This document shows, piece by piece, positions 1 through 64,000 of a stretch of DNA of 64,000 nucleotides. This DNA comes from a virus. Taxonomy: Duplodnaviria > Heunggongvirae > Uroviricota > Caudoviricetes. The notes under the pieces are model-generated. The model saw nothing but the letters and a program-made list of their open reading frames with translations. It made no database searches and was not told the origin of the DNA. Position 1 is the first letter of the stretch; every line of letters begins with the position of its first letter. The stretch lies in the IMG/VR virus record IMGVR_UViG_3300021399_000121, positions 43,502 through 107,501 of that record. One strand, given 5' to 3'. The position numbers and the translations under genes were made by a program.

Positions 1-3000
1 AAGGGCGAATGATTATGAGTTAAAACTATTTATAGTGATGGTAATATAGCTATTACCAAATCATATATAGGTACAGATGGTCAAGACGGCAATTCTGTTT
101 CTATTGGATCTATTAATAAAGTTAATGGTAAAACAACTATTACACTTATTGATAGTGATGGAACTCAAAGACAGCCAATTGAAATAGAAGATGGTAAAGA
201 TGGTCAACAAGGTATTACGGGGCCAACTGGCGCAGATGGAAAACCATCATATACCCATTTTGCTTGAGCTAATAAAATTGTAATAAAACAAGATAAGTCC
301 ATAGAGCCGCAAAATTCTGGTTTTTCTACTACTATAAGTGCGGGAAAAAGCTATCTTGGTGTTTATACAGATGATAATATCCAAGATTCTGAAGATATTA
401 ATGATTATTCATGAACATTAATTAAAGGTGAAAATGGATATAGTACAGTAAGAATAGTACTGTATAAACGTGCGGCAAGTGAGCCTACCGCGCCATCTGG
501 TACATTAACTTATACTTTTGCTACAAATAGCTTGTCTGGTAATTTGGATGGTTGGTCAATAGAAATCCCAACTGGTAACAATCCTTGTTGAGCTATTGCC
601 GCGACTGCGACGGGTACTGGTAGTACAGATGAAATTAGTAATGAATGAACTTCTCCCGTTAAAGTATTTGAAGATGGTTCCGCAGGTTTAAATCAAGCTA
701 ATATTATGTTATATCAAAGGAGTCTTGCTAAACCAGATAAACCTACAAGTAATCTTACTTATACTTTTGCTACAAATAATTTATCTGGGACTCTTGGAAA
801 TTGAAGTAGAACAATTCCTGCTTCAAATGGTTTGCCTTGTTGAATTACAACAGCTGTAGCAATTTCAACTAATTCTATAGATACAATTGAGCCAAATGAT
901 TGAGCTGACCCAGTTAAATTTGTTGTTGATGGCGAAGATGGTAAAATTTTAAATATCCTTCCAGGTCTTTATAGTGACGATTTTCCTCTTCCTGCTATTG
1001 GAACAGTTCAAGATGGCGATGCTTATCTTTTTGATGATGGCGATGGTCAATATGATCTTTACTATAAAGGTTCTAGAGCTACACAATGGACGATTGTAGA
1101 AAATTGGCAAGGTGTTCAAGGTCCTAAAGGTGAACAGGGTATCCAAGGTGAACAAGGTATTCAAGGTGAGCGAGGGCCGCAAGGTTATTCAATTTCACAA
1201 ATTATAAATTATTATCTTGCAACTTCTGAATCATCAGGTGTAACAATTTCAACAGCTGGATGAAGTACTGACGCAAGTACTCAAATTATGACAGCTACAA
1301 ATAAATATTTATGGAATTATGAAATTACTAAAAACTCTAATAATCAAACAATAAATACTACAAGTCCAATGATTATTGGTGTATATGGTGAAGATGGATC
1401 AACTGGTGAAGATGGTAAAGGTATTGTTTCTATTACAGAATATTATGCTCGTAATAATAGTAATGTAGCTCCTGGAGATAATGACTTTTCTACAACAGTT
1501 GTTGAACCAAATGCAAATAATAGATATTTATGAAATTATGAAATCATTGCTTATACGACTGGTGATCCCTATAAATCAAATAAGCATATTATTGGCGTCT
1601 ATGGTGAAAAAGGAGAGACAGGTGACCAAGGCCCGCGAGGTGAAACTGGTGAAAAGGGTGACACCGGTGCTCAAGGTCCTCAAGGTGAACAAGGGCCAAA
1701 AGGTGATACTCCCGTAATTACAACTACTAAAAATGGTAAAACAACCACCATTAAAGCAGATGGTGCTTCTATTGGTACAATTATAGATGGCGCTGATGGT
1801 CAATCACCAACCGTTTCCAAGAGTGGGAAAGTTGTTACTATTACTGATGCAGCGGGTGCTACTGTTACTATTAGTGATGGTGAAGATGGAACGTCTATTA
1901 AAGGTGATGATGGTGATGATGCTTGATTCCATATAGCTTGAGCTAATAGTGCAGACGGTACTACAGATTTTTCAACTACTGCTGCGGCTAATAAACTATA
2001 TATGGGGACATATACTGACCATATAGAAACAGATTCTCAATCACCTTCAAAATATAAATGAGTAAAAGTTAAAGGTGAACAAGGTGTTCAAGGAGAAAAG
2101 GGTGACACTGGTGTAGGTATACAATCAGTTACAGAGCAATATGTCCGTAATAATAATGGAGAGTCTGCTCCTTTAACTGGTTGAGGGACAACTGTTCTTA
2201 CTCCAATATCATCTGAAAAATATGTTTGAAATCGTGAAATTATTAATTATACAGATGGAACTAGTTCTGATCCGACTCAGCCACACATTATATCAATTTT
2301 TGGTGAACAAGGTACTGCAGGTAAAGGAATTACTTCTATCGTAGAATATTATAAAGTTAATAATTCAACTACGGCTCCGGCAGAAAATGAATTCTCAACT
2401 ACGGTTGCAGTTCCAACTTCAACTAACCGCTATTTGTGAAATTATGAGGTTATAAATTATACTACAGGGAATCCTACAAAAACTGATAGACGAATTATTG
2501 GAGTATATGGTGAGAAAGGTGACCGAGGTTTAACTGGCCCACAAGGTGAGCAAGGGCCTAAAGGCGATACTGGAACAAGTATAACTGTTACATCTAATGT
2601 GACAGAATATACAAGTTCTACAAGTGGAACCATAAAACCAGATTCTGGATGGCAGTCAACTGTTCCAAGTGTAGCTCAGGGTTCTTATTTATGAACAAAA
2701 GTTACTACTATATTTTCAGATTCAACTGAAGCAGTTAGCTATACTGTCTCACGACAGGGTATAAATGGTACTAATGGTACCAATGGAACTTCTGTAACAG
2801 TAAAAAGTATAGAATATAGTTATCAGCTTTCTACCAATGGAACGACACCCCCTCCTGCGGGAGGTTGACAAAGTGATCCGCAAGCACCTACTACAACACA
2901 ATATGCTTGGACAAAAACAGTTACAACTTATAGTGATAATAGTGTAGCTACTACTTATACAGTAGGTGGTAAAACTGGTACTAATGGTACTAGTTCTTAT

Positions 3001-3441
3001 ACTTATGTGCGGTATGGTACTAATTCTTCTGGAGCGGGAATGACCGATACACCAACCGCATCTACTACTTATATTGGTGTATATGTCGGTGATAGCGCTA
3101 CAGCACCTACAACTGCAAATTCATATATTTGATCTAAGTATGTCGGTGATAAAGGAGAAAAAGGTGATAAGGGGGATAAAGGTGACACTGGACAAACTGG
3201 TGCGACTGGCCCTGAAGCCGTTGTAACTATTGTACCTAGTAATATTAATTGAGATAATAATACCGCTACTCTTGGAGTAGTATTGAGAGTTAATGGAGTT
3301 GTAACGACACCAACTTCATATAGTTGAACCAAAACTACAGGTACATTTACAACGGATTTAAATGTTACTACACCTACATTTACATTAGATGGTAGTACAA
3401 ATAAGTTAAATTCTACATATAATTGTACTGTCACATGATAA
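1..3441 (+). CDS. Collagen-like tail-fibre structural protein, 5'-truncated, TGA-recoded. Start lies upstream of the window; stop is TAA at 3439-3441.
   Basis: A single frame (codon phase of position 1) is open across about 3.4 kb only if the roughly 25 in-frame TGA codons are sense. It contains Gly-X-Y collagen runs (1120-1190, 1600-1720, 2510-2580, 3150-3230). The repeated motif RYLWNYEI uses TGG in one copy (1312-1314) and TGA at the same position in others (1531-1533, 2437-2439). YTHFAWAN/WFHIAWANSADG motifs resemble Firmicutes phage tail-fibre motifs. No TAA/TAG occurs in this frame. Confidence 0.6.
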
Positions 3442-3455
3442 GATAAGGAGATAAA

Positions 3456-6400
3456 ATGAGTACACAAACTGGTTCAATTAGTTTTGAATCTACTGGTACA
3501 ATAAGCCAGCATGTAAAACAAAACTATGCGACTTTGTCACAGATAAAAGGACAATTTGCTACAAGTAGTACTGGTGCAAGCACAGCCGCAAAAGTAGCTA
3601 CAATTGTTCCTCAGAATACTGGTTGAACTCTTTATACTGGTGCAACTGTGACAGTAAAATTTACAAGTAAGAATACAACAACAACGGCGCCCACATTAAA
3701 TGTTAATAATACGGGCGCCAAGCCTATTAAAGATTTTAATGGCAATGATTTAGATAGTGATGCTTATAATTGGCCTGCGGGTGCGGCTATGTCATTTACT
3801 TATGATGGAACCTCTTGGAGATTACAAGATAGTGATTTAATGGAACGTGTTCATAGTGCGGAAACAAAAATTGAACAAAATGCAGAAGATATTGCATTAA
3901 GAGCTACTAAAGAAGAAGTTAATAATGCTATAGATGATGTTAAAGTTACTAAATCTACATGTGGTAGAAGTATTGTAACTGAAGATGCTGCAGATTTACC
4001 TTTACTTAATTTAAGTATTTATGGTGAATGCCAGCAGGACGGGACGCCTACGCCAGACGCGCCAGTGGAGATTAGGAGTGTGCGGGGGAGGAACCTGCTG
4101 GACGTGCCAACTATCGATGAGGTAATCGAGAGGGATACGGGCGATAGCGGAACCTACCACACCATGCCGATTCAGCTCAAGCCGAACACGACCTATCACT
4201 TCACACCTTTCGTCGCAGACGGCTACGAAACGAAAATCGCCAACACGTTTATCCTAATCGCCGAATCCAGCAGCAATACCAACTGGAAGTCGTTCGCCCA
4301 TGCTTCGGTAGGAGCGGTAGGCGGCAACCTCAAAACTGGCGAAGATGGCAGGCTGTGGATAAACGTCTACAAGAATTCATCGTGCCGCGAAAACTATCCG
4401 ACCGTCATGGAAAACGTCAAGGGCATGCTCATCGAAGGCGGCGTTGCGGCAACACGCCATACCCCATACGGCACCGTCGCAGTCGTAGCTCGCGGAAGAA
4501 ACGCATGGAACGAAGCCTGGGAACTTGGAGCGTTCAACACGACAACTGGCGCTAACATCAACAATGGCACTCAGATACGCTCGAAGTACAGGCTGGAAGT
4601 GACGCCTGGCGAGACGTACTACATCGCAGCACCGTCGTATATCTGGATGATTTTCTACGACGGACGCAACAACGTCATAACGGAGGTGCCGTCTGGTAGT
4701 TATGCCAAAAACGGTTATTCGATAGGCTGCGGTGCTATTTACAGCCGCACAGTCACGATGCCAGACAATTGCCATAGCGTACGATTCTATTGCCAAAACA
4801 TGTACGGCACCACCTACAACAACGACATCTGCATCAACGTCAGCGACCCAGACTTCAACGGCCAGTACGAACCCTACAGGGAATCCGTGAGCTACATCGA
4901 CCTGAAGGGCGAGGAGCTGTGCAAACACTCGTCCACTGGTTCGAAATACCGCGACGTGCTTACGATTGACGCGAGCGGGCACGTGACGCTTGAGAAGCGC
5001 ACGCAGGTCGAGACGGTGACTGCTGTCGGCACGGCGGGCGGCACCACGACCAAGTACGCCTCTTTGACCGTCACGCCGAGAGCGAAGAGGTGGTCGAGCA
5101 GCGCCGACGCGGCAGCGGACGGCTACGGCAGCCACCTTTGGAACACGATGCTGGCGCAGGACGCAGCCGCCTACATTGGTGCGACGTGGAACAGCCTGTA
5201 CGCCTACGTCCCTCAATCCGAAGAATGGGAGCAAACCGATTTCGACAAGCTCGTGGGGATGAAGCTCGTTGACCTTCTGCCGCCGAAGGATTGGTACACA
5301 ATCGACCTCGGCTACATCGACCCGCCCACCACGTTCGACGGCGGCACCGTCCACGTGGAGGCCGAGATACAACCGCAAATATGTGGTTCATGATGGACAA
5401 AATCTGGTCAAGAAGCAGGTAATGCACATCAATCTTCAGTTAAAGAAAATGCAGAATTACGTATTGCCGCTGATGGAATTACTTCTGAAGTTTCTAAAAT
5501 TTCAAGTGTAAAATATGTTACCACTGTATATAATTATACTTTAACACAAATTAAAACCTATGCGGCAGAAGGGGATTCTTATAATTGAACCATAGCGAGC
5601 GATGATAGCATTAGAGTTGGAGATACTGTATATGTTAAAGTTCAAGATACTACTCGTACTTGCCCAGTATATATTAAAGTTAAAGTTACAGCGATTTCAT
5701 CTCCTGCCAGAATAACTGGTATATCGCATGGTTATGAAGATGTATTACCAGTTGATACTATTAAATCTACTATTAATCAGTCTGCCGATAGCGTTAAGAT
5801 TGCGGCAAATCATGTAGACATTGAGGGTGCCGCAATATTTAGTAGTGGTGGTGCTTATGATAAATCTACTACAGTAGTTAGTACTCAAACACAATGGTAT
5901 AGTTCTACTAGTGCTACATCCAAAAGTGGCGGAAGTTGAGGAACTACTCAACCTACTGTATCAGCTGGCAGATATATATGACAACGTGAGTTAGTAACCT
6001 ATGCTAATGGTACTACGGCTTATAAACCTTCTGAAGCTGGCGTTTGCATTCAAGGTCAAACAGATTTAAGTAGTTATAGCACTACGGCACAAGCAAATAA
6101 TTTATATGATGCTAAAGGTGCGGCAAATACAGTAAATAATGCCCTTGAAAACTATAAATCAACAACAAATACAACTTTACAGTCATTACAAAGTCAAGTT
6201 GATGGTCAAATTGAAGCATGATATATGGATGGAGCTCCCGCAGAAACATCTTATGCGGCAACTGCCACTCCAACAGATAGTGCTGCTAAAACGTGAACTA
6301 CAAAAGAATTAAAAGATAGACACCTCGGTGACATTTATTATGATATTAACACTGGTCATTCTTGGCGTTGGATGGAAGATGGCTCTAATTATAAATGACA

Positions 6401-8429
6401 ACCAATTCCTGACAGTGATGCGACAGCAGCACTAGCCGCAGCACAGGATGCACAAACTATGGCTAATTCCAAGAGAAGGATATTTACAACTCAACCAACA
6501 CCACCTTATGATGAAGGTGATTTATGGGTTAACGGTAGTGAAATTAGATATTGTAATCAACTTAAAACTAATAGCGGTTCTTATGCGGCAAGTGATTGAA
6601 CTTTAACTGCTACTGATGATACTTTAGCCCAGAGTGCTAAAAATATCGCTGATGCGGCGGCTCCAAAAACTTCAGCAGTCTCCCGCACTCAACGAATATA
6701 TTATCGTCAAACTGCCAATGGGGCTAAGCCAGGAATAAATGAAACATGATTAGCTACTAGTGGAACGGGTTATGGTAATTGATCACTTACTGTGCCCCAG
6801 TTAACGAGTGGTAATACTAAATATCCAAAACTTTATACTGCGGTACAAACTCAAACTGTCGCACAGCAAGCTAATAATGGTACTACTTGTTCATGCTCGC
6901 CAGTGCAACTTGATGATTCAACTACTATTATAGATGGTGGAAATATTATCACAGGAAGTGTTGCAGCTAATAAATTAGACGTATATGATGCTACAATTCA
7001 AAAAATTAAATCTAGTGCTATTGATGTTTCAAGTATTAATATTGGTGATTTAGCTGGTGAAATTGGTGGAAGGAATCTTGTTATCCAGGCCACCCGACGA
7101 CTGGGCCGTTGCCAAAACGGGTCTGATGCTGCGTATAATCAAGGCGCTGATGATGGGCAAAAACACTGGCAGTCTGCCCCTATTGCGGTAAAGCCTGGTG
7201 AACAGTATTCGTTGACAACGCATGGCTGGACTGAAGAATCGGGTCACGCTCGATATGTCGCCATGCATTTTACGACAGACGACCTAACGTGGATAAATCG
7301 CCCCGTAATGCAGGCGTGGGCACCAGCGTTCGAAAATTACACATGGACGGTTACTGCTCCCGACAACGCTGCTTTTGCTCGTGTTTCCGCGCCTAAAGAA
7401 GCATATGAAACAAAGATGAAACTCGAAAAGGGCAACAAGCCAACCGACTGGACTCCGGCCCCCGAGGACATAGACTCCGCAATTGACAACGCTAGTAAAG
7501 TTGCTAGTAATTATATTCATACTGATTCAACCGGTATTAATATATATGATAGTAGTCTTACTAATGCTAGTAAATATTATTTAAGACAAACTGCTAGCGG
7601 CACCTATATTTATAGAAATTCATATCTGAAAGCTAAGTATGAAGATACTATTACACTTTATGGTGGTACTGGAGCTACTAATACTAATACAGATGCTAAT
7701 CCAAAAGTAGAGTTAACATCTAGTGATTTTAAAATGACTGATGCGAGTGGTACTCAAAGATTATTGCTTAACTCTACTGACGGTGTTATAATTGGTAATC
7801 CAAATAAAAGTAAGGTACAAATTACTGATGCGGGCATGACTATTTATGATACTAATAAGAAAAAACGTACCGCAATTGATACTTCTGGTTTACATATCTT
7901 TGATGCAAGTAGTACACCTGTAGAAGTTGCACTATTTGGTTCTACTGTTGAAACTGCTGGAACAACAGCTTTTGCAAGAATTGGTGCAAATAATTCATCA
8001 AGATTTGAGATTAGCCCAACCACTTTAAGTGCATACACTGGTACTACTAAATATTTTGAAGTTAGTGCTAGTGGATTAACTTGAGGAAACAATGTGACTG
8101 CAGCATCACAAAATTATGTTACTAGCCAAGGTTATCAAACTTCTAGTCAAGTAACAAATTTAATTAATACTAATCAAAATGTTATAGATGCAAAAAAACA
8201 TACTCAAGTAATTGTTTCAGCAACTAATGTTGATTATACAGCAGACACATGCACATTAACTGCGAGATTATACATAGATGGTGTATTACAAACTGGCACA
8301 TCATTAAAATGACAATGATATAGAGATGGTACTGCTCAAGGAAGTCAAATAACAGGTGCTACAGGAACGTTGAATGTCACATCTACTCTTGGAATAGCTC
8401 ATCGTTATTCTTGTAAATGTACATTCTAG
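3456..8429 (+). CDS. Giant mosaic tail-fibre/tailspike protein (about 1657 codons) in which TGA is read as Trp. It joins standard-code ORFs 3648..5393, 6792..8084 and 8094..8312 in one frame.
   Basis: An AAGGAG ribosome-binding site (RBS) precedes ATG 3456. One frame contains no TAA/TAG until TAG at 8427-8429. About 15 in-frame TGA codons occur, e.g. 3622, 5391, 5586, 5935, 5977, 6217, 6292, 6394, 6595, 6745, 6781, 8082. The protein is Thr/Ser/Asn-rich and fibre-like. It contains embedded GC-rich islands (4015-5395, 7075-7495). Confidence 0.5.
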
Positions 8430-8441
8430 AAAGGAGAAAAT

Positions 8442-10478
8442 ATGGCAGATGAAATAGGTGAGCTTGATTTAACAGCTCAGGCTAGTGCTGCTAAGACTGC
8501 TACTAATTATATGTTTTTTGACTCAACTAACGGACTCAAAATAGCATCTTCTAACCCATCTAGCGCAGAACGTAGAATACAAATTAAATCAAATGGCATC
8601 GGTATATACAATGATAATAATAATTATTCTTATATAGATTCTAACGGTATGAACATTTATAAAAACGGTAATTCTGTTGCCGCCTTTGGTGGTAGTACTA
8701 CTAGAATTGGTGAATCAGATAATCTACATATGACTCTTTTAAATGGTGGCATAAGGATTTATGAAAAAGAAGAAACCCCTTTCGCTGATTCTAGTACAGC
8801 TAAATTTACTGGAACAGAATCTGTCATTGGAGAAGTTAAAGACATTCATACTCAAATTTCATCGAATGGTTTTGGTATTTTAAATGGTGAAACAAAACTT
8901 TTTTCAATAGACACAGAGCAAAAAATGACAACCCATTCTCAAGATAGTTCACGAGAAGTAAAGCAATTAGTTTTTGATGAAGTTATTGGAGAAGGAACTA
9001 TTACAAATTCAACAAATGGTTATCTTAGTGGTAACGGTAATGTTCATACTAGTACTGATGATCCAGAATGATGTTGAATTTCTTCAAGTAAATTAAGAGC
9101 TAAACCTCAAATATTTCTTGATATGGCACAGTATTCAGATGATACTCAAAGAGAATGAGTTCCTATTGAAGAACTTGAAGGATATGCGTATTATAACTAT
9201 ACAGAGCCAGAAATTTATGATTCTGATAATTACCGTTTTTATTTTAGCGTACAAATTTATGATACTAGCTTATTACCTGTTAGATGAAAAATTGGTATTG
9301 CACATTATGAACGAAATTTAACCGTACAAATTGGTAAAAGTAATGAAAGCCACATGGAATTGGATTACCGCAGTCTACAGATGGTGGGCAAAGAAGGCGA
9401 TGCATATTTTAGAGTAAAGGATCTTAGAGATAACAATGGCCTGTACTCGGAGACTGTCGGTCGGCCTCTCGGTCTAACATTTGCTGCTAGTACTTTACCC
9501 AAAGTCGAGTGAGAGTACACGATAACCGACTATAAGGTGAAGCTTGCGAGCGACGGGAGCGATGATACCGCTAACTGACACCTCCAGGAGTCGAATATAT
9601 TAATACGCAATTCTGAGATAACTTCGCAAACTAGATATTTCATAACACTAACTACGAACTCAGAATATGCGAAGTCTTTTACATTCGGCCACAGAGGGTA
9701 CGAAGATGGCGAGATAACTGATGAGATGGAAGGCGGCTTGTCTGCATCCTTCGGTATGTACACATCGGCTACTGGAAGCGCATCTTTCTCAGAAGGAGAA
9801 AGGTCATCGGCATCAGGAGATTGTTCACATGCTCAAGGTGTCGGGACTGCTGCCACAGGGTACTCTTCTCATGCAGAGGGATATGGAACCATTGCGAACG
9901 GCAATTATTCGCACGCCCAAAATAACAGCACTATCGCATCCAGCGATAACCAAACCGCTCTCGGCAAGTATAATATCGAGGATGCCAACAACGAATATGC
10001 TGTAATTATCGGTAACGGCGCCGATGAAGACGATCCCTCTAATGCCCTGGCCGTCAAATGAAATGGCGATGTAGAAATAGACAACGGACGTATTGAGATT
10101 TCCGATAGTGGGTGAATTACTCCAACAATCAATAGCCCATTTGTAAAATATGATAATGCACGCACGCCGAGATACCGCAAGCTCAATGGTATGGTAGAGA
10201 TTCGTGGTGCTGTGAAGCCTACAAGTACAACGGCCATAAATGAAACCGTACGCACGTTATTCACACTCCCCGAAGGCTATCGTCCCACTAATTGCGAAGT
10301 AACAAAATTGTGCCAAGGCTCTAGCCGCAGAATATGGCTTCTTACTGTTAATACGAATGGCACCGTAATGGCAACAAGATTGAGGGATATGGGTGCAACG
10401 ACCTATCAGAGCACAGTCAATAACGAATGAATGATATTCGATGTAGTGTTCATGGCTGGCGGAGAAAACGTCTCATAA
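8442..10478 (+). CDS. Second tail-fibre protein carrying an ...S.A.G..SHAEG... fibre-repeat region, TGA-recoded. An alternative end is at the TGA at 10428-10430.
   Basis: RBS AAAGGAGAAAAT precedes ATG 8442. ORF 8442..9071, ORF 9726..10061 and ORF 10191..10430 share one frame and are linked by sense TGA codons (9069, 9072, 9159, 9282, 9510, 9573, 10059, 10110). The segment 9766-10055 encodes SASGDCSHAQGVGTAATGYSSHAEGYGTIANGNYSHAQ, a repeat typical of phage tail fibres. Confidence 0.5.
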
Positions 10479-10642
10479 AAAATATGTTGTAATTAAGATA
10501 AGACAGCAGTATATCCCATTATACTTATTATATATAAATTAACTAAAAAATTTTTGCATCTGTTAAAAATTTTTACACAAAAACCTATAATCTATATTGG
10601 CTAAAAATTATATATAATAGAAGATAAAAAAGAAAATAAAAG

Positions 10643-10950
10643 GTGGCTAATATGAAAATTATGCGAAAGCTTTATGACCAGTCTATGGAAGAACTAGACG
10701 GTGTAATAGAATATTCTAATTGTGCTACTTCATGTCGAGATAATTCAGATTTATCTAAAATGTACATCAATATGGCTAAGCAAGAATTAGAACATGCACA
10801 AATGTTACATAATATGTCTAAAAAATTAGCTGAAAGTAAGATAGGTGAAAATGTTGATCCTATGCTTATGGAACTTTGAGAAGAGATGGAACAAGCTAAA
10901 ATAGATAAAATGGCTTTAGCAAAAGCATATGTCACCAATGCAGAAGGATA
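10643..10950 (+). CDS. Small hypothetical protein; ORF 10643..10879 extended through an in-frame TGA to TAG.
   Basis: ATG lies behind an A/G-rich RBS. The frame continues past TGA 10877-10879 to TAG at about 10948-10950. Confidence 0.3.
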
Positions 10951-10959
10951 GGTGATTCT

Positions 10960-11374
10960 AATGCCTGTTGGACAATATAATAATTGAACACCAAATAATT
11001 GATCTGGTACATGGCAATGGAATCAACCCTATCAACCGCAAATGTCTTATAATAATAACAACAATAATATACAGCAGCCTGTCAGTAATATTTTACGTGT
11101 AACAGGCCCAGAAAGCGCTAAAGCTTACCCGGTATCTCCAAATTCTGATGTGGTATTATTTGATGGAGAAAAACCTATTTTCTATTGGAAATCTACTGAT
11201 GATAGCGGATTTGCTAGTATAAGAACTTTCACTTTTGAAGAACAAAAACAAGAAGAAGCTCAACCAATAGTTGAACAAATTGATACTTCAAATTTCATTA
11301 CTAGAGATGACTTAAAAGCATTAGAAAAAGATGTCTCTGAACTTAAAGAAATGCTAGAAGGGTTGGTAAATTAA
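10960..11374 (+). CDS. Small Asn/Gln-rich protein with two in-frame TGA codons near its N-terminus (MPVGQYNNWTPNNWSGTWQW...).
   Basis: ATG at about 10960 follows AGGATAGGTGA. The reading is continuous into ORF 11042..11374 when TGA codons at about 10984 and 10999 are sense. Confidence 0.4.
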
Positions 11375-11375
11375 T

Positions 11376-11600
11376 ATGACTAATCCACTATTTGATAAAC
11401 AACCTCAACCTGGAAATCAAGGAATTTTTGGTCTTATGAAACAATTAAAAGGCGGTGGAGCACAACAAATGTTTGATCAAATGTATCAAACGAATCCGCA
11501 ATTTAGAGATTTTGCTAATTCTATGAAAGGCAAAACTCCAGAACAAGCCTTCCAAGAGAGAGGGTTTGATTTTAATTCCTTTAAAGGTATGATAAATTAG
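11376..11600 (+). CDS. Hypothetical 74-aa protein.
   Basis: ORF track entry; the ATG overlaps the upstream stop (TAATATG). Confidence 0.4.
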   Translation: MTNPLFDKQPQPGNQGIFGLMKQLKGGGAQQMFDQMYQTNPQFRDFANSMKGKTPEQAFQERGFDFNSFKGMIN

Positions 11601-11662
11601 GTAACTACTAACAATAGTTAGTGGAAGATATACAAATTATCAAACGAAAGGATGATAACGTT

Positions 11663-12337
11663 ATGGCTGATATGACTTTAAGTGATATTGCTGCTCTAAA
11701 TCATGATAATGACGGTTGGGGAGGCGGTTGCTGGTGAGTTATTGTACTCTTCGCCCTCATTTTTGGTTGGGGTAATAATGGATTTGGCAACAATGGTTTT
11801 GCTAATGCAATTGGCTATGAAAATCTTGCAACTTCTAATGAAGTACAACGTGGTTTTGATAATCAAAACAGCATGGCAAATCAGCGTGAAATCCTTGCTG
11901 CGGTTAATGCTGGTACCGCACAATCTGTTGCAACCACAAATCAGACATTCCATGATATGCTAGGTGCTCTTAGTGATAAATACATGGAACTACAGCGTGA
12001 CATTGCGGGTTTAGCAGTTGGCCAAGCCAATGCTCTTGCTAATCAAAATCAATGTTGCTGTGACACTAAGATGCTAATTCAGGAGAATGCGGCACAGCAA
12101 CGTTATGAATCTGCTATGCAGAACAATGCTGTTATTCAAGCAATTCAAGCTGAAGGTGCTGCTACTCGTGAAATGTATCAGCAAGATAAGATTGAAGCAC
12201 TACAGAATCGTGTTAATCAATTACAGCTAGATCAAGCTATGCAAGGTGTTGTACGTTATCCTAACATGTTTGCATATAATGCTGGCGCCAATCCATTCTG
12301 CGGTTGCGGTAATGGTGGTTGCTGCGGCAATATTTAA
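11663..12337 (+). CDS. Gly/Cys-rich protein with one hydrophobic segment (VIVLFALIFGWG) and a C-terminal CGCGNGGCCGN tail. It contains one in-frame TGA.
   Basis: ATG 11663 lies behind GAAAGGATGA. It is in frame with ORF 11873..12337 when TGA at about 11735 is sense. Confidence 0.4.
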
Positions 12338-12356
12338 TTAAAAATAGTTAGGGGTA

Positions 12357-12824
12357 ATGTTATACATTACCCCTTATTACTATGTCATTCTCGACAAGGA
12401 AGGAAATTACAAAATGACTTGTAAATCCGCAATTTATACTACAAATGATACTGGTACTACTGTTACAGTTACTAATGATATTCCTGTTCAAGTACCTTAT
12501 GGTGCAATAATTCGTCGCTTTGGTCAAAATGTTCAATCACAAGGTGGCTCAATCCAATGTTGTGGTGCTGGATATTTTGATGTAGATCAAATTTTAACTG
12601 TCACACCAACTGAGGCAGGCCCAATTACAGCTAGACTTTATCAAGACGATAAACCTATCCGTGGAGCTTTTATGACTCTTACAGGAGAAGCTAATACTCC
12701 AATAGCTCTTCCAATTAAAGCTCTTATCCGTAATTGTGGATGTGATTGTAGTAGTGTTTTAACAATAACAATTGATGGTAGTTGTGTTATTAATAACTTC
12801 CCAGCAGTTGTAAAGAAACTTTAA
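12357..12824 (+). CDS. Hypothetical 155-aa protein. The true start may be ATG at about 12414, behind AAGGAAATTACAAA.
   Basis: ORF track entry. Confidence 0.4.
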   Translation: MLYITPYYYVILDKEGNYKMTCKSAIYTTNDTGTTVTVTNDIPVQVPYGAIIRRFGQNVQSQGGSIQCCGAGYFDVDQILTVTPTEAGPITARLYQDDKPIRGAFMTLTGEANTPIALPIKALIRNCGCDCSSVLTITIDGSCVINNFPAVVKKL

Positions 12825-12853
12825 AATGACAAGGCGATTGTTAGAAATTTTTC

Positions 12854-12883
12854 TTGACAATCGCCTATATTTTATTTTATAAT
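12854..12883 (+). promoter_or_regulatory. Sigma70-type promoter (TTGACA, 18-nt spacer, TATAAT) firing into an ORF-free block.
   Basis: TTGACA at 12854-12859 and TATAAT at 12878-12883. Confidence 0.5.
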
Positions 12884-12899
12884 ATTTATAGAAAATAAA

Positions 12900-13500
12900 G
12901 ATATACTTTATTTTTATTTGCTCATCTTCCAAGAGAAGAAAGAGTTGCGAGAACGTGCGGTAATGCGTTCTCAGAAATGGTCGCTTCGTGCGGCAACATC
13001 GCATCTAAGGAAAGCCTGCGATGGGACGAAAGTCTTGGGCTCCGGACATATACTATAGTTGGTGGTGAGAAACCCAACACAGGGGTTGGAATCCCCTCCT
13101 GATGAACATCATCGTGCGTGACTGAGCTGCTTTAAGGTTGACGTATATGCCTATGGTCCTCCCGCGCAACAAATAAACAAAATGCGAACACGTGGGAAGT
13201 ATGCCCCGGACCAGAGTAAACTGGGAAGAATTAAATTATATTAAAGTGGATTGAATGCCGCAATGTTTAGGAGGGGCAGGTTCAAATCCTGCTTATGCTA
13301 TAAGCATAAAAGTGTCTTGACTGGCGGAATGGCCTAAACTAAGTTGCTGAGAATGTAACCGAGTCTTGCCGCAAGGGCTAAGTTAGTAGAAATAATGCGG
13401 ACGTGTTTTAATAGGTACACGAACAACACCTATTATTTAAAACAATATAGGGTTTACATAAGTAAGCCCTATTTTTTTTATTGTCTTTAAAAAGTTATAG
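12900..13500 (+). ncRNA. Candidate structured ncRNA. The block is ORF-free, GC-elevated and promoter-driven.
   Basis: No ORF of 60 aa or more in any frame. GC is about 50% against a 35% background. It contains a T-arm-like element GCAGGTTCAAATCCTGC and several hairpins. It lies between two promoters. Confidence 0.3.
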
Positions 13501-13527
13501 ACAGCCGCAATTAATCTATGATATAAT
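13498..13527 (+). promoter_or_regulatory. Early promoter of the conserved family (TAGACA, 18-nt spacer, TATGATATAATATATTTATAAAG).
   Basis: TAGACA at 13498-13503 and TATAAT at 13522-13527; AAAGGGAAATATG follows. Confidence 0.6.
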
Positions 13528-13551
13528 ATATTTATAAAGAGAAAGGGAAAT

Positions 13552-13986
13552 ATGAATAAACGTGATTATAGATTTTTTGGATTGGCTCGTCAAGAAGCAT
13601 TGCGATCGTCTTTTGATAGATTCCATCTTGGTTGTGTAATTACTTATAAAGGTCGAGTAATTGGACGCGGCTCTAATTCAGATAAAACAGATCCATTACA
13701 AAAACGATATAACAAAGAGCGTAAATTTAATAAATGCGGCACGCAGCCTATAAAACATAGCGTTCATGCAGAAATTGCCGCACTTAAATCAATTCCTTAT
13801 CCAATCCAAGAGTCAATAGATTGGAGTAAAGTAAAGGTCTATATTTATAGAATCGCTGTTGGGAAAAAATTGCATATGGGACTTGCTCGTCCATGCGCAG
13901 GATGTATGAAAGCATTGCGAGATAAGGGCATTCAAAAAATTCTTTATACAACAAATGACGGTTTTGCATGTGAAAGGATTTTTTAA
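13552..13986 (+). CDS. Zinc-dependent cytidine/dCMP deaminase-fold protein.
   Basis: The motifs HAEIAAL and PCAGCMKAL match the H(A/C)E and PCxxC signature of the CDA fold. Confidence 0.55.
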   Translation: MNKRDYRFFGLARQEALRSSFDRFHLGCVITYKGRVIGRGSNSDKTDPLQKRYNKERKFNKCGTQPIKHSVHAEIAALKSIPYPIQESIDWSKVKVYIYRIAVGKKLHMGLARPCAGCMKALRDKGIQKILYTTNDGFACERIF

Positions 13987-14213
13987 TGACAAAATGGAAG
14001 GAATTTGCAGATATTACTGGCTTAAGCATTATCAGTACTATTGGTGAAGCTGCATGGACAGGATTTTTAGTATCTACTACCAAAAAGATTCCTCATATTG
14101 GAATTCCAGTTGCAGCAATATTAGGAATAACAGGAATGTTAGGTACTTTATGGTTTGCTAATGCTTGGAGATTTGCTTATCAAGATTGGTATAAAGAATA
14201 TTATACTAGGTAA
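13986..14213 (+). CDS. Small membrane protein with two predicted TM helices.
   Basis: ORF track entry; hydrophobic segments LSIISTIGEAAWTGFLV and IPVAAILGITGMLGTLWF. Confidence 0.45.
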   Translation: MTKWKEFADITGLSIISTIGEAAWTGFLVSTTKKIPHIGIPVAAILGITGMLGTLWFANAWRFAYQDWYKEYYTR

Positions 14214-14674
14214 TAAATTTTAGTAGACAGGTGGTATAATTACATGGTATAATATATTTATAATAAAGACCTAGACCGTATTGCTTATTTTTAAGCTAAG
14301 AAGCCAAAAGGTGATGGTTTGCCCTGGTCAGGCTGCAAATATAGGTAATGCCACTTATATTCTAAGACAATTACTATTACGAGAGCGCAGTACGGAACTT
14401 AGTCGGAGAGTGATCGGCACATGGCATTGTGTGGAAAAACGAGGGCGCTTTACCGCATGCTTCGGACTAAGGAAGTTAAAATGAGAGAGGTTCTTCAGGG
14501 TCAAAACCTTATTACTCCGCAGAGTAGACCAGCAGCTTATTGGTCATTAATAATAAAAGCCCTCTTCACTACTGCGGCTCTGGTGATGTTAAGTGCGGTT
14601 GTCCTAAGATTTTAGTGGACGACCGCATTATTTTTATGCTATAATATATTTATGAGGAAGAGAAAGGATATATT

Positions 14675-14956
14675 ATGGCAGAAGGTTATGTACTTGTAAG
14701 AGAATTTCTTGTCTCTGCTTGGGAAAATTGGGACGGGTCAGATAGTAAGTGTCAATACAAAATTATTCATACAACGACTCTGAATAAAGCTCATGCAGAA
14801 GCACTTGAGTTTGCTTTTACTATGCTTGATCCTTATATGAATGAAATTAAACATTATGCTGAGTACATGGCCGCAAATGGTTATGATTATGATGAAGTTC
14901 TTCATAATACAATGCTCAAATGTGCTCATTATGATTTGTGGGAGAAATGTCTATGA
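14675..14956 (+). CDS. Hypothetical 93-aa protein. It ends at a TGA, one of very few TGA stops in this block.
   Basis: ORF track entry; a promoter of the conserved family lies at about 14622-14650. Confidence 0.4.
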   Translation: MAEGYVLVREFLVSAWENWDGSDSKCQYKIIHTTTLNKAHAEALEFAFTMLDPYMNEIKHYAEYMAANGYDYDEVLHNTMLKCAHYDLWEKCL

Positions 14957-15384
14957 GACAGCGGAATATATATTTAGAGAAAATCAATCCTGATATTCAT
15001 AGTTATGGTATTAACTGGAAACATATGGGTTTTCATCCTGTGCGGCGAATACAGGATTTTATACAGCGCCGCAAATGTGGATATGATTATAGAATAACTT
15101 ATAATCTTGACTCTTGGATGATTGAACAACTTTATACTTGGCTTAATATGTATCTTGAAGCTAGTTATAATACTATTGATCTTGAGTATTATAAATTTAA
15201 TATTGATGGTATGGAATTAACTGAGTTAGAAGCTATTGTTTATATTATGGATAGTTTTGAACAATGGCTTGTTTACGTGGATAATATTGATAAACATACA
15301 AGTGATGAAGATTTTGCAATCCAAGAGCAAGTGAAAAAAGCGTTAAAATGTTTGAGCGAAATAATTTTTTGCCTTTGGTGGTAA
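14938..15384 (+). CDS. Hypothetical 148-aa protein.
   Basis: ORF track entry; the start overlaps the upstream gene. Confidence 0.4.
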   Translation: MGEMSMRQRNIYLEKINPDIHSYGINWKHMGFHPVRRIQDFIQRRKCGYDYRITYNLDSWMIEQLYTWLNMYLEASYNTIDLEYYKFNIDGMELTELEAIVYIMDSFEQWLVYVDNIDKHTSDEDFAIQEQVKKALKCLSEIIFCLWW

Positions 15385-15413
15385 AACAGAAAAAATTTTT
15401 TCTTTTATAGATA

Positions 15414-15455
15414 AATGCGGCTGTGGTAAGATTTTTCTTGCCAGCCGCATTTTAT
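15414..15455 (+). terminator. Rho-independent terminator hairpin.
   Basis: AATGCGGCTGTGG...CCAGCCGCATTTTATTT: a GC stem followed by a T-run. Confidence 0.55.
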
Positions 15456-15491
15456 TTATGTTATAATATATTTATAAGAGGAAGGAGAAGT

Positions 15492-15830
15492 ATGGAAAAG
15501 AATGATTATGTAATTTGTTCATGGTGTGGTGTTGATGTCATACCTGATTTTGAATATAATATTATCTATAATGTTACTCATAATGAAGCTGTGGACATAG
15601 CTAAAAAGGCATCTTTAAAGCAAAGTATTGACAAATATGCAGATTTAATTATTCAGGAGACTGAAAGAGAATTACCACTTGATCCTGCGGATGTTTATGA
15701 AACAGTTATTGATGATTTTATTCGATTTGAAGTATGGAAAATTGATTCTAATATTTCAAAAGAAGCATGGGATGAATTTGATTTTGGCCCTGACACTTTT
15801 TGTAATCGTTATTGTGAACGAGTAGCATAA
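15492..15830 (+). CDS. Hypothetical protein. The start was moved to the ATG behind AGGAAGGAGAAGT.
   Basis: ORF 15423..15830 in the same frame; RBS and promoter at about 15455-15480. Confidence 0.45.
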   Translation: MEKNDYVICSWCGVDVIPDFEYNIIYNVTHNEAVDIAKKASLKQSIDKYADLIIQETERELPLDPADVYETVIDDFIRFEVWKIDSNISKEAWDEFDFGPDTFCNRYCERVA

Positions 15831-15840
15831 GGAGAATGTA

Positions 15841-16017
15841 ATGGATTATGAAGATTACGTATGTGGTGATGATCGCATTTATGATTTTGAATCTGATTTG
15901 TTCTCAAATATGGCCACCGCAGAACCCTGGGATATAAATGAGAATGATTGGGTTGATGATAGGGATTATGAAGAGCAATATATTGAAATGATAGATGCTT
16001 ATAACGATCTCTTTTAA
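15841..16017 (+). CDS. Small acidic 58-aa protein.
   Basis: An ATG lies behind GGAGAATGTA; the open frame runs to a TAA. It is absent from the ORF track because it is shorter than 60 aa. Confidence 0.35.
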   Translation: MDYEDYVCGDDRIYDFESDLFSNMATAEPWDINENDWVDDRDYEEQYIEMIDAYNDLF

Positions 16018-16026
16018 GGAGTAATA

Positions 16027-16953
16027 ATGACTAACTGTTTTAAACCTTACCTCCATGTTGAAAGATTGGGAAAAACAGAAGTTGATAATATTCTTTGTGG
16101 TACTGTAAGACTTACAGCAAAACTTGATGGTACTAATGCATCTGTGTGGGCAGACGAAGATGGTCGTATGCGTTATGGCAGTCGTAAACGTGAAATTTCT
16201 ATTGAAGATGATAATGCTGGTTTTGCCGCATGGATGAAATCTGATGCAGAAGAAGCTGCTCTCCTTATTCGTTTTTGTCAAGCTAATCCTCATATGATTG
16301 TTTATGGCGAATGGGGTGTATCTAAAGTAGGTGCAATTAAAAAGTATACTAAGGAAGCTATAAATAAACTTTGGATTTTTGATATTTATTCTCGTGAAGA
16401 AGAACGCTATCTCACTTGGGATGAATTCAATGCCGCACTTATTATGTATGATCTAATTGACTATCGAGTGAAGCTTCTGGCTACTTTGACTAACCCAACA
16501 CTTGAGGATATTATTAAGGTTGCAAATGAAAATACTTTCCTTCTTGAAGGAACTGACACTCTTGGAGAAGGTGTTGTAATTCGTAGAGACAATTATACAA
16601 ATTGCTATGGACGTTATGCTGTAGCAAAATATGTGCGGGAAGACTTTAGACCTGATACTCCAAGAGTAAAGAGAATTGTTCAGGCTGGCGAGATTGAACA
16701 AGATTTTATTAATCGTTATCTAACCCAATCTGAACTTGAGAAAGCTAAAGCTAAAACTGCTCTGGCTTGCGGTGAAGAATATGTTCCTGGTAATGGCAAG
16801 TTTATTGGTATGTTTCTTAATCTGCTCTGGAAAGATACTCTTGAAGAGAATATTGTAGATTTTTGTAAGCGTGCTAAGAATCCTCGAATTGATTTTGCCG
16901 CACTTAATGGTTTGATTAAAGCAGAAGGCCGCAAGTTCTTAGGGTTGATGTAA
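16027..16953 (+). CDS. ATP-dependent polynucleotide ligase of the Rnl2-like nucleotidyltransferase family.
   Basis: Motif I AKLDGTN (KxDGxN), motif III LWIFDIY, motif IV LGEGVVIRR and motif V YAVAKYV are all present. The length, 308 aa, is close to that of T4 Rnl2. Confidence 0.55.
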   Translation: MTNCFKPYLHVERLGKTEVDNILCGTVRLTAKLDGTNASVWADEDGRMRYGSRKREISIEDDNAGFAAWMKSDAEEAALLIRFCQANPHMIVYGEWGVSKVGAIKKYTKEAINKLWIFDIYSREEERYLTWDEFNAALIMYDLIDYRVKLLATLTNPTLEDIIKVANENTFLLEGTDTLGEGVVIRRDNYTNCYGRYAVAKYVREDFRPDTPRVKRIVQAGEIEQDFINRYLTQSELEKAKAKTALACGEEYVPGNGKFIGMFLNLLWKDTLEENIVDFCKRAKNPRIDFAALNGLIKAEGRKFLGLM

Positions 16954-16954
16954 T

Positions 16955-17236
16955 ATGAAGAAAATTTTATTTTCTCTTTTGGGTATTGTATTATGTTTTA
17001 GTGTGTGTGGCTGTGCTGGTTCAAAATTAGAAGCACATACTTCTAATGGCAAATCTTTGGAACACGATAGATTTAGAGTGATTGAAGGAGATTATGGCTC
17101 TGAAGCTATTATAGTTGACACTGAAACAGGTGTTGAATATTTATGGATTACTCCAGCTTATCGTAAAGCAGGATTAACTGTACTTGTTGACCATGATGGT
17201 AAACCATTAATCGCCCCAGGGTATAAGGATTCTTAA
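16955..17236 (+). CDS. Small lipoprotein.
   Basis: Signal peptide MKKILFSLLGIVLCFSVCGC with a lipobox-like FSVC. Confidence 0.45.
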   Translation: MKKILFSLLGIVLCFSVCGCAGSKLEAHTSNGKSLEHDRFRVIEGDYGSEAIIVDTETGVEYLWITPAYRKAGLTVLVDHDGKPLIAPGYKDS

Positions 17237-17362
17237 TGGATATATATAAAGTAGTATATGATGATGATCTTTGTTATCATTATGTATCATGGTTTTTTGA
17301 TTTGGATACTGCTAAAAAGTGGTGTAAGATAAATAACCATAATTGGATGCGATGGCATATAT

Positions 17363-17695
17363 ATGATAAGAGAGGACATGAAAAACATGGTGGATGTAAT
17401 GGACCATCTTACTTTGGAACGTAAAGAAATTCCTGTATATGTAGAAAATCTTTATAAATGGACACCGAAACCTGCTATATTAAAACGGGATATTTGCTGG
17501 GACATTCCAGTTTTAGAAGAGTTAGATTGTCCTTATTGTGGCAATAAAGATGGCGTTGATCTTTATTATGATAAAGATATATTTATTTATGTTGATCCAA
17601 AGGGATATCTGCGGTTTGGTACTCCTGATGGTGTAGGTAAAACTGAAATTCAGTTTTGTCCTATGTGTGGTAGACAATTAATAGGTGATAACTAA
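17363..17695 (+). CDS. Zinc-ribbon protein (CPYCG ... CPMCG).
   Basis: ORF track entry; two CxxC pairs. Confidence 0.4.
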   Translation: MIREDMKNMVDVMDHLTLERKEIPVYVENLYKWTPKPAILKRDICWDIPVLEELDCPYCGNKDGVDLYYDKDIFIYVDPKGYLRFGTPDGVGKTEIQFCPMCGRQLIGDN

Positions 17696-17985
17696 TGTGT
17701 GATATTGATAAAATATGGCCTAGTTATGAAGATGGCAGTAAAGTCCATGTTGGTGATTATATTTACTTTGAAAAAGAAGATACTGTTGGTTTAGTTACCG
17801 CTATTAGTTTTACAAAAAATAGTTTTCAAAAATATGTTGTCGATATAGATTATGAATGTAAAGGTCATTGGCATTGTGTCTATAAGACTTATGAAGAAAA
17901 ATATGTATATAAAGATGTTTCAGAAGTACCTGCTTATGCTGATGTTTTAGCACTACATAATTTTAAACGACCTCCTATGAAATAA
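17695..17985 (+). CDS. Hypothetical 96-aa protein.
   Basis: ORF track entry; start overlaps the upstream stop. Confidence 0.4.
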   Translation: MCDIDKIWPSYEDGSKVHVGDYIYFEKEDTVGLVTAISFTKNSFQKYVVDIDYECKGHWHCVYKTYEEKYVYKDVSEVPAYADVLALHNFKRPPMK

Positions 17986-18002
17986 TTATTGTTCTTATAA
18001 TA

Positions 18003-18030
18003 AGGTAGCTCTTGTCAGCTACCTTATTTT
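18003..18030 (+). terminator. Rho-independent terminator.
   Basis: GGTAGCTCTTGTCAGCTACC followed by TTATTTTTAT. Confidence 0.5.
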
Positions 18031-18067
18031 TATGTTATAATATTTTTATAAGGAAAGGGGAAATAGT

Positions 18068-18238
18068 ATGTCCAAAAAGAAGTATCATGGGTCTATTACT
18101 ATTGACCCTAAAATTATTTGGAATGCACAAAAGCCGCATTATAATGGTTGGATGTGCGGACATGGTGCGCATGGAAAAAACAAGTATAGCCGCAAACAAA
18201 AATATAAAACTGATTGGAGAAATTATGACCGAGATTAA
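18068..18238 (+). CDS. Small basic 56-aa protein.
   Basis: A conserved promoter at about 18030-18055 and the RBS AAGGGGAAATAGT precede ATG 18068. The ORF track instead shows a different out-of-frame start at 18012. Confidence 0.4.
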   Translation: MSKKKYHGSITIDPKIIWNAQKPHYNGWMCGHGAHGKNKYSRKQKYKTDWRNYDRD

Positions 18239-18581
18239 TCTTCTTGAAGAGACTGAGCGTGCTTTAATTTCTCATTATAAAACTTGGGATGATATTGCCT
18301 GGATTGGTGGGTATGATTTTTATATTAGTGTTGAACAATTTAAAGAAGCCGCAAAAGATACTAATTATGATGCTGGGTACGGTAGTGAAGAAGTTGCAAT
18401 AGATTTAGTTATTTGTTTTTATAATGGATCATGGCTATCTCGTGGATCTTATGATGGAAGTGAGTGGTGGGAATATAACGAATTTCCATCTAAGCCGCGA
18501 ACAAAATTTGAGGGTAGTGTTAAGTTAGCTGATCCTTGTGGGTACGATGCTTGGGAAGGTTTAAAGGGACTTAATAAATAA
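18224..18581 (+). CDS. Hypothetical protein (MTEINLLEE...).
   Basis: Internal ATG of ORF 18012..18581; overlaps the upstream gene in the ATGA arrangement. Confidence 0.4.
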
Positions 18582-18590
18582 GGAGTAATC

Positions 18591-19868
18591 ATGTCTTGGA
18601 ATCCTGTTTTAAATATGTTCATTGAAATAAAGAATGAATTTATTAAGGAGTGCGGCAAGGATGCTTTGTGGCAGTATGGCCGCGAGGATTCCTTTACTAA
18701 TTGTCTTTCCTATTGGGTGTGGACTCTTGGAAATCATGGTCATCCTAAGCGTCATTATTATTCTAAGGTGATTGAGCCTTTGCTTCTCAATGAGAGTATG
18801 GGTATGTTGCTTATTAAGTATAATGATCTTGGCATTGATTGGAATGCTTATGATGGTTTCTATCGTGAATGTCGGTCTGTTGTAATCGATGTACTTAATG
18901 ATTGTTTGGTTCTTACTCCTTTCCGTAAATTCTTTAATATTAATGAGCTTGAAGAAACTCAACTTCATGTTGTCCAAGAGAAGATAGATAATGCATCTAG
19001 GATAGAAATTACTGACAAGATTGATGGAAGTATGTGCGGTGCTCGTTGGTATCGCAAGGATCTTGTTATGTCTGGTTCTCAAGCTCTTGATATTAGTAAA
19101 TCTTATCGTTTGGAAAATTACTATCATTGGATGCATCAGCATGAAAATGCAGTACAAATGCTCAAAGATTATGATAATTTCACTTTTATTTTTGAAGGAG
19201 TTTTTCCTGATGATGTCCATATAGTACAGTATGACGAACAAATGTTCGGCTTGCATCTTCTTGGAATGCGGCGAGTAGAGGATGGCGTAGAATTACCTTA
19301 TAAGGATGTTGTAGAAATTGCAGAAAAGTATGATGTGCCGCATGTCAAAATTTTTGATATGACTTTTGAAGAGGCTTATCAGGATGCCCTTAATGATGGT
19401 CGTAAGGCCAATGAGGGCGAAGGGTATGTCATTGACATAGATGGTCAGAAGTATAAGCTCAAGTATAATGATTATGTTATGCTTCATCATGCTCTTTGTA
19501 AGATGGTTTCTCCTAATGCTATAATTGCAGCTATCCGTGAAGGCCGTTGGGATGATTTCTATTCAAAGATTCCTGTTGCATATCAACCGCAAGCTAAGGA
19601 AAAGGCTGATAATGTTTATAAATACGTACAAATGTTCGATGAACGTGTTATAAAGTGGTATAACCTCACTCGTGATTTTGTAGATTATACTAACGATCGC
19701 AAGACCTTTATGATTGCTGTTGATAAAGTTGTACCTAAGCAATATCAAGGGTCGGTACGTGCTAAGTTCTTAGGTCAAAAAATCGATTATTTCCGTGGTG
19801 TTAAGTACGGAGATATGATTGATTATATCGAGTTAATGCAGACTTTAACTTTAAATATTAAGGCTTGA
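18591..19868 (+). CDS. Second nucleotidyltransferase ligase, Rnl1-like. It ends at a TGA.
   Basis: Motif I KIDGSM (compare T4 Rnl1 KEDGSL), motif IV EGYVIDIDG and motif V KLKYNDYV. Confidence 0.45.
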   Translation: MSWNPVLNMFIEIKNEFIKECGKDALWQYGREDSFTNCLSYWVWTLGNHGHPKRHYYSKVIEPLLLNESMGMLLIKYNDLGIDWNAYDGFYRECRSVVIDVLNDCLVLTPFRKFFNINELEETQLHVVQEKIDNASRIEITDKIDGSMCGARWYRKDLVMSGSQALDISKSYRLENYYHWMHQHENAVQMLKDYDNFTFIFEGVFPDDVHIVQYDEQMFGLHLLGMRRVEDGVELPYKDVVEIAEKYDVPHVKIFDMTFEEAYQDALNDGRKANEGEGYVIDIDGQKYKLKYNDYVMLHHALCKMVSPNAIIAAIREGRWDDFYSKIPVAYQPQAKEKADNVYKYVQMFDERVIKWYNLTRDFVDYTNDRKTFMIAVDKVVPKQYQGSVRAKFLGQKIDYFRGVKYGDMIDYIELMQTLTLNIKA

Positions 19869-19937
19869 GAATGAAATTCTTTATTGACACCTGCATGTTA
19901 AATATGCTATAATATTATTATAAGAAAGGAGAGATAT

Positions 19938-20432
19938 ATGACTCAATGTGATGAAGCTATCCGTCGTCAGTTGCGTAAGCCTACTGTGTATATTATGTGC
20001 GGCGTGCCTGGTTCTGGCAAGACATATTTTTGTAAGAACGTATTGATGGATCATCCTTGGCGTAGTCGAGTCTATATCTCTTCTGATGATATTCGTGAAG
20101 AGCTTTATGGTGATGCTAGTAATCAATCTCTTAATGGTATCGTTTTTGATATTTTTTATGAGCGTGCTCGTGAAGCTATCAAAAATGGTAGTGACGTAAT
20201 TCTTGATGCAACGCATCTGACTAAGAAATCTCGTCGCAAATGCCGCAATCATTTTAAAGATTTGGATTGTAAGTTTATTGTGGTTCAGATGAATACATCG
20301 ATATTGGATGCGGTTTATCGTAATAAGAAACGTGACAGGGTTGTCCCTGCTGATGCGATGAATCGCATGATTGAAGTATATCAGCCTGTTGAAGATAGCG
20401 AAGGTTTTGATTATATCTGGAAGGTAGATTAA
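19938..20432 (+). CDS. P-loop polynucleotide-kinase-like protein.
   Basis: Walker A GVPGSGKT lies near the N-terminus of a 164-aa protein. It is adjacent to a phosphoesterase and two ligases. Confidence 0.5.
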   Translation: MTQCDEAIRRQLRKPTVYIMCGVPGSGKTYFCKNVLMDHPWRSRVYISSDDIREELYGDASNQSLNGIVFDIFYERAREAIKNGSDVILDATHLTKKSRRKCRNHFKDLDCKFIVVQMNTSILDAVYRNKKRDRVVPADAMNRMIEVYQPVEDSEGFDYIWKVD

Positions 20433-20992
20433 TGATTTATCTAAGCTCAGATTTACATTTTGGACATGACCGTGGTTTTATCTATGAGCCGCGAGGATTT
20501 TCTAGTATCCAGGAGCATGATGAAGCAATCATTGAAAGATTTAATAGCGTTGTGCGGCCTGATGATGATCTCTATCTCTTGGGTGATCAAATGCTTGGTG
20601 ATAATGAACATGGTTTAGATTGTTTGCTACGGCTTAATGGTAAACTTCATATTCTTTGGGGTAACCATTGTACTAATGTGCGTAAAGAATTATATTATAC
20701 TCTTTCTAATGTTGTAGAGACTCTTGGATATGCGGGAATACTTAAATATAAAAAGTGGAGGTTTTATCTTTCGCATTATCCTACTATTACGGATAACCTT
20801 AATGATGTGTCTAAGCCTTGGGAACAAGTAAAATGTCTTTATGGACATACTCATCAAAAGACTAATTTCTATAGTGATAATCCTTTGCTTTATCATGTAG
20901 GCGTGGATAGTCATAATTGTTATCCTGTAAGTATTGATCAAATCATTGAAAATATTCAAGCTAAGTTTTTAGAATGTAAACAGATGCTTTAA
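20432..20992 (+). CDS. Calcineurin-like metallophosphoesterase.
   Basis: Motifs DLHFGHD, LGDQ and GNHC are present. The start overlaps the upstream stop. Confidence 0.6.
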   Translation: MIYLSSDLHFGHDRGFIYEPRGFSSIQEHDEAIIERFNSVVRPDDDLYLLGDQMLGDNEHGLDCLLRLNGKLHILWGNHCTNVRKELYYTLSNVVETLGYAGILKYKKWRFYLSHYPTITDNLNDVSKPWEQVKCLYGHTHQKTNFYSDNPLLYHVGVDSHNCYPVSIDQIIENIQAKFLECKQML

Positions 20993-21128
20993 AATTTTTG
21001 TTGACGGCAGTTTAAAAAATATGTTATAATATATTTATCAAAAGGGGATAAAAAAGGTTTTTTGGTTTTTATATAAAATGAAAGTTTTATCCCCTTTAAA
21101 AAAATCTTACGATTGTTAAAAGTTTTTA

Positions 21129-21159
21129 TTGACAATTGAAAAGAAAATATGATATAATA
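21129..21159 (+). promoter_or_regulatory. Strong sigma70 promoter firing into the 1.4-kb ORF-free block upstream of the tRNA array.
   Basis: TTGACA at 21129-21134 and TATGATATAAT ending at 21159. Confidence 0.55.
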
Positions 21160-21165
21160 AATATG

Positions 21166-22600
21166 TAAGGTTGAGAGAGTTAATAAGGTGCTTCTAAAGA
21201 AGAAACACAATATTAGGTTTCTTAACCTAATAACCTTGAAAACAGAATAGTTGAAGATTTAGGTGCAACTCAGTGCAGAGCGGTGTCAACGTGCTGAGGG
21301 TTCTTCTCAATGAGTTGAGACTCCTGAAGGATACTTCCGCAGTCAAGCTTTAAGGTGAATCGTGAGGTTTACTTTAGAAGGTAGGAACTACCAACAAAAT
21401 GAAGAATGCGCTTAGTCTATTTGCTAAGGAAAGATACTTGTAAATTGTCGTCTCCGCAATAGACGCCCCAGTGGGGAAGAATCCAGAACACTTATTAACA
21501 GGTGGTGCTGAATAAGAAAAAGCTGGAAATACCAATAAGGAGATTGAGCTGTTGACTCTCTGGTAACAGAGGGAATAAGACAAGGGCAAGGTTCGAGTAG
21601 CACAAAGCAGCTCCTTATATTAATGAATATTAGGAGAATATATTAATGCTGAAAGACGTGTGAAAGTTGTGGGTAATCATTCCTACGGTAGAGATGGCCT
21701 TAACGGCTGGGGTAAGAAGTATGACGGTCGCTCCGATATACTCAGCCTTATCTCCTACATGATCGAATATCCAGTAAATAGATGCGGTACAGTGAAGACT
21801 GGCATGTATATCTTCAACTATTCTGTTTGAAGGAATTGACGTAATAGTTCGTTCGCGTCATTAAATAAAACGGCATCCTGGTTAGGCAGGTTTATAAAAG
21901 AGAGTAGCCTAACATGCTCTCTAGTGTGATTTAGTGTATACAGAGTAAGGCTTTTTATTGCTGATTGGCCCGCTGCGTACTTCTTGACATGGTTAAAAAC
22001 CGCAGAAAAGAATTCAGCAACCCGGAAGATTGGTCTAAGACTGTGCTAGGAAAAGGCTAAAAAGACTAGTTACGTAACTGGTATGCGGACACCGCTCGGT
22101 AGAGAAAGTCCGCAACGTAGCTTAAAGGGCTGAGATAACTGCTAAACAGTTTATGCCTTAGAGGGCATTTATAAAAAATGCTTTCTTAGGTATATTTAAT
22201 GCCAGTGTAGTGAGAATCGACTACACTATAAAATAAAATCATGATTCTCTGGTTTTGAAATCACCTGAACCAAAAAGAATTTCTGTTTTTATGTGTTTGA
22301 ACGAAATCAAGTACATCCCGCGCAAGATAGGGTGATGATCTTGCCGCAAGTCTATGCGTAAAGTAAAGATCGCTTGTAGGTTAAGAGCGTCAGAACCTTC
22401 TGTAGTTTATACTTTCTCTACGATAAGGGTGGTGCCTATGAAAGTATCTTCTCTTGGAGGATATACCTATATATCTAAAAATCATATCAGCCATAACGGG
22501 TATATCTTCCAAAAGGAGTAATCCTATTGTCGTTGCGAGCATGCCGATAAGACGTTAAACTATTTCGTATGCGGTGGTCGTGTTACACCTTACCCAACAC
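21166..22600 (+). ncRNA. Candidate large structured ncRNA of the GOLLD/ROOL class by genomic context.
   Basis: About 1.4 kb with no ORF longer than about 70 aa in six frames. GC is about 45-50%. A consensus promoter lies directly upstream and the 17-tRNA array directly downstream. Confidence 0.35.
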
Positions 22601-22609
22601 TTTTATTTT

Positions 22610-22685
22610 GGCCTTGTAGTTAAGTTGGTTATAATAATTGTCTTGTAAACAATAGTCCTCAGTTCGAATCTGTGCGAGGCCTCCA
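22610..22685 (+). tRNA. tRNA-Thr (anticodon TGT).
   Basis: Cloverleaf folded by hand: acceptor GGCCTTG/CGAGGCC, anticodon loop CTTGTAA, T-loop TTCGAAT, CCA encoded. Confidence 0.6.
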
Positions 22686-22688
22686 TAC

Positions 22689-22763
22689 CGGGCGTTAGTG
22701 AAGCGGTTATCACAATGGTCTGTCTAACCATTATCACGGGTTCGATTCCCGTACGCCTGGCCA
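22689..22763 (+). tRNA. tRNA-Asp (anticodon GTC); tentative.
   Basis: D-stem GTGA/TCAC, anticodon stem ATGGT/ACCAT with loop CTGTCTA, T-arm ACGGGTTCGATTCCCGT, CCA encoded. Confidence 0.45.
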
Positions 22764-22766
22764 TAT

Positions 22767-22853
22767 GCCGAAGTCGCATAGTCTGGTCAATTGCATCGCG
22801 CTGTAAACGCGACGGCTCGTCCTGCGGGAGTTCAAATCTCTCCTTCGGCACCA
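22767..22853 (+). tRNA. tRNA-Tyr (anticodon GTA), type II with a long variable arm.
   Basis: Acceptor GCCGAAG/CTTCGGC, anticodon loop CTGTAAA, long variable arm, CCA encoded. Confidence 0.6.
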
Positions 22854-22862
22854 GTTAATTAC

Positions 22863-22940
22863 ACCCCAGTAGCTCAGTCTGAAAAGAGCATTGCGCTACG
22901 GACGCAAGTGTCGTGGGTTTGAATCCTACCTGGGGTGCCA
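22863..22940 (+). tRNA. tRNA-Arg (anticodon ACG).
   Basis: Acceptor ACCCCAG/CTGGGGT (7 bp), D-arm TAGCTCAGT, loop CTACGGA, CCA encoded. Confidence 0.6.
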
Positions 22941-22949
22941 ATAATCAAT

Positions 22950-23024
22950 GGGAGTCTAGCTGAGATGGATTAGCAAGGGTCTGAAAAGCCCTGGAGGAGG
23001 GATCGTTACCTTCGGCTCCCACCA
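22950..23024 (+). tRNA. tRNA-Phe (anticodon GAA) with an atypical T-loop, ATCGTTA.
   Basis: Acceptor GGGAGTC/GGCTCCC, anticodon stem AGGGT/GCCCT with loop CTGAAAA, CCA encoded. Confidence 0.5.
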
Positions 23025-23025
23025 T

Positions 23026-23100
23026 GCGGGGTTAGCTCAATGGTGGAGCAGAGGACTCATAATCCTTTGGCTGTAGGTTCAAATCCTACACTCCGCACCA
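23026..23100 (+). tRNA. tRNA-Met/fMet (anticodon CAT).
   Basis: Acceptor GCGGGGT/ACTCCGC, loop CTCATAA, T-loop TTCAAAT, CCA encoded. Confidence 0.6.
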
Positions 23101-23103
23101 AAT

Positions 23104-23180
23104 GCGCTTGTAGCAGAATTGGCATATGCACCGGACTCAAAATCCGGGATTTGTGAGTTCGACTCTCACCAGGCGCACCA
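23104..23180 (+). tRNA. tRNA with a tRNA-Trp-like body but anticodon loop CUCAAAA (nominal anticodon CAA) on a type I scaffold. It is a candidate recoding tRNA.
   Basis: Its anticodon stem CCGGA/TCCGG and T-arm GTGAGTTCGACTCTCAC closely resemble bacterial tRNA-Trp. A CAA anticodon on a short-variable-arm tRNA is anomalous. CCA is encoded. Confidence 0.45.
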
Positions 23181-23183
23181 AAT

Positions 23184-23264
23184 GCCCTTGTGGTGGAATT
23201 GGAAGACACGCGTGCCTTAGGAGCACGTGCTTAGGCGTGGGGGTTCGAATCCCTCCAGGGGCAG
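23184..23264 (+). tRNA. tRNA-Leu (anticodon TAG), type II.
   Basis: Acceptor GCCCTTG/CAGGGGC, anticodon stem CGTGC/GCACG with loop CTTAGGA, long variable arm. Confidence 0.55.
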
Positions 23265-23325
23265 TTGCGAGAATCAGAAACCTCCACGTGGTTCGCAATG
23301 GTTAACACTAATATCTGATATTTAT

Positions 23326-23396
23326 TGGCGATTAGTTCAATAGTAGAACTCGGGCCTTTGGCACCCGTAACGGGGGAGCGTTACCTCCATCGCCAG
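23326..23396 (+). tRNA. tRNA-Gln (anticodon TTG). Position 1 is U, as in bacterial tRNA-Gln.
   Basis: Acceptor TGGCGAT/ATCGCCA, loop CTTTGGC, atypical T-loop AGCGTTA. Confidence 0.5.
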
Positions 23397-23398
23397 CC

Positions 23399-23473
23399 CG
23401 TTCCTTAGTATAAAAGTTATTACAGACGCCTGATAAGCGTCAGAACCAGGAGCGTTACCTGGAGGAACGACCA
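23399..23473 (+). tRNA. tRNA-Ile (anticodon GAT).
   Basis: Acceptor CGTTCCT/AGGAACG, anticodon stem GACGC/GCGTC with loop CTGATAA, T-stem CCAGG/CCTGG, CCA encoded. Confidence 0.55.
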
Positions 23474-23475
23474 AT

Positions 23476-23552
23476 GTCGGCATCGTCTAGTTGGACTAGG
23501 ACACTACCCTTTCAAGGTAGAAACGCGGGATCGTAGCCCGCTGCTGATACCA
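23476..23552 (+). tRNA. tRNA-Glu (anticodon TTC).
   Basis: Anticodon stem CTACC/GGTAG with loop CTTTCAA, T-arm GCGGGATCGTAGCCCGC, CCA encoded. Confidence 0.5.
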
Positions 23553-23869
23553 TAGACACTACCTCCAAAAGTGATGATACTTTTATGTGCGGAGGTCATG
23601 AACCGCACATCCAGTAAAATCATGGATGGACTAATGAGCATAGCGGTGTTAGATGCATGGTTCTGATCATGACAGAGACGGTGGTGATGCTTGTGTAGCT
23701 ATCACCCTATGCGACCATAAAGAGAAAAGAATATAATATGATAGAAAAAATTAAAAATTGAATTACAAAAAGAAAATATCATCACGTTTTAACATGCGGT
23801 GCAGCTTCAATTATTATAAAAAATTAGTTGACTCCTGTTCAATATTTATGATATAATATATTTATAAGG

Positions 23870-24073
23870 TTGAGAGGAGATAATATGGCTGATAAGAAAG
23901 TTGTTCATCGTATTTATCATCCTAAAGGATGGGTTGTGCGGACTTACTCAACTAACAAGCAAGCTAAAGCTTTTATTGAGGGTATTAATTTCAATATTCC
24001 CTCTTGGCATTATGATGAACTTTATAAGATGCGGGCGGAGGTAACGGATAGTGACGAAATCTGCTATGCTTAA
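23870..24073 (+). CDS. Small protein encoded inside the tRNA array (MADKKVVHRIYHPKGW...).
   Basis: Conserved promoter at 23822-23860 and RBS GGAGATAAT. Confidence 0.4.
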   Translation: MRGDNMADKKVVHRIYHPKGWVVRTYSTNKQAKAFIEGINFNIPSWHYDELYKMRAEVTDSDEICYA

Positions 24074-24257
24074 AAAATATATTGTTTGTGAAGAATGCAT
24101 TGATGGAAAATGGGGATTTTATTCTATTCGTATGAATACTGATTGTAGTCCTTCACGTTTTATTATAGTTGCAAGTTTTGATACGTATGAAGAAGCAAAT
24201 GAATACATAGATTATTTATTGCATCCAGAAGATTATTTTAATCATGATGATGATTAG
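24051..24257 (+). CDS. Small hypothetical 68-aa protein.
   Basis: ORF track entry; overlaps the upstream gene. Confidence 0.35.
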   Translation: MTKSAMLKKYIVCEECIDGKWGFYSIRMNTDCSPSRFIIVASFDTYEEANEYIDYLLHPEDYFNHDDD

Positions 24258-24266
24258 CACCTTGTG

Positions 24267-24338
24267 ACGCGGGGTAGAGTACTGGTAACTCAACGTCCTC
24301 ATAAGTCGTGATATACGCGTTCGAATCGCGTCCCCGCG
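24267..24338 (+). tRNA. Second CAT-anticodon tRNA, either an elongator Met or a lysidine-modified Ile2.
   Basis: Acceptor CGCGGGG/CCCCGCG (perfect 7 bp), D-stem GAGT/ACTC, loop CTCATAA, T-arm ACGCGTTCGAATCGCGT. Confidence 0.55.
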
Positions 24339-24471
24339 ACACAGGGTAGCTGCATACCTGTTCGATAAAGTTCAAAAAGATAGCAGAGAGATGAAGGGTG
24401 AAACCGGATAATAGATACAATGTCTGAACTACTAAAGTATCTTTCTCTCTTAAAATTTTATTCCCGGTTCG

Positions 24472-24535
24472 TTCAACGGCAGGACGCGACACTGTTAATG
24501 TCGTTATACTGGTTCGAATCCAGTACTGGGAGCCA
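24472..24535 (+). tRNA. tRNA-Asn (anticodon GTT).
   Basis: Acceptor TCCCGGT/ACTGGGA, anticodon stem CGACA/TGTCG with loop CTGTTAA, T-arm ACTGGTTCGAATCCAGT, CCA encoded. Confidence 0.55.
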
Positions 24536-24538
24536 TAT

Positions 24539-24802
24539 TCGCTCGTGACGCAGCTGGTAGCGTAGTGGACTTTCGATTGGAAGCCTTATAAGGAAACTTA
24601 TAAGTGAACAGCTCGCTAAATCGGTGAAACCTTTAAAATGGTAATACCGAGCAAGGGAAACCGTGTGTAGAGACTTTACACGAGCCACCTAAGTTTTATA
24701 ATATGGTGAAGATAAAGTCCAGACCACAAACAGAAATGGCTATGAAAATAGTAGTGGTATGTAATCCATTAGTCGCGGGTTCGAATCCCGCCGGGCGAAC
24801 CA
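24539..24802 (+). tRNA. Candidate split tRNA with an anticodon-loop intron. The 5' half is at 24539-24572 and the 3' half at 24765-24802, separated by about 190 nt.
   Basis: The acceptor TCGCTCG pairs 7/7 with CGGGCGA across 250 nt. The 5' half has a canonical D-arm (ACGC AGCTGGTA GCGT) and the 5' strand of an anticodon stem, GTGGA. The 3' half has the partner strand TCCAT, T-arm GCGGGTTCGAATCCCGC and an encoded ACCA. One possible splice restores the loop CUUUUAA (Lys-UUU); another restores CUUGUAA (Thr). Confidence 0.35.
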
Positions 24803-24804
24803 AT

Positions 24805-24880
24805 ACCGAGTTAGCTTAATTGGCAAAGCGCGACACTCTTAATGTCGGAGATGTGGGATCGTGGCCCATGCTCGGTACCA
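24805..24880 (+). tRNA. tRNA-Lys (anticodon CTT).
   Basis: Acceptor ACCGAGT/GCTCGGT, D-stem GCTT/AAGC, anticodon stem CGACA/TGTCG with loop CTCTTAA, CCA encoded. Confidence 0.55.
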
Positions 24881-24890
24881 AATAACAAAT

Positions 24891-24967
24891 ACCCGTGTCG
24901 TATAAATGGAAGTATAGCTTGACTCCAAATCAAGAAGGCGTCTGTTCGATTCGGACTGCGGGTGCCA
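24891..24967 (+). tRNA. tRNA-Trp (anticodon CCA).
   Basis: Acceptor ACCCGTG/TGCGGGT, anticodon stem CTTGA/TCAAG with loop CTCCAAA, T-arm GTCTGTTCGATTCGGAC, CCA encoded. The D-stem appears to pair U11-A24. Confidence 0.55.
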
Positions 24968-24975
24968 TATAATAA

Positions 24976-25051
24976 GCCGCATTAGCTCAAGAGGAAGAGC
25001 CGTAGTCTTCTAAACTACTTGTTATAGGTTCGAGTCCTATATGCGGCGCCA
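24976..25051 (+). tRNA. tRNA-Arg (anticodon TCT).
   Basis: Acceptor GCCGCAT/ATGCGGC, D-arm TAGCTCAAGAGGAAGAGC, loop CTTCTAA, CCA encoded. Confidence 0.6.
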
Positions 25052-25064
25052 GTTAATTATAAAC

Positions 25065-25154
25065 GGAAGATTGGCCGAGTCTGGATTATGGCGCCTGCCT
25101 CGAAAGCAGGTGTACCGCTAGGTACCGTGGGTTCAAATCCTACATCTTCCGCCA
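25065..25154 (+). tRNA. tRNA-Ser (anticodon CGA), type II.
   Basis: Acceptor GGAAGAT/ATCTTCC, anticodon stem CCTGC/GCAGG with loop CTCGAAA, long variable arm, CCA encoded. Confidence 0.55.
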
Positions 25155-25261
25155 TTTTTTTCTTTTTTATAATCAATTCTGCCAAATAACAAAAAATTAT
25201 AATCATTTGTGATATAATTTTATATATAATAGAAAAGATATTATTGCAGGAAGGAGAGATT

Positions 25262-27016
25262 ATGAAGAAGTTTTTAGCCATTTTATTAACAATAATGTGT
25301 TTAATGATCATTCCTATCACCGCATATGCCGCAGATGATAATGACGCGACACATGATATTACTGTGGAGTGGTATATTGGAGATTGGGATGGTAACGAAC
25401 AACTCCTAGAGTCAGATTTCATTGAAGATGTTCCTAATGGAGTCTTTAATTATAAAGATTTAGTTTGGAATCCAAAGGGTGGAACTTTTTACCGTGAATA
25501 TGGGATTTTACCTATTATTAGAGTAAATGGAAAATATTATTTGCTCTCTTGGACAGATGTTGAATGCAATTATCCTATGAATAATGATGCCTGGGAAGTT
25601 GAATTTAAACAAGAGCCTAACCATCCTGGAGACGATGAAAATTGTTATATGGGTTTTCATTATTCAGAAGTAAAGTTTGCAACAAAAGAAACTAAAGATA
25701 AAATTAAAGTAAGTATTGATGGCTCAGCCAATGAAAATTTAACAGAACCTACAACTTATCAAGTATATCAAATTTTTGATGTGCGGAAGTCTGCTGATGT
25801 CCAAGAGGATGTAACTACAGATGAAACTGTTGGAAAAACAATAACAAATGAAGATAGCGGATTCGCATATTATATTAAAAGTAATAGTGAATGGTATGAT
25901 GTAATTGCATCAATGCCGCAATATTTCAATTTAATTCAAACAACTGAAGAAGGTTTATATAATGTTGTTCTTGCGGATGGGGTAGTTCCGCAAGAGTCTA
26001 CTGCTATTGAAATTGCTGCAGAGCTTGAAAAACATATCGATGGTAAAACTAGTACAACATTAACCGCAAATGAAGCTAATATGGAAATGAATCCAGGTTA
26101 TTATTTAATTGTCTCTCCAATTAATTCTAATCTCATTTTAGCTACAACGAATATTGATATTACTGAAAAAGCTCAATATCCTACAATAGAAAAAACTATC
26201 GCAGAAGAAGATATTAACTCTTCTATTGGACAATTAGTTCATTTTACAGTAAATGTAAAATTTCCCAGAGGAAGTAAAGCATCTGCGGTTATTACAGATG
26301 TTATGGATGAAGGTTTAACTTTTAAAGAAATTACTTCTATTAATATTAATAATTATAATATTAATACAACTAAAGATGGTTTTGAAATTAATATAGATGC
26401 AGATACTATTAAAGCATTTGCGGCCGATAGTGAAAATACTTTAACTTTTGAATATACTGCTTTAGTTAATAAAAAGGCTATTGTTAATACGGATATCAAT
26501 AATGAAGTTACTTTAACATATGTAAATTATGTTCAATCTGATTCCGTAAAAACATCTGTAACAGAAATGAATCTTTTGAAGTATGCCGCAGAAGATGAAG
26601 ATAAAAATGTCTTATCTGGTGCAGAATTTCAAATTCTAGATGAAGATGGTACTCCTGTTGAACTATATGAAATTACACCTGATACAGAATATAGAGTAGC
26701 AACCGAGGAGGATGCTACTTCAATGAATACCTTTCGCACCAGAAACACACTTATTAGCATCAACGGGCTCGATGCAGATAAACATTACAGATTACGGGAA
26801 ATTAATGCTCCAGCAGGATATAATAAATTGTCCTCTGATGTTTCAGTGGAGCTCCAACAAACTTCCTCAGTCCTTCTAGAAATAGCTAATTTTAAAGGTA
26901 TAGAGCTTCCCTCTACAGGTGGAATTGGCGTTATAATCTTTTATCTGATAGGTGGGGTATTAATTCTTATCGGAATTATCTGTCTCGTCTATCATAAGAA
27001 AAAAACAAAAGAATAA
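25262..27016 (+). CDS. Secreted, sortase-anchored (LPXTG-type) surface protein, adhesin- or pilin-like.
   Basis: RBS AGGAAGGAGAGATT precedes ATG 25262. It has an N-terminal signal peptide. The C-terminus carries LPSTGG, a hydrophobic helix and HKKKTKE. Internal beta-rich repeats are present. Confidence 0.6.
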   Translation: MKKFLAILLTIMCLMIIPITAYAADDNDATHDITVEWYIGDWDGNEQLLESDFIEDVPNGVFNYKDLVWNPKGGTFYREYGILPIIRVNGKYYLLSWTDVECNYPMNNDAWEVEFKQEPNHPGDDENCYMGFHYSEVKFATKETKDKIKVSIDGSANENLTEPTTYQVYQIFDVRKSADVQEDVTTDETVGKTITNEDSGFAYYIKSNSEWYDVIASMPQYFNLIQTTEEGLYNVVLADGVVPQESTAIEIAAELEKHIDGKTSTTLTANEANMEMNPGYYLIVSPINSNLILATTNIDITEKAQYPTIEKTIAEEDINSSIGQLVHFTVNVKFPRGSKASAVITDVMDEGLTFKEITSININNYNINTTKDGFEINIDADTIKAFAADSENTLTFEYTALVNKKAIVNTDINNEVTLTYVNYVQSDSVKTSVTEMNLLKYAAEDEDKNVLSGAEFQILDEDGTPVELYEITPDTEYRVATEEDATSMNTFRTRNTLISINGLDADKHYRLREINAPAGYNKLSSDVSVELQQTSSVLLEIANFKGIELPSTGGIGVIIFYLIGGVLILIGIICLVYHKKKTKE

Positions 27017-27038
27017 TTAAACGAATGGGGATTTTATA

Positions 27039-27257
27039 ATGAGAATTATTAAACAAGGACGTATTCCTAATCTTGAATATTTATTTACTTGTAATACATG
27101 CGGATGTGAATTTGCTGTAACTCGTTATGAATTAATTAATGAAAATTCTTATATTGATAAAAGTTCTTACAAATGTCCTATTTGTGGAGAACAAGCTTAT
27201 GGCCCTATTATGCAAGAGGTTGAAGAGTCTGAATCTGAGAGTGATCGTGAAGAATAA
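27039..27257 (+). CDS. Small zinc-ribbon protein (CNTCG ... CPICG).
   Basis: ORF track entry; RBS GGGGATTTTATA. Confidence 0.4.
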   Translation: MRIIKQGRIPNLEYLFTCNTCGCEFAVTRYELINENSYIDKSSYKCPICGEQAYGPIMQEVEESESESDREE

Positions 27258-27445
27258 TGTCGGAAAATATGATTTTTAATTGTGAAAAATGCGGAAAAGC
27301 TTTTTTTGCTACTCCGCAAGATTATAGAACAACTTTTTGACGAGGGGATTTTATAAAAGAATCTTATTGTCCTTATTGCGGCGCCATTATTCAAATACAT
27401 TCAAAAGATAATTCTTTTTCAAGTTCTAATGGAGGAAAATTTTAA
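27257..27445 (+). CDS. Paralogous zinc-ribbon protein (CEKCG ... CPYCG) with an in-frame TGA at 27338-27340.
   Basis: Overlapping starts and stops (TAATG at both ends). The two Cys pairs are restored only if the TGA is sense. Confidence 0.35.
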
Positions 27446-28413
27446 TGGCAGTATTATTTAATTCTGTTCGTCCACTTTATCGTTGTGAAAATTTAACCGC
27501 CATTTGGAATGCTTATCAAGAAGATAAAACATTTAAACAATATGGATATGGTGATTTAACTAAAAGCTGTAGAGATTTTCCTGTTGTTGTAACAGATGAA
27601 TTTATACGCAATAAGGTTATTGGTCAAAAAATAATTATGATTGCCCATGGTTTAACGGGTGGTAAACTTTATGGAATAGATCAGCCGCATGGGCAATTTA
27701 AACCACAATGCTGTAGATTAACAAACTATTATATTACTAGTAGTGAATACGGTCGTAAATTCGCGTCTAGCGCTGCGGGTATTCCAATTGATAGATGCCT
27801 CGCACTAGGTATGCCTCGTACTGATAATTATATAAATAAACAAAGAGGAGACGGAGGAACCTTCTTAGCAAAAAGCTATAATAGAGTTTATTTATATTTA
27901 CCAACTTTTCGTGCAAAATATAATAAACCAACGCCTAAAATAAATTATGAATATTTAAATTCATTGTTAGAAGAGGATGAGTTATTTGTTGTAAAAAGAC
28001 ATATGATCAGTAAAAAGAGGATATTGCCGCACACAATGTCCAATATTTATGAAGTCGATAGTGTGGAAATAACAACTCCTTATCTCTTGGATTGTGATGT
28101 TGTCGTAACTGATTTTAGTAGCGTTATGTTTGATGCTCATTTTTTAAATAAGCCTGTTGTACTTACTGCAGATGAAAATGATGAATATTTAATTTCTCGT
28201 GGTATGTATATGAATTATCCTTATGATTATAGTTCTAGAGCTATAGCAGTTGAAGGAAATGAAGAGAAACTTGTAGCTCTTATGAGAGACGCTGCTTCAA
28301 ATGGTATGACAGATGTAGAATTACAATGTCGAGAACGCACTTCTGGCGCTTGCGATGGACATTCAAGTGAGCGAGTGGTTAAATTAATTAAAGATATTAT
28401 AAATGAGACTTAA
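27445..28413 (+). CDS. CDP-glycerol glycerophosphotransferase-like (TagB/TagF family) teichoic-acid-type transferase.
   Basis: LYLPTFR resembles the conserved (Y)APT(W/F)R motif of TagB/TagF; 322 aa. Confidence 0.45.
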   Translation: MAVLFNSVRPLYRCENLTAIWNAYQEDKTFKQYGYGDLTKSCRDFPVVVTDEFIRNKVIGQKIIMIAHGLTGGKLYGIDQPHGQFKPQCCRLTNYYITSSEYGRKFASSAAGIPIDRCLALGMPRTDNYINKQRGDGGTFLAKSYNRVYLYLPTFRAKYNKPTPKINYEYLNSLLEEDELFVVKRHMISKKRILPHTMSNIYEVDSVEITTPYLLDCDVVVTDFSSVMFDAHFLNKPVVLTADENDEYLISRGMYMNYPYDYSSRAIAVEGNEEKLVALMRDAASNGMTDVELQCRERTSGACDGHSSERVVKLIKDIINET

Positions 28414-29100
28414 ATGAAAAAAATAATTCTTTTAATATTGATTATTTGTATATGCATTTTAACTGGATGCAATAAATCACAAATAAATGAATCAAAACAA
28501 GAAACTTTTTTATTACCATTAAAAGAACAATTTTTTGAAGAACCAAAGGCACAAAAAGATACGGTTGTAATTAAAAAACAAAAAGAAAAAAAAGAAAACA
28601 ATGGTTTAATAGAAGAAGAAGAAAAAAATAATAATCTAATAGAAGAAGAAAATTATGTTGAAAATGTTGTAACAGAGGAATATATTGAAGATGTTCCAGT
28701 AGAAGAGTATGTTGAAAATGTTCCGACAGAAGAGTATGTTGAAGATACATCTTATAAAGAAGATATTGCTCCAATAGAAGAACAAGAAAATAATGTATCC
28801 ATACAAGAAGAAAAAAATAATAGTGCAGATATAAATAATTCTAATTTAACTCAACAATCTGGGGTTAATTATTATGACGGTCGTACGGAAACATATTATT
28901 CTTCAAATGCTTTATATCATAAAGATACTGATCAATGGACAGTAGATGATGAAGGTTTCTATAGAACTGATGAAGGATATTATGTAGTTGCGGCTAGTGA
29001 TATGCCGCAAGGTACTACTTTTGAAGGTAGTAAAGGTACTTGTATTGTATTAGATAGCGGCTGCGAAGAAGGCGTAACAGACTATTATACTAATTTTTAA
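28414..29100 (+). CDS. Lipoprotein with a Glu-rich repeat region.
   Basis: Signal peptide MKKIILLILIICICILTGC with lipobox LTGC; EEEN repeats. Confidence 0.5.
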   Translation: MKKIILLILIICICILTGCNKSQINESKQETFLLPLKEQFFEEPKAQKDTVVIKKQKEKKENNGLIEEEEKNNNLIEEENYVENVVTEEYIEDVPVEEYVENVPTEEYVEDTSYKEDIAPIEEQENNVSIQEEKNNSADINNSNLTQQSGVNYYDGRTETYYSSNALYHKDTDQWTVDDEGFYRTDEGYYVVAASDMPQGTTFEGSKGTCIVLDSGCEEGVTDYYTNF

Positions 29101-29312
29101 ATATAAACAAATGCCTGTTCGACTCAGGCTCGGTCCTCCTGTGGGCTGATCGTTTAAGTACGGCAAGACTTGTTTTAAAATATTTGTTGACGGTTGTTTA
29201 ATTTTTATGCTATAATATATACATAAGGTAAGGGAGATAATTATTCGAATTAATTGCTGTCTCTCTTGGATGATTAGTTTAAAAGAAAAAATAATTAAGC
29301 CTTAAATTTTTA

Positions 29313-29342
29313 ATTGACAATTAAATAAAAAATATGTTATAA
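29313..29342 (+). promoter_or_regulatory. Consensus promoter firing into an ORF-free block. A second tandem promoter lies at about 29172-29205.
   Basis: TTGACA at 29313-29318 and TATGTTATAAT ending at 29342. Confidence 0.5.
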
Positions 29343-29349
29343 TATAAAT

Positions 29350-30110
29350 ATAGAAAAGGGAAAGTTAAACATTCTCGCCAATATCAACCAAAGCGGTTCC
29401 GGGAGCAACGATTTGGAGAGACGGCCTAGACGCGGGTGTGGGAAGTGATGCCACATAGCGAAAAACGAGAGTGGGGAGTAGCTACCCCAGGAATTGGTCG
29501 GGATACAACGAGAAGGCTCGTACCGAGTAAACCTAAGTCGAAGGTAAGAATGTTTAACTATTCGTTTTCTGAAACGAAGTACAAAAGAGATGGGTTCTCC
29601 ATTCTCGTATAAGGTTGATAGTCCTTTCAAACTAAACTATCCGTCCATGCGTGATGACGTTAAAAGCTAACGTATAGCGAAAGGTTGACGAACCAAGTAG
29701 CGGCGTAAGGGTTTTCTTATGCTTTCTTTTCCAACAATGCTTCGGCCGTAAGCAGCCACGTGATAAGTGGTATAAAGAAAGCGCCATAGAGATGGTGACA
29801 GGTCCGATTGAATGCTGAAGCTCATGCGAACTCGGTAAGCGAGTTAGGGTACAAAGGCTAAACCCTCCGAGTAATGTGCACGTAGTTTGTTAACTCTTCT
29901 TCTGCGAAAGCCGAACCAAAAAAGAAGAGAAATTGATACTGAATGGTCAAGGAAAAGACAGAAAAACCAAAGTCGTGTGAAGACTATAAAGCTCGGCTGG
30001 TTTTGTGGACATAGGCAAAGAACTTCCTACCAGAAAAAATATTAGGAAGGGGTTTTTCCAGCGGCAGGTTGTGAGTCCTGATAAAGTGCGTAAAGACGCC
30101 ACCCGCATTT
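29350..30110 (+). ncRNA. Candidate structured ncRNA (about 760 nt) immediately upstream of tRNA-Cys and tRNA-Ser.
   Basis: No ORF of 75 aa or more. GC is about 48%. It is promoter-driven. The minus-strand ORF 29337..29630 is likely an antisense artefact. Confidence 0.35.
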
Positions 30111-30117
30111 ATTTTAT

Positions 30118-30197
30118 GCGCATATGGCGGAGTCTGGTCGATCGCAACGGCCTGCAAAGCCGTATAATCGTTAGTTCAAATCTAACTATGCGCTCCA
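30118..30197 (+). tRNA. tRNA-Cys (anticodon GCA).
   Basis: Acceptor GCGCATA/TATGCGC, anticodon stem ACGGC/GCCGT with loop CTGCAAA, T-arm GTTAGTTCAAATCTAAC, CCA encoded. Confidence 0.55.
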
Positions 30198-30201
30198 ATA
30201 T

Positions 30202-30294
30202 GGAAGTGTGGCCGAGTGGTTGATGGCGCTTCTCTGCTAAAGAAGTAGGCGATGTAGAGTCGTTTCCGGGGTTCAAATCCCCGCACTTCCTCCA
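30202..30294 (+). tRNA. tRNA-Ser (anticodon GCT), type II.
   Basis: Acceptor GGAAGTG/CACTTCC, anticodon stem CTTCT/AGAAG with loop CTGCTAA, long variable arm, CCA encoded. Confidence 0.55.
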
Positions 30295-30400
30295 GATATT
30301 CTATAGGGTAACTGTAAATTATACAGTTGCCCTATTTTTTTATTTGACAACTTATATTTTATATATTATAATATAAGTATAAAAGAAAGGAGGATAGATA

Positions 30401-31402
30401 ATGGATAATTGAAAAAGTTGTAGTTATTATTGTGATAATACTATAAATGATTATTGGAATTGGACAAATACAACTACTACTCCTAAAGTAACTATTAATA
30501 GTGAAGGAATTAAAGGTAATGGTTTTAGTATTAATGGAAAATCTATTAACTTAAATTCTGATACTTGTATCTCAACTTCTAATAAAATTAGTATAGATGG
30601 AGAAGAATTAGCCACAGACGATATTAAATTTATCCATGAATTACAAAAACAATTACAACAAGAAGTAGAACATACGTGCGATCTTATTAATCAAGATAAA
30701 TTAGAAAATATAAAAAAGAAAATCCAAAACCAAGAGAAAGGAAATAGTGTGAATATTACAAAAAATTTCAATTTTGGTCCATGCGGTGATCGTGCTAAGA
30801 TTTCACATCTTGGCATTGCGGTACAGAATAGTAATGGTGAATGGGTATCTTATGATAAAGAAAATAATGAAATTGTTAATGTTGATTTAATTAATTTTGG
30901 TTGTGATAATTTTGTTTATATGATACCTGTTGCAATTAAAGATGTAACCGAAGGTGACGCAATTGTCCATAATCATCATGTAATGTTTGTCACAAAAGCT
31001 AGAGGAAAGACTATTTCTGTTATTGATGTAACAGATGGTGAGATTAAGAAAATTCTTCCTACTAAGTCTGTATTTGGTTTTGATTTTATTACTAAGATTG
31101 TAAGTTTAATAGATTTTACAGCATCGGCCGCCGATGAAGATAATCCTTTTGGAAATATGCTTCCTTTCCTTCTGTTAAACAATGATAATAACGGGAGCAA
31201 TGATGTCCTCCCTTTAGCCTTTATGCTAATGAACAAGGATGGTCAGGATGGTGGTGGATTGTTCTCCTCTTCTACCTCCTCTACTCAGATGATGGTTATG
31301 GCTATGATGATGACGACAAATGGCAAGAACAATTACGACATGCAGAGCATTCTTCCACTCATGTTTCTGATGAACGAGAATACAAAGACGGTGACTTCGT
31401 AG
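30401..31402 (+). CDS. Hypothetical 333-aa protein whose fourth codon is TGA. It extends ORF 30749..31402 upstream.
   Basis: A consensus promoter at 30345-30380 and the RBS AAAGGAGGATAGATA precede ATG 30401. The frame is continuous into ORF 30749 if TGA 30410-30412 is sense. Confidence 0.4.
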
Positions 31403-31624
31403 AAGTTATTTGGAGTAAAAATCGTCGTATTGTTAAAGAACCTTGGCTAGATATATTAAAAGAGGCTCCATCTTCCCCACATGTAAAAGCGGGTACTAGT
31501 ACAAGAGGTCATATTCTTGAAAATGATGATGGTTTTTGGCTTGATGTTTTTGATCGTGAAACTTTTAATCATAATTTTATTTGGTTAAGTAAAACTGATT
31601 GGGTTATAAAACAATAGGAGATAT

Positions 31625-32575
31625 ATGTTCGCAATTATTGGTATTATTATTTTAATCGCAGGTATTATTTGTGCGGTCTTTTTTGGAAAAACAGAAATAT
31701 ATAAAGTGTGGGATGAAGAAAGAACAAGGCAAGTTACACCGCCAAAGATATATAGTTTAATTCCAATTATTCTTGGTGTTGTTCTTATCTTTAGTTCTTG
31801 TATTTATGCACAATCTGTTGGAGAAGTTGTTGTTTTTCATAATTGGGGTGGTCAGTTAGCTGGACATGATAGTGAAGCTGGCTTTGGTTTAAAGGCTCCT
31901 TGGCAAGAAATTACTCGTTATGATATTCGTAACAACATTCTTTCTTTTATGGGTGAGACAGAAGAAGAGCAGTTTGAAGGTGGCTCCGCAAACGGTTCTG
32001 GTATTATTGTAAATGATCGTGGTGGCGCAAGAGCTGTTGTAGATGTTCAAGTTAACTATTCACTTGACCCAGAAGCTGCAGAAGATCTTTATGTAAATTA
32101 CGGAACTCAAGAAAATTTTGTTAAATCTATTTGTGCGGTTGACATTCGTGCAGTTCCACGCCAGGTTGCCGGTCAGTTTGATACAATTACTATTCTAACC
32201 GCACGTGAAGAATTTGTAAAAGCTATTTGGAAAGCTCTTGAAAAGAAATGGAAGCCTTATGGTTTGGTTATTGAACAGGTAAATGTTCAGCACGTAGAAT
32301 ATCCTGACAACATCAATGAAAGTTATACTAAGGCACAGCAAGCTGAAATTGATAAGCAAACAGCTGAAAATAAAAAGTCTGTTGCTAAAGTTGAAGCACA
32401 GACTAAGGTAGTTCAAGCGCAAGGTGAAGCTGATGCAAATAAAATTCTTAATGATTCTCTAAGCGATAAAGTTATTCAGCAACACTATATCGACGCTCTT
32501 AAAGATATTGGTTCTCATGATAATATTGTTGTAGTTCCAGAGGGAGCAACACCGATGGTTAGTACTAATAAATAA
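31625..32575 (+). CDS. SPFH/band-7 domain membrane protein.
   Basis: N-terminal TM helix followed by an SPFH-like coiled-coil region rich in A/E/Q (AQQAEIDKQTAENKK...AQGEADANKI). Confidence 0.45.
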   Translation: MFAIIGIIILIAGIICAVFFGKTEIYKVWDEERTRQVTPPKIYSLIPIILGVVLIFSSCIYAQSVGEVVVFHNWGGQLAGHDSEAGFGLKAPWQEITRYDIRNNILSFMGETEEEQFEGGSANGSGIIVNDRGGARAVVDVQVNYSLDPEAAEDLYVNYGTQENFVKSICAVDIRAVPRQVAGQFDTITILTAREEFVKAIWKALEKKWKPYGLVIEQVNVQHVEYPDNINESYTKAQQAEIDKQTAENKKSVAKVEAQTKVVQAQGEADANKILNDSLSDKVIQQHYIDALKDIGSHDNIVVVPEGATPMVSTNK

Positions 32576-32667
32576 TTATTAATTTACGCTCGTTAAGGAT
32601 TATTTCTTGACGGGCGTTTTATTTTTATGATATAATATATTTATAAAGAAAAGAGAAAGGATATATT

Positions 32668-32853
32668 ATGGATGAACAATATATTTATATTGTAGAGTAT
32701 CCTGAATTAGACTGTGAAGGAAAATACATTTATGGCTATGATTATTTTTATACAATTTCAGAATCAAAAGCAAAGGACAAAGTAAAACAATTGAATCAAA
32801 ATAGAGATGGATGGCATCTTGAAGCAAGCTATTCTAAACAGAAAATGTTTTAA
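32668..32853 (+). CDS. Small hypothetical protein.
   Basis: Conserved promoter at 32600-32640 and RBS AAAGGATATATT. Confidence 0.4.
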   Translation: MDEQYIYIVEYPELDCEGKYIYGYDYFYTISESKAKDKVKQLNQNRDGWHLEASYSKQKMF

Positions 32854-32866
32854 TTTGGAGGTAATT

Positions 32867-33034
32867 ATGGCTCATTGCTTTGTTGAATTTGGTGCTTATG
32901 GCGTAATTGATGATTTTGAAATTGAAGAAAGAATGACTGAAGAACAAATACTTGAAGAGGTTGAGCAAGTTACTCAAGAATTTGCTTCACAAGAAGCTAG
33001 TTATATAATTGTCGATAATATAGAGGATTATTAA
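32867..33034 (+). CDS. Small acidic protein. The start was moved to the ATG behind GGAGGTAATT.
   Basis: Frame of ORF 32807..33034. Confidence 0.35.
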   Translation: MAHCFVEFGAYGVIDDFEIEERMTEEQILEEVEQVTQEFASQEASYIIVDNIEDY

Positions 33035-33036
33035 GA

Positions 33037-33219
33037 ATGAGTAAAATTAATATAAAAGCATTAATTTGTACTATTATAACTCTTATATTAATTCCTTTAC
33101 TTACCTATGCCGTATTAACGAATGCTATTCTTTTTATAATTGTTGGAATAATATTGGGTATTATTGTAATTATAGTACTTTTTTATGGATTATATGTATT
33201 TTTTGATGAATGCTTTTAA
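33037..33219 (+). CDS. Small membrane protein with two TM helices.
   Basis: ORF track entry; hydrophobic throughout. Confidence 0.4.
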   Translation: MSKINIKALICTIITLILIPLLTYAVLTNAILFIIVGIILGIIVIIVLFYGLYVFFDECF

Positions 33220-34055
33220 AGGAGATAGCAGTGCCATACTTAAATGATATTGATATTAATAAGCGTTTACACGAACATCTTCTTCATTATATAAATACTT
33301 ATAATAAAGATTGGTTTGTTATTTGTGCTCAAGGGTCAATGAATTATGGCCTTGTAGACGAAGAGTCTGATGTAGATTCTAAAGTATTGGTTATTCCTTC
33401 GTTAGAAGATATTGTACTTAATCGCAAACCAATTAGCAATACTCTTGAAATGCCTGATAACCAAGAGCATGTAGATTGTAAGGATGTGCGGGAATACTTT
33501 AAGATTTTCCGCAAGTCAAATATTAACTTTGTTGAAATTTTATTTACTGATTATTTTATTGTAAATAATAAGTATTATGATCTTTGGAATAGGTTGCGGG
33601 AGAATGCGGAAGGATTAGCAAGGATTAATCCTTATGCCGCAGTTTCTTGTATGAAAGGCATGGCGAGTGAGAAACGACATGCTCTGTGCCATGAATACCC
33701 AAGCCGCATGCCCTGGATTGAAAAATTTGGATATGATCCAAAACAGTTATCACATCTAGTTCGTATTAATTATTTTATTAAATGGTATATTGAAGGTGCT
33801 CCATATAAAGATTGTATTAAACCAAAGAAAAAATTTATTCGTGACTCTCTCTTGGGATGTAAACGAAATGGATGGGGACTGTCTAAAGAACAAGCAGAAA
33901 CTAAAGCAGATGAATTAATGGAAGAAATTATTAAAATAGCTGATGATTTCCGCAAAGATCATCCTAATGAAAATGATCCTTTAATGGATTCTCTTTTGGA
34001 TAAAACTCTTTATGATTTAATTAGTAGGTCATTAAAAGCAGAATTAGGAGTATAA
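33210..34055 (+). CDS. Pol-beta-fold nucleotidyltransferase-like protein.
   Basis: GSMNYGLVDEESDVD fits the GS...D.D signature of minimal nucleotidyltransferases. Confidence 0.4.
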   Translation: MLLKEIAVPYLNDIDINKRLHEHLLHYINTYNKDWFVICAQGSMNYGLVDEESDVDSKVLVIPSLEDIVLNRKPISNTLEMPDNQEHVDCKDVREYFKIFRKSNINFVEILFTDYFIVNNKYYDLWNRLRENAEGLARINPYAAVSCMKGMASEKRHALCHEYPSRMPWIEKFGYDPKQLSHLVRINYFIKWYIEGAPYKDCIKPKKKFIRDSLLGCKRNGWGLSKEQAETKADELMEEIIKIADDFRKDHPNENDPLMDSLLDKTLYDLISRSLKAELGV

Positions 34056-34525
34056 TAAATGAGTGGTAAGAAGTATAAGATTTATCAAAATTCACAATTC
34101 CTTGGACATTGGTGTGCTACATCGCCCGCACAAGCTATTGAAAAAATGTCTCGTACTCTATATGCAACAGTATATAATATAAATTTTAATGATTATTTTG
34201 ACGTATATTATGGAAATGATTATAGTCGAATTTATGTAGGTGAAGCATAAATTTAATTGACAAATATCATATAAATATGCTATAATATAAGTACAGAAAA
34301 AGGGAAAGATGGTAGTTTAATAGTATGGTAAGTTTTCCAACAGATATGAATGGAAATTCTATTGAACCTGGTAATAAGTTATTTCTTGAACATAATAAAA
34401 AAGTAATAACAGTAAGGTCTGTAGAATTTTTAGAAGAAGGATGGATTGTTTGGCCTCATGAAAGTGGTGGAGGTATAAAATTACCAGAAGCTTCTTTCGA
34501 TATTAAATGTCTTTAGGAGATTATC

Positions 34526-35068
34526 ATGGGGTTTGATGGTGTTTATAGTATATATCGTAAATGCAATGACAAGTATGAAAAACTGGCTTTTTATGACAAA
34601 GATGGTAAAGAGCTTTATGATCTCTTTCCCAGCCGTGATGGAATGCTGAATCAACTTCTTCTTGGTTATAATCGTCATGGTTATGATTTTGAGGATATTG
34701 GTGCTCGTCGTGGCCTTCCTGAGTGGTATATAGATATTCTTAAAGAAGAGCATCCTGATTGGTTTGATGGTAGTGATGGGTGGTCTTATAATGTAGATGA
34801 GGGCACGTATTATGATTATCTTGAGCTGCGTGGATGGGCACAAGGTGATATTTGTAGTCATAAGGATTGGATGGCTATAGAAGAGCCTGATTATGATTAT
34901 GACGATAATGTTGCACCTGATTGTGATGATAACTACGTTGTACCTGAACCGCCTATGCGGAATGCTCTAAAAGATTTTATGGAGCAAGTAAATATATATC
35001 TATATGCCTATGGTATTTATCGTCCTGAGCCTGGTGAAGTTTACATCATCTGCGAGATGAGCTATTAA
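34526..35068 (+). CDS. Hypothetical acidic 180-aa protein.
   Basis: ORF track entry; RBS AGGAGATTATC. Confidence 0.4.
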   Translation: MGFDGVYSIYRKCNDKYEKLAFYDKDGKELYDLFPSRDGMLNQLLLGYNRHGYDFEDIGARRGLPEWYIDILKEEHPDWFDGSDGWSYNVDEGTYYDYLELRGWAQGDICSHKDWMAIEEPDYDYDDNVAPDCDDNYVVPEPPMRNALKDFMEQVNIYLYAYGIYRPEPGEVYIICEMSY

Positions 35069-35679
35069 TGATTACTTTAGAAGATACTTATAATGATGCA
35101 TTGCATATTACGCATTTTAAAAACATAAACGAGTTAATAGATTATATTAATGATAATCCTTCTGTTAATGATCGTGTCTTAAAGGGGGATGCAGATTTTT
35201 ATTTTTCTACCCAAGAGGAAAGATATGATATGAACATAGAAAATTTCGTAATCTGTGACTGGGAAACTAAGGGCAATGTTGTGCGGCTGTACTGCTGTGA
35301 CCAGAATAAATACAATGATATTTGGGGTGATGACTGGAATGATAAACCTTATGAGCATAATGCGGGTCGGGTATATGATAAATATGTTGATAAGGTAATT
35401 GATATTTATTTTGATTTTGATATTGTTATTCTTGAAGCTGAGAATGATTGGATTTATAACGGTTGTTCTCCATTCAGTAAACAAGATTTTAAAGAAGGTA
35501 AAGCTCCAATTTTCATTGCCTATTGGCCGCAAGAAAATGATCATTGGGAGGGTAATGAATATCATCTTCTAATAGGAGGTAAGAATAACGATCGTATTCT
35601 TAAATTTTATATGGGTGATATGATTAAGCCTATTCTTACTGGTAATAAGAAGATTGTTCATTATATTGTTCATGAATAA
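35068..35679 (+). CDS. Hypothetical 203-aa protein.
   Basis: ORF track entry; ATGA overlap with the upstream gene. Confidence 0.4.
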   Translation: MITLEDTYNDALHITHFKNINELIDYINDNPSVNDRVLKGDADFYFSTQEERYDMNIENFVICDWETKGNVVRLYCCDQNKYNDIWGDDWNDKPYEHNAGRVYDKYVDKVIDIYFDFDIVILEAENDWIYNGCSPFSKQDFKEGKAPIFIAYWPQENDHWEGNEYHLLIGGKNNDRILKFYMGDMIKPILTGNKKIVHYIVHE

Positions 35680-36029
35680 TATTGGAAGGGGCAAGACTTG
35701 CGGGTATTTGCCCCGCATGAGATACTAAACATACATACCTCCGCGTGGTGTATCTTGGGTTATGCTAAAGTGTATGTACCTCTTCTCCCGGAGTTTTGGC
35801 AAGTTTCTCCGTTTTTATAATTATAGTGTTTAACTTGCTGAAGATTGGATTGTCTCTTCGCATAATAGGCCGCATAAACAATCTCGTCCAGCGATAAAGC
35901 GTGAACTGGTGGTATATGCTTATCCCAGAAAACTAAGCAACCTAGTATATTATCGCTCTGCTAGGGCCGCACATACTATCCTTACTACTCTTTAGGGTGG
36001 TAAGGATTTTTTATTATAAGGAGAATAAA

Positions 36030-36623
36030 ATGAAAATTTTAGTTGCAGTACCAACATTTGAGAATATATTACCAGAAACTTTTAAATCAATTTACGATTT
36101 AGATAAAACTGAAAATATGATTGTAGATTTTGATTTTATAAAAGGATATGATTGTGCTAAAGCTAGAAATAAAATTGCCGATAAAGCTATTAAACATAAT
36201 TATGATTATGTATTAATGGTTGATTCTGATATTGTTCTTCCTAATAACACTTTAGTTAAAATGTTAGATAATCCTAAGTCTATTTGTTTAGGATGTTATC
36301 CTCGTAAGAATACTAAAAATGGTACTTTTGAAATTTTTAAATTAAATCAAAAAAATTATGTTAATACTTTTAATTATGATGAAATCATTAATATGACTGG
36401 AAAAATTGAAATTAAAGGTGGCGGTTTTGGTTGCGCTTTAATTGATACTAATATTTTTAAAAATTTAACTTATCCTTATTTTAAATATGTTCAATATAAT
36501 GATGGATCATGTTTATCAGAAGATAATTATTTCTGTAGCAATGCCCGCAAAGCTGGATATAAAATTTATGCACAAACTGATGTACTATGCGGGCATAGTA
36601 TTAAAGGTTTCCAATGGCAATAA
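36030..36623 (+). CDS. Family-2 glycosyltransferase.
   Basis: RBS AAGGAGAATAAA precedes ATG 36030. The N-terminus ILVAVPTFEN and the DxD motif in LMVDSDIV are present. Confidence 0.5.
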   Translation: MKILVAVPTFENILPETFKSIYDLDKTENMIVDFDFIKGYDCAKARNKIADKAIKHNYDYVLMVDSDIVLPNNTLVKMLDNPKSICLGCYPRKNTKNGTFEIFKLNQKNYVNTFNYDEIINMTGKIEIKGGGFGCALIDTNIFKNLTYPYFKYVQYNDGSCLSEDNYFCSNARKAGYKIYAQTDVLCGHSIKGFQWQ

Positions 36624-36703
36624 AATATCAAATTATAATTAAACTAGCATAATAAAATTTATATATTATATAGTATAAATTTTTAAATTAAGGAGAATAC
36701 CGT

Positions 36704-38728
36704 ATGGATCTTATAACTCTTGCTTTAGCAAAGAAAGGCAGCGGTGGCAATAGTAGCAGTAGTGGTAGAACAACTCTTGTTTCTTTCACACGAGAAGGAC
36801 AATCGCTTGATTCTCCTATTAAATTAGCTACTCCTGCTACATATCAAGAATTACTTGACTCAATTGAACGTCATGATGAAATATTTGTAGTTAGTAGTTT
36901 TGGCAGCAGGTCTTTTAATAGCAAACCTATAGATATATGTGTAGATACAGAAAGAAATTTTATTATATTAAACTATATTAATAAAATAGATAATACTGAA
37001 TATAAATGTACAGCAACTATCGCAAGTGATGGTCAAATTTGGTATGAGTCAAAGATGGCACCTGGCATAAAATACCTTCGATTTATAGATGGTTCGACAT
37101 TAAATATTCAAGACCCAGAAAATAATTGGTCTGATGTTCGTGCTAGTGCAATGAAAACATGGATTAATGGTGGTTATACACTAATATTAATAGATTCTGA
37201 ACATCAATATTCTGTGAGTGGTACTTATAAATATGGTGGAGATATTTATGGTGTCTACTTTTCTGGCATTTATGATGAACGGGTATCTTCAAATTTGATT
37301 AATCATTATATTCGTACAATTTTTGTTTCTGATTCTAATATAACAAAAACTGATATACCTATACCTGCTTCAACGGAACTTACACCAGCCACAGCTACTG
37401 AATTGGGCGGTATTAAAGTTGGTGATGGTTTGAGCATTGATAGTAATGGTGTTTTAAATTCAGCTTTTATAAAAACTGAAAAACCAGCTGATACTGTAAA
37501 TTATATTTCGATAAATAAAAAAGGAATTATTAACGAACTTAGATTAAAAGGATTTACCGGACGTGGAAATCATCTAAACTCATATTATCCAGAAAATTTA
37601 TTAGCTAATTCAAAAACGCCCTATTTATTGAATGATATTGATAATATATATATAAGTAAATTAGATAATTATGGGCCTAATAATAGAACTACATTGTTTA
37701 ATGTTAATTATAATAATCCAACTGATATTTCTACAATTGTTTGTGACGAAAAATTACCAAGTCCTAAATCATTTGGTAAAGAAACAGTGGCCGTTTCCGC
37801 ATGCGCTAAATTACTTTCAGGTACTTCATTTGGCAGTATATATATAAAAATATTAGATGAAGATAATAACATTATAACCATGATACCATTTCATACAGCA
37901 AGAGTTGAGAATTATCAAATAGCAGTAGGTCAAGTAGCAGCCAAGTATTTTTCAAATAAACCTGTTTATTTCACAATACAACAGCAATCAGGGATACAAA
38001 ATACAATACAATTTTTTAATTTAACTTATGGTATGGGTGCATATTACAACACTGATGCTTCAATTGATAATCATTATGGTTCATTTCAACCAATGTTAAG
38101 TTATAAATTAGCTTCAGGCGATAGTTTTAATGTGTATAGAACAAATGAAGAAACTCACTTTCTACAATTAGAGAATGAAAAAATAAAATATTTCCCAGCA
38201 GCGGCAACAAATAATCTTCATTATGGGGCTAATGAACTAAAAGGAATAAACATTAGCAATCCATATGAATATAAAGAAGATGATATATATGATGAGATTA
38301 TTGTTAAAGGTAAAAAAATAACAACAATATATAGAACCGATATATATAGATTTAACGATGTTGGTTTGCGTGGAATGATGCATCCTGAACTAGAAAATAC
38401 GGTTCTATTATATATATCTGTTAAAAACGGTACGACTACTGACAATATAATGTGCAATTTATACCCAAACACAGATGATTCTAGTGTAGATAAAAGAATT
38501 TATTGCTCAAATAATAATATTTATATACATGATAGTTCTATAAGTAGTACAGCAGACGCAGAAACAGCATTTGAAAATCTTGAAGTAATTTTTCCAATAC
38601 CTACAGAAGTAGAAGTAACAAGTGAATTACCATCTACAAAAATATTTAATTCTCTATTATGCACTAATGGGAGTGTAGTATTATCACTGGATGCTTTTAC
38701 AGGAAGTTTTATCGATTCGATAGTATAA
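36704..38728 (+). CDS. Large Ser/Thr/Asn-rich 674-aa protein, probably involved in adsorption or structure.
   Basis: Its N-terminus MDLITLALAKKGSGG is shared with the next gene. Confidence 0.45.
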   Translation: MDLITLALAKKGSGGNSSSSGRTTLVSFTREGQSLDSPIKLATPATYQELLDSIERHDEIFVVSSFGSRSFNSKPIDICVDTERNFIILNYINKIDNTEYKCTATIASDGQIWYESKMAPGIKYLRFIDGSTLNIQDPENNWSDVRASAMKTWINGGYTLILIDSEHQYSVSGTYKYGGDIYGVYFSGIYDERVSSNLINHYIRTIFVSDSNITKTDIPIPASTELTPATATELGGIKVGDGLSIDSNGVLNSAFIKTEKPADTVNYISINKKGIINELRLKGFTGRGNHLNSYYPENLLANSKTPYLLNDIDNIYISKLDNYGPNNRTTLFNVNYNNPTDISTIVCDEKLPSPKSFGKETVAVSACAKLLSGTSFGSIYIKILDEDNNIITMIPFHTARVENYQIAVGQVAAKYFSNKPVYFTIQQQSGIQNTIQFFNLTYGMGAYYNTDASIDNHYGSFQPMLSYKLASGDSFNVYRTNEETHFLQLENEKIKYFPAAATNNLHYGANELKGINISNPYEYKEDDIYDEIIVKGKKITTIYRTDIYRFNDVGLRGMMHPELENTVLLYISVKNGTTTDNIMCNLYPNTDDSSVDKRIYCSNNNIYIHDSSISSTADAETAFENLEVIFPIPTEVEVTSELPSTKIFNSLLCTNGSVVLSLDAFTGSFIDSIV

Positions 38729-38903
38729 GAAAATTTAATTATGGCTTATCATAAGTATATTGATTCGCATTAATTAGTTTTTATTATATAGTTTAAATGG
38801 AACATTTTTTTGATTACTCTATTTTTTTGTTTATATAATAAATCTTATTAACTGATGCAATATAAATATGCTATAATATATTTATAGAAAGGAATAGATC
38901 ATT

Positions 38904-39365
38904 ATGAGTGTAGATCTTATAACTCTTGCTTTAGCAAAAAAAGGTAGTAGTGGCGGTGGCGATGAAAGTGGAGATGAAATATTAGTTGTTAAAGCTTGGT
39001 CTAACAACGGTATTCATTTTGACAAAACTCATTCGGAAATTGAACAATTCCTTGTTGATCACAACTTCGATCCCAATAAAGTCATTTTAGAATATTTCAA
39101 CATTATATCCGGTAGCGCCACATCTGCAAACGCGGTTCCAGATATGCCTAATTATCATTTTGATGAATCGGCTCGTTGCTATAGAATCTCACATTTAAGT
39201 TCCTTTTTCCCTTATTATCCTGGTAAACCAAAGACGATAGCTTTTGATGCAACTTATACAGGTCTTGATTCATCTGGTACAAAATATTTATATTATGATA
39301 GGATTTCTACCCATCCTTTTGCTGGGATACAAAGAAATAAAGATAAAATAGCGATAATCGGGTAA
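38904..39365 (+). CDS. Paralogue sharing the N-terminal module MSVDLITLALAKKGSSGGG.
   Basis: Consensus promoter at 38845-38890; identical first 12 residues. Confidence 0.45.
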   Translation: MSVDLITLALAKKGSSGGGDESGDEILVVKAWSNNGIHFDKTHSEIEQFLVDHNFDPNKVILEYFNIISGSATSANAVPDMPNYHFDESARCYRISHLSSFFPYYPGKPKTIAFDATYTGLDSSGTKYLYYDRISTHPFAGIQRNKDKIAIIG

Positions 39366-39989
39366 TAATCATGATTCTAAATGGAATTGACATAGCATTC
39401 TGGCAAGCTCTAGTATACTTAAGACAATCAGGAAGCTTGGTCAAATTCATTTTCAAGAAGAAAAATAATTAATATAGAGCAACCTATTAAGGTTGCTCTT
39501 TTTTTTATTTTGAAATCTTATTGACTAATGCAATATAAATATGATATAATATATTTATAGAAAGGAGAATAGTAATGTCTAAAGTTAAAGATGTACTTTA
39601 TGATTATGATGATGAAGTTTATTTCTCTTTTGATGGAAAAGATTATACTGGAACCATCGAAATAATTGATCGATTTGGATATTTCTTCGATAATTCAGAG
39701 CCATATTATGATATTTATATGAAAGATTCTAATATTCTTGTAAAGCATGTGCCGCAAAGTATTATTAGAAAGGTTGATTAATGATTCGATATAATAGTAT
39801 GAATGATATTGTTGAAAGTATGCGAGTTGCCTGTTTGTGCGGTATCAGAGAAAAAACTTTTGATTGGAAAGAAATTGGTATTAAAGGTTTTAGAAACAAA
39901 CATAAGATTATAAAGTTATGTAAACCATATGGTAAAATTAAACGTGTGCCGCAAGGTTTTATTATTAAGTTTGATCGATAGGAGTAATT

Positions 39990-40496
39990 ATGACCTGGAC
40001 AGTCCAAGAGATAGAGAAATATATGTCTGAATTGGCCGCAAATATTGGCTTAGAATTTGGTACTCCTGTCAAGATTAATGGAAGACTTACTCGTACTCTT
40101 GGAAGGGTTACTGCGGAACCTACGGCATTTGATGTTTATGAACCGCGAGTAATTGAATTTAGTAAACAGTTTCTTGAGACTTCTACTGATGAAAGTGTGC
40201 GGCAAACTATTCTCCATGAGTTTGCACACTGGGCTGTTATAATTGAAACTGGTGAGACTCATGGTCATGATGCAGTTTTCAAAGCTATGTGCCGCAAGAT
40301 AGGTTGTAGTGCAGATCGGCCGCAAACTAAAGTTGAACGTACTGTAAGTGATGATAAAATTTTTAAATATATCGTTAAATGTGATGAGTGCGGCAATGAG
40401 ATGCACTATAATCGAGCCGGAGAAGTTGTTAAACATCCTGACTTGTATGAATGCGGCAACTGTGGAGGAAGCTTAAGGGTGATTCAAAATTGGTAG
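39990..40496 (+). CDS. SprT-like zinc metallopeptidase-fold protein with a C-terminal zinc ribbon.
   Basis: HEFAHW followed by GETHGHD (HExxH...H); CDECG...CGNCG. Confidence 0.45.
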   Translation: MTWTVQEIEKYMSELAANIGLEFGTPVKINGRLTRTLGRVTAEPTAFDVYEPRVIEFSKQFLETSTDESVRQTILHEFAHWAVIIETGETHGHDAVFKAMCRKIGCSADRPQTKVERTVSDDKIFKYIVKCDECGNEMHYNRAGEVVKHPDLYECGNCGGSLRVIQNW

Positions 40497-41952
40497 AAAT
40501 CAATCCTTTAGCAATTTTTATTGGAGTTATTTTTGGATGGATAATTGGTAAATCTTGTTCATCTGATAGAGAACTTACAATATGGCTCATTATTATTATA
40601 TTTCTTTTTATTCTTAGCCTTATAATATGTCTTAATTTTTAGGAAACCTGGTTAGAAGGTTATGATGAAAAACTAAGGGTGGTTCAAAATTGGTAGAGAT
40701 TGTGGTAACATCAATAATAGTGAGTGTTCTTGTTAATATCTTTTTAAATTCTTTATTCGGAGAGAGGTAAGAGATGTTTGAAGATATTGCTAGGAATTGG
40801 CTTGAGAATCGATCTGGTATGCAGTATGATGATATGGTTCTTAATGAACTTGTAGATGACCTTGCGGTTATACTTATGAATGTTTATGAAGCTGGTCGTA
40901 GTTACGGATATAGTGAGGGTTTAGAAGAAAATTTAACTGAACTTCAATGGTAAGGGTTTAATATGAAATTGAAAGAGTTCTGTGTTGATCAAAAATGGTG
41001 TTTAGGCTTTGCAGAAGTTAGACGTTTTATTTCTAGTAAGGTTATTCAAATTAATGATATTACTGCAACAGATGCGGATATAGAACTAAAAAATGGTGAT
41101 ATTGTTAAATTTTTACCATGTCGAGAAGCAATAGTAAAGGAGAATTAAATGATTACTTTATGCCAATTGATTGATTCTGTAGCATGGCTCAATCCGCAAG
41201 AACATATGAAGATTTCTTTGTGGGATAAGTCTAAACTTTATGAGAATGACGAATATAGAGATATTGAATTAACTGTTCGTAATTTTGCTAAGTATGCTAA
41301 TTATCAGATAGGTGATCTTGATATTGAATATGATAATAAAGATAATGCTTACCTTAGCTGTATGATTTGGAAGGATTAATTATGAATTATTGGAGTAGAG
41401 TTACCGGTATTCAAAGTACAATTGGTATTGTACTTTTAATGATTTTTATTATACTTGCGGCGCTTGCTGCTAGTTGGGGACTTACATGTTTGATTGTCTA
41501 TTGGATTAGTTTACTTTGGGCAGGAACCGTATTTGCTTTTGAATGGTCATGGGTATTTGCAACTGGTATTTGGCTTGCTCTTTGTCTTATTGGTAGTTTT
41601 TGTCAAGCGAGGATAAATTTTAATGACTAATGGTGAAGTGTTCGTATCAGTGGCAGAGGCTCTGCGCCGCAAAATCCAAGAGGAAGGTAAGAGCTTAGAT
41701 GATGTAGATTTTATAATGGTTGGTAATTTAGGTTTAGATGTTGATGACTTTTGGGAGATTGCGGAACTTTGGAAATGGGATATTAATCAACTTAAAGATG
41801 AATTTAGAATAGTTTTTAAAGATCATACTTGGATTAGTAAACATTATAGTCGTAATGGTGATGTGCGGCTTAAGTATCATGGGCTATTTGAGAAGCCTAT
41901 GTGTATTCTGACACATCCTATGCCGAGTGAATTTTTAGATGGATAATGTATA

Positions 41953-42291
41953 ATGGATAGTCAATATTTTACTTCTGGTTTTAGTTATGGTTTTATTTTT
42001 GCTGAGATAGCCGCAACTCCAAGTAAATGTAAAAAATGTGGAGAATATCCTAAAATTTGGCATTATAATAATGCTTGGCAGGTTGAATGTGATTGCGGTC
42101 GAGTATCAGATATGTTAATTACTGTTGCTGTAAATAATTGGAATGAAATTTATGGGGATAGTTCTAATTATACTACAGTTCTTAATATTTGTGAACTAAA
42201 TGCTTCAAAAAAGAGTACTACAGATTATTTAAATGAACAGATGCGGCAATGTTGTTGTGATTATAGTCATATAATGAATATAAAAAGTTAA
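41953..42291 (+). CDS. Zinc-finger protein.
   Basis: CKKCG ... CDCG ... CCCDYSH. Confidence 0.4.
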   Translation: MDSQYFTSGFSYGFIFAEIAATPSKCKKCGEYPKIWHYNNAWQVECDCGRVSDMLITVAVNNWNEIYGDSSNYTTVLNICELNASKKSTTDYLNEQMRQCCCDYSHIMNIKS

Positions 42292-42360
42292 TAAAATTTT
42301 TATTGACTGGTGAATAATAATTATGGTATAATATAATTGTTAAGAGGAAGGAATTATATT

Positions 42361-42639
42361 ATGCTTACTGCGGCAGATGCTCGTAAAATTTCTCAAAGTG
42401 TTGGTGAACAAGATCATTTTGAAAAATATGCAAAAAGAATAGTTGATAATATTCTTTATGGAATACGAAGTGATGCTAATGCTGGTTATCATGAACATTC
42501 TATTGATCTTGATCATTGTCCGAAAAAGGTTCGTGGATTAGTGATTTGTAAATTAGAAAATCTTGGTTATAACGTTAAAAAGCGAGGATTCTTTTATAAC
42601 TTTTCATTGAATCCAAATTTGTATGTTGTTAGTTGGTAA
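42361..42639 (+). CDS. Member 1 of a tandem paralogue triplet.
   Basis: Conserved promoter at 42290-42335. The same RBS, AAGGAATTATATT, and the N-terminus MLTAADARK are seen in the triplet. Confidence 0.45.
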   Translation: MLTAADARKISQSVGEQDHFEKYAKRIVDNILYGIRSDANAGYHEHSIDLDHCPKKVRGLVICKLENLGYNVKKRGFFYNFSLNPNLYVVSW

Positions 42640-42650
42640 GGAATTATATT

Positions 42651-42908
42651 ATGCTTACTGCTAAGAAAGCTCGTGAATTAGCTAATGATTTTGAGAGACG
42701 TGAACAAGCTAAAAAATACGTAGGAGATCAGATACTTCCGCAAATTGAGAAACATGCTCTTAGAGGAAATACTGAATTGATTTTTGAAATAAATAAACCT
42801 GAATTAGAGAGTTTTATTGCTAGTGAATTAGAAAATTTAGGTTATTATGTAGAAAAATTAAATGGCAATATTTTTAATTTGCGTGCTATGTATCTTATTA
42901 AATGGTAG
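42651..42908 (+). CDS. Member 2 of the tandem paralogue triplet.
   Basis: Identical RBS; N-terminus MLTAKKARE; the ENLGY motif is shared. Confidence 0.45.
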   Translation: MLTAKKARELANDFERREQAKKYVGDQILPQIEKHALRGNTELIFEINKPELESFIASELENLGYYVEKLNGNIFNLRAMYLIKW

Positions 42909-42917
42909 GAGAGTAAT

Positions 42918-43172
42918 ATGATAAGTGCCGCAGAAGCTCGTGAAATTACTAACAATGGTGATAAGTATACTGATGTTAAAGAAAAAATCGAAAAATTATC
43001 TCCAGTGATTGAAGAAAGGGCTGAACAAGGTTATAATTATATAGTAATTTTTATTTCACCAGAAGTTGAAAATTTATATACTCATGTTTTAAAACGTCTT
43101 GGTTATAAAATTGAGAAAAAGTTAAATATAAAGTATTTAGAATATTATTATATATATCGAATTAGTTGGTAG
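42918..43172 (+). CDS. Member 3 of the tandem paralogue triplet.
   Basis: N-terminus MISAAEARE; the RLGY motif is shared. Confidence 0.45.
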   Translation: MISAAEAREITNNGDKYTDVKEKIEKLSPVIEERAEQGYNYIVIFISPEVENLYTHVLKRLGYKIEKKLNIKYLEYYYIYRISW

Positions 43173-43417
43173 TCCAAAAGAAAGAAAGAAATGAAAGATA
43201 CTTATTATGTGCGGCGTAGTGAGAATGATGATGTAACAAGATTTGATACAACTATTGTTCAAAATTTATCTAAGTTTGTTACTAGATTATCTACTCCGAA
43301 TAGAATGGATGCTTTAAAGAGTGCGGCTGAGAGTGCAATTTTAAATCCTGGTTATGTTTATATAGTTTATAAGAATAATCGTACGATAGCTCAGTTTATA
43401 GTGGTAAAGGAGTAAAC

Positions 43418-43798
43418 ATGACGGCTTGTGGAGCTTTGATTTATGGGTTTGCGGCTAAGGCTGATGATATTACGCAGATGCCGCGAGTAGATTCTTACCG
43501 TGACAGAGACGGCCGCACAGTCCTTATTGATAATGATGATGTTCATCCTATTGAGTGGGCTATGGAACATCATAAGTATGGTCAATATGTATTTGTTGAG
43601 GATGATCAGCTATGGTATTCTGACAGGGTTATTTTCGGTATCTTTCTAGGTGAATCTGGGGATGAACTTGATCTCGAAAATATGGAAGAGGTCAAGGCTA
43701 GAGCTAAGGATATTAGTGAAGCTGTAAAGTTCTTCACTGATTGGGATACTGATATTAGTGATTATGGATATCATATTTGTACTATGTATGATTATTAG
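43418..43798 (+). CDS. Hypothetical 126-aa protein.
   Basis: ORF track entry. Confidence 0.4.
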   Translation: MTACGALIYGFAAKADDITQMPRVDSYRDRDGRTVLIDNDDVHPIEWAMEHHKYGQYVFVEDDQLWYSDRVIFGIFLGESGDELDLENMEEVKARAKDISEAVKFFTDWDTDISDYGYHICTMYDY

Positions 43799-44257
43799 TT
43801 AAAGTTTTTATATTGCAAGAAGTGTGAAATGACTGATAAAAAGCTAATTACAATCGCCTTGCAGCTCGTCCGTTTTCACTATGAAAAGGATGACACGAGA
43901 TTTGATAAGTCGTGCATTGAGCTGGAAAAATGGCTCTATGATTGCGATGAAATTGATCTTGCGGAGTTTGTAATGGCGTGTCGCTGTCCCGCGTATACAT
44001 TTGTGCCGATGGCTAGTAATGATGATGATTAAATCGCATATGTATTAATAAATATTTTGATAATTAAAATTTTTAACAAAATTGAGTTAGGAATTTAGGC
44101 TTAAAATTATATATAATAGAAAAACTTTAAGGGTAATAAAAAAAACCTAAATTTTGGCTGCCATTTTGGTTCACAAATTTTGGTAGACAAATAGTAATTA
44201 TTTAGGTTTTCTTATTACCCTTATTTTTGTTTTAGACAAAGATAAGGTGACAACAAA

Positions 44258-44449
44258 ATGAAAAGAAATAAAACCGTGAGTGTTTCGGTTTCAGAACAAG
44301 AGCTTCAAGCTTGGAAAGATGCTGTGCCGCAAACACAATATAAATCTGTAAGTGAGTTTGTACGTGAAGTAATTAATATGACTATTGAGGTTATTTATTC
44401 AAATGAGGGTAAACAGATGGTAATTCAAGTTGAGGATTGGGATCATTAA
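44258..44449 (+). CDS. Ribbon-helix-helix (CopG/ParG-like) DNA-binding protein.
   Basis: KRNKTVSVSVSEQELQAWKDAV is the typical RHH beta-strand-helix start; 63 aa. Confidence 0.45.
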   Translation: MKRNKTVSVSVSEQELQAWKDAVPQTQYKSVSEFVREVINMTIEVIYSNEGKQMVIQVEDWDH

Positions 44450-44465
44450 TTATGTTTAATAAAAA

Positions 44466-44577
44466 ATGTCCCAAAAGTATCTATTGAATTTTTATTTGAG
44501 CAAAACTGTCCCAAAAGTATCTAATGAAATTAAGTAAAATGTCCCAAAAGTATCTACTGACTGTCCCAAAAGTATCT
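44466..44577 (+). repeat. Iteron array of four 17-bp direct repeats, TGTCCCAAAAGTATCTA, followed by two copies of TACTCATATATA.
   Basis: Copies at 44466-44482, 44516-44532, 44539-44555 and 44561-44577. Confidence 0.7.
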
Positions 44578-44649
44578 AACCTTATTACTCATATATACTC
44601 ATATATATTACTCAAGGATTTTTAAATTTAGAAAGGTAAGATACTAATT

Positions 44650-45456
44650 ATGGGAGTAATTCATATAGAAGTAGATTCAAGTTTTAATAATACTAAAGGA
44701 TTCCTTAGAGCATTTTCATTTTTTGATGGTGAAGAAAGAAAAATTGCAATTAAAGATGCTAGTAGTCGTAAAATAGCAGATGAAATATCTGAAAGTAAAA
44801 ATTTTGCAAATGCTAGAATAAATGAAGCTATTAATGAAGGTTTTATTATTGTTAAAGGAGACTATTATATTGTGCCTGAAGCTAAACCTAGTTATATAGA
44901 ACTTGAAGAAAAATTTTATAAAAGAATGTTAAGCACTTTTTCTTCTAATACGAATAATATTTATGTTTGACTCTATAGGCGTTTTAAATATACTAAGGGT
45001 AATCATAAACCTTGTTATTTTACTTTAGGGGATTTGTGTCGAGCTTTAGGTTTATCAGATCAAAATAAGAATAGACAAAAAATGTCAGATTCTTTAATTC
45101 AATTAGCTTTAAATGGATTAATTGAATTTAGAGTTGTTAGATATGGACGGACTTATTTGCGACAATTAGTAGATATTAGAACAGAGTTTATTGTAATAGA
45201 TACTTGTCAAGAAATTATTGAATCTAAAACAAGTGGCACAAAAGAATTTGAGGGTGATACTGAAACTATTGAACTTGATCCTGAACTTGCGGAAACTGTT
45301 ATGAGTATTGGATTAAGTCAAGATAAAGTTAATGAATTAAAAAGTGGGCAGGAAATTCCTCGGTTAATGGAACCAGAGACTGTTATAGTTGAAATGTCCA
45401 ATAAAGAAGTAAAGAAGAAACCAAAGTCAAATGGACGAATGTGGAATATATGGTAA
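44650..45456 (+). CDS. Rep-like winged-helix protein formed by joining ORF 44650..44970 and ORF 45034..45456 through an in-frame TGA at 44968-44970.
   Basis: The two ORFs are in one frame (the 384-nt offset is divisible by 3). GDLCRALGLSDQNKNRQKMSDSLIQLALNGLIEF looks like a winged HTH. Iterons lie immediately upstream. Confidence 0.35.
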
Positions 45457-45891
45457 TTTCTTATACTTAACAGTGAAATTTCTACTACTCAAATGGAATT
45501 TGGGTGCGCACACAATCACGACCCAGTCAAGAAATTTCCAAATCGAGTCCTAAAAATTTTTTAACGAGTGTAACCGCACGAGTCCCGCACATGATTTTCA
45601 TTTCTGATCCTCTTGGAATAAAATATTAGTTGCCAGCTGTCTAATATTTATGCTATAATATATTTGTAAGAAAGGGAAAGGAAATTTAATCCCAATCTTA
45701 TATATCAAGTTTCCTTCAAGAAGAAATAAAAAACTTCTTGACAATCGAAAAGGAAATATGATATAATATAAATGTAAGAAAGGGAGAGATGCTGGAGAAA
45801 GGAATCCCGTTTGGGACGTCCTCCCAGGAAGTGAAAAGAAATTTCATTTCCAAAACGAGACCGCTCGCAAGAGCAGAAAAGGAGAGCCACC

Positions 45892-46260
45892 ATGGCCGAG
45901 AAGAAGATCACCATCGCTGAGAAGTTTGCTGCTACCATCGCTATCCTTGAGGGTGCTGAGCCTGAGATCGAGTTCGACGCAGTTGATGCAGTCGAGTTCC
46001 TGAAGGATCGTGCGGAGAAGGCCAAGTCCAAGCCGCGTGAGCGCAAGGTTAAGCCTGAGACCGCTAAGTTCCGTGAGGATGTAGGAGAGTTCGTCCTGCA
46101 TCAGCCTGAGCCTGTAACTGCGAAGATTGTTGCTGAGGCTCTCGGAGTTTCCACTCAGAAGGCATCTGCGGCTCTGCGGTTCCTGGTCGCTGAGGGTGAG
46201 GTTGTTGCCCATGACGGCGAAAAGGCTCGCGACGCCAAGACTTACGAGATTGCTCGCTAG
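45892..46260 (+). CDS. GC-rich small HTH-like protein. It is a paralogue of genes 48033..48398 and 49709..50029.
   Basis: All three share the architecture ITIAEKFAATIAILEG / KSKPRERKVKPE / IVAEALGVSTQKASAALRFLVAEG. GC is about 55% against a 35% background. Confidence 0.45.
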   Translation: MAEKKITIAEKFAATIAILEGAEPEIEFDAVDAVEFLKDRAEKAKSKPRERKVKPETAKFREDVGEFVLHQPEPVTAKIVAEALGVSTQKASAALRFLVAEGEVVAHDGEKARDAKTYEIAR

Positions 46261-46427
46261 TCTATAGCGGTAGGGGAGGGTGCAATGGGGCACCCTCCCA
46301 GGAAACAAATTTCAAATCTGATTTTTCATTTTCATTTCTGAGCTTTAAGATTCATATTTGAAATTTTCATTTCCAACTAACCGCAGGTTATTAAAGAAAA
46401 TTTTCATTTCCAAGAGAGAGGAAAATA

Positions 46428-46820
46428 ATGAAATACACTCTTCCTAAGTCATATGCAAATGCGGGATTGCAAGTCAATATTCCTGATGCTACACTTAAAC
46501 AATATAGGAGTGAACTCGGTAGCACCAAGGCCGCGGTTGATAAGTGGCTATATGAAAATGGTCACATGGCTAAGGTTGAGTATGAAGCTTCAGTAGAAAA
46601 GGTTGAAGCTAAAAAGCCTGCTAAGCGTGAATTCAAGGTAGATCAAGAAAAAAGTGAAATCATCAACTTTATCTATGAACGGTTGCGGGAGTATGAAGAC
46701 GAGGAAGGGTCAGCTCTTTTGTCCGAGGTAGAGATCATGAACCGCAACCGCCTAATTTCTTTCTCTCTTGGAGATAATAAGTATGAGCTGACCCTAGTGC
46801 GGAAGAAGCAATCTAAATAG
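46428..46820 (+). CDS. Hypothetical 130-aa protein.
   Basis: ORF track entry; RBS GAGAGGAAAATA. Confidence 0.4.
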   Translation: MKYTLPKSYANAGLQVNIPDATLKQYRSELGSTKAAVDKWLYENGHMAKVEYEASVEKVEAKKPAKREFKVDQEKSEIINFIYERLREYEDEEGSALLSEVEIMNRNRLISFSLGDNKYELTLVRKKQSK

Positions 46821-46904
46821 ATGATACGGAAGGCCATATGGTCGGTTCCTTTCTCTTAGGTGAGTTTCTGACGGCTCACCATATAATACACGGTGATCCT
46901 GACT

Positions 46905-46935
46905 AAGCCGTGGGTTAAGGCGTCCGAAAGGGCGC
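46905..46935 (+). terminator. Rho-independent terminator closing the plus-strand block.
   Basis: GGCGTCCGAAAGGGCGCC followed by TTTTCTTTT. Confidence 0.55.
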
Positions 46936-47621
46936 CTTTTCTTTTATGTGGTGCGGTGCGGTGCGGTGCAGCTGTCTAAAAAACTTTAAACAAATGTAAT
47001 ACTTTTTGGTGAACGGTATTAAATTTGCCGCGGATGGTAAGAATCGCTCTAGACGAATGTAATAAAGATATGATATAATTAATCTTAGAGATTAATTAAT
47101 ATATAAATATATATTTCTATATTATTATTATAGTTATATATATTTCTAATCCCCTAATATAATATATGTTGCGTTTCTCTCTCTTTTAATCTTATAATAA
47201 CTATTTAATAATATTTTATAACGATATTTTTACTAATAATTGCGTGCGGCCCTATACTAAAGTATAGGCCCTTACGCTTATACAGCGCCACTTTGAGCTA
47301 AAGCTCAAGGGCGCTTTTTTTATTGTCTAAAATTATTTTATTTAAAAAATAATTAAACTAAAACTATGCGGCGAACTTGACAAAAGCATAATTTTATGAT
47401 ATAATTAAAATGATTATTTTTTTAAAAAAAAAGAAGCTCTCAAAATAGCTTAAAAAAATCCCTAAAAAGTTGTTTTGTCCCTTGGCAAACCTTATGATAA
47501 ATGAGCTTTTTGCTGGGCAGAGAGCGCACTTCAGCTAAGCTAAAATAAGCTTTCCGACCAAGTAATCAGACCCTTTTTAAAATTGCGCAAATGAGAGCAA
47601 ATCAAGTAGTTTTCCACAACG

Positions 47622-47630
47622 TTATCCACA
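47622..47630 (+). promoter_or_regulatory. Perfect DnaA box TTATCCACA, with flanking TTTCCACA-like half-sites.
   Basis: GTTATCCACA at 47621-47630. Confidence 0.4.
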
Positions 47631-47750
47631 CTTTTTCCACCTATGGCCGCACGCCTTTATTTATTCTCTTCTCTTGGAATTTACTTGACAGAAACACAAA
47701 TTTATGATATAATTAAATGTTAATAAATTATAGCTGGTGTCAATAAATTT

Positions 47751-47839
47751 GCCTATAGCGAGTGCAAATTCGCGGCCTTATAGCGAGCACGGCTCGATGC
47801 GCCTATAGCGAGTGTCATCGTGAGGCCCTATAACGGCAG
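47751..47839 (+). repeat. Four direct repeats of GCC(T)TATAGCGAG (iterons or a centromere-like site).
   Basis: Copies at 47751, 47775, 47801 and 47825. Confidence 0.6.
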
Positions 47840-48032
47840 TCGTACATCCGTTCGGTTTTGGGATTTTAGTGAATTAATTGTGAAGATTTTGTGGAGATCG
47901 AATTTTTCCCTTGACTATGTGGTATAATTTCGCTAGAATGCGCCGCATTCTAGCGCTGAAAGGTTTAAGCAAAAGAAAAACCCCGCCATTACTGGGCGGG
48001 GTTCTCGCCATTACTGGGCGATTGGGTGAGAG

Positions 48033-48398
48033 TTACACCAGCTTGTAGCCGACGTAACGCCCTTTCACCTTTTCGACTTTCTCCACCTTGCCAGCGGAGA
48101 TAAGCACGGCCATAACCTTGGTGCATTTCTGCGAAGTCATGATGCCGTTGACATGCTCCATAATCCACGAGGTCAGCACAGGCTCACCCTCGGGCATAAC
48201 CTTGAGCACTTCACCAGCCAGACGGACGTTTTCCTTGGCCGCCTTGGACGGCTCATCAGACTTTACGCGAGGTTTGGTGATACTTGCTAGCATCTTGGCT
48301 GCGACCTCACGAGCATCCTCACGGGCGAGGGTTTCGTAGTCGCCATTTACGACAGCGGTCAGGACTTCAGCGCGGGTGATGGTGATGTTCTTAGCCAT
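48033..48398 (-). CDS. GC-rich HTH-like paralogue (MAKNITITRAEVL...).
   Basis: The start was trimmed to the ATG behind the conserved leader. The ORF track frame was extended upstream. Confidence 0.45.
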   Translation of the reverse strand: MAKNITITRAEVLTAVVNGDYETLAREDAREVAAKMLASITKPRVKSDEPSKAAKENVRLAGEVLKVMPEGEPVLTSWIMEHVNGIMTSQKCTKVMAVLISAGKVEKVEKVKGRYVGYKLV

Positions 48399-48639
48399 AA
48401 TCGGCTCCTTTCGGTTGTGGGTGAGAACTTTTTTCTCTCTCCCTCTGACAGTTAATATATTACCAGAGATTGCCGCAGGGGTCAACAAAATTTTGTGTCT
48501 ACACATTCTCTCCATAATTTCAGGATTTAAAACAAGCCTCTGACCTGGGGTTTTGGCGATCGATTTTTTTCCATGCCGGCACAAGGGCAAATTCGCTTGA
48601 TTCCGCCGGAATCAAGCGCTGAAAGGGTTCTAGATAGCA

Positions 48640-48668
48640 AAAAACCCGCCTTTTTGGCGGGTTTTGCT
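48640..48668. terminator. Bidirectional rho-independent terminator.
   Basis: AAAAAACCCGCCTTTTTGGCGGGTTTTGCTTT. Confidence 0.6.
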
Positions 48669-49367
48669 TTAGAATTGCTGGAAACGCTTTGAAATTTCTT
48701 TCCAATGGGGATTGTGTAAGCACATTCCAACAAAATCTGAATCAAATTTGCGCTTACGAGAGAGAATTTTGCAGAAAATGAAGGCTTCTATTTCGCAATC
48801 TTCGCGGGCGGTGTGTTTTTCTTCAAATTCAGGCGCATTTTTCAAATATTTGTAAACCGCTTCGGCGCCTGTCTGCGGATGGCCTTTTGCAGTGGTCAGG
48901 CCATGTACCGCGCAGAATTTCAGATAGTTTCGACTATTGCACAGGACGGACAAAGCCATATTCCAAATGTCCATGTATTTGACCTTAGATTTAAAGAAGT
49001 CCTCATATCCAAAATATTTGGCGGTCTTGGTCAGATGCGAAGCGTCAAACCCTGCATTGTAGGCGCACACGGTAGCCTTAAAAGCTTTTTGCACTTTGTT
49101 AATCGTGGAACGAATTTCTGCGAAGGGGAGAACTGTAAACGCTTCGGTTCCCATGAAAAGCTCAAAGTAATATTGAGCGATTTTAGTTTTAGTAAATGGG
49201 TCGTTGAACATGTCAAGCGTTTCAGGGTGATTCATGAACTCTTCACAGACAAAGCTACCCTCAGCGACCATGTTACCCTTGCGGTCGATTACCTTGTAAC
49301 CAAAGTCGAAAACCAGGTCGTTGCACGTTTCAGTGTCAAGAATCATGAAGAACTTTTTGCTTGCCAT
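48669..49367 (-). CDS. DnaQ-like DEDDh 3'-5' exonuclease.
   Basis: Exo I ILDTETCND, Exo II YNAGFDASHL and Exo III HTAREDCE. Confidence 0.55.
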   Translation of the reverse strand: MASKKFFMILDTETCNDLVFDFGYKVIDRKGNMVAEGSFVCEEFMNHPETLDMFNDPFTKTKIAQYYFELFMGTEAFTVLPFAEIRSTINKVQKAFKATVCAYNAGFDASHLTKTAKYFGYEDFFKSKVKYMDIWNMALSVLCNSRNYLKFCAVHGLTTAKGHPQTGAEAVYKYLKNAPEFEEKHTAREDCEIEAFIFCKILSRKRKFDSDFVGMCLHNPHWKEISKRFQQF

Positions 49368-49708
49368 TTTATTTCCTTTCTCTCTCTGACAGTTAATATA
49401 TTACAGCATATGCCGCGCATAGTCAAGCATTAATTTCGGGATTTTGTTTCTTCATAATTTCTTCACAATCGATCGTTTTGTTTTTCCCTTGAGCGTAAAA
49501 AGGCAAATTCGCTCGCTTCCTGCGTAAGCGAGCGCTGAATAAAAAAACTCCCGCGTCCTGTGCGCACAGGCTGATAGCGGGAGGGAGTCTATTCTTCGGG
49601 CACCTTACCATTCCCTTTTGTTTGGCGGGGCTACCGCATTAATAAACTGTTTAATCACCTCTTTTGGATTGTGGGCGGGGAATTTCACCCCGCCCTGTTT
49701 AGATTGGT

Positions 49709-50029
49709 CTAAAGCTTGTAAACTTTGACCTTTTCGGTCGTGGGAATCTCTTCCCACCCCATTGCCTTGCAGATGGCATTTGCCTTGGGTTTCGAGACCT
49801 CCAGAATTTCAGCCACATTTGCAGCCTTAAAAGTCTCTTCATCCCAGACCTCGGCGAACTTTTCACCAAGGGCGATGTTCGCATCATGCTTTGCCGTGTT
49901 AGCCTTGCGGGGACGCGGCTTCGTTACCTGAGCGTACATCTTCTCCAGAACCTCTACTGCTTCGGCATTCTCAACAGCAGCAATCGCGATTTCCAGAGCT
50001 TCCTTGCGGGTCATCTTCTTCTCGGCCAT
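49709..50029 (-). CDS. HTH-like paralogue (MAEKKMTRKEALEIAIAAVEN...).
   Basis: The start was trimmed to the ATG behind the leader AGGAAAATGACATG. Confidence 0.45.
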   Translation of the reverse strand: MAEKKMTRKEALEIAIAAVENAEAVEVLEKMYAQVTKPRPRKANTAKHDANIALGEKFAEVWDEETFKAANVAEILEVSKPKANAICKAMGWEEIPTTEKVKVYKL

Positions 50030-50746
50030 GTCATTTTCCTTTCTTTCGTGGGGAGGTTTTCCTTTTTTCCTCTCCCCTCCTGACACTTAGTATATTACTC
50101 CTGTTGCCCCTCAGAGTCAAGCAAAATTTTCGAGAATCTTTCCCTCCATATTTCCTTCACAATTGCGGTTGTGCCGGCGAATGAGCTCCTGACCTGGGGA
50201 AATGGGATCTTCCTGATGGGTTTAAATGTGAGTGATCTAGTCAACTTTTTCCCTAGTGCGTTTAAAGGGCAATTCGGTCGTTTGCGCCGCAAACGACCGC
50301 TGAAAGCAAATCGCCCTGCCGACCTGACGTGCAGCGGGGCGATAAGTTTTAATTTACCAAGCACGATATTGCTTTTCTGCAATTTCGCGATACCTGCCAT
50401 TTACAGTATTGCGGAAGATACGCCACAGTTTAAAGAATGGGTTTCTAGTTCTAAAGCCGTGTGCCCACAAGAACCAAAAGTTTTCAATTGACTTTTTCTG
50501 TGTCCAAGCAGTAGCAGCACGAATCATTTTGTCTCTTTCAGTAAACATAATTTACCCCACAATCAGAATCGAAATTACCACAAAGATTTTTCAGTTAATT
50601 TTAACCATTCAAAATTACAGTTACGGCAATACTCACAATCATCAGGATACCAAGAACAATCTACCCGTTCAAGTTTAATTAGTCTTTCAACTTCTTTTTG
50701 ACGTTTTTTTGCAAGTCGTTTTTGTTCTTTTTTACTTGGCATAATC

Positions 50747-51043
50747 TTACCCCACAATCAGAATTGAAATTACCAGTCCAGCGGTGAGAGCAGTCAGACA
50801 AGCGTTTTTGATTTTGTCGGCTGCGGGGCGCTCCAAGTAGAAATCACGACCAAGAGCAATGAGGTTTGCGGCCAACCAAATGAGCTGTGCAACTAGTGCG
50901 AGGTCAAAGCGGACGAGCACCTGACCGATAATGGTCAAACCCAGACCCAAGAGTTGAAGATTCTCAACCAGTGCTACGTGCTTGCGGCTTGCCAGTTTGT
51001 TTGCTTGCTTCTCAGTCATTTTTAGTTCCTCTCTCTCTGACAA
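50747..51043 (-). CDS. Small membrane protein with two or three TM helices.
   Basis: ORF track entry; follows the conserved leader CTGTCAGAGAGAGAGGAACTAAAA. Confidence 0.45.
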   Translation of the reverse strand: MSEREELKMTEKQANKLASRKHVALVENLQLLGLGLTIIGQVLVRFDLALVAQLIWLAANLIALGRDFYLERPAADKIKNACLTALTAGLVISILIVG

Positions 51044-51166
51044 TTACATAGTATCATATTGATGGCATAATGTCAACTAATTTTTTAAAATTTCTTTGTT
51101 TCTATAAAATCCTTACAATGGAGCCAAGGCATAAAAACCCCTCGTTTGAGGGGTTTTAGTCATTGT

Positions 51167-51448
51167 TTAATTATTAGTAATTATTATTTGCCAATCATTC
51201 CCCCAATAGGGCTCAATGCTCAATATTTTGTAATTAAACCATCGTTTTATGCAAATAGGGCAATTATCTTTTTCGTTAGTCCAATTAATCATATTACCAA
51301 TTCTTTGTTCAGAGCTTGCTGAATAATCCCAATCTTCAATATTTTTGTTCAAATAAGTTTGATTATCGGATACGATAAAAAGATATATTGTAGCGTCATC
51401 ATCAAGTTCGTTTTTTTGTTCTGTTAGCCAATTTTGCAAGCTCATCAT
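51167..51448 (-). CDS. Hypothetical 93-aa protein.
   Basis: ORF track entry; conserved leader. Confidence 0.45.
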   Translation of the reverse strand: MMSLQNWLTEQKNELDDDATIYLFIVSDNQTYLNKNIEDWDYSASSEQRIGNMINWTNEKDNCPICIKRWFNYKILSIEPYWGNDWQIIITNN

Positions 51449-52179
51449 CTTAGTTCCTTTCTCTCTCTCAGTGATTACATCTTACACTAATTGCGGCGTG
51501 GTGTCAATTAGAATTTCAGGATTTTTTTGTCTCTACAGAATCTTCACAATCGCGATCGATCTTTTCTGGCCCGGGTGTAATGGTAAAATCGTGCGCTTTG
51601 GCCGAAAGCGCACGCTAAAAGCACTTAGGGCGGGTCACTACTCCCGCCCTCCCGTTGCATCACTTTTTATTTTAACGCCAAGAGCAACGCTGGACAACGA
51701 ACTTGGCGAGTGAACACTAAAGAGAAGCCCAGAGCTGGCACAAAATAGGGCCAAAAATCAAGCTGATAAAAACGAGATACACAACACATACAACTGGCAC
51801 GGCGATTTTCATAATTAGTCCTTCCAAAAGAAGTGGCGTAGGTGGAGATTGCCTAGCGCCCCGCTCAGGTTTAAAGAGGTTGTCTGACTGCCCCTACATG
51901 GAGGTCTTACTGCACATAGCACCTTGGGTGCCCCTCGGGTCTTACCCGTCTCCGAGCTCCGTCCTCTGACACTGTTAATATTACAGGAGTGCGGCCCATT
52001 TGTCAACCAGAATTGGTGTCTCCATAGGTTCTTCACATTTCAGGATTCCGATCGATCAGTGAGTGCGGTTTGTGCCGGTGATTAAATCTCTGACCTGCGG
52101 AAATAGCGAAAATCGTTCGCGTGGGCCGCACGCGAACGCAACCAGGATGGCTTTCTGGCTGCGTTCTGCGGTTTTTGGT

Positions 52180-52356
52180 TTAGACTTCCACATCCTCTAC
52201 AAAATCGCCATCTTCATCATAAATATCTGCGTGACCTCCGCCCATTTCGCGCAATTCAGCTTCGACCGCATTAATCAAAGACTTGTAGTTGTCATAATAG
52301 AAATAACTGCTGCCGCAATCATCGATGCCGTCAAATTCTACATAGTAAGTATTCAT
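52180..52356 (-). CDS. Small acidic 58-aa protein.
   Basis: Conserved leader GGAAAGAGGATG. It is absent from the ORF track because it is shorter than 60 aa. Confidence 0.35.
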   Translation of the reverse strand: MNTYYVEFDGIDDCGSSYFYYDNYKSLINAVEAELREMGGGHADIYDEDGDFVEDVEV

Positions 52357-52442
52357 CCTCTTTCCTTTCTCTTTACCTTACGGGTAAATTGTATCATAGA
52401 AAACAGTAGAAGTGAAGACCCCTTGCGGAGTCTTCACATTTT

Positions 52443-52640
52443 CTACACGTAGTATTCTTTACCAGAGGGGGTTACAATTCTCGCGACTTGCACATGATTA
52501 ACATAAACGAACTTTTTAGCTTCATCCATGACTTCAACGATGCAAGTTGCTTTGTATTCCCGCACACAGGAGCGACCAATAAAATCTTTGTACTTGAGCT
52601 GATAAACAACCTTTTTTGCGACTTTCTTTTTCATGGTCAC
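52443..52640 (-). CDS. Small basic 65-aa protein.
   Basis: ORF track entry; leader AGAGAAGGGAGTGACCATG. Confidence 0.4.
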   Translation of the reverse strand: MTMKKKVAKKVVYQLKYKDFIGRSCVREYKATCIVEVMDEAKKFVYVNHVQVARIVTPSGKEYYV

Positions 52641-52667
52641 TCCCTTCTCTCTTGGACTACGTCCAGT

Positions 52668-52916
52668 TTACCAGAGGTCTACCACAATATCAAGGTCGTT
52701 TTTGTCCTTCACATCTTCTCCACAATCGCGAAGTTGTGGCAAAAGATTTTCGCTTAATGGCATAGTAATTTCTGCCCCGACAAAGTCTTCTGAATCGAGA
52801 ACAATCTCTTCAGCAGCAATACGACGTTCGATTTCTTGAATAGCATCAGCCATAGTATCGGCTTCAATTACAATACGACGTTCGAGAGTTTCTTTGTAAT
52901 CAAAAGTGAATTTCAT
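52668..52916 (-). CDS. Hypothetical 82-aa protein.
   Basis: ORF track entry; leader AAGGAGAATTCATT. Confidence 0.4.
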   Translation of the reverse strand: MKFTFDYKETLERRIVIEADTMADAIQEIERRIAAEEIVLDSEDFVGAEITMPLSENLLPQLRDCGEDVKDKNDLDIVVDLW

Positions 52917-53458
52917 AATGAATTCTCCTTAACGATGACGATTGACCAACATACTGACTAAAAAAGGAGGAATAAATCCAGCTAAAAAGGGAACGAGTAC
53001 ATTACAAATAAATGCAGTCATAATTAATCCTCCTGCCCTTCTTCATCTTCATCTTCATACCGATGAGTAAAAATACTTTCAATCTCTCCATTCTTCATTT
53101 TTTGCTCAAAAAATTTTTGCGATTCTTGACTTTTTTTCTGAAGAAATTCGAACAGCGTCATGATTAATCCTTTCCTTTCTCTCTTGGATACATAATATCA
53201 TAGTCAGTTTCAGGATGCAATACTCTTCACAAAATCGTCACAATTGGAGTGATTTTTTTCAGCCTCGCGATAAACGTAATTTCGCTCGCTTGCGCCGCAA
53301 GCGAGCGCCCAAAGGTTTGGGCGCTCTTTTCATTTTTATTTTTTAAAAATTTTATTTTGCCAAATTGCAATTTCATCTTCATTCAAAAAGAGGGCTATTG
53401 CAATTATGATTATGAAAATGAATGCAATAATCAAATCAGAAAGTAACATTTCAATTTC

Positions 53459-53671
53459 CTAAGCTTTAAATTTGTTTCCCCAACCATCAGACAAATACAG
53501 CGGTTTAATAGTGTCTTTACAATTCCCTATAAAGGAAACAGCTTTATTAATGGCTTCTGCAACACCCAAGCATTTTCCGAGGTCGGTTTGACGATTGACC
53601 CATTCATTTTTATAGCTATAGTAAATCGCATAATGGAGCTTGTAATTGCCAACCCATTCCCGTTTCACCAT
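53459..53671 (-). CDS. Hypothetical 70-aa protein.
   Basis: ORF track entry; conserved leader. Confidence 0.4.
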   Translation of the reverse strand: MVKREWVGNYKLHYAIYYSYKNEWVNRQTDLGKCLGVAEAINKAVSFIGNCKDTIKPLYLSDGWGNKFKA

Positions 53672-53875
53672 TTCAGTTCCTTTCCTTTAACTTACAAATA
53701 AATTGTACTATAGATTATTTCCATTGTCAAGAAGAATTTCAGGATTTGGCTTCTTCATAATTACTTCATAAGTGCGGAAGATCTTTTTTCTGATGTAATT
53801 AAATGTAAAATCGTCCGCTGTGGCCGACAGCGGACGCGGAGCCTTTTTTGACTCCGCGTCCAAAAGAGAGAAGAA

Positions 53876-54082
53876 CTAGAAAAGTCTTTCGAGGTCTGCC
53901 CAGCTGTAGCCAATCGCAGGGGAGAGAATCAAGCGGCCAATTCCGATTTGCCATTTGAATTGCTCTTCTGCCTTCTTTTTAGCTTCAAGCAAATCTTCCT
54001 TGGTTGCGAAGAAGTCTACTCGCTGTTCATACAACTCAAAGGTGTCCTCATCTATCCATTCCCAAACCAGCATGAACTCCAT
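53876..54082 (-). CDS. Hypothetical 68-aa protein.
   Basis: ORF track entry; conserved leader. Confidence 0.4.
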   Translation of the reverse strand: MEFMLVWEWIDEDTFELYEQRVDFFATKEDLLEAKKKAEEQFKWQIGIGRLILSPAIGYSWADLERLF

Positions 54083-54277
54083 GATTTTTCCTTTCTCTCT
54101 CTCCCTGATGAATACATAATACTACAAAACATTACAGGATGCGGCATTTCCACATAATCTTCACAATTGCGATATTTTCTTTCTCTACCGGGTGTAAAGT
54201 GAATTTCGTTCGCGCTGGGCCCAGCGCGAACGCTGAGAGAGTTGCGGCTCTCTCGCGTTCATGATTTAAGCTCTTTT

Positions 54278-54724
54278 TTACAGCAGCTCCCGCAAAGCTG
54301 CAATCATCTTTTTAGTATCGGATGCATCTATCGTTTCACCCTTCCAAGCATTCCGCACGTCTGAATTATCGTCTACCAGAATAGAGTCTTTCACATTCCG
54401 CACATAATGTTTAGGAGTACCATATTTCACAACATGAAATTCAGAAAATACGCCAGGGAAGTATTCATCGCACCATATCTTTTTGGCTTTGCGGGTACGC
54501 CTACAATATTCACGGCTACCACCCATAGCACCCCAAGAGATAACACCAAGAATAAAACCTGCGGCCAGCAGTGCATTGAAAAGTTGCCGCAACTCTTCTA
54601 TATCAAAGATAACCGCGCAATCTTTATATGGAGTTGTATCTTCTACTTTCAGCATTTCCAGCCATCCCTCATATCCGTAGAGGTCTGCAATTGTTCCGTC
54701 CATGTCAAAATAGATAGCCTGCAT
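54278..54724 (-). CDS. HAD-superfamily phosphatase.
   Basis: FDMDGTIADL matches HAD motif I (DxDGT); 148 aa. Confidence 0.5.
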   Translation of the reverse strand: MQAIYFDMDGTIADLYGYEGWLEMLKVEDTTPYKDCAVIFDIEELRQLFNALLAAGFILGVISWGAMGGSREYCRRTRKAKKIWCDEYFPGVFSEFHVVKYGTPKHYVRNVKDSILVDDNSDVRNAWKGETIDASDTKKMIAALRELL

Positions 54725-55264
54725 TTGATTTCCTTTCTCTCAGTGATTACATACTACCATAATTCGTCTCTTGGAGTTATGGGATTCGCATATTCATAAT
54801 ATATACATATATTGCGAGTACGATTTTTCCCTGTTCATGCAAAAGGGCAATTCGGCCATTTGCTCTGAAAAACGCGCCGCAAATGGCCGGTTAAGCCTTA
54901 TACGCTTATAATTACATTATATCATAGCTTGAATTATATGTCAACCAGTTTGTCAAAAAATTTCTTATATTCACAAAATTCACACATTTGACCTTATAGT
55001 ACTGTATGTTTGCTTTATGTGCTTTATATGGAGATTTTGTGGAGATATTGTGTAGTTTCAGGATTGTAAAATAATTGTGTAGATATTGTGAAGACTCTTG
55101 ATTTTTCTCTATGTATATGGCACAATATCTCGCCCAACTTGTGGAGATTTTGTGGAGATATTGTGAAGATAATTGTGGAAATATTATGTTTTCAATGTGC
55201 AATTATTGAGGAGAAGCGACCCCTTTGTGGGGCCGCCCCCCTTTAAAACATGTGAATATTGAGC

Positions 55265-55561
55265 TTACAACTCAACAATAGAGATAAACTCATCGCCGTT
55301 CGGGTAACGCACGCCACCGCACATATACCCGAACATGTCCGCCAATTCGTCCAACGTCTCAATATAATCATCGTCGCTAGGAAACAGGCCATCAAACACG
55401 ACTTCGCAGCCCTGATACGAATACAGAATGTTTTCGTAAGCATACAGAGACAAGACATTGTCGCCGTATGTATTTGTATGCGAGTAGTTCATCATTTCGT
55501 CGAACAGGCTCTCAAGGTGATTTTTAACGCTTGCGTTGTTGGTGTTCATTTGGTAGGTCAT
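55265..55561 (-). CDS. GC-rich small protein (MTYQMNTNNASVKN...).
   Basis: Trimmed start; the 5' leader hairpin is TTGACCCGAAGGGTCAA. Confidence 0.4.
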   Translation of the reverse strand: MTYQMNTNNASVKNHLESLFDEMMNYSHTNTYGDNVLSLYAYENILYSYQGCEVVFDGLFPSDDDYIETLDELADMFGYMCGGVRYPNGDEFISIVEL

Positions 55562-56032
55562 CTTAGTTCCTCTCTCTTTCGGTTGACCCTTCGGGTCAAT
55601 TATAGCGTTGTCAATACTTTTTTTCAATGTTTTTTAAAATTAATCGGTGAGCGGTTAAATTAATCGGTAAATGGTAATTTTAGGATAGTATAAAATAATT
55701 GTGTAGATTTTGTGTAGACTATTGTTTTTTCTTTGCAAGTGTGGTATAATTTTTCGCTGAGATATGTAGATTTTGTGGAGATTTTGTGGAAATAAATTCA
55801 TAGAAAAAACATAATAATTTACATAATAAAAACATAATTAATTCATACAATCCTCATAATTATTTTACATAATCTCCATAATCAGGATACAAAATAAATT
55901 GTGTAAATGTTGTGAAGAGTCTTGATTTTTCTCTACATATGTGGTATAATATTTCGCCAATTGTGGAGATTTTGTGAAGATTTTGTGGAGATAATCGTGG
56001 GGAGGCCGAAGCCTCCCCTCATGGTCATGTTG

Positions 56033-56311
56033 TTAGAGTTCTTGAACCCTTACATATTTGAACATGTACCAGTATCCATTAATAAGTGCGGACTCATGCT
56101 CAATAAACAATTCATATCCAAACTCTGGGAGAATGTCGGCAAGTTCGTACATGTCAATGTACCCCGTTTTCTCACTCTGTAACACTTGCCATGTCCCACT
56201 GTTTTGCAATTCATCCATCGAAGCCCACGTGTTTGCGCTAGCGTCTGTTTCGACCTGATGCGCGAGGATTGTCTCTATAATCTCGTTGATGTAGTTTTTC
56301 ATGTTCGCCAT
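56033..56311 (-). CDS. GC-rich small protein (MANMKNYINE...).
   Basis: Trimmed start; the leader hairpin is GGCCCTACGGGCC. Confidence 0.4.
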   Translation of the reverse strand: MANMKNYINEIIETILAHQVETDASANTWASMDELQNSGTWQVLQSEKTGYIDMYELADILPEFGYELFIEHESALINGYWYMFKYVRVQEL

Positions 56312-56799
56312 TTGAGTTCCTTCCACTCGGTTTTTGTTTGGCCCGTAGGGCCATTTTACTCTTGTCAATAGGTAAAATCAACGTTTTTTAAAATTAATCG
56401 GTAAACGGTTAAATTAATCGGTAAATGACAATTTAAGATAATATAAAATAATTATGTAGATTTTGTGGAGATTTTATAAAGATTTTGTGAAGATTAATTC
56501 ACAGAAAAAACATAATAAAAGCATAATTAATTCATACAATCTTCATACAATCTCCGGTTTTAGGACACATAATCTACATAAAATCTACATACTATCTTCA
56601 TATTTTCTTCACAATTGCGTGGTATAATTTTTTCGCCGAGATATGCAGATTTTGTGAAGATTCTGCATTTAGTCTTGATTTTTTTCTACAGGCGTGGTAT
56701 AATTTTTTCGCTAGTCATGGAGATTTTGTGGAGATATTACATTTAATATTGACAAATAAAAAGCCCCTCATTTGAGGGGCTTTTGAATCACAATTCATT

Positions 56800-57132
56800 T
56801 TAGCGGCTGTTGTACGTTTCACGCGCTGGACGATTCATAAAGTCGTTGAGGTCTTTCAACAAGGGGAGTAATTCAGAGTTGAAAAATGACTCATCGTCCC
56901 ACACAGTAGCAGCAGTTTGCTTTGCGAGGAAGTGAAGCGCCATCCCAGCAGTTTTACCCTCAGTGTGCGCTTGAGGGTGGTCATAAGTGTACAGGCTCGC
57001 AAGGTAACCGCACTCATAAGGAGAAACCCAAATTTCTACATTACCACGAGTAGCGATATAGCGCATGCCCTCGCGCGTGTTCAGAGCTTCAAATGTTCCG
57101 TTGTTCTTCGTTGCTTTAGTCATTTCAATCAT
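56800..57132 (-). CDS. Hypothetical 110-aa protein.
   Basis: Leader hairpin GAACCCTACGGGTTC. A bidirectional terminator lies at 56760-56786. Confidence 0.45.
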   Translation of the reverse strand: MIEMTKATKNNGTFEALNTREGMRYIATRGNVEIWVSPYECGYLASLYTYDHPQAHTEGKTAGMALHFLAKQTAATVWDDESFFNSELLPLLKDLNDFMNRPARETYNSR

Positions 57133-57618
57133 CCTTCCTGTTGAACCCTACGGGTTCATTGTAGTCTTGTCAATAGGTAAAATCAATATTCTACATAAAT
57201 CTCCATACAAATAACATAATTAAAATTACATACAATCTACATAATTAATTCACATAATCTACATAATGAAAACATAATTAATCCATACGATCTACACAAT
57301 TAGGACACAAAATAAATTGTGGAGATTTTGTGTAGGCTCTTGACATTTTTCTGCGGGTGTAGTATAATATTTCGCCAATTGTGGAGATTTTGTGGAGATT
57401 TTGTGGAGATTAATCCACAGAAAAAACATAATTAATTCACACAATCTACATAATAAAAACATAATTAATTCACACGATCTACACAATTTCAGGATACTTT
57501 AATTGTGTAAAAGTTGTGGAGTTTTTGTGGATTTTTTATGGAGAGCGCGTCAAAATGGTAAAATCGCTCGTTTGCCCTATGCGTGGGTCCGCAAACGAGC
57601 GGCCAGCCCTTTCAAGCT

Positions 57619-57768
57619 GGCCAGGTTGTATTCAGCTACACTCTAGAACGGAGCGTAGGCCAGTTCTCCAGCGTTGGGCTGTGCCGCAATCCACATCTCG
57701 CAGTCAACCTCACAGACCAACCCTTCCTTGACGACCTTGCCAGTAGCCTTCTCGAATACTGTCCACAT
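57619..57768 (-). CDS. About 49-aa protein, MWTVFEKATGKVV...APF. It is paralogue 1 of a pair.
   Basis: Conserved leader AGGAAAGGACAGGACATG. Its sequence aligns with the product of 57960..58091. Confidence 0.35.
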
Positions 57769-57959
57769 GTCCTGTCCTTTCCTCTCCTGCTGACAGGTCT
57801 ATTATACACCTGTGCCCCTGCCGCATGTATGAGAATCAGGATACTCCACAATCTCTACACAACTATATAGATCGCTTGATCTTTCTCTTGGTGCGTGTAA
57901 AGGACATTTCGCTCGCCTAGGCCCGTAGGCGAGCGCTGGGAGGTCTTACTATCCCAGTG

Positions 57960-58091
57960 CTCTGAGCAGGACTAGAATGGCGCGCAATCCAGTTCGTCTC
58001 TATTCTCCTGCGCGTCAATCCACATCATCGCATCTACCTCAGTCTCGAACCCGTCCGCTACGACCTTGCCCGTGTTCTTGTTGAAGACCGT
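57960..58091 (-). CDS. About 43-aa protein, MWTVFNKNTGKVV...APF. It is paralogue 2 of the pair.
   Basis: Forms the C-terminal part of ORF 57972..58385; follows its own leader and promoter. Confidence 0.35.
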
Positions 58092-58302
58092 CCACATATT
58101 CTTTCCTCTCTCTCTTTCTGACATAATCATTGTACCACAAGTCGTGCCGCATGTAAAGATAGATTCAGGACTCTCCACAATCTCTACACAACTCTTTCTC
58201 TTGGATGATCTTTCTTGTGGTGCGCATAAACGATAATTCGCTCGCTGCGGCCCACAGCGAGCGGCCAGGTCTTTGTAGTTTACTGTGCGGTACTGGGGCA
58301 GG

Positions 58303-58526
58303 CTAGTTGCCCAGCCCCATAGCGTCCAGCATATCCCACACTTTGTAGTCATCTGCAGTGGTTCCTGTGGGAGTGAAGTCTGCAATCTCTACTATCCGTA
58401 CGCTTCCGCGCTTGTAGCACGAGTATGTACGAGCTTCTGCCGCATTGTTCTTGCAGGTGGAGAGAGAACCCCACCAGTGCAGGCAGGTCTCGGTGGAGTT
58501 GGCGAAGGTGGCGATGACTGCGAACA
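58303..58526 (-). CDS. GC-rich small protein (MFAVIATFANSTETC...).
   Basis: Trimmed start behind the leader GAGAGAAAGGATACAACATG. Confidence 0.4.
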
Positions 58527-59212
58527 TGTTGTATCCTTTCTCTCTGACAAGTACATAATACACCTTAACTGTATCTGTGTACAGTCTCTTCACAATCTTT
58601 TCATAAGTTTCAGGATATGAAAGATCATATTAGAATATGTATTTGGAAACTATTTTTATTTCTAGTATGCGTAAGTGACAATTCGCTCGTGTTGGCCCAA
58701 CACGAGCGAGCATCGTGAGAGTGTGCACGAGAGAGCGTGCGCGCAAGACCGCACAAAGCCTGCAAAGACGTGCCAGCAAGCGAGACAGCCGGGCTGCACG
58801 AACTGTCCTCTCTTGGGGTGATGGGAGGGTGTAGACATTGTTGCTATTATTTTATCGGTCGAGTATAGAAGACTGTTACATCATTATGATGATAAATAAA
58901 CTTCCTAGTAGGGGGGGTGATTATGGGATTTTTTAATATTGACTTGTGAAATGTCTTTTGCCTCGCAATCCAAAGAACGTACTTTAAATTTTAAATTTCA
59001 AGAACGTACTTAAGAATCCAAATCAAAATTTCCTATATTAAAATTTCCCAATATATCAAATTTCGGAAAACTTACCTCTCTAAAAATTATATTATATAGC
59101 TTAAAATTTTATGTTTCTATCCAAAAAAGTCATAGACAGTGTTGCTTTGTCAGTGATATAATAAGAATAGAAATAAAAGATTTGAGCTTAGCTTAAATCG
59201 GAAAGGAAGCAG

Positions 59213-60310
59213 ATGACAAAAAAATTAGATTATTCACTTAAAACACCAAAAGAGAGAGCTAAATGTGTTGAAGAAGTCATAGCATCCACTCCTAAAGAAC
59301 AATTAACACAAACATATCTTAATTATTTAGGCGATTATATATTATTTATTAGAGAAAAGGGGCAAACAAAAGGACATAACCTTCTTACTAAAAATAGAGA
59401 AACTATAATTAAAAGAAGAGAAAAATCATATGAAGATATTGTTAATAGTCTAGAAGGTGGTGAAGATGCTCTCCATAACCTTATAAACAATGATAAAAAT
59501 CAATTGTTAGATTATAAAGAAAAAATATCAGAAGAAGAAGCTTTAGCTGACCCGAGATTTCAAGAAAAAATGCGAACTATACAATCTCTTAAAAAAGCTT
59601 TTGATGCGGCAACTGATAGTTCTAAACGTTTTAAATTAAAACAGCAAATTATTGAAACATGACAAGAAATTTATATTATTAAAGCATCATACAAACAAAC
59701 AACAACAGGACGACTTTCTCCGCAAATGCGGCAAATGGGATATATAGATTTAGAAGAAAAAGTTGAGGTACTCCCAGATGGTAAGCTAGATATTAAATCA
59801 ACATTAACTCTTTTAAAACCAGAACATATATCTTTTTTATTAAATTATTATGCTCAACTAAAAGAAGAAATAAATGAAGATCTTAATAGCGATTTGCGGT
59901 GATTATTAGTTGATTTAGAAGATTTAGTTCATAGGACTTTGTCTGGACCAGATCAAACAGCTGTAAACAATGAAATTCTTTATGACTTAATTATTTGAAA
60001 AATAGATGGATTAAAAAATAAAGAAATAGTTGAACTTATGCGGCAAAGATATGGAGTGGTTCATTCAGAACAATATTATTCTACACTTTGACGCAAAAAT
60101 ATTCCCAATCTTTTAGCAAGACAAGCTCAAAAAGAATGACTTATTTGACATTTTTCTCAAGAAGAATATGGGGATTGGAAAAAATGTACAAAGTGCGGCG
60201 AATGGAAAATCGCAAGTCCTTATTTCTATGACCGTTCTCCAATTTCTAAAGATGGCTATTATCCTCAATGTAAGGAGTGTCGTTCTACTCGTAAAAAAAA
60301 TAAAAAGTAA
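59213..60310 (+). CDS. TGA-recoded late protein with a C-terminal zinc ribbon; six in-frame TGA codons.
   Basis: ORF 59213..59662 continues through the TGA at 59660 and five further TGA codons to TAA at 60308-60310, ending KCTKCGEW...CKECRS. Confidence 0.45.
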
Positions 60311-60324
60311 AGGAGGAAGGATAT

Positions 60325-61536
60325 ATGCCAGAAAAAATTATTTGTACACAGTGCGGCAGAGAAAAAGCAGAAAAAGAATTCTTTATGATGAAAACTCATG
60401 AACGTTATCCTGTTTGTAAAACCTGCCTTACTATGTATATAGATAATACAGATCCATCAACTTTTAAATGAATCCTTGAAAAATTTGATGTACCCTATAT
60501 TGAGCGAGATTGAAAAGAAGAAGCTCAGAATGCCTATGATAAGAATCCCGCAAACTTTTCAGGAGCTTCAGTTATTGGTCGCTATTTGCGGCGTATGAAT
60601 ATGACGCAATATCGTAATCTCACCTATGCAGATACAGCACGTCTAGCCGCAGAAGAAGAAAAACGTCAACAAGAAGCAGCCGCACGAGTAAGTTTAGCAT
60701 CTGAAGATGAGCAAGAAGAATTTATGAATCTTCAAGCTAAACTTGATGCGGGAGAGATTTCTCAAGCTGAATTTGATACCCTTAATCCTCTTATGCGGGG
60801 AGTAGAAAGACAGCAAAGCCGCAAATATACTTTTGACCAAGAGCAGATAGGTATAAATGAAGATGATATTTTAGCAGAATTAACTGAAGAAGATAAAAAG
60901 ATGCTCGCTACTAAATGAGGTATAGTGTATAAGCCTTCTGAATGAGTTCATATGGAAGAAACATATACAAAGTATGCTAATGAATATGAGCTTAATGTAG
61001 ACCGTGAACTTACTCTTAAACAAATCTGTAAACTTGAATTAAAGATGGATCAAGCTTTAGATGTTGGTGATACAGGGGCATATAAATCATTACAGCAATC
61101 ATATGATGCTCTTCGCAAATCATCTAAATTTACAGAGGTTCAAAATAAAGAAGGTCAAACACGTTATCTTGATTCTATCGGAGAATTGGTACAATTCTGC
61201 GAACGCGAAGGTGGGTTAATTAATCAATTACCAGACCCAGACGAGTATCCCGAAGATAAAATAGATTTTACAATTAAAGATATGAAAGCATATATCCGTA
61301 ATCTTGTAACCAATGAACTTGGTCTTGGTGATTTGATTGAATCATATGTTAAGAAACTTGAAGATGCGGAGAGAGAAAAAGAAAAATCTCTTGATGCGGG
61401 ACTATACACATCTATCGAAGAAGAACTTGCGGATCAAGTAACGCCGCAAGAAGAAATAGAATTCCAAGAATACCTAGATAATGAAGTAGAAGAAGAAGCT
61501 GCTCGTCTCTTGGAAATGCTTGGTGGTGATGCATAA
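60325..61536 (+). CDS. Putative small terminase subunit with an N-terminal zinc ribbon, TGA-recoded.
   Basis: RBS AAGGAGGAAGGATAT precedes ATG 60325. It joins ORFs 60586..60918 and 60952..61536 through four sense TGA codons. It lies immediately upstream of the large terminase. Confidence 0.35.
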
Positions 61537-63293
61537 TGGCATTAAAGGATTTATTGTCAGTATCTAATAACCAAATAAAAGATATTGAAATATCTGAAGA
61601 ATTGTTGCGGCGAGACCTCGACAAATATCGTGAGCTTATCGCATATTGAAGAATGTATCCAGATAGATTAATTGATTATTATTGCAGCTTAAATCCAGAT
61701 AATAGATTTCATTTATTCTTTTATCAAAGATTATTCCTTCGTTGTCTTATGCGGCACAAGATAGTTTATGCAACATTCGTTCGTGCTTGGTCTAAATCTT
61801 TTATGTCTGTTATGGGATTAATGCTTAAATGTATTCTTTATCCAGGAGCTAAAGTATTTACTGTTGCGGGCGGTAAGGAACAGTCTGCGTCGATTGTATC
61901 ATCTAAAATAGATGAAATTTGTACTTTAATTCCGGCTATGGAGCGTGAAATTATATGAGATACGCGTGGTAAACGAGCTACAACAAGACAAACAAAAGAT
62001 AGTGTAACCTATTCCTTCAAGAATGGTTCTCAATTATCTAACGTTGCGGCGAGTGAGAAAACTCGTGGTGCTCGTTTCCATTCAGGTCTTATGGAAGAAT
62101 GTGTTGGTATTGATCAAGATATATTAAATGAAGTTATAGTTCCTACAATGAATGTTAATCGCATGGTCAATGGTGAAACTGATCCAAAAGAACCATTAAA
62201 TAAATCTCAAGTATTCATTACTACTGCTGGTTATAAAAATACTTATTCATATGAAAAACTTATTCAAATACTTTGTCAAGCTGTTGCACGTCCAAAAGAA
62301 GCTATAGTTTTAGGTGGGTCATGAAGAGTTCCTGTTGTTGAAGGTCTCTTGGACCGTGATTTCGTTACTCAGTTGCGGCTTGATGGTACATTTAATGAAG
62401 CTGCTTTTGATCGTGAGTATGAATCTCGTTGAACTGGTGATATTGAATCAGCATTCTTTAATAGTGAAATTTTTGATAAACATAGAGTGCTTAATCTTGC
62501 AGAGTATAAACCTAATGGTCGTATGTCTGCAAAAGGTTATTATTTAATGGGTGTTGACGTTGGACGTTTTGGATGTACCACAGAAGCTTGTATATTTAAA
62601 GTTACACCAGCTCCATCAGGAGTACCATTAAAACAATTAGTTAATATTTATACTTTTGAAGCAGAGCATTTTGGTTTACAAGCTATTAAACTTAAGAAAT
62701 TATTTAATCAATATAAATGTCGTGCAGCTGTTATTGACGGGAATGGTCTCGGTGCAGGGCTAGTAGATTTTCTTGTTACAGATCAAATTGATCCAGATAC
62801 AGATGAAGTATTATATAATTGAGGTGTTATAAATGACGAAGACCGTAAATATAAAAAATTTCAAACACCTGAAACAATTTATGATGCTATGTATATTATG
62901 AAAGCAAATGCTCAATTAAATACTGAAATGTATGCTTATTGTCAATCACAGATGCGGAATGGTAAAATTAAATTTTTAATTCCTGATAATCTTGCTAAAG
63001 ACAAATTAATGCAACAGGCACAGGGGAAGAAGATGTCGCCAGAACAACGTGCAAGTTATTTGCTTCCCTATGTTCAAACAAATATTCTTAAAGATCAAAT
63101 GCTTAATATGATTGAAGAATCTGAAGGTGCCAATATTATTTTAAAGCCTGCAAATAAAAAAATTAAACACGATAAATTTTCTGCTTTAATATATGGATTA
63201 TACTATTGTAAGTTAGAAGAAGATAAAGGTAAAAAACGTTCTGGCCGCAATATTTCAGATTTTATGATGTATACAAAACCTATTATGCACTAA
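61536..63293 (+). CDS. terL: Terminase large subunit, TGA-recoded. It joins ORFs 61653.., 62091.., 62487.. and 62889..63293.
   Basis: A single frame of 586 codons contains five sense TGA codons (61647, 61956, 62322, 62430, 62820). An N-terminal ATPase-like region is present. The C-terminus has RNase-H-like nuclease motifs VGVDVGRFG and AAVIDGNGLGAG. Confidence 0.55.
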
Positions 63294-63385
63294 AAAAATT
63301 TTTTAGTATTTTTATCAAAATCTAATAATTCTTATCTCGTGAAATTTATATATATTAGAACGTAAGATGTTAAGGAGGTGGTTAA

Positions 63386-63745
63386 ATGTTATCAAGCCAA
63401 GGTGAAATTAAAATTCATGAATTTTTAACCTATGGAAATATTCCTTTTGAAGAAGAATATATTTTTGATGATTTAACCGCAGAAAATGGTAAGCATTTAC
63501 GTTTTGATTTTTGTTGTTTTGATGATGATGGAAATATTGATTGTCTTATTGAATATAATGGGCGTCAACATTATGTACCAGTTAGTAAATTTGGTGGTAA
63601 AAAAGGGCTTTTCCGTCAGCAGCATAATGATGCATTAAAACGAAGATACTGCTTAGAACATGGATATAGATTAATAACTATTCCATTTACAGAAGAAAAC
63701 CGATTAAGTTATGATTATTTAATGAATTTAATTAACGGTTATTAG
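63386..63745 (+). CDS. Small PD-(D/E)xK/DUF559-type nuclease-like protein, possibly a homing endonuclease.
   Basis: RFDF ... IEYNGRQHY ... QHNDALK ... GYRLITI resembles restriction-endonuclease-like small nucleases. It lies between the terminase and portal genes. Confidence 0.35.
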   Translation: MLSSQGEIKIHEFLTYGNIPFEEEYIFDDLTAENGKHLRFDFCCFDDDGNIDCLIEYNGRQHYVPVSKFGGKKGLFRQQHNDALKRRYCLEHGYRLITIPFTEENRLSYDYLMNLINGY

Positions 63746-63755
63746 GAGGTGCGGT

Positions 63756-64000
63756 TTGGCTTTTTATAAAGAAAAGCATCAAAGAGATTTTCGATTACAT
63801 TCTAATACAACAAATACCTCCACTCTTGACTTTTCTAAAATTAAAGTAGGTAAAAATACTTTAAATGGTGAGATTGCAACTTTAATTAATTATTATAAAT
63901 CTTCCAATCGTCTTTATGATAAACAAATCGTTGAACGCGCAATTAATAGACGCGATATCAAAGAAATGAGACGTATTTCAAATTATTTCTTTGAAACAAG
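63756..64000 (+). CDS. Probable portal protein, 3'-truncated at the window edge.
   Basis: RBS TTAGGAGGTG precedes TTG 63756; the reading frame is still open at the window end; it directly follows terL. Confidence 0.3.
   Translation, partial: MAFYKEKHQRDFRLHSNTTNTSTLDFSKIKVGKNTLNGEIATLINYYKSSNRLYDKQIVERAINRRDIKEMRRISNYFFET

What the first reader, a model, noticed from the sequence alone, without database searches (positions are those of the whole stretch)
47928..58715. Family of 14 intergenic hairpins with conserved flanks and covarying stems
Every intergenic region of the minus-strand block contains one copy of the element (plus-strand reading): AATTCG, a 9-13-bp stem, a loop containing GCC/CCG, the complementary stem, then CGCTGAAAG. 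Copies lie at 47928, 48590, 49506, 50271, 51586, 52109, 53278, 53807, 54202, 54849, 57560, 57906, 58236 and 58680. Stem sequences differ between copies (GCTCGCTT, GGTCGTTTGCG, GTGCGCTTT, GTTCGCGTG and others), but base pairing is always kept, which signals selection on structure. No U-tract follows, so they are not classical intrinsic terminators. The first copy sits directly after a TGGTATAAT promoter, and all others sit after degenerate versions of that promoter.
Basis: seen in the sequence. Interest (0 to 1): 0.75.

Follow-up and report, generated by a model that had tools for sequence, protein, structure and literature searches.

The report
Boundary hairpins of phage gene cassettes
A large uncultured rumen phage carries 14 copies of a perfect GC-rich DNA hairpin with a fixed neighbouring sequence, each marking the upstream edge of a repeated promoter module between small early genes; the family is real and under selection, but what reads the hairpin is still unknown.

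Summary
Fourteen perfect hairpins (stems 9-12 bp) lie at the stated coordinates and nowhere else in the window. Pairing is 96.8% against 71% in shuffles, and 9 of 11 stem positions change on both sides. Related rumen-phage contigs carry the same family. Between orthologous modules the hairpin is the best-conserved segment (92% identity against 67-77% in the flanks).

Three corrections:
- The genes are on the minus strand.
- The strongly conserved flank is the ~35 nt on the promoter side, not CGCTGAAAG, which is exact in only 3 of 14 copies.
- At least five promoter-bearing intergenic regions of the block lack the element.

Each hairpin plus its box forms the upstream edge of a repeated early-promoter module. 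ORFs with their terminators are swapped between these modules, as in the PeSL cassettes of T4-like phages. The box is a decayed copy of a divergent sigma-A-type promoter.

The hairpins are not classical terminators, N4-type promoters, attC sites or any Rfam family. The mechanism is inferred only. My best guess is a protein-read hairpin that insulates neighbouring cassettes by marking the end of transcripts leaving the upstream gene. A DNA-level role is nearly as likely. I class it as a new variant of a known kind, of moderate interest.

The parts
47906..47967 (-). Hairpin-plus-box unit 14, the last in gene direction. Hairpin 47931-47955 (11 bp, loop GGC on minus strand). Its plus-strand flank keeps an intact TGGTATAAT.
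   Evidence: 52.0 bits; identical hairpin in L007
48569..48630 (-). Hairpin-plus-box unit. Hairpin 48594-48618 (11 bp, loop GGC). Preceded by a canonical terminator at 48641-48665.
   Evidence: 63.4 bits
49485..49546 (-). Hairpin-plus-box unit upstream of the exonuclease-like gene. Hairpin 49510-49534 (9 bp, 7-nt loop).
   Evidence: 58.8 bits; the L007 ortholog differs by a compensatory pair and the loop
50250..50311 (-). Hairpin-plus-box unit. Hairpin 50275-50299 (11 bp, loop GGC).
   Evidence: 70.6 bits; the L007 ortholog has one A.C mismatch
51565..51626 (-). Hairpin-plus-box unit. Hairpin 51590-51614 (10 bp, loop CGGCC).
   Evidence: 60.3 bits; T-A to G-C compensatory change in L007
52089..52150 (-). 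Hairpin-plus-box unit. Hairpin 52114-52138 (10 bp, loop CGGCC). No canonical terminator upstream.
   Evidence: 52.2 bits
53258..53319 (-). Hairpin-plus-box unit. Hairpin 53283-53307 (11 bp, loop GGC). Shares 5 nt with a second hairpin at 53303-53326.
   Evidence: (64.5 bits)
53787..53848 (-). Hairpin-plus-box unit. Hairpin 53812-53836 (10 bp, loop CGGCC). Shares 5 nt with hairpin 53832-53861.
   Evidence: (59.9 bits)
54182..54244 (-). Hairpin-plus-box unit. Hairpin 54207-54232 (11 bp, loop GGCC).
   Evidence: 58.6 bits
54828..54901 (-). Hairpin-plus-box unit with a 15-nt loop. Hairpin 54853-54889. It lies about 20 nt downstream of a consensus minus-strand promoter (54944-54916), so here it is inside a leader.
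   Evidence: 47.0 bits
57540..57613 (-). Hairpin-plus-box unit with a 15-nt loop. Hairpin 57565-57601.
   Evidence: 43.1 bits
57885..57947 (-). Hairpin-plus-box unit. Hairpin 57910-57935 (10 bp, 6-nt loop). Its antisense flank keeps TTGATC at the -35 position.
   Evidence: 57.5 bits
58214..58275 (-). Hairpin-plus-box unit. Hairpin 58239-58263 (9 bp, or 11 bp with one U.G on the minus strand).
   Evidence: 56.0 bits; same wobble in L020, Watson-Crick in L007
58659..58720 (-). Hairpin-plus-box unit 1, the first in gene direction, with no gene upstream. Hairpin 58683-58709 (12 bp, loop GGC).
   Evidence: 54.2 bits; identical hairpin in L007 and L020; an independent contig ends inside it
55922..55950 (+). 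Intact plus-strand promoter (TTGATT-17-TATAAT with TGTGG upstream) followed by ATTTCGCC and a TGTGGAGAT array. This is the hairpin-less version of the same module. Further copies lie at 56675-56703 and 57340-57368.
47900..58800 (-). Block of small minus-strand early-type genes. Each has its own TTGAC-17-TAATAT promoter, a conserved leader CTGTCAGAGAGAGAAAGGAA and TGTGNAGA boxes. The hairpin units sit at the upstream edge of 13 of these modules and after the last gene.

Best explanation
What it is (about 0.8 confidence). Each hairpin is the first 25-37 nt of a unit of roughly 60-70 nt. On the gene-sense (window minus) strand the unit reads: CG-variable stem-GGC loop-stem-CG, then AWWTTACC TTTAYRCGCAC nAGRG AAAAAGATC. 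This unit is the upstream edge of a repeated early-promoter module of about 150-250 bp, which continues with TGTGNAGA boxes, AATCCTGAAA, TTGAC-17-TAATAT, the leader CTGTCAGAGAGAGAAAGGAA and the ribosome-binding site. The ORF with its own terminator is the variable cassette. The stretch from hairpin to ribosome-binding site is the constant linker. This makes the arrangement a PeSL-like mobile regulatory cassette system in a large phage of a Gram-positive rumen host. The box is a decayed copy of a divergent sigma-A-type promoter, and the hairpin sits where that promoter's transcript would start.

How it works (inferred, about 0.3 confidence). The hairpin folds in a single strand and is read by a protein that contacts two places: the foot (invariant C-G and G-C pairs, +1 A, +4 T) and the loop (GGC). 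The variable stem only has to pair. Its most likely job is to insulate neighbouring cassettes. It would mark or stop transcripts that run out of the upstream cassette, acting as a factor-assisted or back-up terminator, or as a hairpin that protects the 3' end after cleavage at the conserved G|A junction. Read-through would then not run over the next strong promoter. As a side effect, the conserved linker supplies the homology that lets recombination swap, delete or add cassettes.
For: Shown:
- The family is real and covaries.
- Orientation relative to the genes is fixed, and the conserved flank is always on the promoter side.
- The element goes with the promoter module and not with a gene end. 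The first copy has no upstream gene, and the three cassettes at 55-57.5 kb that have another promoter type carry terminators but no hairpin.
- In about half of the cassettes of the window and of L007 the hairpin is the only stable hairpin, or abuts the only one, between the stop codon and the next promoter.
- Between the window and L007, homology blocks start within 5 nt of the hairpin's 5' edge (L007 2399, 2786, 6807) and end at the start codon (L007 2158 = window 58529), while the ORFs between them differ.
- L011 lacks one whole cassette relative to L007, with the junction inside the repeated module.
- The hairpin is the most conserved segment of orthologous modules: 92% against 67-77%.
- Stem foot, loop and near flank are invariant while the inner stem varies. 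Long-loop variants keep the foot and GG(C/A) next to the 5' arm.
- The box is homologous to intact plus-strand promoters.

From the literature: PeSLs are composite stem-loop plus early-promoter cassettes that mediate modular shuffling in T4-type phages (PMC2839356, PMC4122927). A cultured distant relative, Enterococcus phage VRE9_1, has compact terminator hairpins with the next -35 in the loop.
Against: - The tail after the hairpin (A1-3 T2-4 ACC) is a poor U-tract. The terminator score is negative for all 14 copies.
- Four window cassettes already have a canonical terminator 10-20 nt upstream of the hairpin.
- In three cassettes the upstream hairpin shares 5-6 nt with the family hairpin and wins in the predicted sense-RNA fold.
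- One copy lies inside a leader downstream of a consensus promoter, so it cannot be an efficient terminator there.
- G.U pairs are almost absent and show no strand bias. This is unusual for a purely RNA-level element.
- L020 and VRE9_1 run similar cassettes without this hairpin.
- No binding protein has been identified, and no transcript data exist.
Confidence: 0.4

Rival explanations
1. DNA-level element. The hairpin forms on single-stranded DNA (lagging-strand template, recombination intermediate, transcription bubble) or as a cruciform. A phage or host protein binds it there as a regulator of the adjacent promoters, a priming signal or a recombination hot spot.
For: - Stems are perfect Watson-Crick. 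All 96 variant cells are double changes and none is one-sided. G.U pairs show no strand bias.
- Loops are short and stems GC-rich, next to an A/T run.
- The loop sequence and stem foot are invariant, which fits protein contacts.
- The hairpin stays intact where a competing RNA hairpin would prevent its RNA form.
- N4 shows that a phage can use small hairpins whose variable stem bases need only pair (PMC4496689).
Against: - Variants with 13-15-nt loops are kept in several genomes and would extrude poorly as cruciforms.
- The distance to the promoter varies from 63 to 155 bp.
- No candidate protein was found. No HUH, recombinase or polymerase gene turned up among the ORFs scanned.
Confidence: 0.25
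2. Start-site element of divergent plus-strand promoters. The hairpin is the 5' end of short antisense RNAs, acting as a 5' stabiliser, or it is an operator over +1.
For: - Copy 47931 and its orthologs keep TGTGGTATAAT 2 nt before the hairpin.
- Intact versions of the promoter exist in the same block and in L020.
- Several upstream terminators are bidirectional.
Against: - In the consensus, the position of the original -10 hexamer reads TAAAGG, which lacks the essential last T.
- The adjacent TAAWWT has its invariant A at the wrong position and sits about 21 nt from the -35 remnant.
- At most 6 of 26 copies have a T-G at the extended -10 position.
- The hairpin is better conserved than the promoter.
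- A start 7 nt after the -10 would fall inside the 5' arm, so the RNA could not form the full hairpin.
Confidence: 0.1
3. No present function. The hairpin is a palindromic relic of an inverted duplication, kept perfect by intrastrand template switching and homogenised by gene conversion between modules.
For: - Only double changes are seen, with no intermediates.
- The 3' arm is homologous to the GGCGGCG of hairpin-less modules, so the 5' arm and loop look like an inverted duplication.
- Some relatives do without the hairpin.
Against: - Each locus keeps its own stem sequence across phages that are about 15-30% diverged in the flanks (92% against 67-77%). That is purifying selection, not homogenisation.
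- The family persists in a clade whose exonuclease is only 49% identical.
- Loop and foot are invariant.
Confidence: 0.1
4. Ordinary intrinsic terminators arranged in tandem with the first terminator.
For: - Stems are GC-rich with 3-5-nt loops and a G-C-rich foot, placed after genes.
- A permissive scan flags 5 of the 14 copies on the minus strand.
- ATTTT tails occur in 5 of the 14 window copies.
Against: - An invariant A (often AA or AAA) lies between stem and Ts. The score is negative for all copies.
- Canonical terminators of this phage have long U-tracts.
- Terminators do not need a conserved loop, foot and 35-nt box.
- One copy sits in a leader.
Confidence: 0.05
5. Site-specific cassette recombination sites read on folded single strands, in the manner of integron attC sites or IS200/IS605 ends.
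For: - There is one hairpin per cassette, all in direct orientation, with structure conserved and sequence not.
- Cassette boundaries fall at the hairpin's 5' edge.
- TTAC lies 9-12 nt after the hairpin in many copies.
Against: - There are no R'/R'' core sites and no extrahelical bases. The cassettes carry their own promoters.
- No integrase or Y1 transposase was found in the ORFs scanned.
- The L011/L007 junction lies somewhere inside the about 170-bp overlap of homology, as expected for homologous exchange.
Confidence: 0.05
6. Hairpin promoters for a phage-encoded RNA polymerase, as in N4.
For: - The logic matches: a GC-rich centre flanked by inverted repeats, conserved plus variable stem bases, and an A/T ruler after the stem (PMC4496689).
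- Two copies in relatives have GGA loops.
Against: - Stems are 9-12 bp rather than at most 7 bp (the longest N4 stem described in the review read here).
- Most loops are GGC, which cannot form the G:A pair used in N4.
- No large virion polymerase gene is in the window or the fetched loci.
- The only cultured relative examined (VRE9_1) encodes a sigma factor, which points to use of the host polymerase.
- Every gene already has a strong sigma-A-type promoter.
Confidence: 0.04

Closest known systems
PeSLs (promoter-early stem-loops), the mobile regulatory cassettes of T4-type phages (Arbiol 2010 PMC2839356; Comeau 2014 PMC4122927)
   Same: - A repeated intergenic module holds a stem-loop upstream of a strong sigma-70-type early promoter, then the ribosome-binding site and start codon.
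- The modules are clustered in a region of small, variable ORFs.
- Indels and replacements between related phages have their ends in the modules.
   Different: - Here the stem-loop is not the terminator. Many cassettes have a separate canonical terminator.
- The hairpin has an invariant foot, a conserved loop and a conserved 35-nt box.
- It lies 63-155 bp from the -35 rather than just upstream of it.
- The module is much longer.
- The host is Gram-positive and the phage is not T4-like.
REP/BIME-type repeated extragenic palindromes of bacteria (from my own knowledge)
   Same: - Short GC-rich intergenic palindromes occur in many copies.
- Pairing is kept by compensatory change.
- A short conserved flank adjoins the palindrome, and copies often lie after genes.
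   Different: - REP stems are imperfect and largely conserved in sequence within a class.
- REPs are chromosomal and spread with a RAYT transposase. No such gene was seen here.
- Here every copy has a fixed orientation relative to a promoter module.
N4 virion RNA polymerase hairpin promoters (PMC4496689)
   Same: - Small hairpins lie in the early region of a phage.
- Some stem bases are conserved and the rest need only pair.
- The centre is GC-rich and an A/T stretch follows the stem.
   Different: - Stem length, loop type and copy number differ.
- No virion polymerase is present.
- Each gene already has a host-type promoter.
Integron attC sites (from my own knowledge)
   Same: One structured site per gene cassette, with structure conserved more than sequence.
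   Different: - There are no core sites, no extrahelical bases and no integrase.
- The cassettes are not promoterless.
- The stems are perfect.
RNase III processing hairpins between early genes of T7 and of Bacillus phage SP82 (Panganiban and Whiteley 1983, cited in PMC4838370; details from my own knowledge)
   Same: Intercistronic hairpins in the early region of a virulent phage, possibly defining mRNA ends.
   Different: - Stems of 9-12 bp are short for RNase III.
- The hairpins lie outside the transcription units wherever terminators work.
- No internal loops are present.
Rho-independent terminators
   Same: A GC-rich stem with a 3-5-nt loop, placed after genes.
   Different: - There is no U-tract.
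- An A follows the stem in every window and L007 copy.
- Loop, foot and downstream box are conserved.

Membership tests
PeSL-type mobile regulatory cassette | Repeated intergenic module that combines a stem-loop with a sigma-70-type early promoter, ribosome-binding site and start codon | tested here: met
   The module runs from hairpin through box, TGTGNAGA boxes, TTGAC-17-TAATAT and leader to the ribosome-binding site, and is repeated 13 times.
PeSL-type mobile regulatory cassette | The stem-loop acts as the terminator of the upstream gene | tested here: not met
   The terminator score is negative for all 14 copies. Four cassettes have separate canonical terminators. This is a sequence-based test only, with no assay.
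PeSL-type mobile regulatory cassette | Indels and replacements between related phages end in the modules | tested here: met
   Homology blocks between window and L007 start within 5 nt of the hairpins and end at start codons. L011 lacks a cassette relative to L007, with the junction inside the module.
PeSL-type mobile regulatory cassette | Circular cassette molecules formed by exchange between neighbouring modules | not testable with these tools
   This needs inverse PCR or raw reads.
Intrinsic terminator | Stable GC-rich hairpin followed directly by a U-tract | tested here: not met
   The hairpins are stable (-13 to -20 kcal/mol), but the T-tract score is 0.4-2.1 on the minus strand and at most 1.1 on the plus strand. 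The combined score d is below 0 for all copies.
N4-type hairpin promoter | Short stem (up to 7 bp in the review read here) with a 3-nt loop carrying 5'G and 3'A and a purine at the centre, on the template strand | tested here: not met
   Stems are 9-12 bp. Loops are GGC or CGGCC on one strand and GCC on the other. Only two copies in relatives have GGA. Features taken from PMC4496689.
N4-type hairpin promoter | A virion-packaged single-subunit RNA polymerase encoded by the phage | tested here: inconclusive
   None is in the 64-kb window (largest ORF 674 aa). The rest of the genome is not available.
Integron attC | R''/R' core sites (RYYYAAC ... GTTRRRY), extrahelical bases, and an integrase nearby | tested here: not met
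   The flanks are (T)TTCAG and AWWTTACC. The stems are perfect. No integrase was found in the ORFs scanned.
Rfam families, including CRISPR repeats, ctRNAs and leaders | A match to a curated covariance model | tested here: not met
   Nothing reaches the gathering score in the block. At E up to 1 there are only chance-level hits, such as ctRNA_pGA1 at 24.7 bits against a cut-off of 45.
REP/RAYT system | Imperfect palindrome with a conserved 5' tetranucleotide, plus a RAYT (Y1 HUH) gene | tested here: inconclusive
   The palindromes have a conserved flank, but no HUH gene was found in the ORFs scanned. The whole genome has not been seen.
RNase III site | About two helical turns of double-stranded RNA | tested here: not met
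   Stems are 9-12 bp, and no conserved longer helix encloses them.

The most novel reading that the evidence does not exclude
The hairpins are recombination or priming sites read on folded single-stranded DNA, in the manner of attC sites or IS608 ends. A so far unseen phage or host enzyme would bind them, making the small early genes of this virulent Gram-positive phage true mobile cassettes, in effect an integron-like system in a lytic phage. The evidence is compatible with this reading: one hairpin per cassette in direct orientation, cassette boundaries at the hairpin's 5' edge, perfect strand-symmetric pairing, and an invariant foot and loop. The evidence does not require it.
Probability: 0.07. 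Interest if true: 0.85.

Novelty: new variant of a known kind. Interest (0 to 1): 0.5.

Why it matters
Early host-takeover regions of large virulent phages are the most variable and least understood parts of their genomes. This window shows an unusually explicit grammar for such a region. Constant linkers of 150-250 bp are each opened by a structure-selected hairpin, and between them sit swappable ORFans.

If the hairpin is an insulator or transcript-end signal, it would be a terminator-like device that works without a U-tract and probably needs a factor. If it is read as DNA, it would be a second example, after N4, of a phage using small hairpins as protein recognition sites, or it would be a recombination signal for gene cassettes.

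Either way the element is a compact, testable handle: 14 natural stem variants in one genome, with orthologs carrying compensatory changes. It is also a useful marker for annotating cassette boundaries in this clade of uncultured rumen phages.

Tried and rejected
- Near-identical or annotated relatives. There is no megablast match in 50,697 phage records. The only cultured relatives are Enterococcus phages at about 32% protein identity, and they have a different, compact hairpin-promoter design.
- Rfam. Nothing was found for the hairpins.
- Strand assignment from wobble pairs. Two independent G.U events fall on the sense strand and one on the antisense strand, which gives no signal.
- A longer conserved RNA structure around the hairpin. 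Folds of the sense strand show none. In three cassettes the neighbouring hairpin competes with the family hairpin.
- Reading the flank as a working sigma-A -10 or -35 on either strand. This was rejected from the position frequencies.
- Reading CCTATAGCGAG x3 (47744-47830) as T7-like promoters. The repeats are poorly conserved in L007.
- DnaA boxes. They are not enriched in the window: 10 found, 10 expected. Only one conserved pair exists, at 47610-47630.
- SNPs in near-identical contigs. The block is identical in L001-L006, so they give no information.
- Exact-pattern scans of viral contigs for more copies. One pattern found nothing. The other found only the known clade plus two weak single hits.
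- The metagenome scan gave only short contigs.
- MAFFT misaligned the long-loop copies. I used the 14-copy alignment and a model-based alignment instead.
- A fuzzy-regex script timed out.
- Terminator scores for three of the four control terminators are underestimates, because part of their T-run was counted as stem.

Full report
**Setting.** The window is part of a large, low-GC, uncultured phage.
- It carries a ROOL RNA and 18 tRNA genes, an RNA-repair gene set, and Gram-positive surface-protein and teichoic-acid-type genes.
- No similar DNA exists among 50,697 deposited phages. Identical or near-identical contigs come from ENA, JGI and Logan (SRA) metagenome assemblies; their coding names, together with the ROOL RNA, suggest a rumen origin, which I did not verify.
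- The only cultured relatives are Enterococcus phages of about 134-142 kb, at about 32% protein identity.
- The region 47.9-58.7 kb is a block of small genes, mostly ORFans, on the minus strand. Among them are a DEDD-exonuclease-like protein and a 5'-deoxyribonucleotidase-like protein.
- Most of these genes have their own near-consensus promoter on the minus strand, TTGAC-17-TAATAT. A conserved leader CTGTCAGAGAGAGAAAGGAA follows the promoter, and TGTGNAGA and AATCCTGAAA boxes precede it.
- The block therefore looks like the early, host-takeover region of a virulent phage.

**The observation.**
- All 14 hairpins exist where stated, as perfect inverted repeats with 9-12-bp stems. Loops are 3-7 nt, and 15 nt in two copies.
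- The block contains 17 GC-rich perfect hairpins of at least 9 bp, against 0.02 in dinucleotide shuffles.
- On a clean alignment of the 14 copies, 96.8% of stem cells pair. Shuffles give 71%, and sliding the partner by 1-3 columns gives 25-42%. Nine of 11 stem positions show changes on both sides, and no shuffle reaches the covariation score.
- A covariance model built from the 14 copies recovers exactly those 14 as full-length hits, all on the minus strand, and nothing else in the 64 kb.

**Corrections to the description.**
- CGCTGAAAG is exact in only 3 copies and approximate in 4 more.
- The strongly conserved flank lies on the other side. On the gene-sense strand the hairpin is followed at fixed spacing by AWWTTACC TTTAYRCGCAC nAGRG AAAAAGATC. 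The +1 A and +4 T are present in all 26 window and L007 copies, and the A-run in 20-24 of 26.
- The first two stem pairs (C-G, G-C) are invariant in 37 distinct copies.
- The loop is GGC or CGGCC on the sense strand in most copies. Even the long loops start with GG(C/A) next to the 5' arm.
- At least five promoter-bearing intergenic regions of the block have no copy.

**Relatives.**
- The family occurs in a small clade of related contigs: L007 (exonuclease 81% identical, 14 copies), L020 (3 copies), L011, L013 and L022. In L008/L012 (exonuclease 49% identical) it has a different 5' flank and a shortened box.
- More distant relatives lack it: the contigs whose neighbouring gene is 47-56% identical (apart from one weak hit in L022), and Enterococcus phage VRE9_1.
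- In window-L007 orthologous modules the hairpin is the best-conserved segment, at 92% identity. The 40 nt upstream are 67% identical, the box 77% and the next 80 nt 73%. Six of 11 hairpins are identical.
- Where orthologs differ, they differ by compensatory pairs. Examples are T-A to G-C at 51590 and C-G to T-A at 49510.
- So each locus keeps its own stem sequence under purifying selection, while paralogs differ widely.

**RNA or DNA.**
- All 96 variant cells in the 37-copy alignment are double, Watson-Crick to Watson-Crick changes. None is one-sided.
- Non-canonical pairs are very rare. There are two independent U.G events on the sense strand (58239 shared with L020, and L007 9137). There is one A.C on the sense strand, which would be G.U on the antisense strand (L007 7718). 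This gives no strand signal.
- Such a pattern is unusual for an element selected only as RNA. It fits a DNA palindrome, a requirement on both strands, or palindrome-correcting replication errors.
- Against a cruciform, copies with 13-15-nt loops are retained in several genomes.
- Against a dimeric double-strand-binding protein, the two invariant stem feet lie 25-38 bp apart depending on the copy. They come together only when the hairpin folds.
- I conclude that folding in a single strand, RNA or DNA, is what is selected. I also conclude that something reads the foot and the loop. This is inference.

**Place in the module.**
- The hairpin belongs to the promoter module downstream of it, not to the gene upstream.
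  - The first copy (58683) has no upstream gene.
  - The last copy (47931) follows the last gene and carries a partial module.
  - The three cassettes at 55-57.5 kb use another promoter type. They have terminators but no hairpin.
- The distance to the -35 varies from 63 to 155 bp.
- Read on the plus strand, the box is homologous to strong intact promoters in that 55-57.5 kb sub-block (TTGATT-17-TGTGGTATAAT-ATTTCGCC). The same holds in L020.
- The T-run and often the TTGATC remnant survive, but the position of the original -10 hexamer reads TAAAGG in the consensus.
- Copy 47931 and its orthologs keep the intact extended -10.
- In hairpin-less modules the sequence at the corresponding place is GGCGGCG-AAAAATT. 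The 3' arm therefore looks ancestral, and the 5' arm plus loop look like an inverted duplication. This is inference.

**Cassette behaviour.**
- Between the window and L007, homology blocks begin within 5 nt of a hairpin's 5' edge (L007 2399, 2786, 6807). One block ends at a start codon (L007 2158 = window 58529). The ORFs between them are unrelated or missing, and 4 kb of the window (54.2-58.2 kb) is absent from L007.
- L011 lacks one cassette relative to L007, with the switch inside the repeated module.
- This is the behaviour described for PeSLs in T4-type phages (PMC2839356, PMC4122927).
- Enterococcus phage VRE9_1 shows the textbook compact form, with terminator hairpins that hold the next promoter's TTGACA in the loop.

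**Mechanism.**
- As a classical terminator the hairpin fails. An invariant A, often two or three, separates the stem from a short T-run. A d'Aubenton-type score is negative for all 14 copies on both strands, whereas the terminator at 47979 scores +18.6.
- Even so, in about half of the cassettes of the window and of L007, the hairpin is the only stable hairpin between the stop codon and the next promoter, or it abuts the only one. Its orientation relative to transcription is also fixed.
- My best guess (about 0.3) is a factor-read transcript-boundary signal on the sense strand. It would act as a back-up or assisted terminator, or as a 3'-end-protecting hairpin left after cleavage at the conserved G|A junction, and so insulate the next strong promoter from read-through.
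- Several points weigh against this.
  - Four cassettes already have canonical terminators.
  - A neighbouring hairpin competes with the family hairpin in three cassettes.
  - One copy sits inside a leader.
  - G.U pairs are lacking.
  - L020 does without the hairpin in most of its cassettes.
- A DNA-level role as a protein site on folded single-stranded DNA, for regulation, priming or recombination, is nearly as likely (0.25).
- Smaller shares go to an antisense start-site role (0.1), a functionless self-correcting palindrome (0.1), ordinary terminators (0.05), site-specific cassette recombination (0.05) and an N4-like hairpin promoter (0.04). N4 shares the logic of conserved plus merely pairing stem bases (PMC4496689), but not the geometry, the loop or the polymerase.

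**Verdict.** The finding is real and statistically solid, and it is not in Rfam or any family I could test. What it is can be stated with fair confidence: the structure-selected opening element of PeSL-like early-gene cassette linkers in a clade of uncultured rumen phages, derived from a divergent promoter's start region. How it works remains inferred. I class it as a new variant of a known kind, with moderate interest (0.5).

Noticed in passing
window 55027-55182, 55700-55992, 56464-56735, 57318-57410; also upstream of each early promoter: TGTGGAGAT / TGTGAAGAT / TGTGTAGAT boxes occur 51 times against 13.5 expected and are concentrated in the block. They form arrays with an 11-bp period, for example 55140/55151/55162/55174 and 57380/57391/57402. 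This looks like a binding array for one protein on one face of the helix. The boxes always point the same way as the adjacent promoter.
   Followed up: partly
window 55922-55950, 56675-56703, 57340-57368 (+); L020 about 4940-6300: Strong plus-strand promoters point away from the minus-strand genes. They are followed by ATTTCGCC plus a TGTGGAGAT array in the window, and by a conserved TTTTCGCCGCCATTTGTTA..CTTGGGT in L020, and then by the reverse side of a terminator. They may make short non-coding RNAs rich in GGA motifs.
   Followed up: partly
window 47896-58623: All 16 GATC sites of the 11-kb block lie in the intergenic modules, typically 32-40 nt after the hairpin as AAAAGATC(GATC). None lies inside an ORF, although base composition would predict about 40 sites in the block.
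   Followed up: partly
window 46840-47870: A 1-kb ORF-free region is largely conserved in L007. It holds two adjacent DnaA-box-like sites (47610-47630, minus strand), three CCTATAGCGAG repeats (47744-47830), a perfect consensus promoter (47685-47713, +) and very AT-rich repeats. It may be an origin, or an analogue of the T5 injection-stop region (bioRxiv 10.1101/866236).
   Followed up: partly
window 53283-53326, 53812-53861, 54182-54232; L007 4186-4229: In three cassettes the upstream hairpin shares 5-6 nt with the family hairpin, so the two are mutually exclusive. The overlap is kept in L007 through compensatory change in the other hairpin. On the plus strand, the hairpin at 53303-53326 is followed by a long T-run.
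   Followed up: partly
L033 (Enterococcus phage VRE9_1, PP680567.1) 5305-11421: Intergenic terminator hairpins carry the next promoter's TTGACA in or at the loop, with a TATAAT-like hexamer at promoter spacing downstream (17 nt in the one case counted). Their stems covary. This is a very compact PeSL design and, as far as I saw, it is not annotated.
   Followed up: partly
L020 about 100-3400 (minus strand): Cassettes without the hairpin carry a GC-rich 8-9-mer (CCGGCGCC-like, often containing GCCGGC) at the same place, just upstream of the TGTG boxes. It resembles the apex of the hairpins. GCCGGCA also occurs in three window modules.
   Followed up: no
L016 position 1 = window 58704: An independent 46.9-kb contig (IMGVR_UViG_3300021256_000149) ends inside the first hairpin. 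This could be an assembly break at a repeat, or a hint that the block boundary is a physical end or a terminal-repeat edge.
   Followed up: no
window 21245-21821 and 22610-30294: A full-length ROOL RNA (331 bits) lies next to an array of 18 tRNA genes.
   Followed up: no
window 16027-20992: An RNA-repair gene set: two RNA ligases, a P-loop kinase (AAA_33) and a metallophosphoesterase.
   Followed up: no
window 25244-27016: A phage-encoded protein with Gram-positive pilin (Cna-B/SpaA) domains and a weak LPXTG anchor match. Next to it is a CDP-glycerol glycerophosphotransferase-like gene (27445-28413).
   Followed up: no
window 48033-48398 and 49709-50029 (minus strand); L020 about 250-640: Two paralogous small proteins at the end of the block share a conserved C-terminal half (…MTSQKCTKVM..L…GKV.KVEKVKGRY.GY.L). 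No family match was found. They could be DNA-binding regulators of the module boxes.
   Followed up: no

What the first reader, a model, noticed from the sequence alone, without database searches (positions are those of the whole stretch)
48400..58650. Stereotyped minus-strand expression cassette repeated about 15 times
Each small minus-strand gene is preceded by the same ordered set of elements, reading on the minus strand. First comes a terminator, then the conserved hairpin. Next is a GATCG ATTGTGAAGA(N)T box, then an AAATCCTGAAA box. A -35 TTGAC(A/T) follows, then a 17-nt spacer and a T(G)nTAATAT -10 element. The transcript leader is CUGUCAGAGAGAGAAAGGAAAU, followed by the ATG. The two boxes resemble operator sites for a common regulator. 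The leader, with its long AG-rich RBS, is nearly invariant.
Basis: seen in the sequence. Interest (0 to 1): 0.6.

Follow-up and report, generated by a model that had tools for sequence, protein, structure and literature searches.

The report
Repeated early-gene promoter cassettes in phage
An uncultivated large phage expresses about 17 small early genes from copies of one composite control module (hairpin, phased repeat boxes, host-type promoter, strong ribosome site), and the same module marks the points where related phages have swapped genes; the general design is known from T4-like phages, but several parts are new.

Summary
Between 47.9 and 58.7 kb the minus strand carries 17-18 sigma-70-type promoters in front of 23 small genes, most without a known family. 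It also carries 14 copies of one covarying hairpin, found nowhere else in the 64 kb. There are 70 'A boxes' (T[GA]TG[AGT]A[GA]A) against about 7 expected, mostly as pairs 11 bp apart. There are 8 exact ATCCTGAAA boxes against about 1 expected, and an AG-rich leader (13 matches against 0.4).

Box order varies, and four promoters lack the hairpin.

New points:
- The A boxes are tandem repeats in helical phase with the -35 element.
- The 'GATCG' box and the sequence 3' of the hairpin align with an antisense consensus promoter. That promoter is intact in distant relatives and in arrays at 55-57.5 kb.
- Relatives from gut and rumen metagenomes keep the module but carry different or reordered genes, with homology breaks at module edges.

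Best reading: these are host-RNA-polymerase early (host-takeover-like) cassettes, insulated from each other and co-regulated through the boxes by a phage DNA-binding protein. They are functional analogues of the T4-type PeSL cassettes. The function of the hairpin and the identity of the box-binding protein remain unresolved.

The parts
47931..58709 (-). Whole early-cassette region: 17-18 promoters, 23 small genes, 14 hairpins
   Evidence: GC is 40-48% here against about 30-36% in the flanks. None of the 23 genes contains a TGA codon, as stop or in frame.
58683..58709 (-). Hairpin H copy 1. The other 13 copies are at 58263-58239, 57935-57910, 57601-57565, 54889-54853, 54232-54207, 53836-53812, 53307-53283, 52138-52114, 51614-51590, 50299-50275, 49534-49510, 48618-48594 and 47955-47931.
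   Evidence: covariance-model scores 30-63 bits; covariation; dG -14 to -20 kcal/mol.
49470..49509 (-). Example of the roughly 40-nt extension 3' of H (AATTTGCCTTTTTACGCTCAAGGGAAAAACAAAACGATCG). It is present next to all 14 hairpins, and its reverse complement aligns with an antisense promoter.
   Evidence: a profile HMM of the extension hits only beside H in the window; no conserved second stem.
49449..49467 (-). Tandem A boxes TGTGAAGAaatTATGAAGA. Other pairs start at 58605, 58190, 57861, 54165, 53770, 53244, 52037, 51550, 50161 and 48516.
49434..49442 (-). B box (here ATCCCGAAA). Exact ATCCTGAAA copies lie at 58616, 57495, 55064, 53745, 53216, 52046, 51522 and 48526 (5' coordinates).
49398..49426 (-). 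Promoter TTGACT-17-TAATAT of the canonical cassette. Other promoters span 58583-58555, 58157-58129, 57829-57801, 57186-57158, 56381-56353, 55627-55599, 54944-54916, 53730-53702, 53220-53192, 52416-52388, 52006-51978, 51507-51479, 51076-51048, 50120-50092 and 48485-48457. By eye, -10 elements lie at 54756-54751 and 54121-54116.
49368..49397 (-). Leader attaaCTGTCAGAGAGAGAAAGGAAATAAA, ending at the ATG at 49367
48669..49367 (-). 232-aa cassette gene, used as the marker to find relatives. It carries DTET...YNxxFD...HTAxxD motifs.
   Evidence: The exonuclease assignment is my reading of the motifs; Pfam gave no hit.
48033..48398 (-). Last cassette gene: a 121-aa protein with an N-terminal helical domain and a winged helix. 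Candidate box binder.
   Evidence: 114 homologues, all unnamed or given hypothetical or implausible names; pLDDT 91.3.
49709..50029 (-). 106-aa paralogue that shares the N-terminal domain. Its leader contains a hairpin.
54950..57560 (.). Three larger cassettes (genes 57123-56800, 56311-56033, 55561-55265). They are surrounded by dense A-box arrays in both orientations and contain plus-strand promoters that have no gene downstream.
   Evidence: This block is absent from L001 and partly present in L019.
57340..57368 (+). Antisense consensus promoter TTGACA-17-TATAAT, with two A boxes upstream and three downstream. Others lie at 55091-55132, 55727-55756, 55922-55950, 56675-56703 and 47906-47932.
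51813..51977 (-). Unusually long leader (164 nt) ahead of the 31-codon ORF at 51812-51717
   Evidence: no Rfam family; z-score 0.40.

Best explanation
The region is the early, host-takeover-type gene block of a large lytic phage of a Gram-positive (Bacilli-like) host. It is built from about 17 self-contained expression cassettes that share one composite regulatory module of roughly 200 bp.

Proposed mechanism:
1. On DNA entry, the unmodified host RNA polymerase with its housekeeping sigma factor fires from the near-consensus -35/17/-10 promoters.
2. Each transcript starts a few bases before TGTCAG and has a leader of about 25 nt. Its AGAAAGGA stretch pairs with the UCCUUUCU 3' tail typical of Firmicute 16S rRNA, giving strong translation. 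The genes contain no TGA, so they read the same before and after the phage's TGA recoding takes effect.
3. An ordinary terminator and the GC-rich hairpin H sit between cassettes and insulate them from each other.
4. The tandem A boxes are 11 bp apart and start at about -11, -21, -31 or -41 from the -35 hexamer. Together with the B box they are operators for one or more phage-encoded DNA-binding proteins. The best candidates are the winged-helix paralogues made from the last cassettes. Binding modulates all the promoters together, most likely shutting them off at the end of the early phase.
5. Because the module is repeated, it also serves as a stretch of homology for recombination. Genes are gained, lost and reordered as cassettes.

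Shown here: the elements, their statistics, their conservation, their phasing, the covariation in H, and the mosaic breakpoints.

Inferred: that the promoters are active and early, that the box binder is a repressor, which protein it is, that H insulates, and the recombination mechanism.
For: - Promoters and fixed leader length.
- Leader enrichment.
- A-box enrichment and 11-bp spacing. A boxes lie upstream of -35.
- Helical register across 86 non-identical promoters from 7 contigs (Rayleigh R = 0.70 at period 10).
- B-box enrichment and strand bias.
- The module is conserved in L001, L013 and L019 (hairpin type), in L002 and L004 (simplified), and in L015, L016 and L018 (antisense-promoter type).
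- Hairpin covariation (8 of 11 pairs changed on both sides, 95% paired, 0 of 500 shuffles as high). Exactly 14 copies on one strand.
- Most cassette proteins have no known family.
- No TGA in the 23 cassette genes, against 18 in-frame TGA in the plus-strand ORFs at 59-64 kb.
- Mosaicism: 45 of 52 homology-block edges lie in modules or within 5 nt of gene ends, although only 50% of the sequence is of that kind. Block edges fall at the 5' base of H and at the ATG. Gene order is permuted in L004.
- Winged-helix candidates.
- Precedents: PeSL cassettes (PMC2839356, PMC4122927), the SPO1 host-takeover module (PMC6873191), and 58 sigma-70-type early promoters in a Kayvirus (PMC7698491).
Against: - There are no expression data, so timing and promoter use are inferred.
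- The promoters are already near consensus, so an activator is unnecessary, and a repressor bound upstream of -35 is an unusual geometry.
- The recognition helix of the winged-helix family is almost invariant, yet the upstream box differs in L015 and L018 (TATGTTAC type). This does not fit simple co-evolution of that protein with the A box.
- H has only 2-4 T in the 8 nt after the stem, so it is a poor canonical terminator. In most cassettes a proper terminator already precedes it.
- H stems are almost purely Watson-Crick, with no excess of G-T over A-C mismatches. That is not what an RNA helix usually shows.
- Breakpoints at gene boundaries are common in phage mosaics, and homology-block edges shared between relatives are not independent events.
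Confidence: 0.55

Rival explanations
1. The hairpin H and its extension form a DNA-level element derived from an antisense promoter, not an RNA terminator. On this view it is a hairpin or cruciform recognised by a phage protein. It could be a recombination or cassette-boundary site, loosely like an integron attC or the protein target suggested for PeSL stem-loops. Alternatively it could be a retooled antisense start site used to silence or insulate the upstream gene.
For: - The reverse complement of the extension aligns along its length with intact antisense promoters (cTTGACt-17-TGgTATAAT-tttCGCC) of L015, L018 and the window arrays. H sits exactly where that transcript would start.
- H-rich contigs have few intact antisense promoters, and the reverse also holds.
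- Stem pairs change only on both sides and are 95-97% Watson-Crick, with G-T 7 against A-C 6.
- Two homology blocks begin exactly at the 5' base of H, independent of the upstream gene.
- The altered -10 (TAAAGG, TAAACG or TAATGG) is itself conserved rather than decayed at random.
Against: - No recombinase or hairpin-binding protein has been identified.
- The extension motif occurs nowhere else in the 64 kb, so it is not a general phage promoter class.
- The altered -10 lacks the essential final T, so sigma-70 use is unlikely.
- Perfect palindromes can be maintained by template-switch mutation without any selection.
- The mismatch counts are small.
Confidence: 0.2
2. The A boxes are low-affinity binding sites for the host replication initiator DnaA. 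The arrays at 55-57.5 kb would then be origin-like or DnaA-titrating sequences, and the pairs at promoters would couple early transcription to DnaA.
For: - The reverse complement of the A box, TCT(C/T)CACA(A), resembles the DnaA box TTATNCACA.
- Arrays in one orientation with an 11-bp period match the format of low-affinity DnaA arrays in oriC (my own knowledge).
- A true DnaA-box pair lies next to the region at 47610-47630 and is conserved in relatives.
- In a cyanobacterial contig, TGTGGAGAA repeats sit among TGTGGAAAA boxes.
Against: - None of the 70 A boxes fits TTWTNCACA. Position 3 is always C.
- About a third of the boxes also carry T in place of the critical C at position 8, the TATG variants.
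- A consistent deviation of this kind argues for a different, specific binder.
- The box is altered in L015 and L018, although the DnaA box is nearly universal.
Confidence: 0.08
3. Nothing is regulated. The cassettes are simply diverged tandem duplicates of one strong promoter and ribosome-binding-site unit, and the boxes are inherited flanking sequence with no binding function.
For: - All modules can be aligned with one another.
- Large phages of Firmicutes commonly have dozens of consensus early promoters without known operators (PMC7698491).
Against: - The boxes persist in contigs whose marker proteins are only 49-67% identical, while the surrounding intergenic sequence has changed.
- The boxes keep a helical register with -35 even though they sit at four different distances.
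- The boxes multiply into arrays in both orientations around promoters that have no gene.
- Hairpin stems covary.
Confidence: 0.1

Closest known systems
PeSL (promoter-early stem-loop) regulatory cassettes of T4-like phages (Arbiol et al. 2010, PMC2839356; Comeau et al. 2014, PMC4122927)
   Same: - A repeated composite intergenic motif with a sigma-70-type consensus promoter, a stem-loop, and a Shine-Dalgarno sequence plus start codon at its 3' end.
- It is concentrated in a variable region of small genes without known families.
- Insertions, deletions and replacements between related phages have their breakpoints in the motif.
   Different: - The phage lineage is unrelated (no hit in 50,697 phage records) and the host is probably Gram-positive.
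- The module is about 200 bp rather than about 100 bp.
- The stem-loop lies about 90-190 nt upstream of -35, not inside or overlapping the promoter. It has conserved flanks and covarying stems rather than polyG/polyC tracts.
- There is an ordinary terminator in addition to the stem-loop.
- There are phased tandem 11-bp boxes, a second box, and an antisense promoter or its remnant.
- Mini-circle formation and promoter or terminator activity have not been tested.
SPO1 host-takeover module, and the early-promoter sets of Kayvirus and Herelleviridae phages (PMC6873191, PMC7698491)
   Same: - A block of roughly 11-12 kb of small early genes in many short operons.
- Each operon has a strong host-type promoter and a strong ribosome-binding site.
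- Promoters are of the TTGACW-17-TATANT type; a TAATAT -10 variant is also noted there.
   Different: - No protein similarity was found here.
- The descriptions of those phages that I read mention no shared operator boxes, conserved hairpin or antisense promoters.
Repeat-array operators bound cooperatively by small dimeric DNA-binding proteins, such as R1 ParR-parC, pSM19035 omega heptads, TubR-tubC and AspA (my own knowledge; TubR and AspA also appear among the fold matches)
   Same: - Short direct repeats with a helical period, in variable number and orientation.
- The repeats flank or abut promoters.
- One protein controls several promoters.
   Different: - Those systems serve plasmid partition or copy control, not phage early genes.
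- No binder has been demonstrated here.
- The fold match is generic winged helix, with E about 0.02.

Membership tests
PeSL regulatory cassettes | Repeated intergenic motif containing a sigma-70-like consensus promoter | tested here: met
   17-18 promoters, several matching 10-12 of 12 positions; 65 promoter-like sites against 30.8 in shuffles.
PeSL regulatory cassettes | Stem-loop that is part of the same repeated motif | tested here: met
   14 hairpins that move together with the downstream promoter. Their position (upstream of the boxes) and composition differ from the five PeSL subclasses described in PMC2839356.
PeSL regulatory cassettes | Shine-Dalgarno sequence and start codon at the 3' end of the motif | tested here: met
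PeSL regulatory cassettes | Preferentially upstream of genes without known families, in a variable (hyperplastic) region | tested here: met
   Of 15 cassette proteins scanned, only one passes its Pfam threshold. Gene content differs between the window and L001, L013, L019 and L004.
PeSL regulatory cassettes | Breakpoints of insertions, deletions and replacements between related phages fall in the motif | tested here: met
   45 of 52 block edges lie in modules or within 5 nt of gene ends, against 50% of the sequence. The edges are not independent events.
PeSL regulatory cassettes | Shown promoter and terminator activity; formation of mini-circles | not testable with these tools
   Requires reporter assays and inverse PCR on infected cells.
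PeSL regulatory cassettes | Homology: an element of T4-like myovirus genomes | tested here: not met
   No nucleotide or protein match in the phage collection. It works like a PeSL but is not a homologue.
DnaA-box array | 9-mer fitting TTATNCACA or TTWTNCACA | tested here: not met
   Only 47610 and 47622 fit in or near the region. The A boxes read TCTNCACA, always with C at position 3.
DnaA-box array | Sites in one orientation, spaced about 11 bp apart | tested here: met
Intrinsic (Rho-independent) terminator, considered for hairpin H | GC-rich stem directly followed by a U-rich tract | tested here: inconclusive
   The stems are strong (-14 to -20 kcal/mol), but only 2-4 T occur in the first 8 nt after the stem. 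The lenient scan flags 6 of the 14.
Integron attC / gene cassette | Promoterless cassettes, imperfect attC with conserved R and L boxes, adjacent integrase | tested here: not met
   Every cassette has its own promoter, and the H stems are perfect. No integrase turned up among the 30 proteins scanned against Pfam, though not every ORF in the window was scanned.
Known RNA families (Rfam 15) | Score at or above the gathering threshold | tested here: not met
   Nothing in 46.8-59 kb reaches threshold. The best hits are ctRNA-like matches at E 0.23 on the plus strand, spanning H and the neighbouring terminator.

The most novel reading that the evidence does not exclude
Each early cassette carries a built-in antisense-facing device. 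In the ancestral form this is a consensus promoter placed back-to-back with the sense promoter across the operator boxes. In the window's lineage it has been rebuilt into a strictly Watson-Crick, covarying DNA hairpin fused to a conserved promoter-derived sequence. On this reading the hairpin unit is a new kind of cassette-boundary element. It would be recognised as folded DNA, or as the 5' hairpin of an antisense RNA. It would both insulate or silence the neighbouring early gene and define where cassettes recombine, making a promoter-carrying phage counterpart of the integron cassette system.
Probability: 0.15. Interest if true: 0.75.

Novelty: new variant of a known kind. Interest (0 to 1): 0.5.

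Why it matters
How uncultivated phages that recode a stop codon time their gene expression is largely unknown. This region gives a compact, testable rule set:
- one promoter and leader design;
- one phased repeat operator;
- one structure-conserved hairpin;
- early genes that avoid the recoded codon entirely.

It extends the PeSL idea, in which regulatory cassettes double as recombination linkers, from T4-like phages of Gram-negative hosts to an unrelated gut and rumen phage group. It also adds features not described for PeSLs: operator repeats, and paired sense and antisense promoters. The module could be used to find and delimit early (anti-host, anti-defence) genes in metagenomic phage contigs. 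The strong, insulated promoter and ribosome-binding-site units may be useful as expression parts for Firmicutes.

Tried and rejected
- Nucleotide and protein searches of the phage collection found nothing.
- Rfam gave no family for the hairpin, the leaders or the arrays.
- I looked for a second conserved stem in the hairpin extension. RNAalifold finds only H.
- I tested whether the extension is a phage-specific (middle) promoter also used elsewhere. Its profile HMM hits only beside H in the 64 kb, so that idea is weakened.
- I tested whether the hairpin is a canonical intrinsic terminator. The U-tract is too poor.
- I tested whether the A box is a DnaA box. It fails the consensus.
- I scanned bacterial and archaeal genomes for three A boxes in tandem, as a test of the host-regulon idea. 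It returned 46 contigs from very diverse taxa, including archaea. Most are perfect 11-bp tandem repeats, so the result is uninformative. Only L052 is a true relative of the phage.
- I considered GATC as a methylation-linked signal. GATC is not enriched; its observed/expected ratio is 0.66 across the window.
- The long leader at 51813-51977 is not unusually structured (z = 0.40).
- I looked for co-variation between the winged-helix recognition helix and the box variants. The helix is nearly invariant, so this gave no information.
- Pfam assigns a function to almost none of the cassette proteins.

Full report
CONTEXT

The window is part of a large phage-like genome with no relative among 50,697 deposited phage records, by DNA or by protein. 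It carries a ROOL RNA, 18 tRNA genes, two RNA ligases, a Gram-positive pilin-like protein and a teichoic-acid-type glycerophosphotransferase. The plus-strand genes at 59-64 kb give long reading frames only if TGA is read as an amino acid. The finding lies in a block of higher GC content (40-48% against about 30-36%) that is transcribed on the minus strand.

CHECK OF THE OBSERVATION

Each named element is real.

- **Hairpin.** A scan for inverted repeats followed by GAWWT found 14 hairpins, all on the minus strand between 47931 and 58709. A covariance model built from 23 distinct copies and run without filters over both strands of the 64 kb returned exactly these 14 full-length matches (30-63 bits). 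The only plus-strand hits were the palindromic stems themselves.
- **A box.** The 'ATTGTGAAGA' box, reduced to the core T[GA]TG[AGT]A[GA]A, occurs 70 times in 47.8-58.8 kb against 7.1 +/- 2.7 in simulations. Successive copies are most often exactly 11 bp apart. Elsewhere in the window the core occurs only as single copies inside coding sequence.
- **B box.** ATCCTGAAA occurs 8 times, all on the minus strand in this block, against 0.97 expected.
- **Leader.** GAGAGAAAGGAA with up to one mismatch occurs 13 times against 0.4 expected.
- **Promoters.** Promoter-like sites are twice as frequent as in shuffles and include perfect TTGACA-17-TATAAT matches.
- **Spacing.** For 17 promoter-led genes, the distance from the -10 element to the start codon is 27-34 nt in 12 of them.

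The claimed uniformity does not hold:

- The complete order (hairpin, two A boxes, B box, -35, -10, leader) is seen for the genes starting at 49367, 51448 and 53671, and with weaker boxes at 50029 and 54082.
- For 48398, 51812 and 58527 the B box precedes the A boxes.
- For 53161 the B box lies inside the promoter spacer.
- The genes at 57123, 56311 and 55561 use a second promoter class: TTGAtt-17-TAnAAT with TATTGACAA in the spacer and a hairpin at the start of the leader.
- The genes at 52356 and 51019 have no conserved hairpin.

1. **The A box is a tandem direct repeat.** Pairs lie just upstream of the -35 element. In 86 non-identical promoters from the window and six related contigs, A-box starts cluster at -41/-42, -30/-31, -20/-21 and -10/-12 relative to the -35 hexamer. 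This gives strong periodicity near 10-10.5 bp (Rayleigh R = 0.70). Tandem boxes and related sequences are not independent, so the nominal p-value should not be taken literally. The B box sits mostly at -15/-16, or upstream of the A boxes.

2. **The hairpin stems differ between copies but stay complementary.** Eight of 11 pairs show changes on both sides, 95% of cells are paired, and none of 500 shuffles or slid registers comes close.
   - Copies at corresponding positions in the window, L001 and L013 differ by compensated double changes, for example CGTGCGCTTT/AAAGCGCACG against CGTGCGCTTG/CAAGCGCACG.
   - No pair varies on one side only.
   - In a relaxed set of 58 hairpins, G-T (7) and A-C (6) mismatches are equally rare.
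   - The stems are stable (-14 to -20 kcal/mol), but only 2-4 T follow in the next 8 nt.
   - In most cassettes a conventional terminator with a T-run already lies just upstream.

Its reverse complement aligns along its length with a family of antisense promoters, cTTGACt-17-(TGg)TATAAT-tttCGCC.
   - These antisense promoters are intact in nearly every module of the distant relatives L015 and L018.
   - They are also intact in the window at 47.9, 55.09, 55.73, 55.92, 56.68 and 57.34 kb.
   - In the hairpin-type modules the -35 reads (T)TGATC and the -10 reads TAAAGG, TAAACG or TAATGG. The hairpin sits between the conserved CAG and CGAAA, exactly where the antisense transcript would begin.
   - Contigs rich in hairpins (window 14, L001 13, L013 10, L019 11) have few intact antisense promoters. 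L015 and L018 have 0-1 hairpins and 8-12 antisense promoters.
   - The extension motif is found nowhere else in the window.

4. **At 55-57.5 kb, three cassettes are embedded in dense A-box arrays in both orientations.** The plus-strand promoters there have two A boxes upstream and three or four downstream, and no gene follows them.

RELATIVES AND MOSAICISM

I used two marker proteins to find relatives: the 232-aa cassette protein and the 121-aa last-cassette protein. They recovered related contigs from animal gut and rumen metagenomes. All of these show a one-strand block of small genes ending in the 121-aa gene, followed by divergently transcribed genes.

- The tandem A boxes, the promoter and the TAATnGTCA... 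leader are kept in contigs whose marker proteins are only 49-67% identical.
- Against L001, the window is a patchwork of 82-87% identical blocks interrupted by unrelated genes.
- Block edges fall 2 nt before the ATG at 58527, at the 5' base of the hairpins at 54232 and 51614, in an A box (54151) and in leaders (54098). The module from 51619 to 51479 is shared while both neighbouring genes differ.
- Over four relatives, 45 of 52 block edges lie in modules or within 5 nt of gene ends, although such sequence makes up half of the region.
- In L004 the same genes occur in a different order.

WHAT THE CASSETTES ENCODE

- Most products have no Pfam family.
- One is DpnD/PcfM-like.
- The 232-aa protein has DEDD-type exonuclease motifs, by my reading of the alignment.
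- The 121-aa protein is a confident model (pLDDT 91.3) of an N-terminal helical domain plus a winged helix. Its structural neighbours are MarR, PadR, ArsR, AspA and TubR proteins, though only at E about 0.02.
- The 106-aa protein from 50029-49709 shares the N-terminal domain (hhalign 95%).
- The plus-strand protein from 45892-46260 is weakly related in the winged helix.
- None of the 23 cassette genes contains TGA, either as a stop (TAA 15, TAG 8) or in frame. The plus-strand ORFs at 59-64 kb contain 18 in-frame TGA.

HOW IT MOST LIKELY WORKS

I read this as the early, host-takeover-type block of the phage.

- Host RNA polymerase with its housekeeping sigma factor starts at about 17 strong promoters.
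- A short leader carries AGAAAGGA. This is complementary to the UCCUUUCU 3' end of Firmicute-type 16S rRNA (established knowledge, not tested here) and would drive translation.
- The terminators and hairpins isolate the units from each other.
- The phased tandem boxes and the B box give one or more phage-encoded DNA-binding proteins a common handle on all the promoters. Because the promoters are already near consensus, the likeliest effect is shut-off.
- The repeated module also provides homology for exchanging cassettes.

The first and last steps rest on sequence and comparative evidence. The regulatory step, its direction and the identity of the binder are inference.

The unresolved piece is the hairpin. 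Its strict Watson-Crick covariation, its conserved flanks, its origin at the start site of an antisense promoter and its co-migration with the downstream promoter all suggest more than a spare terminator. A DNA-level or antisense role is a serious alternative, to which I give about 0.2.

RIVAL READINGS

- **DnaA reading of the A box.** I considered this because the reverse complement (TCTNCACA) resembles TTATNCACA and because a true DnaA-box pair lies at 47610-47630. No A box fits the consensus, the deviation is invariant, and a third of the boxes carry a further critical mismatch.
- **Genome-wide scan.** A scan of bacterial and archaeal genomes for three tandem boxes returned mostly generic 11-bp tandem repeats from unrelated taxa. 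One real relative was binned with a Bacilli genome from rabbit gut, which is a weak hint about the host.
- **Neutral duplication.** This view is contradicted by the conservation, the phasing and the covariation.

COMPARISON WITH KNOWN SYSTEMS

The closest described system is the PeSL (promoter-early stem-loop) of T4-like phages. It is a repeated unit of about 100 bp with a sigma-70 promoter, a stem-loop that terminates transcription, and a Shine-Dalgarno sequence plus start codon. It sits upstream of genes without known families in hyperplastic regions, and it mediates modular shuffling and mini-circle formation (PMC2839356, PMC4122927).

All the sequence-level features of that family are met here. 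Homology is not, and the activity and mini-circle features cannot be tested. The present module is larger and adds phased operator repeats, a second box, a separate terminator, a structure-conserved hairpin with fixed flanks, and a sense/antisense promoter pair.

Functionally the block also resembles the SPO1 host-takeover module (PMC6873191) and the many sigma-70-type early promoters of Kayvirus (PMC7698491).

VERDICT

This is a real, well-supported repeated regulatory cassette. The general kind is known, and the variant is new and comes from an uncharacterised phage group. Interest is moderate. It would be higher if the hairpin and antisense unit proves to be a distinct functional device.

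Noticed in passing
window 59213-64000 (+) compared with 48033-58527 (-): The plus-strand genes, which include a terminase-like region, need TGA read as an amino acid. Translation table 4 gives ORFs of 603, 410 and 372 codons, against at most 196 under table 11, with 18 in-frame TGA. The 23 early cassette genes contain no TGA at all, as stop or as sense codon. No tRNA with anticodon UCA is present among the 18 tRNAs in this window.
   Followed up: partly
whole window, both strands: The pentamers GCCGC, CCGCA and TGCGG are 5.6-7.3 times over-represented (for example TGCGG 150 against 27 expected). The motif also sits in the hairpin loops and, by eye, in the spacers of at least 6 of the 17 early promoters (GCGGCA or GCCGCA). 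CCGG is depleted (observed/expected 0.37).
   Followed up: partly
window 47000-47900: An AT-rich intergenic stretch next to the last cassette looks like a replication origin. It has two perfect plus-strand TTGACA-17-TATAAT promoters (47377-47405 and 47685-47713), a true DnaA-box pair (47610-47630) and three or four CTATAGCGAG-type repeats (47.75-47.85 kb). The block is conserved in L004, L007 and L052.
   Followed up: partly
window 44450-44620: Four direct repeats of AGATACTTTTGGGACA lie upstream of the small plus-strand genes next to the 63-aa gene at 44258-44449, which is weakly ribbon-helix-helix/NikA-like. This is a separate candidate operator or iteron set.
   Followed up: no
window 55630-55700 and 56385-56450 (-): The second promoter class (genes 56311 and 55561) is preceded by two copies of (T)TTACCGATTAATTT. 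In addition, the leaders of genes 57123, 56311, 55561 and 52356 begin with a short GC hairpin directly after the -10 element.
   Followed up: no
window 21245-21821 (+) and 22610-30294 (+): A full-length ROOL RNA (331 bits) is followed by arrays of 18 tRNA genes.
   Followed up: no
window 53288-53339 and 54212-54272 (+): There are weak, below-threshold Rfam matches to a plasmid countertranscript RNA (ctRNA_pGA1, E 0.23). They lie on the plus strand and span the hairpin plus the neighbouring terminator. This is the two-hairpin shape an antisense RNA starting at H would have.
   Followed up: no
L052 (CANROQ010000024.1, 'uncultured Bacilli bacterium' genome bin, rabbit gut): This is a true relative of the phage. 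It has a winged-helix-type gene, the origin-like block and an A-box array. It sits in a Bacilli genome bin, which is a weak hint about the host.
   Followed up: partly
L032 4300-4400 (cyanobacterial genome JAVYJL010000001.1): TGTGGAGAA repeats lie interspersed with TGTGGAAAA and TGTGGAATA boxes in an intergenic cluster that looks like a set of DnaA boxes. This shows that the A-box core can co-occur with canonical DnaA-type boxes in a bacterial chromosome.
   Followed up: no
window 51813-51977 (-): A 164-nt leader precedes a 31-codon ORF that encodes a hydrophobic peptide. There is no Rfam match and its folding energy is ordinary (z = 0.40).
   Followed up: partly

Follow-up and report, generated by a model that had tools for sequence, protein, structure and literature searches.

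Possible operator-controlled, reverse-facing promoter cassettes carrying phased TTGTGRAGA boxes in the early region of an SPbeta-like phage

Introduction

Short direct repeats to which a small protein binds cooperatively and represses a promoter are known from parC/ParR of plasmid R1 and from the omega-repressor heptads of pSM19035, with parC formed of contiguous 11-bp repeats in two blocks around the promoter -35/-10. Stoperators in cluster A mycobacteriophages, for example L5, are asymmetric intergenic repressor sites which are aligned with transcription and act past promoters, and SPbeta encodes the type I toxin-antitoxin pairs bsrG/SR4 and yonT/SR6.

In T4-type phages, promoter-early stem-loop (PeSL) elements form mobile regulatory cassettes (PMC2839356, PMC4122927), while a 15-bp motif termed SPBRE is found at approximately ten SPbeta promoter regions and is the common operator of the master repressor MrpR/YopR, a tyrosine-recombinase-fold protein (PMC10516654). 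Here we describe repeated promoter units in a 64-kb stretch of phage DNA (the window), which covers less than half of a ~140-kb genome and whose kinship with SPbeta is based on YonD_N/YonG_N domains encoded by neighbouring genes in relatives. No cultured relative was found, either at the DNA level when 54.9-57.6 kb was compared with 50,697 cultured phage records, or at the protein level using a 581-aa ORF and the winged-helix protein wh1. Like PeSLs, the units are promoter and hairpin composites repeated between small variable early genes of a hyperplastic region, and close relatives differ by indels of whole cassettes. However, PeSLs drive a downstream co-oriented ORF, whereas the present cassettes face against the genes and head no ORF, and they carry iteron-like box arrays and a sigma-A-type extended -10 in a Gram-positive-type, SPbeta-like phage. 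As with SPBRE, many promoter regions of one SPbeta-like genome share a short element, but SPBRE is a single 15-bp motif and the elements here are 11-bp tandem or inverted arrays, the two being set apart by description and not by sequence; among the large ORFs scanned in the window, no integrase-like match was found that could represent a tyrosine-recombinase-fold repressor.

The remaining systems are also matched in part. Blocks of ~11-bp direct repeats flank promoters here as in parC/ParR, although there are many copies rather than one locus, with no partition genes and no operon driven (there was no partition-type match among the proteins scanned, and no ORF downstream of the promoters). Stoperators share the scattered, intergenic and asymmetric sites that are oriented with transcription and lie downstream of promoters, but are single 13-bp sites, sense to coding operons, whereas phased tandem arrays are found here. 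Likewise, a small RNA (predicted here) convergent to a small phage gene, with a common 3' end or terminator, recalls type I toxin-antitoxin pairs, although these involve hydrophobic peptides and the proteins here are hydrophilic with 92-110 aa, with an overlap predicted to be minimal and no conservation of the RNA sequence; genes A, B and C do not qualify as hydrophobic toxins of ~60 aa or less.

Results

Promoter-like sites convergent to small early genes

A first-pass annotation of the window had described six plus-strand promoters, each with a TTGA(T/C)(T/A) -35 and a 17-nt spacer. Promoter-like sites were found at all six locations, although only P3, P5 and P6 have the full form. P3 (55922-55950) reads TTGATT-17-TGgTATAAT with an extended -10, P5 (56675-56703) is likewise TTGATT-17-TGgTATAAT, and P6 (57340-57368) is TTGACA-17-TATAAT, a 12/12 match, with TAG instead of TGG ahead of the -10 and thus without the extended-10 TG. 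P1 (55098-55126; TTGATT-17-TGgCACAAT) has a weaker -10 and P2 (55722-55750; TTGTTT-17-TGgTATAAT) a weak -35, while P4 (56620-56628) consists of the extended -10 TGGTATAAT (TGgTATAAT, with the -10 at 56623-56628) and lacks a -35 at 17 ± 1 nt, where ATATTT is found. When judged as sigma-A/sigma-70 extended -10 promoters, P3, P5 and P6 therefore conform, P6 minus the TG, and P1, P2 and P4 do so in part. With a near-consensus sigma-A-type core and extended -10, the promoters would be expected to be used by the host RNA polymerase unaided. The pattern T[GA]GTATAAT-N(1-3)-TTTCG occurs five times, always on the plus strand at 55.7-57.4 kb, and is absent from the minus strand. The promoter modules are paralogues of one another, repeated over 87-138 nt with conserved spacers, and a seventh plus-strand unit of the same kind (47878-48006) has two boxes, TTGACT..TGGTATAATTTCGC and ~60 nt, followed by the terminator of a convergent winged-helix gene.

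The promoters had been placed antisense or intergenic to minus-strand genes; they are intergenic and convergent to these genes, but the extent of any antisense overlap depends on predicted termination. P1 faces gene A (55265-55561, minus strand; 98 aa, acidic) and P2/P3 face gene B (56033-56311, minus strand; 92 aa), both without a family match. P4/P5 face gene C (56800-57132, minus strand; 107-110 aa), which belongs to a conserved family of 21 clusters, and P6 faces gene D (57643-57768, minus strand; 41 aa), which has a paralogue at 57972-58088. The proteins of genes A-C are hydrophilic or acidic, and gene C is modelled (pLDDT 90) as a soluble protein of a β-sheet and two helices, with no significant structural match in the PDB and no relative of its family in GTDB genomes or IMG/VR. 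Searches of Pfam and PHROGs with genes A-D and other small early genes returned nothing useful except a DpnD/PcfM domain at 52668-52916.

TTGTGRAGA boxes are phased at 11 bp around the promoters

Exact matches to TTGTGRAGA number 30 in the window compared with 1.28 ± 1.10 in shuffled sequences (maximum 4), with 20 of these on the plus strand at 55037-57409. Allowing one mismatch, 23 of 36 spacings between successive same-strand boxes at 54950-57650 are exactly 11 bp, and the others are mostly 22 or 33. Tandem Repeats Finder detected 11-nt arrays at 55139-55185, 55961-55992 and 57379-57411, the last with three copies that are 100% identical. There are ~50 boxes within 2.6 kb, in 11-bp arrays which alternate in opposite orientations, and across the window tandem box pairs are confined almost entirely to 47.9-58.6 kb. 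On both strands, most tandem pairs have a promoter-like site 0-40 nt onward in the same orientation, and boxes and promoters track one another one-to-one; arrays 10-12 nt past the -10 are present at plus-strand promoters only. The same box had been reported upstream of minus-strand promoters, and this was confirmed near 49460, 51541, 52717, 53224, 54158, 58172 and 58587.

Upstream of the plus-strand promoters, two degenerate boxes in the UP-element position begin 23 and 12 nt ahead of the -35, with the last ending 3 bp before it. These pairs are located at 55075-55096 for P1 (against the -35), 55699-55720 for P2, 55899-55920 for P3, 56641-56662 for P5 and 57317-57338 for P6. Downstream there are two to four boxes, mostly consensus, which start from ~10-13 nt past the -10 and span ~+5 to +37. 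They form plus-strand arrays at 55139-55183 for P1 (four boxes, the first 13 nt past the -10), 55762-55794 for P2, 55961-55993 for P3, 56641-56662 for P4, 56715-56736 for P5 and 57379-57411 for P6. The distance from the first upstream to the first downstream box is 62-64 bp, or ~6 helical turns, at P1, P2, P3 and P6.

On the minus strand, 57420-57488 is occupied by degenerate boxes that run the opposite way, again in 11-bp phase (TTATGTAGAT / TGTGAATTAA / TTATGTTTTT), with further arrays like these at 55800-55883, 56500-56616 and 57190-57301, the last of which abuts the gene C promoter at its -35. The point at which minus and plus arrays meet tail-to-tail carries a junction motif, TTTCAGGAT (reverse complement ATCCTGAAA), at 57489-57497 on the plus strand, with other copies at 55056-55064, 55679-55687, 55881-55889, 56558-56566 and 57298-57306, and the conserved promoter module is bounded by this motif on its 5' side. 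Local inverted pairs display complementary changes (TGTGGA..TCCACA versus TGTGAA..TTCACA, and ATGCAGA..TCTGCAT versus ATGTAGA..TCTACAT), which are compatible both with an RNA hairpin and with a palindromic site.

We also compared the box with known operators. The Rex operator is the inverted repeat TTGTGAA-N4-TTCACAA (PMC2883068), and no site with three or fewer mismatches is present at 54.9-57.7 kb, with five matches in the window against 6.9 expected; furthermore, the local inverted pairs have N6 and not N4 spacing. An array of DnaA boxes (TTATNCACA 9-mers) was likewise rejected, with the box mismatching two of eight specified positions and canonical DnaA boxes numbering five in the window against 4.6 expected, none of them in the region. 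TGTGRA-N5-TGTGRA against the -35 fits the ~11-bp hexamer direct repeats of OmpR/PhoB-type sites, as a resemblance only, and a literature search on the box word gave nothing but primer sequences without relation to it.

Downstream stretches are non-coding and end at hairpins

In agreement with the first-pass annotation, we found no plausible ORF downstream of the six promoters. Coding potential of the box repeats was rejected, as their translation differs from copy to copy and the only ORFs begin upstream of the promoters. A short hairpin or terminator had been assigned to each promoter; hairpins are indeed present, at coordinates slightly different from those first given, but none lies directly after P2 or P4, which have no hairpin of their own and read into P3 and P5, respectively. 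The GC hairpin at 55216-55236, 3' of gene A and reachable from P1, has no T-run on the plus strand, and the hairpin GGGGAGGC-CGAA-GCCTCCCC at 55999-56018, 3' of gene B and reachable from P3, has no T-run on either strand. A canonical bidirectional intrinsic terminator at 56759-56784 (z = -3.7) is common to gene C and the P4/P5 transcripts, while P6 can reach two hairpins at 57565-57622, 3' of gene D, with that at 57601-57622 being terminator-like on the plus strand. A proper plus-strand T-run is found only at 56759-56784, and because P1 and P3 lead to hairpins with no T-run, the transcripts predicted from these two promoters may be long antisense rather than short RNAs.

In folding predictions, the P1 and P3 RNAs have essentially no structure across their boxes. 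Long-range pairing in the P6 transcript (z = -4.1) was discounted, as its distal arm is not kept in the related locus L014, and we take this pairing as a side effect of box arrays that run in opposite orientations. Using Rfam 15 with a permissive threshold across 46.5-60.5 kb, the best matches were 22-27 bits against gathering thresholds of 41-55, all on terminator hairpins.

Promoter units recur in related phages

Comparison with relatives gave a conserved module of YAGGAW - A-rich/boxes - cTC-TTGAyT - T-rich/G-rich spacer - TGGTATAAT - tTTTCG-CC. The promoter core, with its spacer and TTTTCGCC start region, is present in ~30 copies in related metagenomic phages (from nine related loci, with L003 as a further, doubtful match), and the early genes are nearly always on the other strand. 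Core, spacer and start region are kept where flanking proteins are only 50-70% identical, and this conservation argues that the promoter units are probably functional. The usual layout in relatives is a promoter, a stretch of 65-100 nt and an end at the terminator of the convergent gene, and in 7 of the 10 distinct phages a convergent promoter lies immediately 3' of the gene C orthologue, with the stretch ending at a bidirectional terminator. P1 and P4 are conserved in L014, where P4 is the sole promoter ahead of the terminator, P6 has orthologues in L014 and L028, and the terminator at 56759-56784 is kept in L006, L012, L014, L015, L016 and L018. When metagenomes were scanned for the box-bearing P3/P6 module, the only match was a fragment identical to the window.

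The predicted transcribed segment is not conserved and is swapped between lineages. Downstream of the promoter, a threefold TTGTGGAGAT is present in the window, L014 and L003, while GTTAAC-type repeats follow the same promoter in L028, L006, L012, L015 and L018, and in L029 A/T-rich, UP-element-like sequence is found where the upstream boxes would be. In relatives, a GGCC hairpin at the 5' end is accompanied by a GTTAG..CTAAC hairpin, in which two pairs are compensatory, and by the terminator, to which overlap with the mRNA is limited, and one L014 copy has a G-U-tolerant inverted pair.

Indels separate close relatives. Gene B and P5 are missing in L014, and the whole island is missing in L027, where wh1 is 97% identical and other small genes replace the 54.7-58.5 kb segment; only the P5 junction was mapped to the base, and the 74-bp module missing there is edged by a 4-bp TTGA microhomology alone. 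An apparently unrelated 40-kb phage (L002/L004) has an identical box array beside a primase-polymerase gene, and a host factor or an origin-type role is therefore conceivable.

Candidate box-binding proteins

A candidate box-binding protein, wh1 (48033-48398, minus strand; 121 aa), has a C-terminal winged helix, and its paralogue wh2 (49709-50029, minus strand) is a further candidate. The wh1 model (pLDDT 90) has top structural matches to the AspA centromere-binding protein and to ArsR/MarR/Z-alpha domains (Foldseek E ~0.03), and homologues of wh1 occur in L003, L005, L006, L012 and L013, all of which bear boxes. The modelled winged-helix match is nevertheless generic, and co-occurrence with the boxes may only reflect shared ancestry.

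Discussion

We propose, with a probability of roughly 0.45, that these units are regulated, reverse-facing, non-coding early-promoter cassettes within a gene-shuffling island, and that the boxes act as protein-bound operators. Judged from sequence, the boxes themselves are most likely to be DNA operators and not the working part of a small RNA, because they also lie upstream of promoters, from which they are not transcribed, are co-oriented with promoters on both strands, and occupy UP-element and +5 to +37 operator positions, and because close relatives carry a GTTAAC-type repeat, not TTGTGGAGAT, behind the same promoter. Counting against this, the most perfect boxes are the downstream, transcribed ones, and a role at the RNA level would also fit.

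Under operator control, a sequence-specific protein (wh1, wh2 or a host factor) would bind the boxes head-to-tail along one helix face. Occupied downstream boxes would shut the plus-strand promoters, and free boxes would allow them to fire toward the 3' ends of genes A-D, with the resulting non-coding transcripts stopping at, or leaking past, the hairpin common to the convergent gene. In cis, convergent transcription or antisense pairing at the 3' end could damp or insulate each small-gene cassette, and box occupancy could switch expression between the plus-strand units and the minus-strand promoters with the same boxes upstream. The box repeats within the RNA would then be a by-product of operator placement.

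It is also conceivable, although our analysis makes it rather unlikely, that the cassettes are mainly PeSL-like recombination linkers, providing homology for the shuffling of small accessory genes and giving transcripts without a regulatory role. PeSLs are composite terminator/promoter motifs which mediate indels in hyperplastic regions (PMC4122927, PMC2839356), and the paralogous 87-138 nt modules with conserved spacers, the exchange of 54.7-58.5 kb for other small genes in L027 and the loss of gene B and the 74-bp P5 module in L014 are what such linkers would leave. On the other hand, retention of the reverse orientation in ~30 copies across phages and fixation of the convergent promoter behind gene C in 7/10 phages suggest selection on function beyond homology, and no long repeats edge the P5 indel, only the 4-bp TTGA. 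As an evolutionary layer, linkage is compatible with operator control.

We regard it as unlikely that the transcripts are functional RNAs, acting antisense to genes A-D, in the manner of the SPbeta type I pairs, or as trans decoys that offer tandem UUGUGGAGAU (GGA/GGAG) units to ribosomes or an RNA-binding protein. The absence of an Rfam match, RNA content that differs between close relatives, boxes on both strands and outside the parts transcribed from these promoters, mRNA overlap in relatives that amounts to the terminator alone, and proteins from genes A-C that are hydrophilic with 92-110 aa and not short hydrophobic toxins all weigh against it, even though the geometry is convergent with terminators in common, the P1/P3 box RNA is predicted to be essentially unstructured as for a protein sponge, and relatives show the GGCC hairpin, the GTTAG..CTAAC hairpin with its two compensatory pairs and the terminator, with a G-U-tolerant inverted pair in one L014 copy.

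The density of the boxes (~50 in 2.6 kb, in alternating opposite 11-bp arrays) could also point to a DNA-level sink for a regulator, or a centromere-, origin- or nucleoprotein-like structure to which the promoters are secondary. The arrays resemble the 11-bp iterons around the parMR promoter in parC of plasmid R1, the best structural match of wh1 is a centromere-binding protein and the L002/L004 arrays adjoin a primase-polymerase gene, but no partition NTPase or replication gene lies beside the arrays in the window, 47.0-47.7 kb is a better origin candidate, the boxes follow the promoters one-to-one and L027 does without the island, an argument against an essential origin or centromere. On balance this explanation appears improbable, and titration by DNA or RNA decoys, which nothing found here favours, is less likely than operator function.

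Two further explanations carry little weight. It is very doubtful that the sites are consensus look-alikes unused in vivo, as relics of duplicated and inverted promoter modules, since P1, P2 and P4 do depart from consensus but core, spacer and start region are conserved although flanking proteins are 50-70% identical, and relics would decay. Highly implausible, in our estimate, is that the plus-strand units give a phage-encoded family of short decoy RNAs. These would act early in infection as a sponge of the CsrB type, in a phage of Gram-positive bacteria, and tie up an RNA-binding regulator or 30S subunits, with two to four tandem UUGUGGAGAU units with GGA/GGAG cores displayed in unstructured 5' parts and DNA copies of the word coupling RNA production to the same regulatory circuit.

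If the operator-controlled cassettes are borne out, this uncultured group of SPbeta-like gut phages of roughly 140 kb would divide its early accessory genes among independent cassettes, and every cassette would have a strong non-coding promoter that faces in reverse and is under operator control, so that one DNA-binding factor would switch or insulate many small host-takeover genes in a compact, repeated scheme. The analysis offers a concrete candidate operator, TTGTGRAGAT in 11-bp phase, together with two candidate regulators, and the near-consensus promoters, with an exchangeable operator set of the TTGTGGAGAT or GTTAAC type, might serve as Gram-positive synthetic-biology parts. Finally, the finding of the same array in a phage without apparent kinship hints that both may use one binding factor, perhaps encoded by the host.

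The phage and its early block

The window is a piece of a large phage genome and encodes RNA ligases, tail-type proteins and 18 tRNA genes, the last all on the plus strand in two clusters (22610-25154 and 30118-30294). A DNA search with 54.9-57.6 kb against 50,697 cultured phage records gave no match. Contigs with homologues of its genes reach 137-141 kb and carry YonD_N and YonG_N domains in neighbouring genes, and on these grounds the phage is an uncultured, SPbeta-like one. Its host is probably a Gram-positive gut bacterium, and a teichoic-acid glycerophosphotransferase and a Gram-positive pilin-type domain are also encoded.

Most genes lie on the plus strand, but an inverted minus-strand block (~48.0-58.6 kb) holds small genes with individual promoters and terminators, and contains six plus-strand promoter-like sites, P1-P6. 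Among the small early genes of the block, just one has a family match; it encodes an 82-aa protein (52668-52916, minus strand) with a DpnD/PcfM-like domain (E = 2e-9). Outside the block, composition is unusual around a 581-codon ORF (3648-5393; GC 0.50 versus ~0.35), which overlaps long antisense ORFs, has no match in PHROG, Pfam or phage, and may not be a protein gene.

Plus-strand promoters and their boxes

The first-pass annotation had described six plus-strand promoters followed by repeats, and all six box-bearing sites were confirmed, the box being an 11-bp unit of TTGTGRAGAT type. However, only P3 (55922-55950), P5 (56675-56703) and P6 (57340-57368) are full sigma-A-type promoters; P1 (55098-55126) has CACAAT as its -10, P2 (55722-55750) has TTGTTT as its -35, and P4 (56620-56628) is an extended -10, TGGTATAAT, alone. 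The motif T[GA]GTATAAT-N1-3-TTTCG occurs five times, always on the plus strand within this region. The intergenic spaces share one plan, a divergent pair formed by a minus-strand promoter for the left gene (54916-54944, 55599-55627, 56353-56381 and 57158-57186) and one or two plus-strand promoters facing the 3' end of the right gene.

Each plus-strand promoter is flanked on both sides by boxes in its own orientation. Upstream, a pair of boxes occupies the UP-element position, with starts 23 and 12 nt ahead of the -35 and an end 3 bp short of it; downstream, an array of two to four tandem boxes begins 11-13 nt past the -10, near +5. First upstream and first downstream boxes are 62-64 bp apart, about six helical turns, at P1, P2, P3 and P6. 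A seventh such unit lies beyond the region first annotated, at 47878-48006, with three copies of CCTATAGCGAG(T/C)G just upstream (47745-47830).

TTGTGRAGA occurs 30 times in the window against 1.3 expected, with 20 copies on the plus strand at 55037-57409. Allowing one mismatch, successive same-strand boxes in the region are exactly 11 bp apart in 23 of 36 pairs, and Tandem Repeats Finder reported 11-nt arrays. Across the whole window, tandem pairs are nearly confined to 47.9-58.6 kb and most have a promoter-like site of their own orientation 0-40 nt further on, while an array just downstream of the -10 is found at plus-strand promoters only. Degenerate boxes of opposite orientation occupy the remaining spacers in 11-bp phase (TTATGTAGAT, TGTGAATTAA, TTATGTTTTT), one such array abutting the gene C promoter -35 with the same 3-bp gap, and tail-to-tail junctions are marked by TTTCAGGAT. 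Rex operators and DnaA-box arrays were tested on the boxes and rejected.

The same box was also correctly placed upstream of minus-strand promoters. Early minus-strand genes at 48000-54200 and 57800-58600 keep the upstream order two boxes, ATCCTGAAA, promoter, purine-rich leader CAGAGAGAGAAAGGA and ATG; near 53232 and 54166 there is no recognisable -35 and ATTATGTAT replaces the -10. The paralogous minus-strand genes at 57643-57768 (gene D) and 57972-58088 (41 and 38 codons, MWTVF.K.TGKVV...) each own a box/promoter unit; the related locus L014 also contains two genes of 41 codons. A perfect minus-strand promoter (TTGACA-17-TGaTATAAT, 54944-54916) lies ~190 nt upstream of a HAD-like gene (54278-54724), whose leader (54745-54945, minus strand) holds a hairpin, GGCCATTTGC..GCAAATGGCC, as well as another promoter-like site that is proximal. 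The gene A and B promoters are preceded by a further repeat, TTAATCGGT(A/G)A(A/G)CGGTTAAATTAATCGGTAAAT (55640-55672 and 56385-56425); in loci L006, L012, L015, L018 and L028, almost all terminators are instead followed by GTTAAC-N4-GTTAAC and CCGGCC elements. An apparently unrelated phage of ~40 kb (L002 9570-9725; L004 6260-6410) carries eight TTGTGGAGAT/TTGTGAAGA boxes in 11-bp phase, four in each orientation and interleaved with TGTGACAC(TTTT) repeats, directly upstream of a primase-polymerase gene (phrog_4210).

Predicted transcribed segments

None of P1-P6 is followed by an ORF that has a ribosome-binding site, in agreement with the first-pass annotation, and no Rfam family reached threshold. 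A hairpin or terminator had been proposed after each promoter; four hairpins were found (55216-55236, 55999-56018, 56759-56784 and 57565-57622), but P2 reads into P3 and P4 into P5, and only 56759-56784 is a canonical terminator with a plus-strand T-run. In the promoters of genes A, B and C, separate GC-rich hairpins come directly after the -10 (55586-55600, 56339-56353 and 57140-57154), with a like arrangement in L006, L012 and L015. When these hairpins are read on the plus strand, the T-rich complement of the -10 comes next, and two were flagged as terminator-like on that strand; they are probably not fully inside the mRNAs and might stop antisense transcripts at the sense promoter.

Conservation in related loci

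Gene C (56800-57132) belongs to a conserved family of 21 clusters, and we compared the genomic contexts of its homologues and of the family of wh1, a winged-helix protein (48033-48398). Promoter conservation reaches far past the two hexamers, in a module comprising YAGGAW, either two boxes or A-rich sequence, cTC-TTGAyT, a T-rich-then-G-rich spacer, the extended -10 TGGTATAAT and tTTTCG-CC. Nine related loci together contain about 30 copies, and L003 has a further, doubtful match; eight copies fall within 7 kb of L029, where the upstream box positions hold A/T-rich sequence. Almost every copy is on the opposite strand to the early genes, the exceptions being block-edge copies in L012, L015 and L018, where the module drives the first gene of a divergent block. 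Seven of ten distinct phages (the window, L014, L006/7, L012, L015, L016 and L018) have a convergent promoter directly 3' of their gene C orthologue, and L013, L017 and L019 lack one; in the relatives that have it, a stretch of 65-100 nt leads from this promoter to a canonical bidirectional terminator.

The predicted transcribed segment varies between lineages, with TTGTGGAGAT boxes in the window, L014 and L003; in L028, L006, L012, L015 and L018 the same promoter is followed by GTTAAC-type repeats and GGCC hairpins. L027 (IMGVR_UViG_3300021426_000095), with a 97% identical wh1, lacks 54.7-58.5 kb, that is genes A (55265-55561), B (56033-56311), C and D and the six plus-strand promoters, which two other small genes replace (L027 1190-2139). 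Neither gene B nor the 74-bp P5 module is present in L014. Sequence comparison marks the 54.7-58.5 kb segment as an accessory island.

Interpretation

That promoter, orientation and position are conserved argues that the plus-strand units are in use, and this conservation makes small non-coding transcription units a plausible description; the decoy reading is not supported. Because the transcribed sequence is unconserved, and because boxes lie on both sides of promoters and on both strands, always co-oriented with a promoter, and at UP-element and +5 to +37 positions, we argue that they act on DNA as putative protein-binding sites, the RNA repeats being a by-product. The swap between TTGTGGAGAT and repeats of GTTAAC type behind a single promoter has the look of one operator set exchanged for another. 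Most likely, a protein would bind the arrays head-to-tail and shut the plus-strand promoters via the consensus boxes at +5 to +37; once freed, these would drive convergent transcription that damps or insulates the small-gene cassettes in cis.

Candidate binders are wh1 and its paralogue wh2 (49709-50029). wh1 was modelled with confidence (pLDDT 90) and has a winged helix at its C terminus; structurally it comes closest, though weakly (Foldseek E ~0.03), to the AspA centromere-binding protein and to ArsR/MarR/Z-alpha domains. Homologues are encoded in other box-bearing loci. A host factor is also possible, since the apparently unrelated 40-kb phage has the boxes.

Cassette shuffling like that of PeSL (PMC2839356, PMC4122927) is unlikely as the main function but well supported as an evolutionary layer, and there it is compatible with the regulatory reading. 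We consider an RNA role, antisense or sponge, somewhat less probable still; in its favour, the transcribed boxes are the best kept, the box parts of the P1 and P3 RNAs are predicted to be unstructured, and two local inverted pairs change complementarily between copies, one with a G-U-compatible variant. That the arrays form a DNA sink or architectural element is the least probable of these three, as the island is dispensable in L027 and 47.0-47.7 kb is a better origin candidate. The stretch at 47000-47720 is non-coding, with an extreme AT-rich block (47080-47230), two perfect plus-strand promoters (TTGACA-17-TGaTATAAT; 47377-47405 and 47685-47713) and a cluster of DnaA-box-like 9-mers (47609-47640), one a perfect TTATCCACA, and is a candidate replication origin.

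The units come closest to PeSL cassettes of T4-type phages in architecture and plasticity, SPBRE/MrpR of SPbeta (PMC10516654) in sharing a single operator among many promoters, parC/ParR or omega-type iteron arrays in phased short repeats flanking a promoter, and mycobacteriophage stoperators in oriented sites downstream of promoters. They do not appear to belong to any of the four systems, each of which has one or more defining features that the units seem to lack, and we regard them as a variation on phage regulatory cassettes already described.
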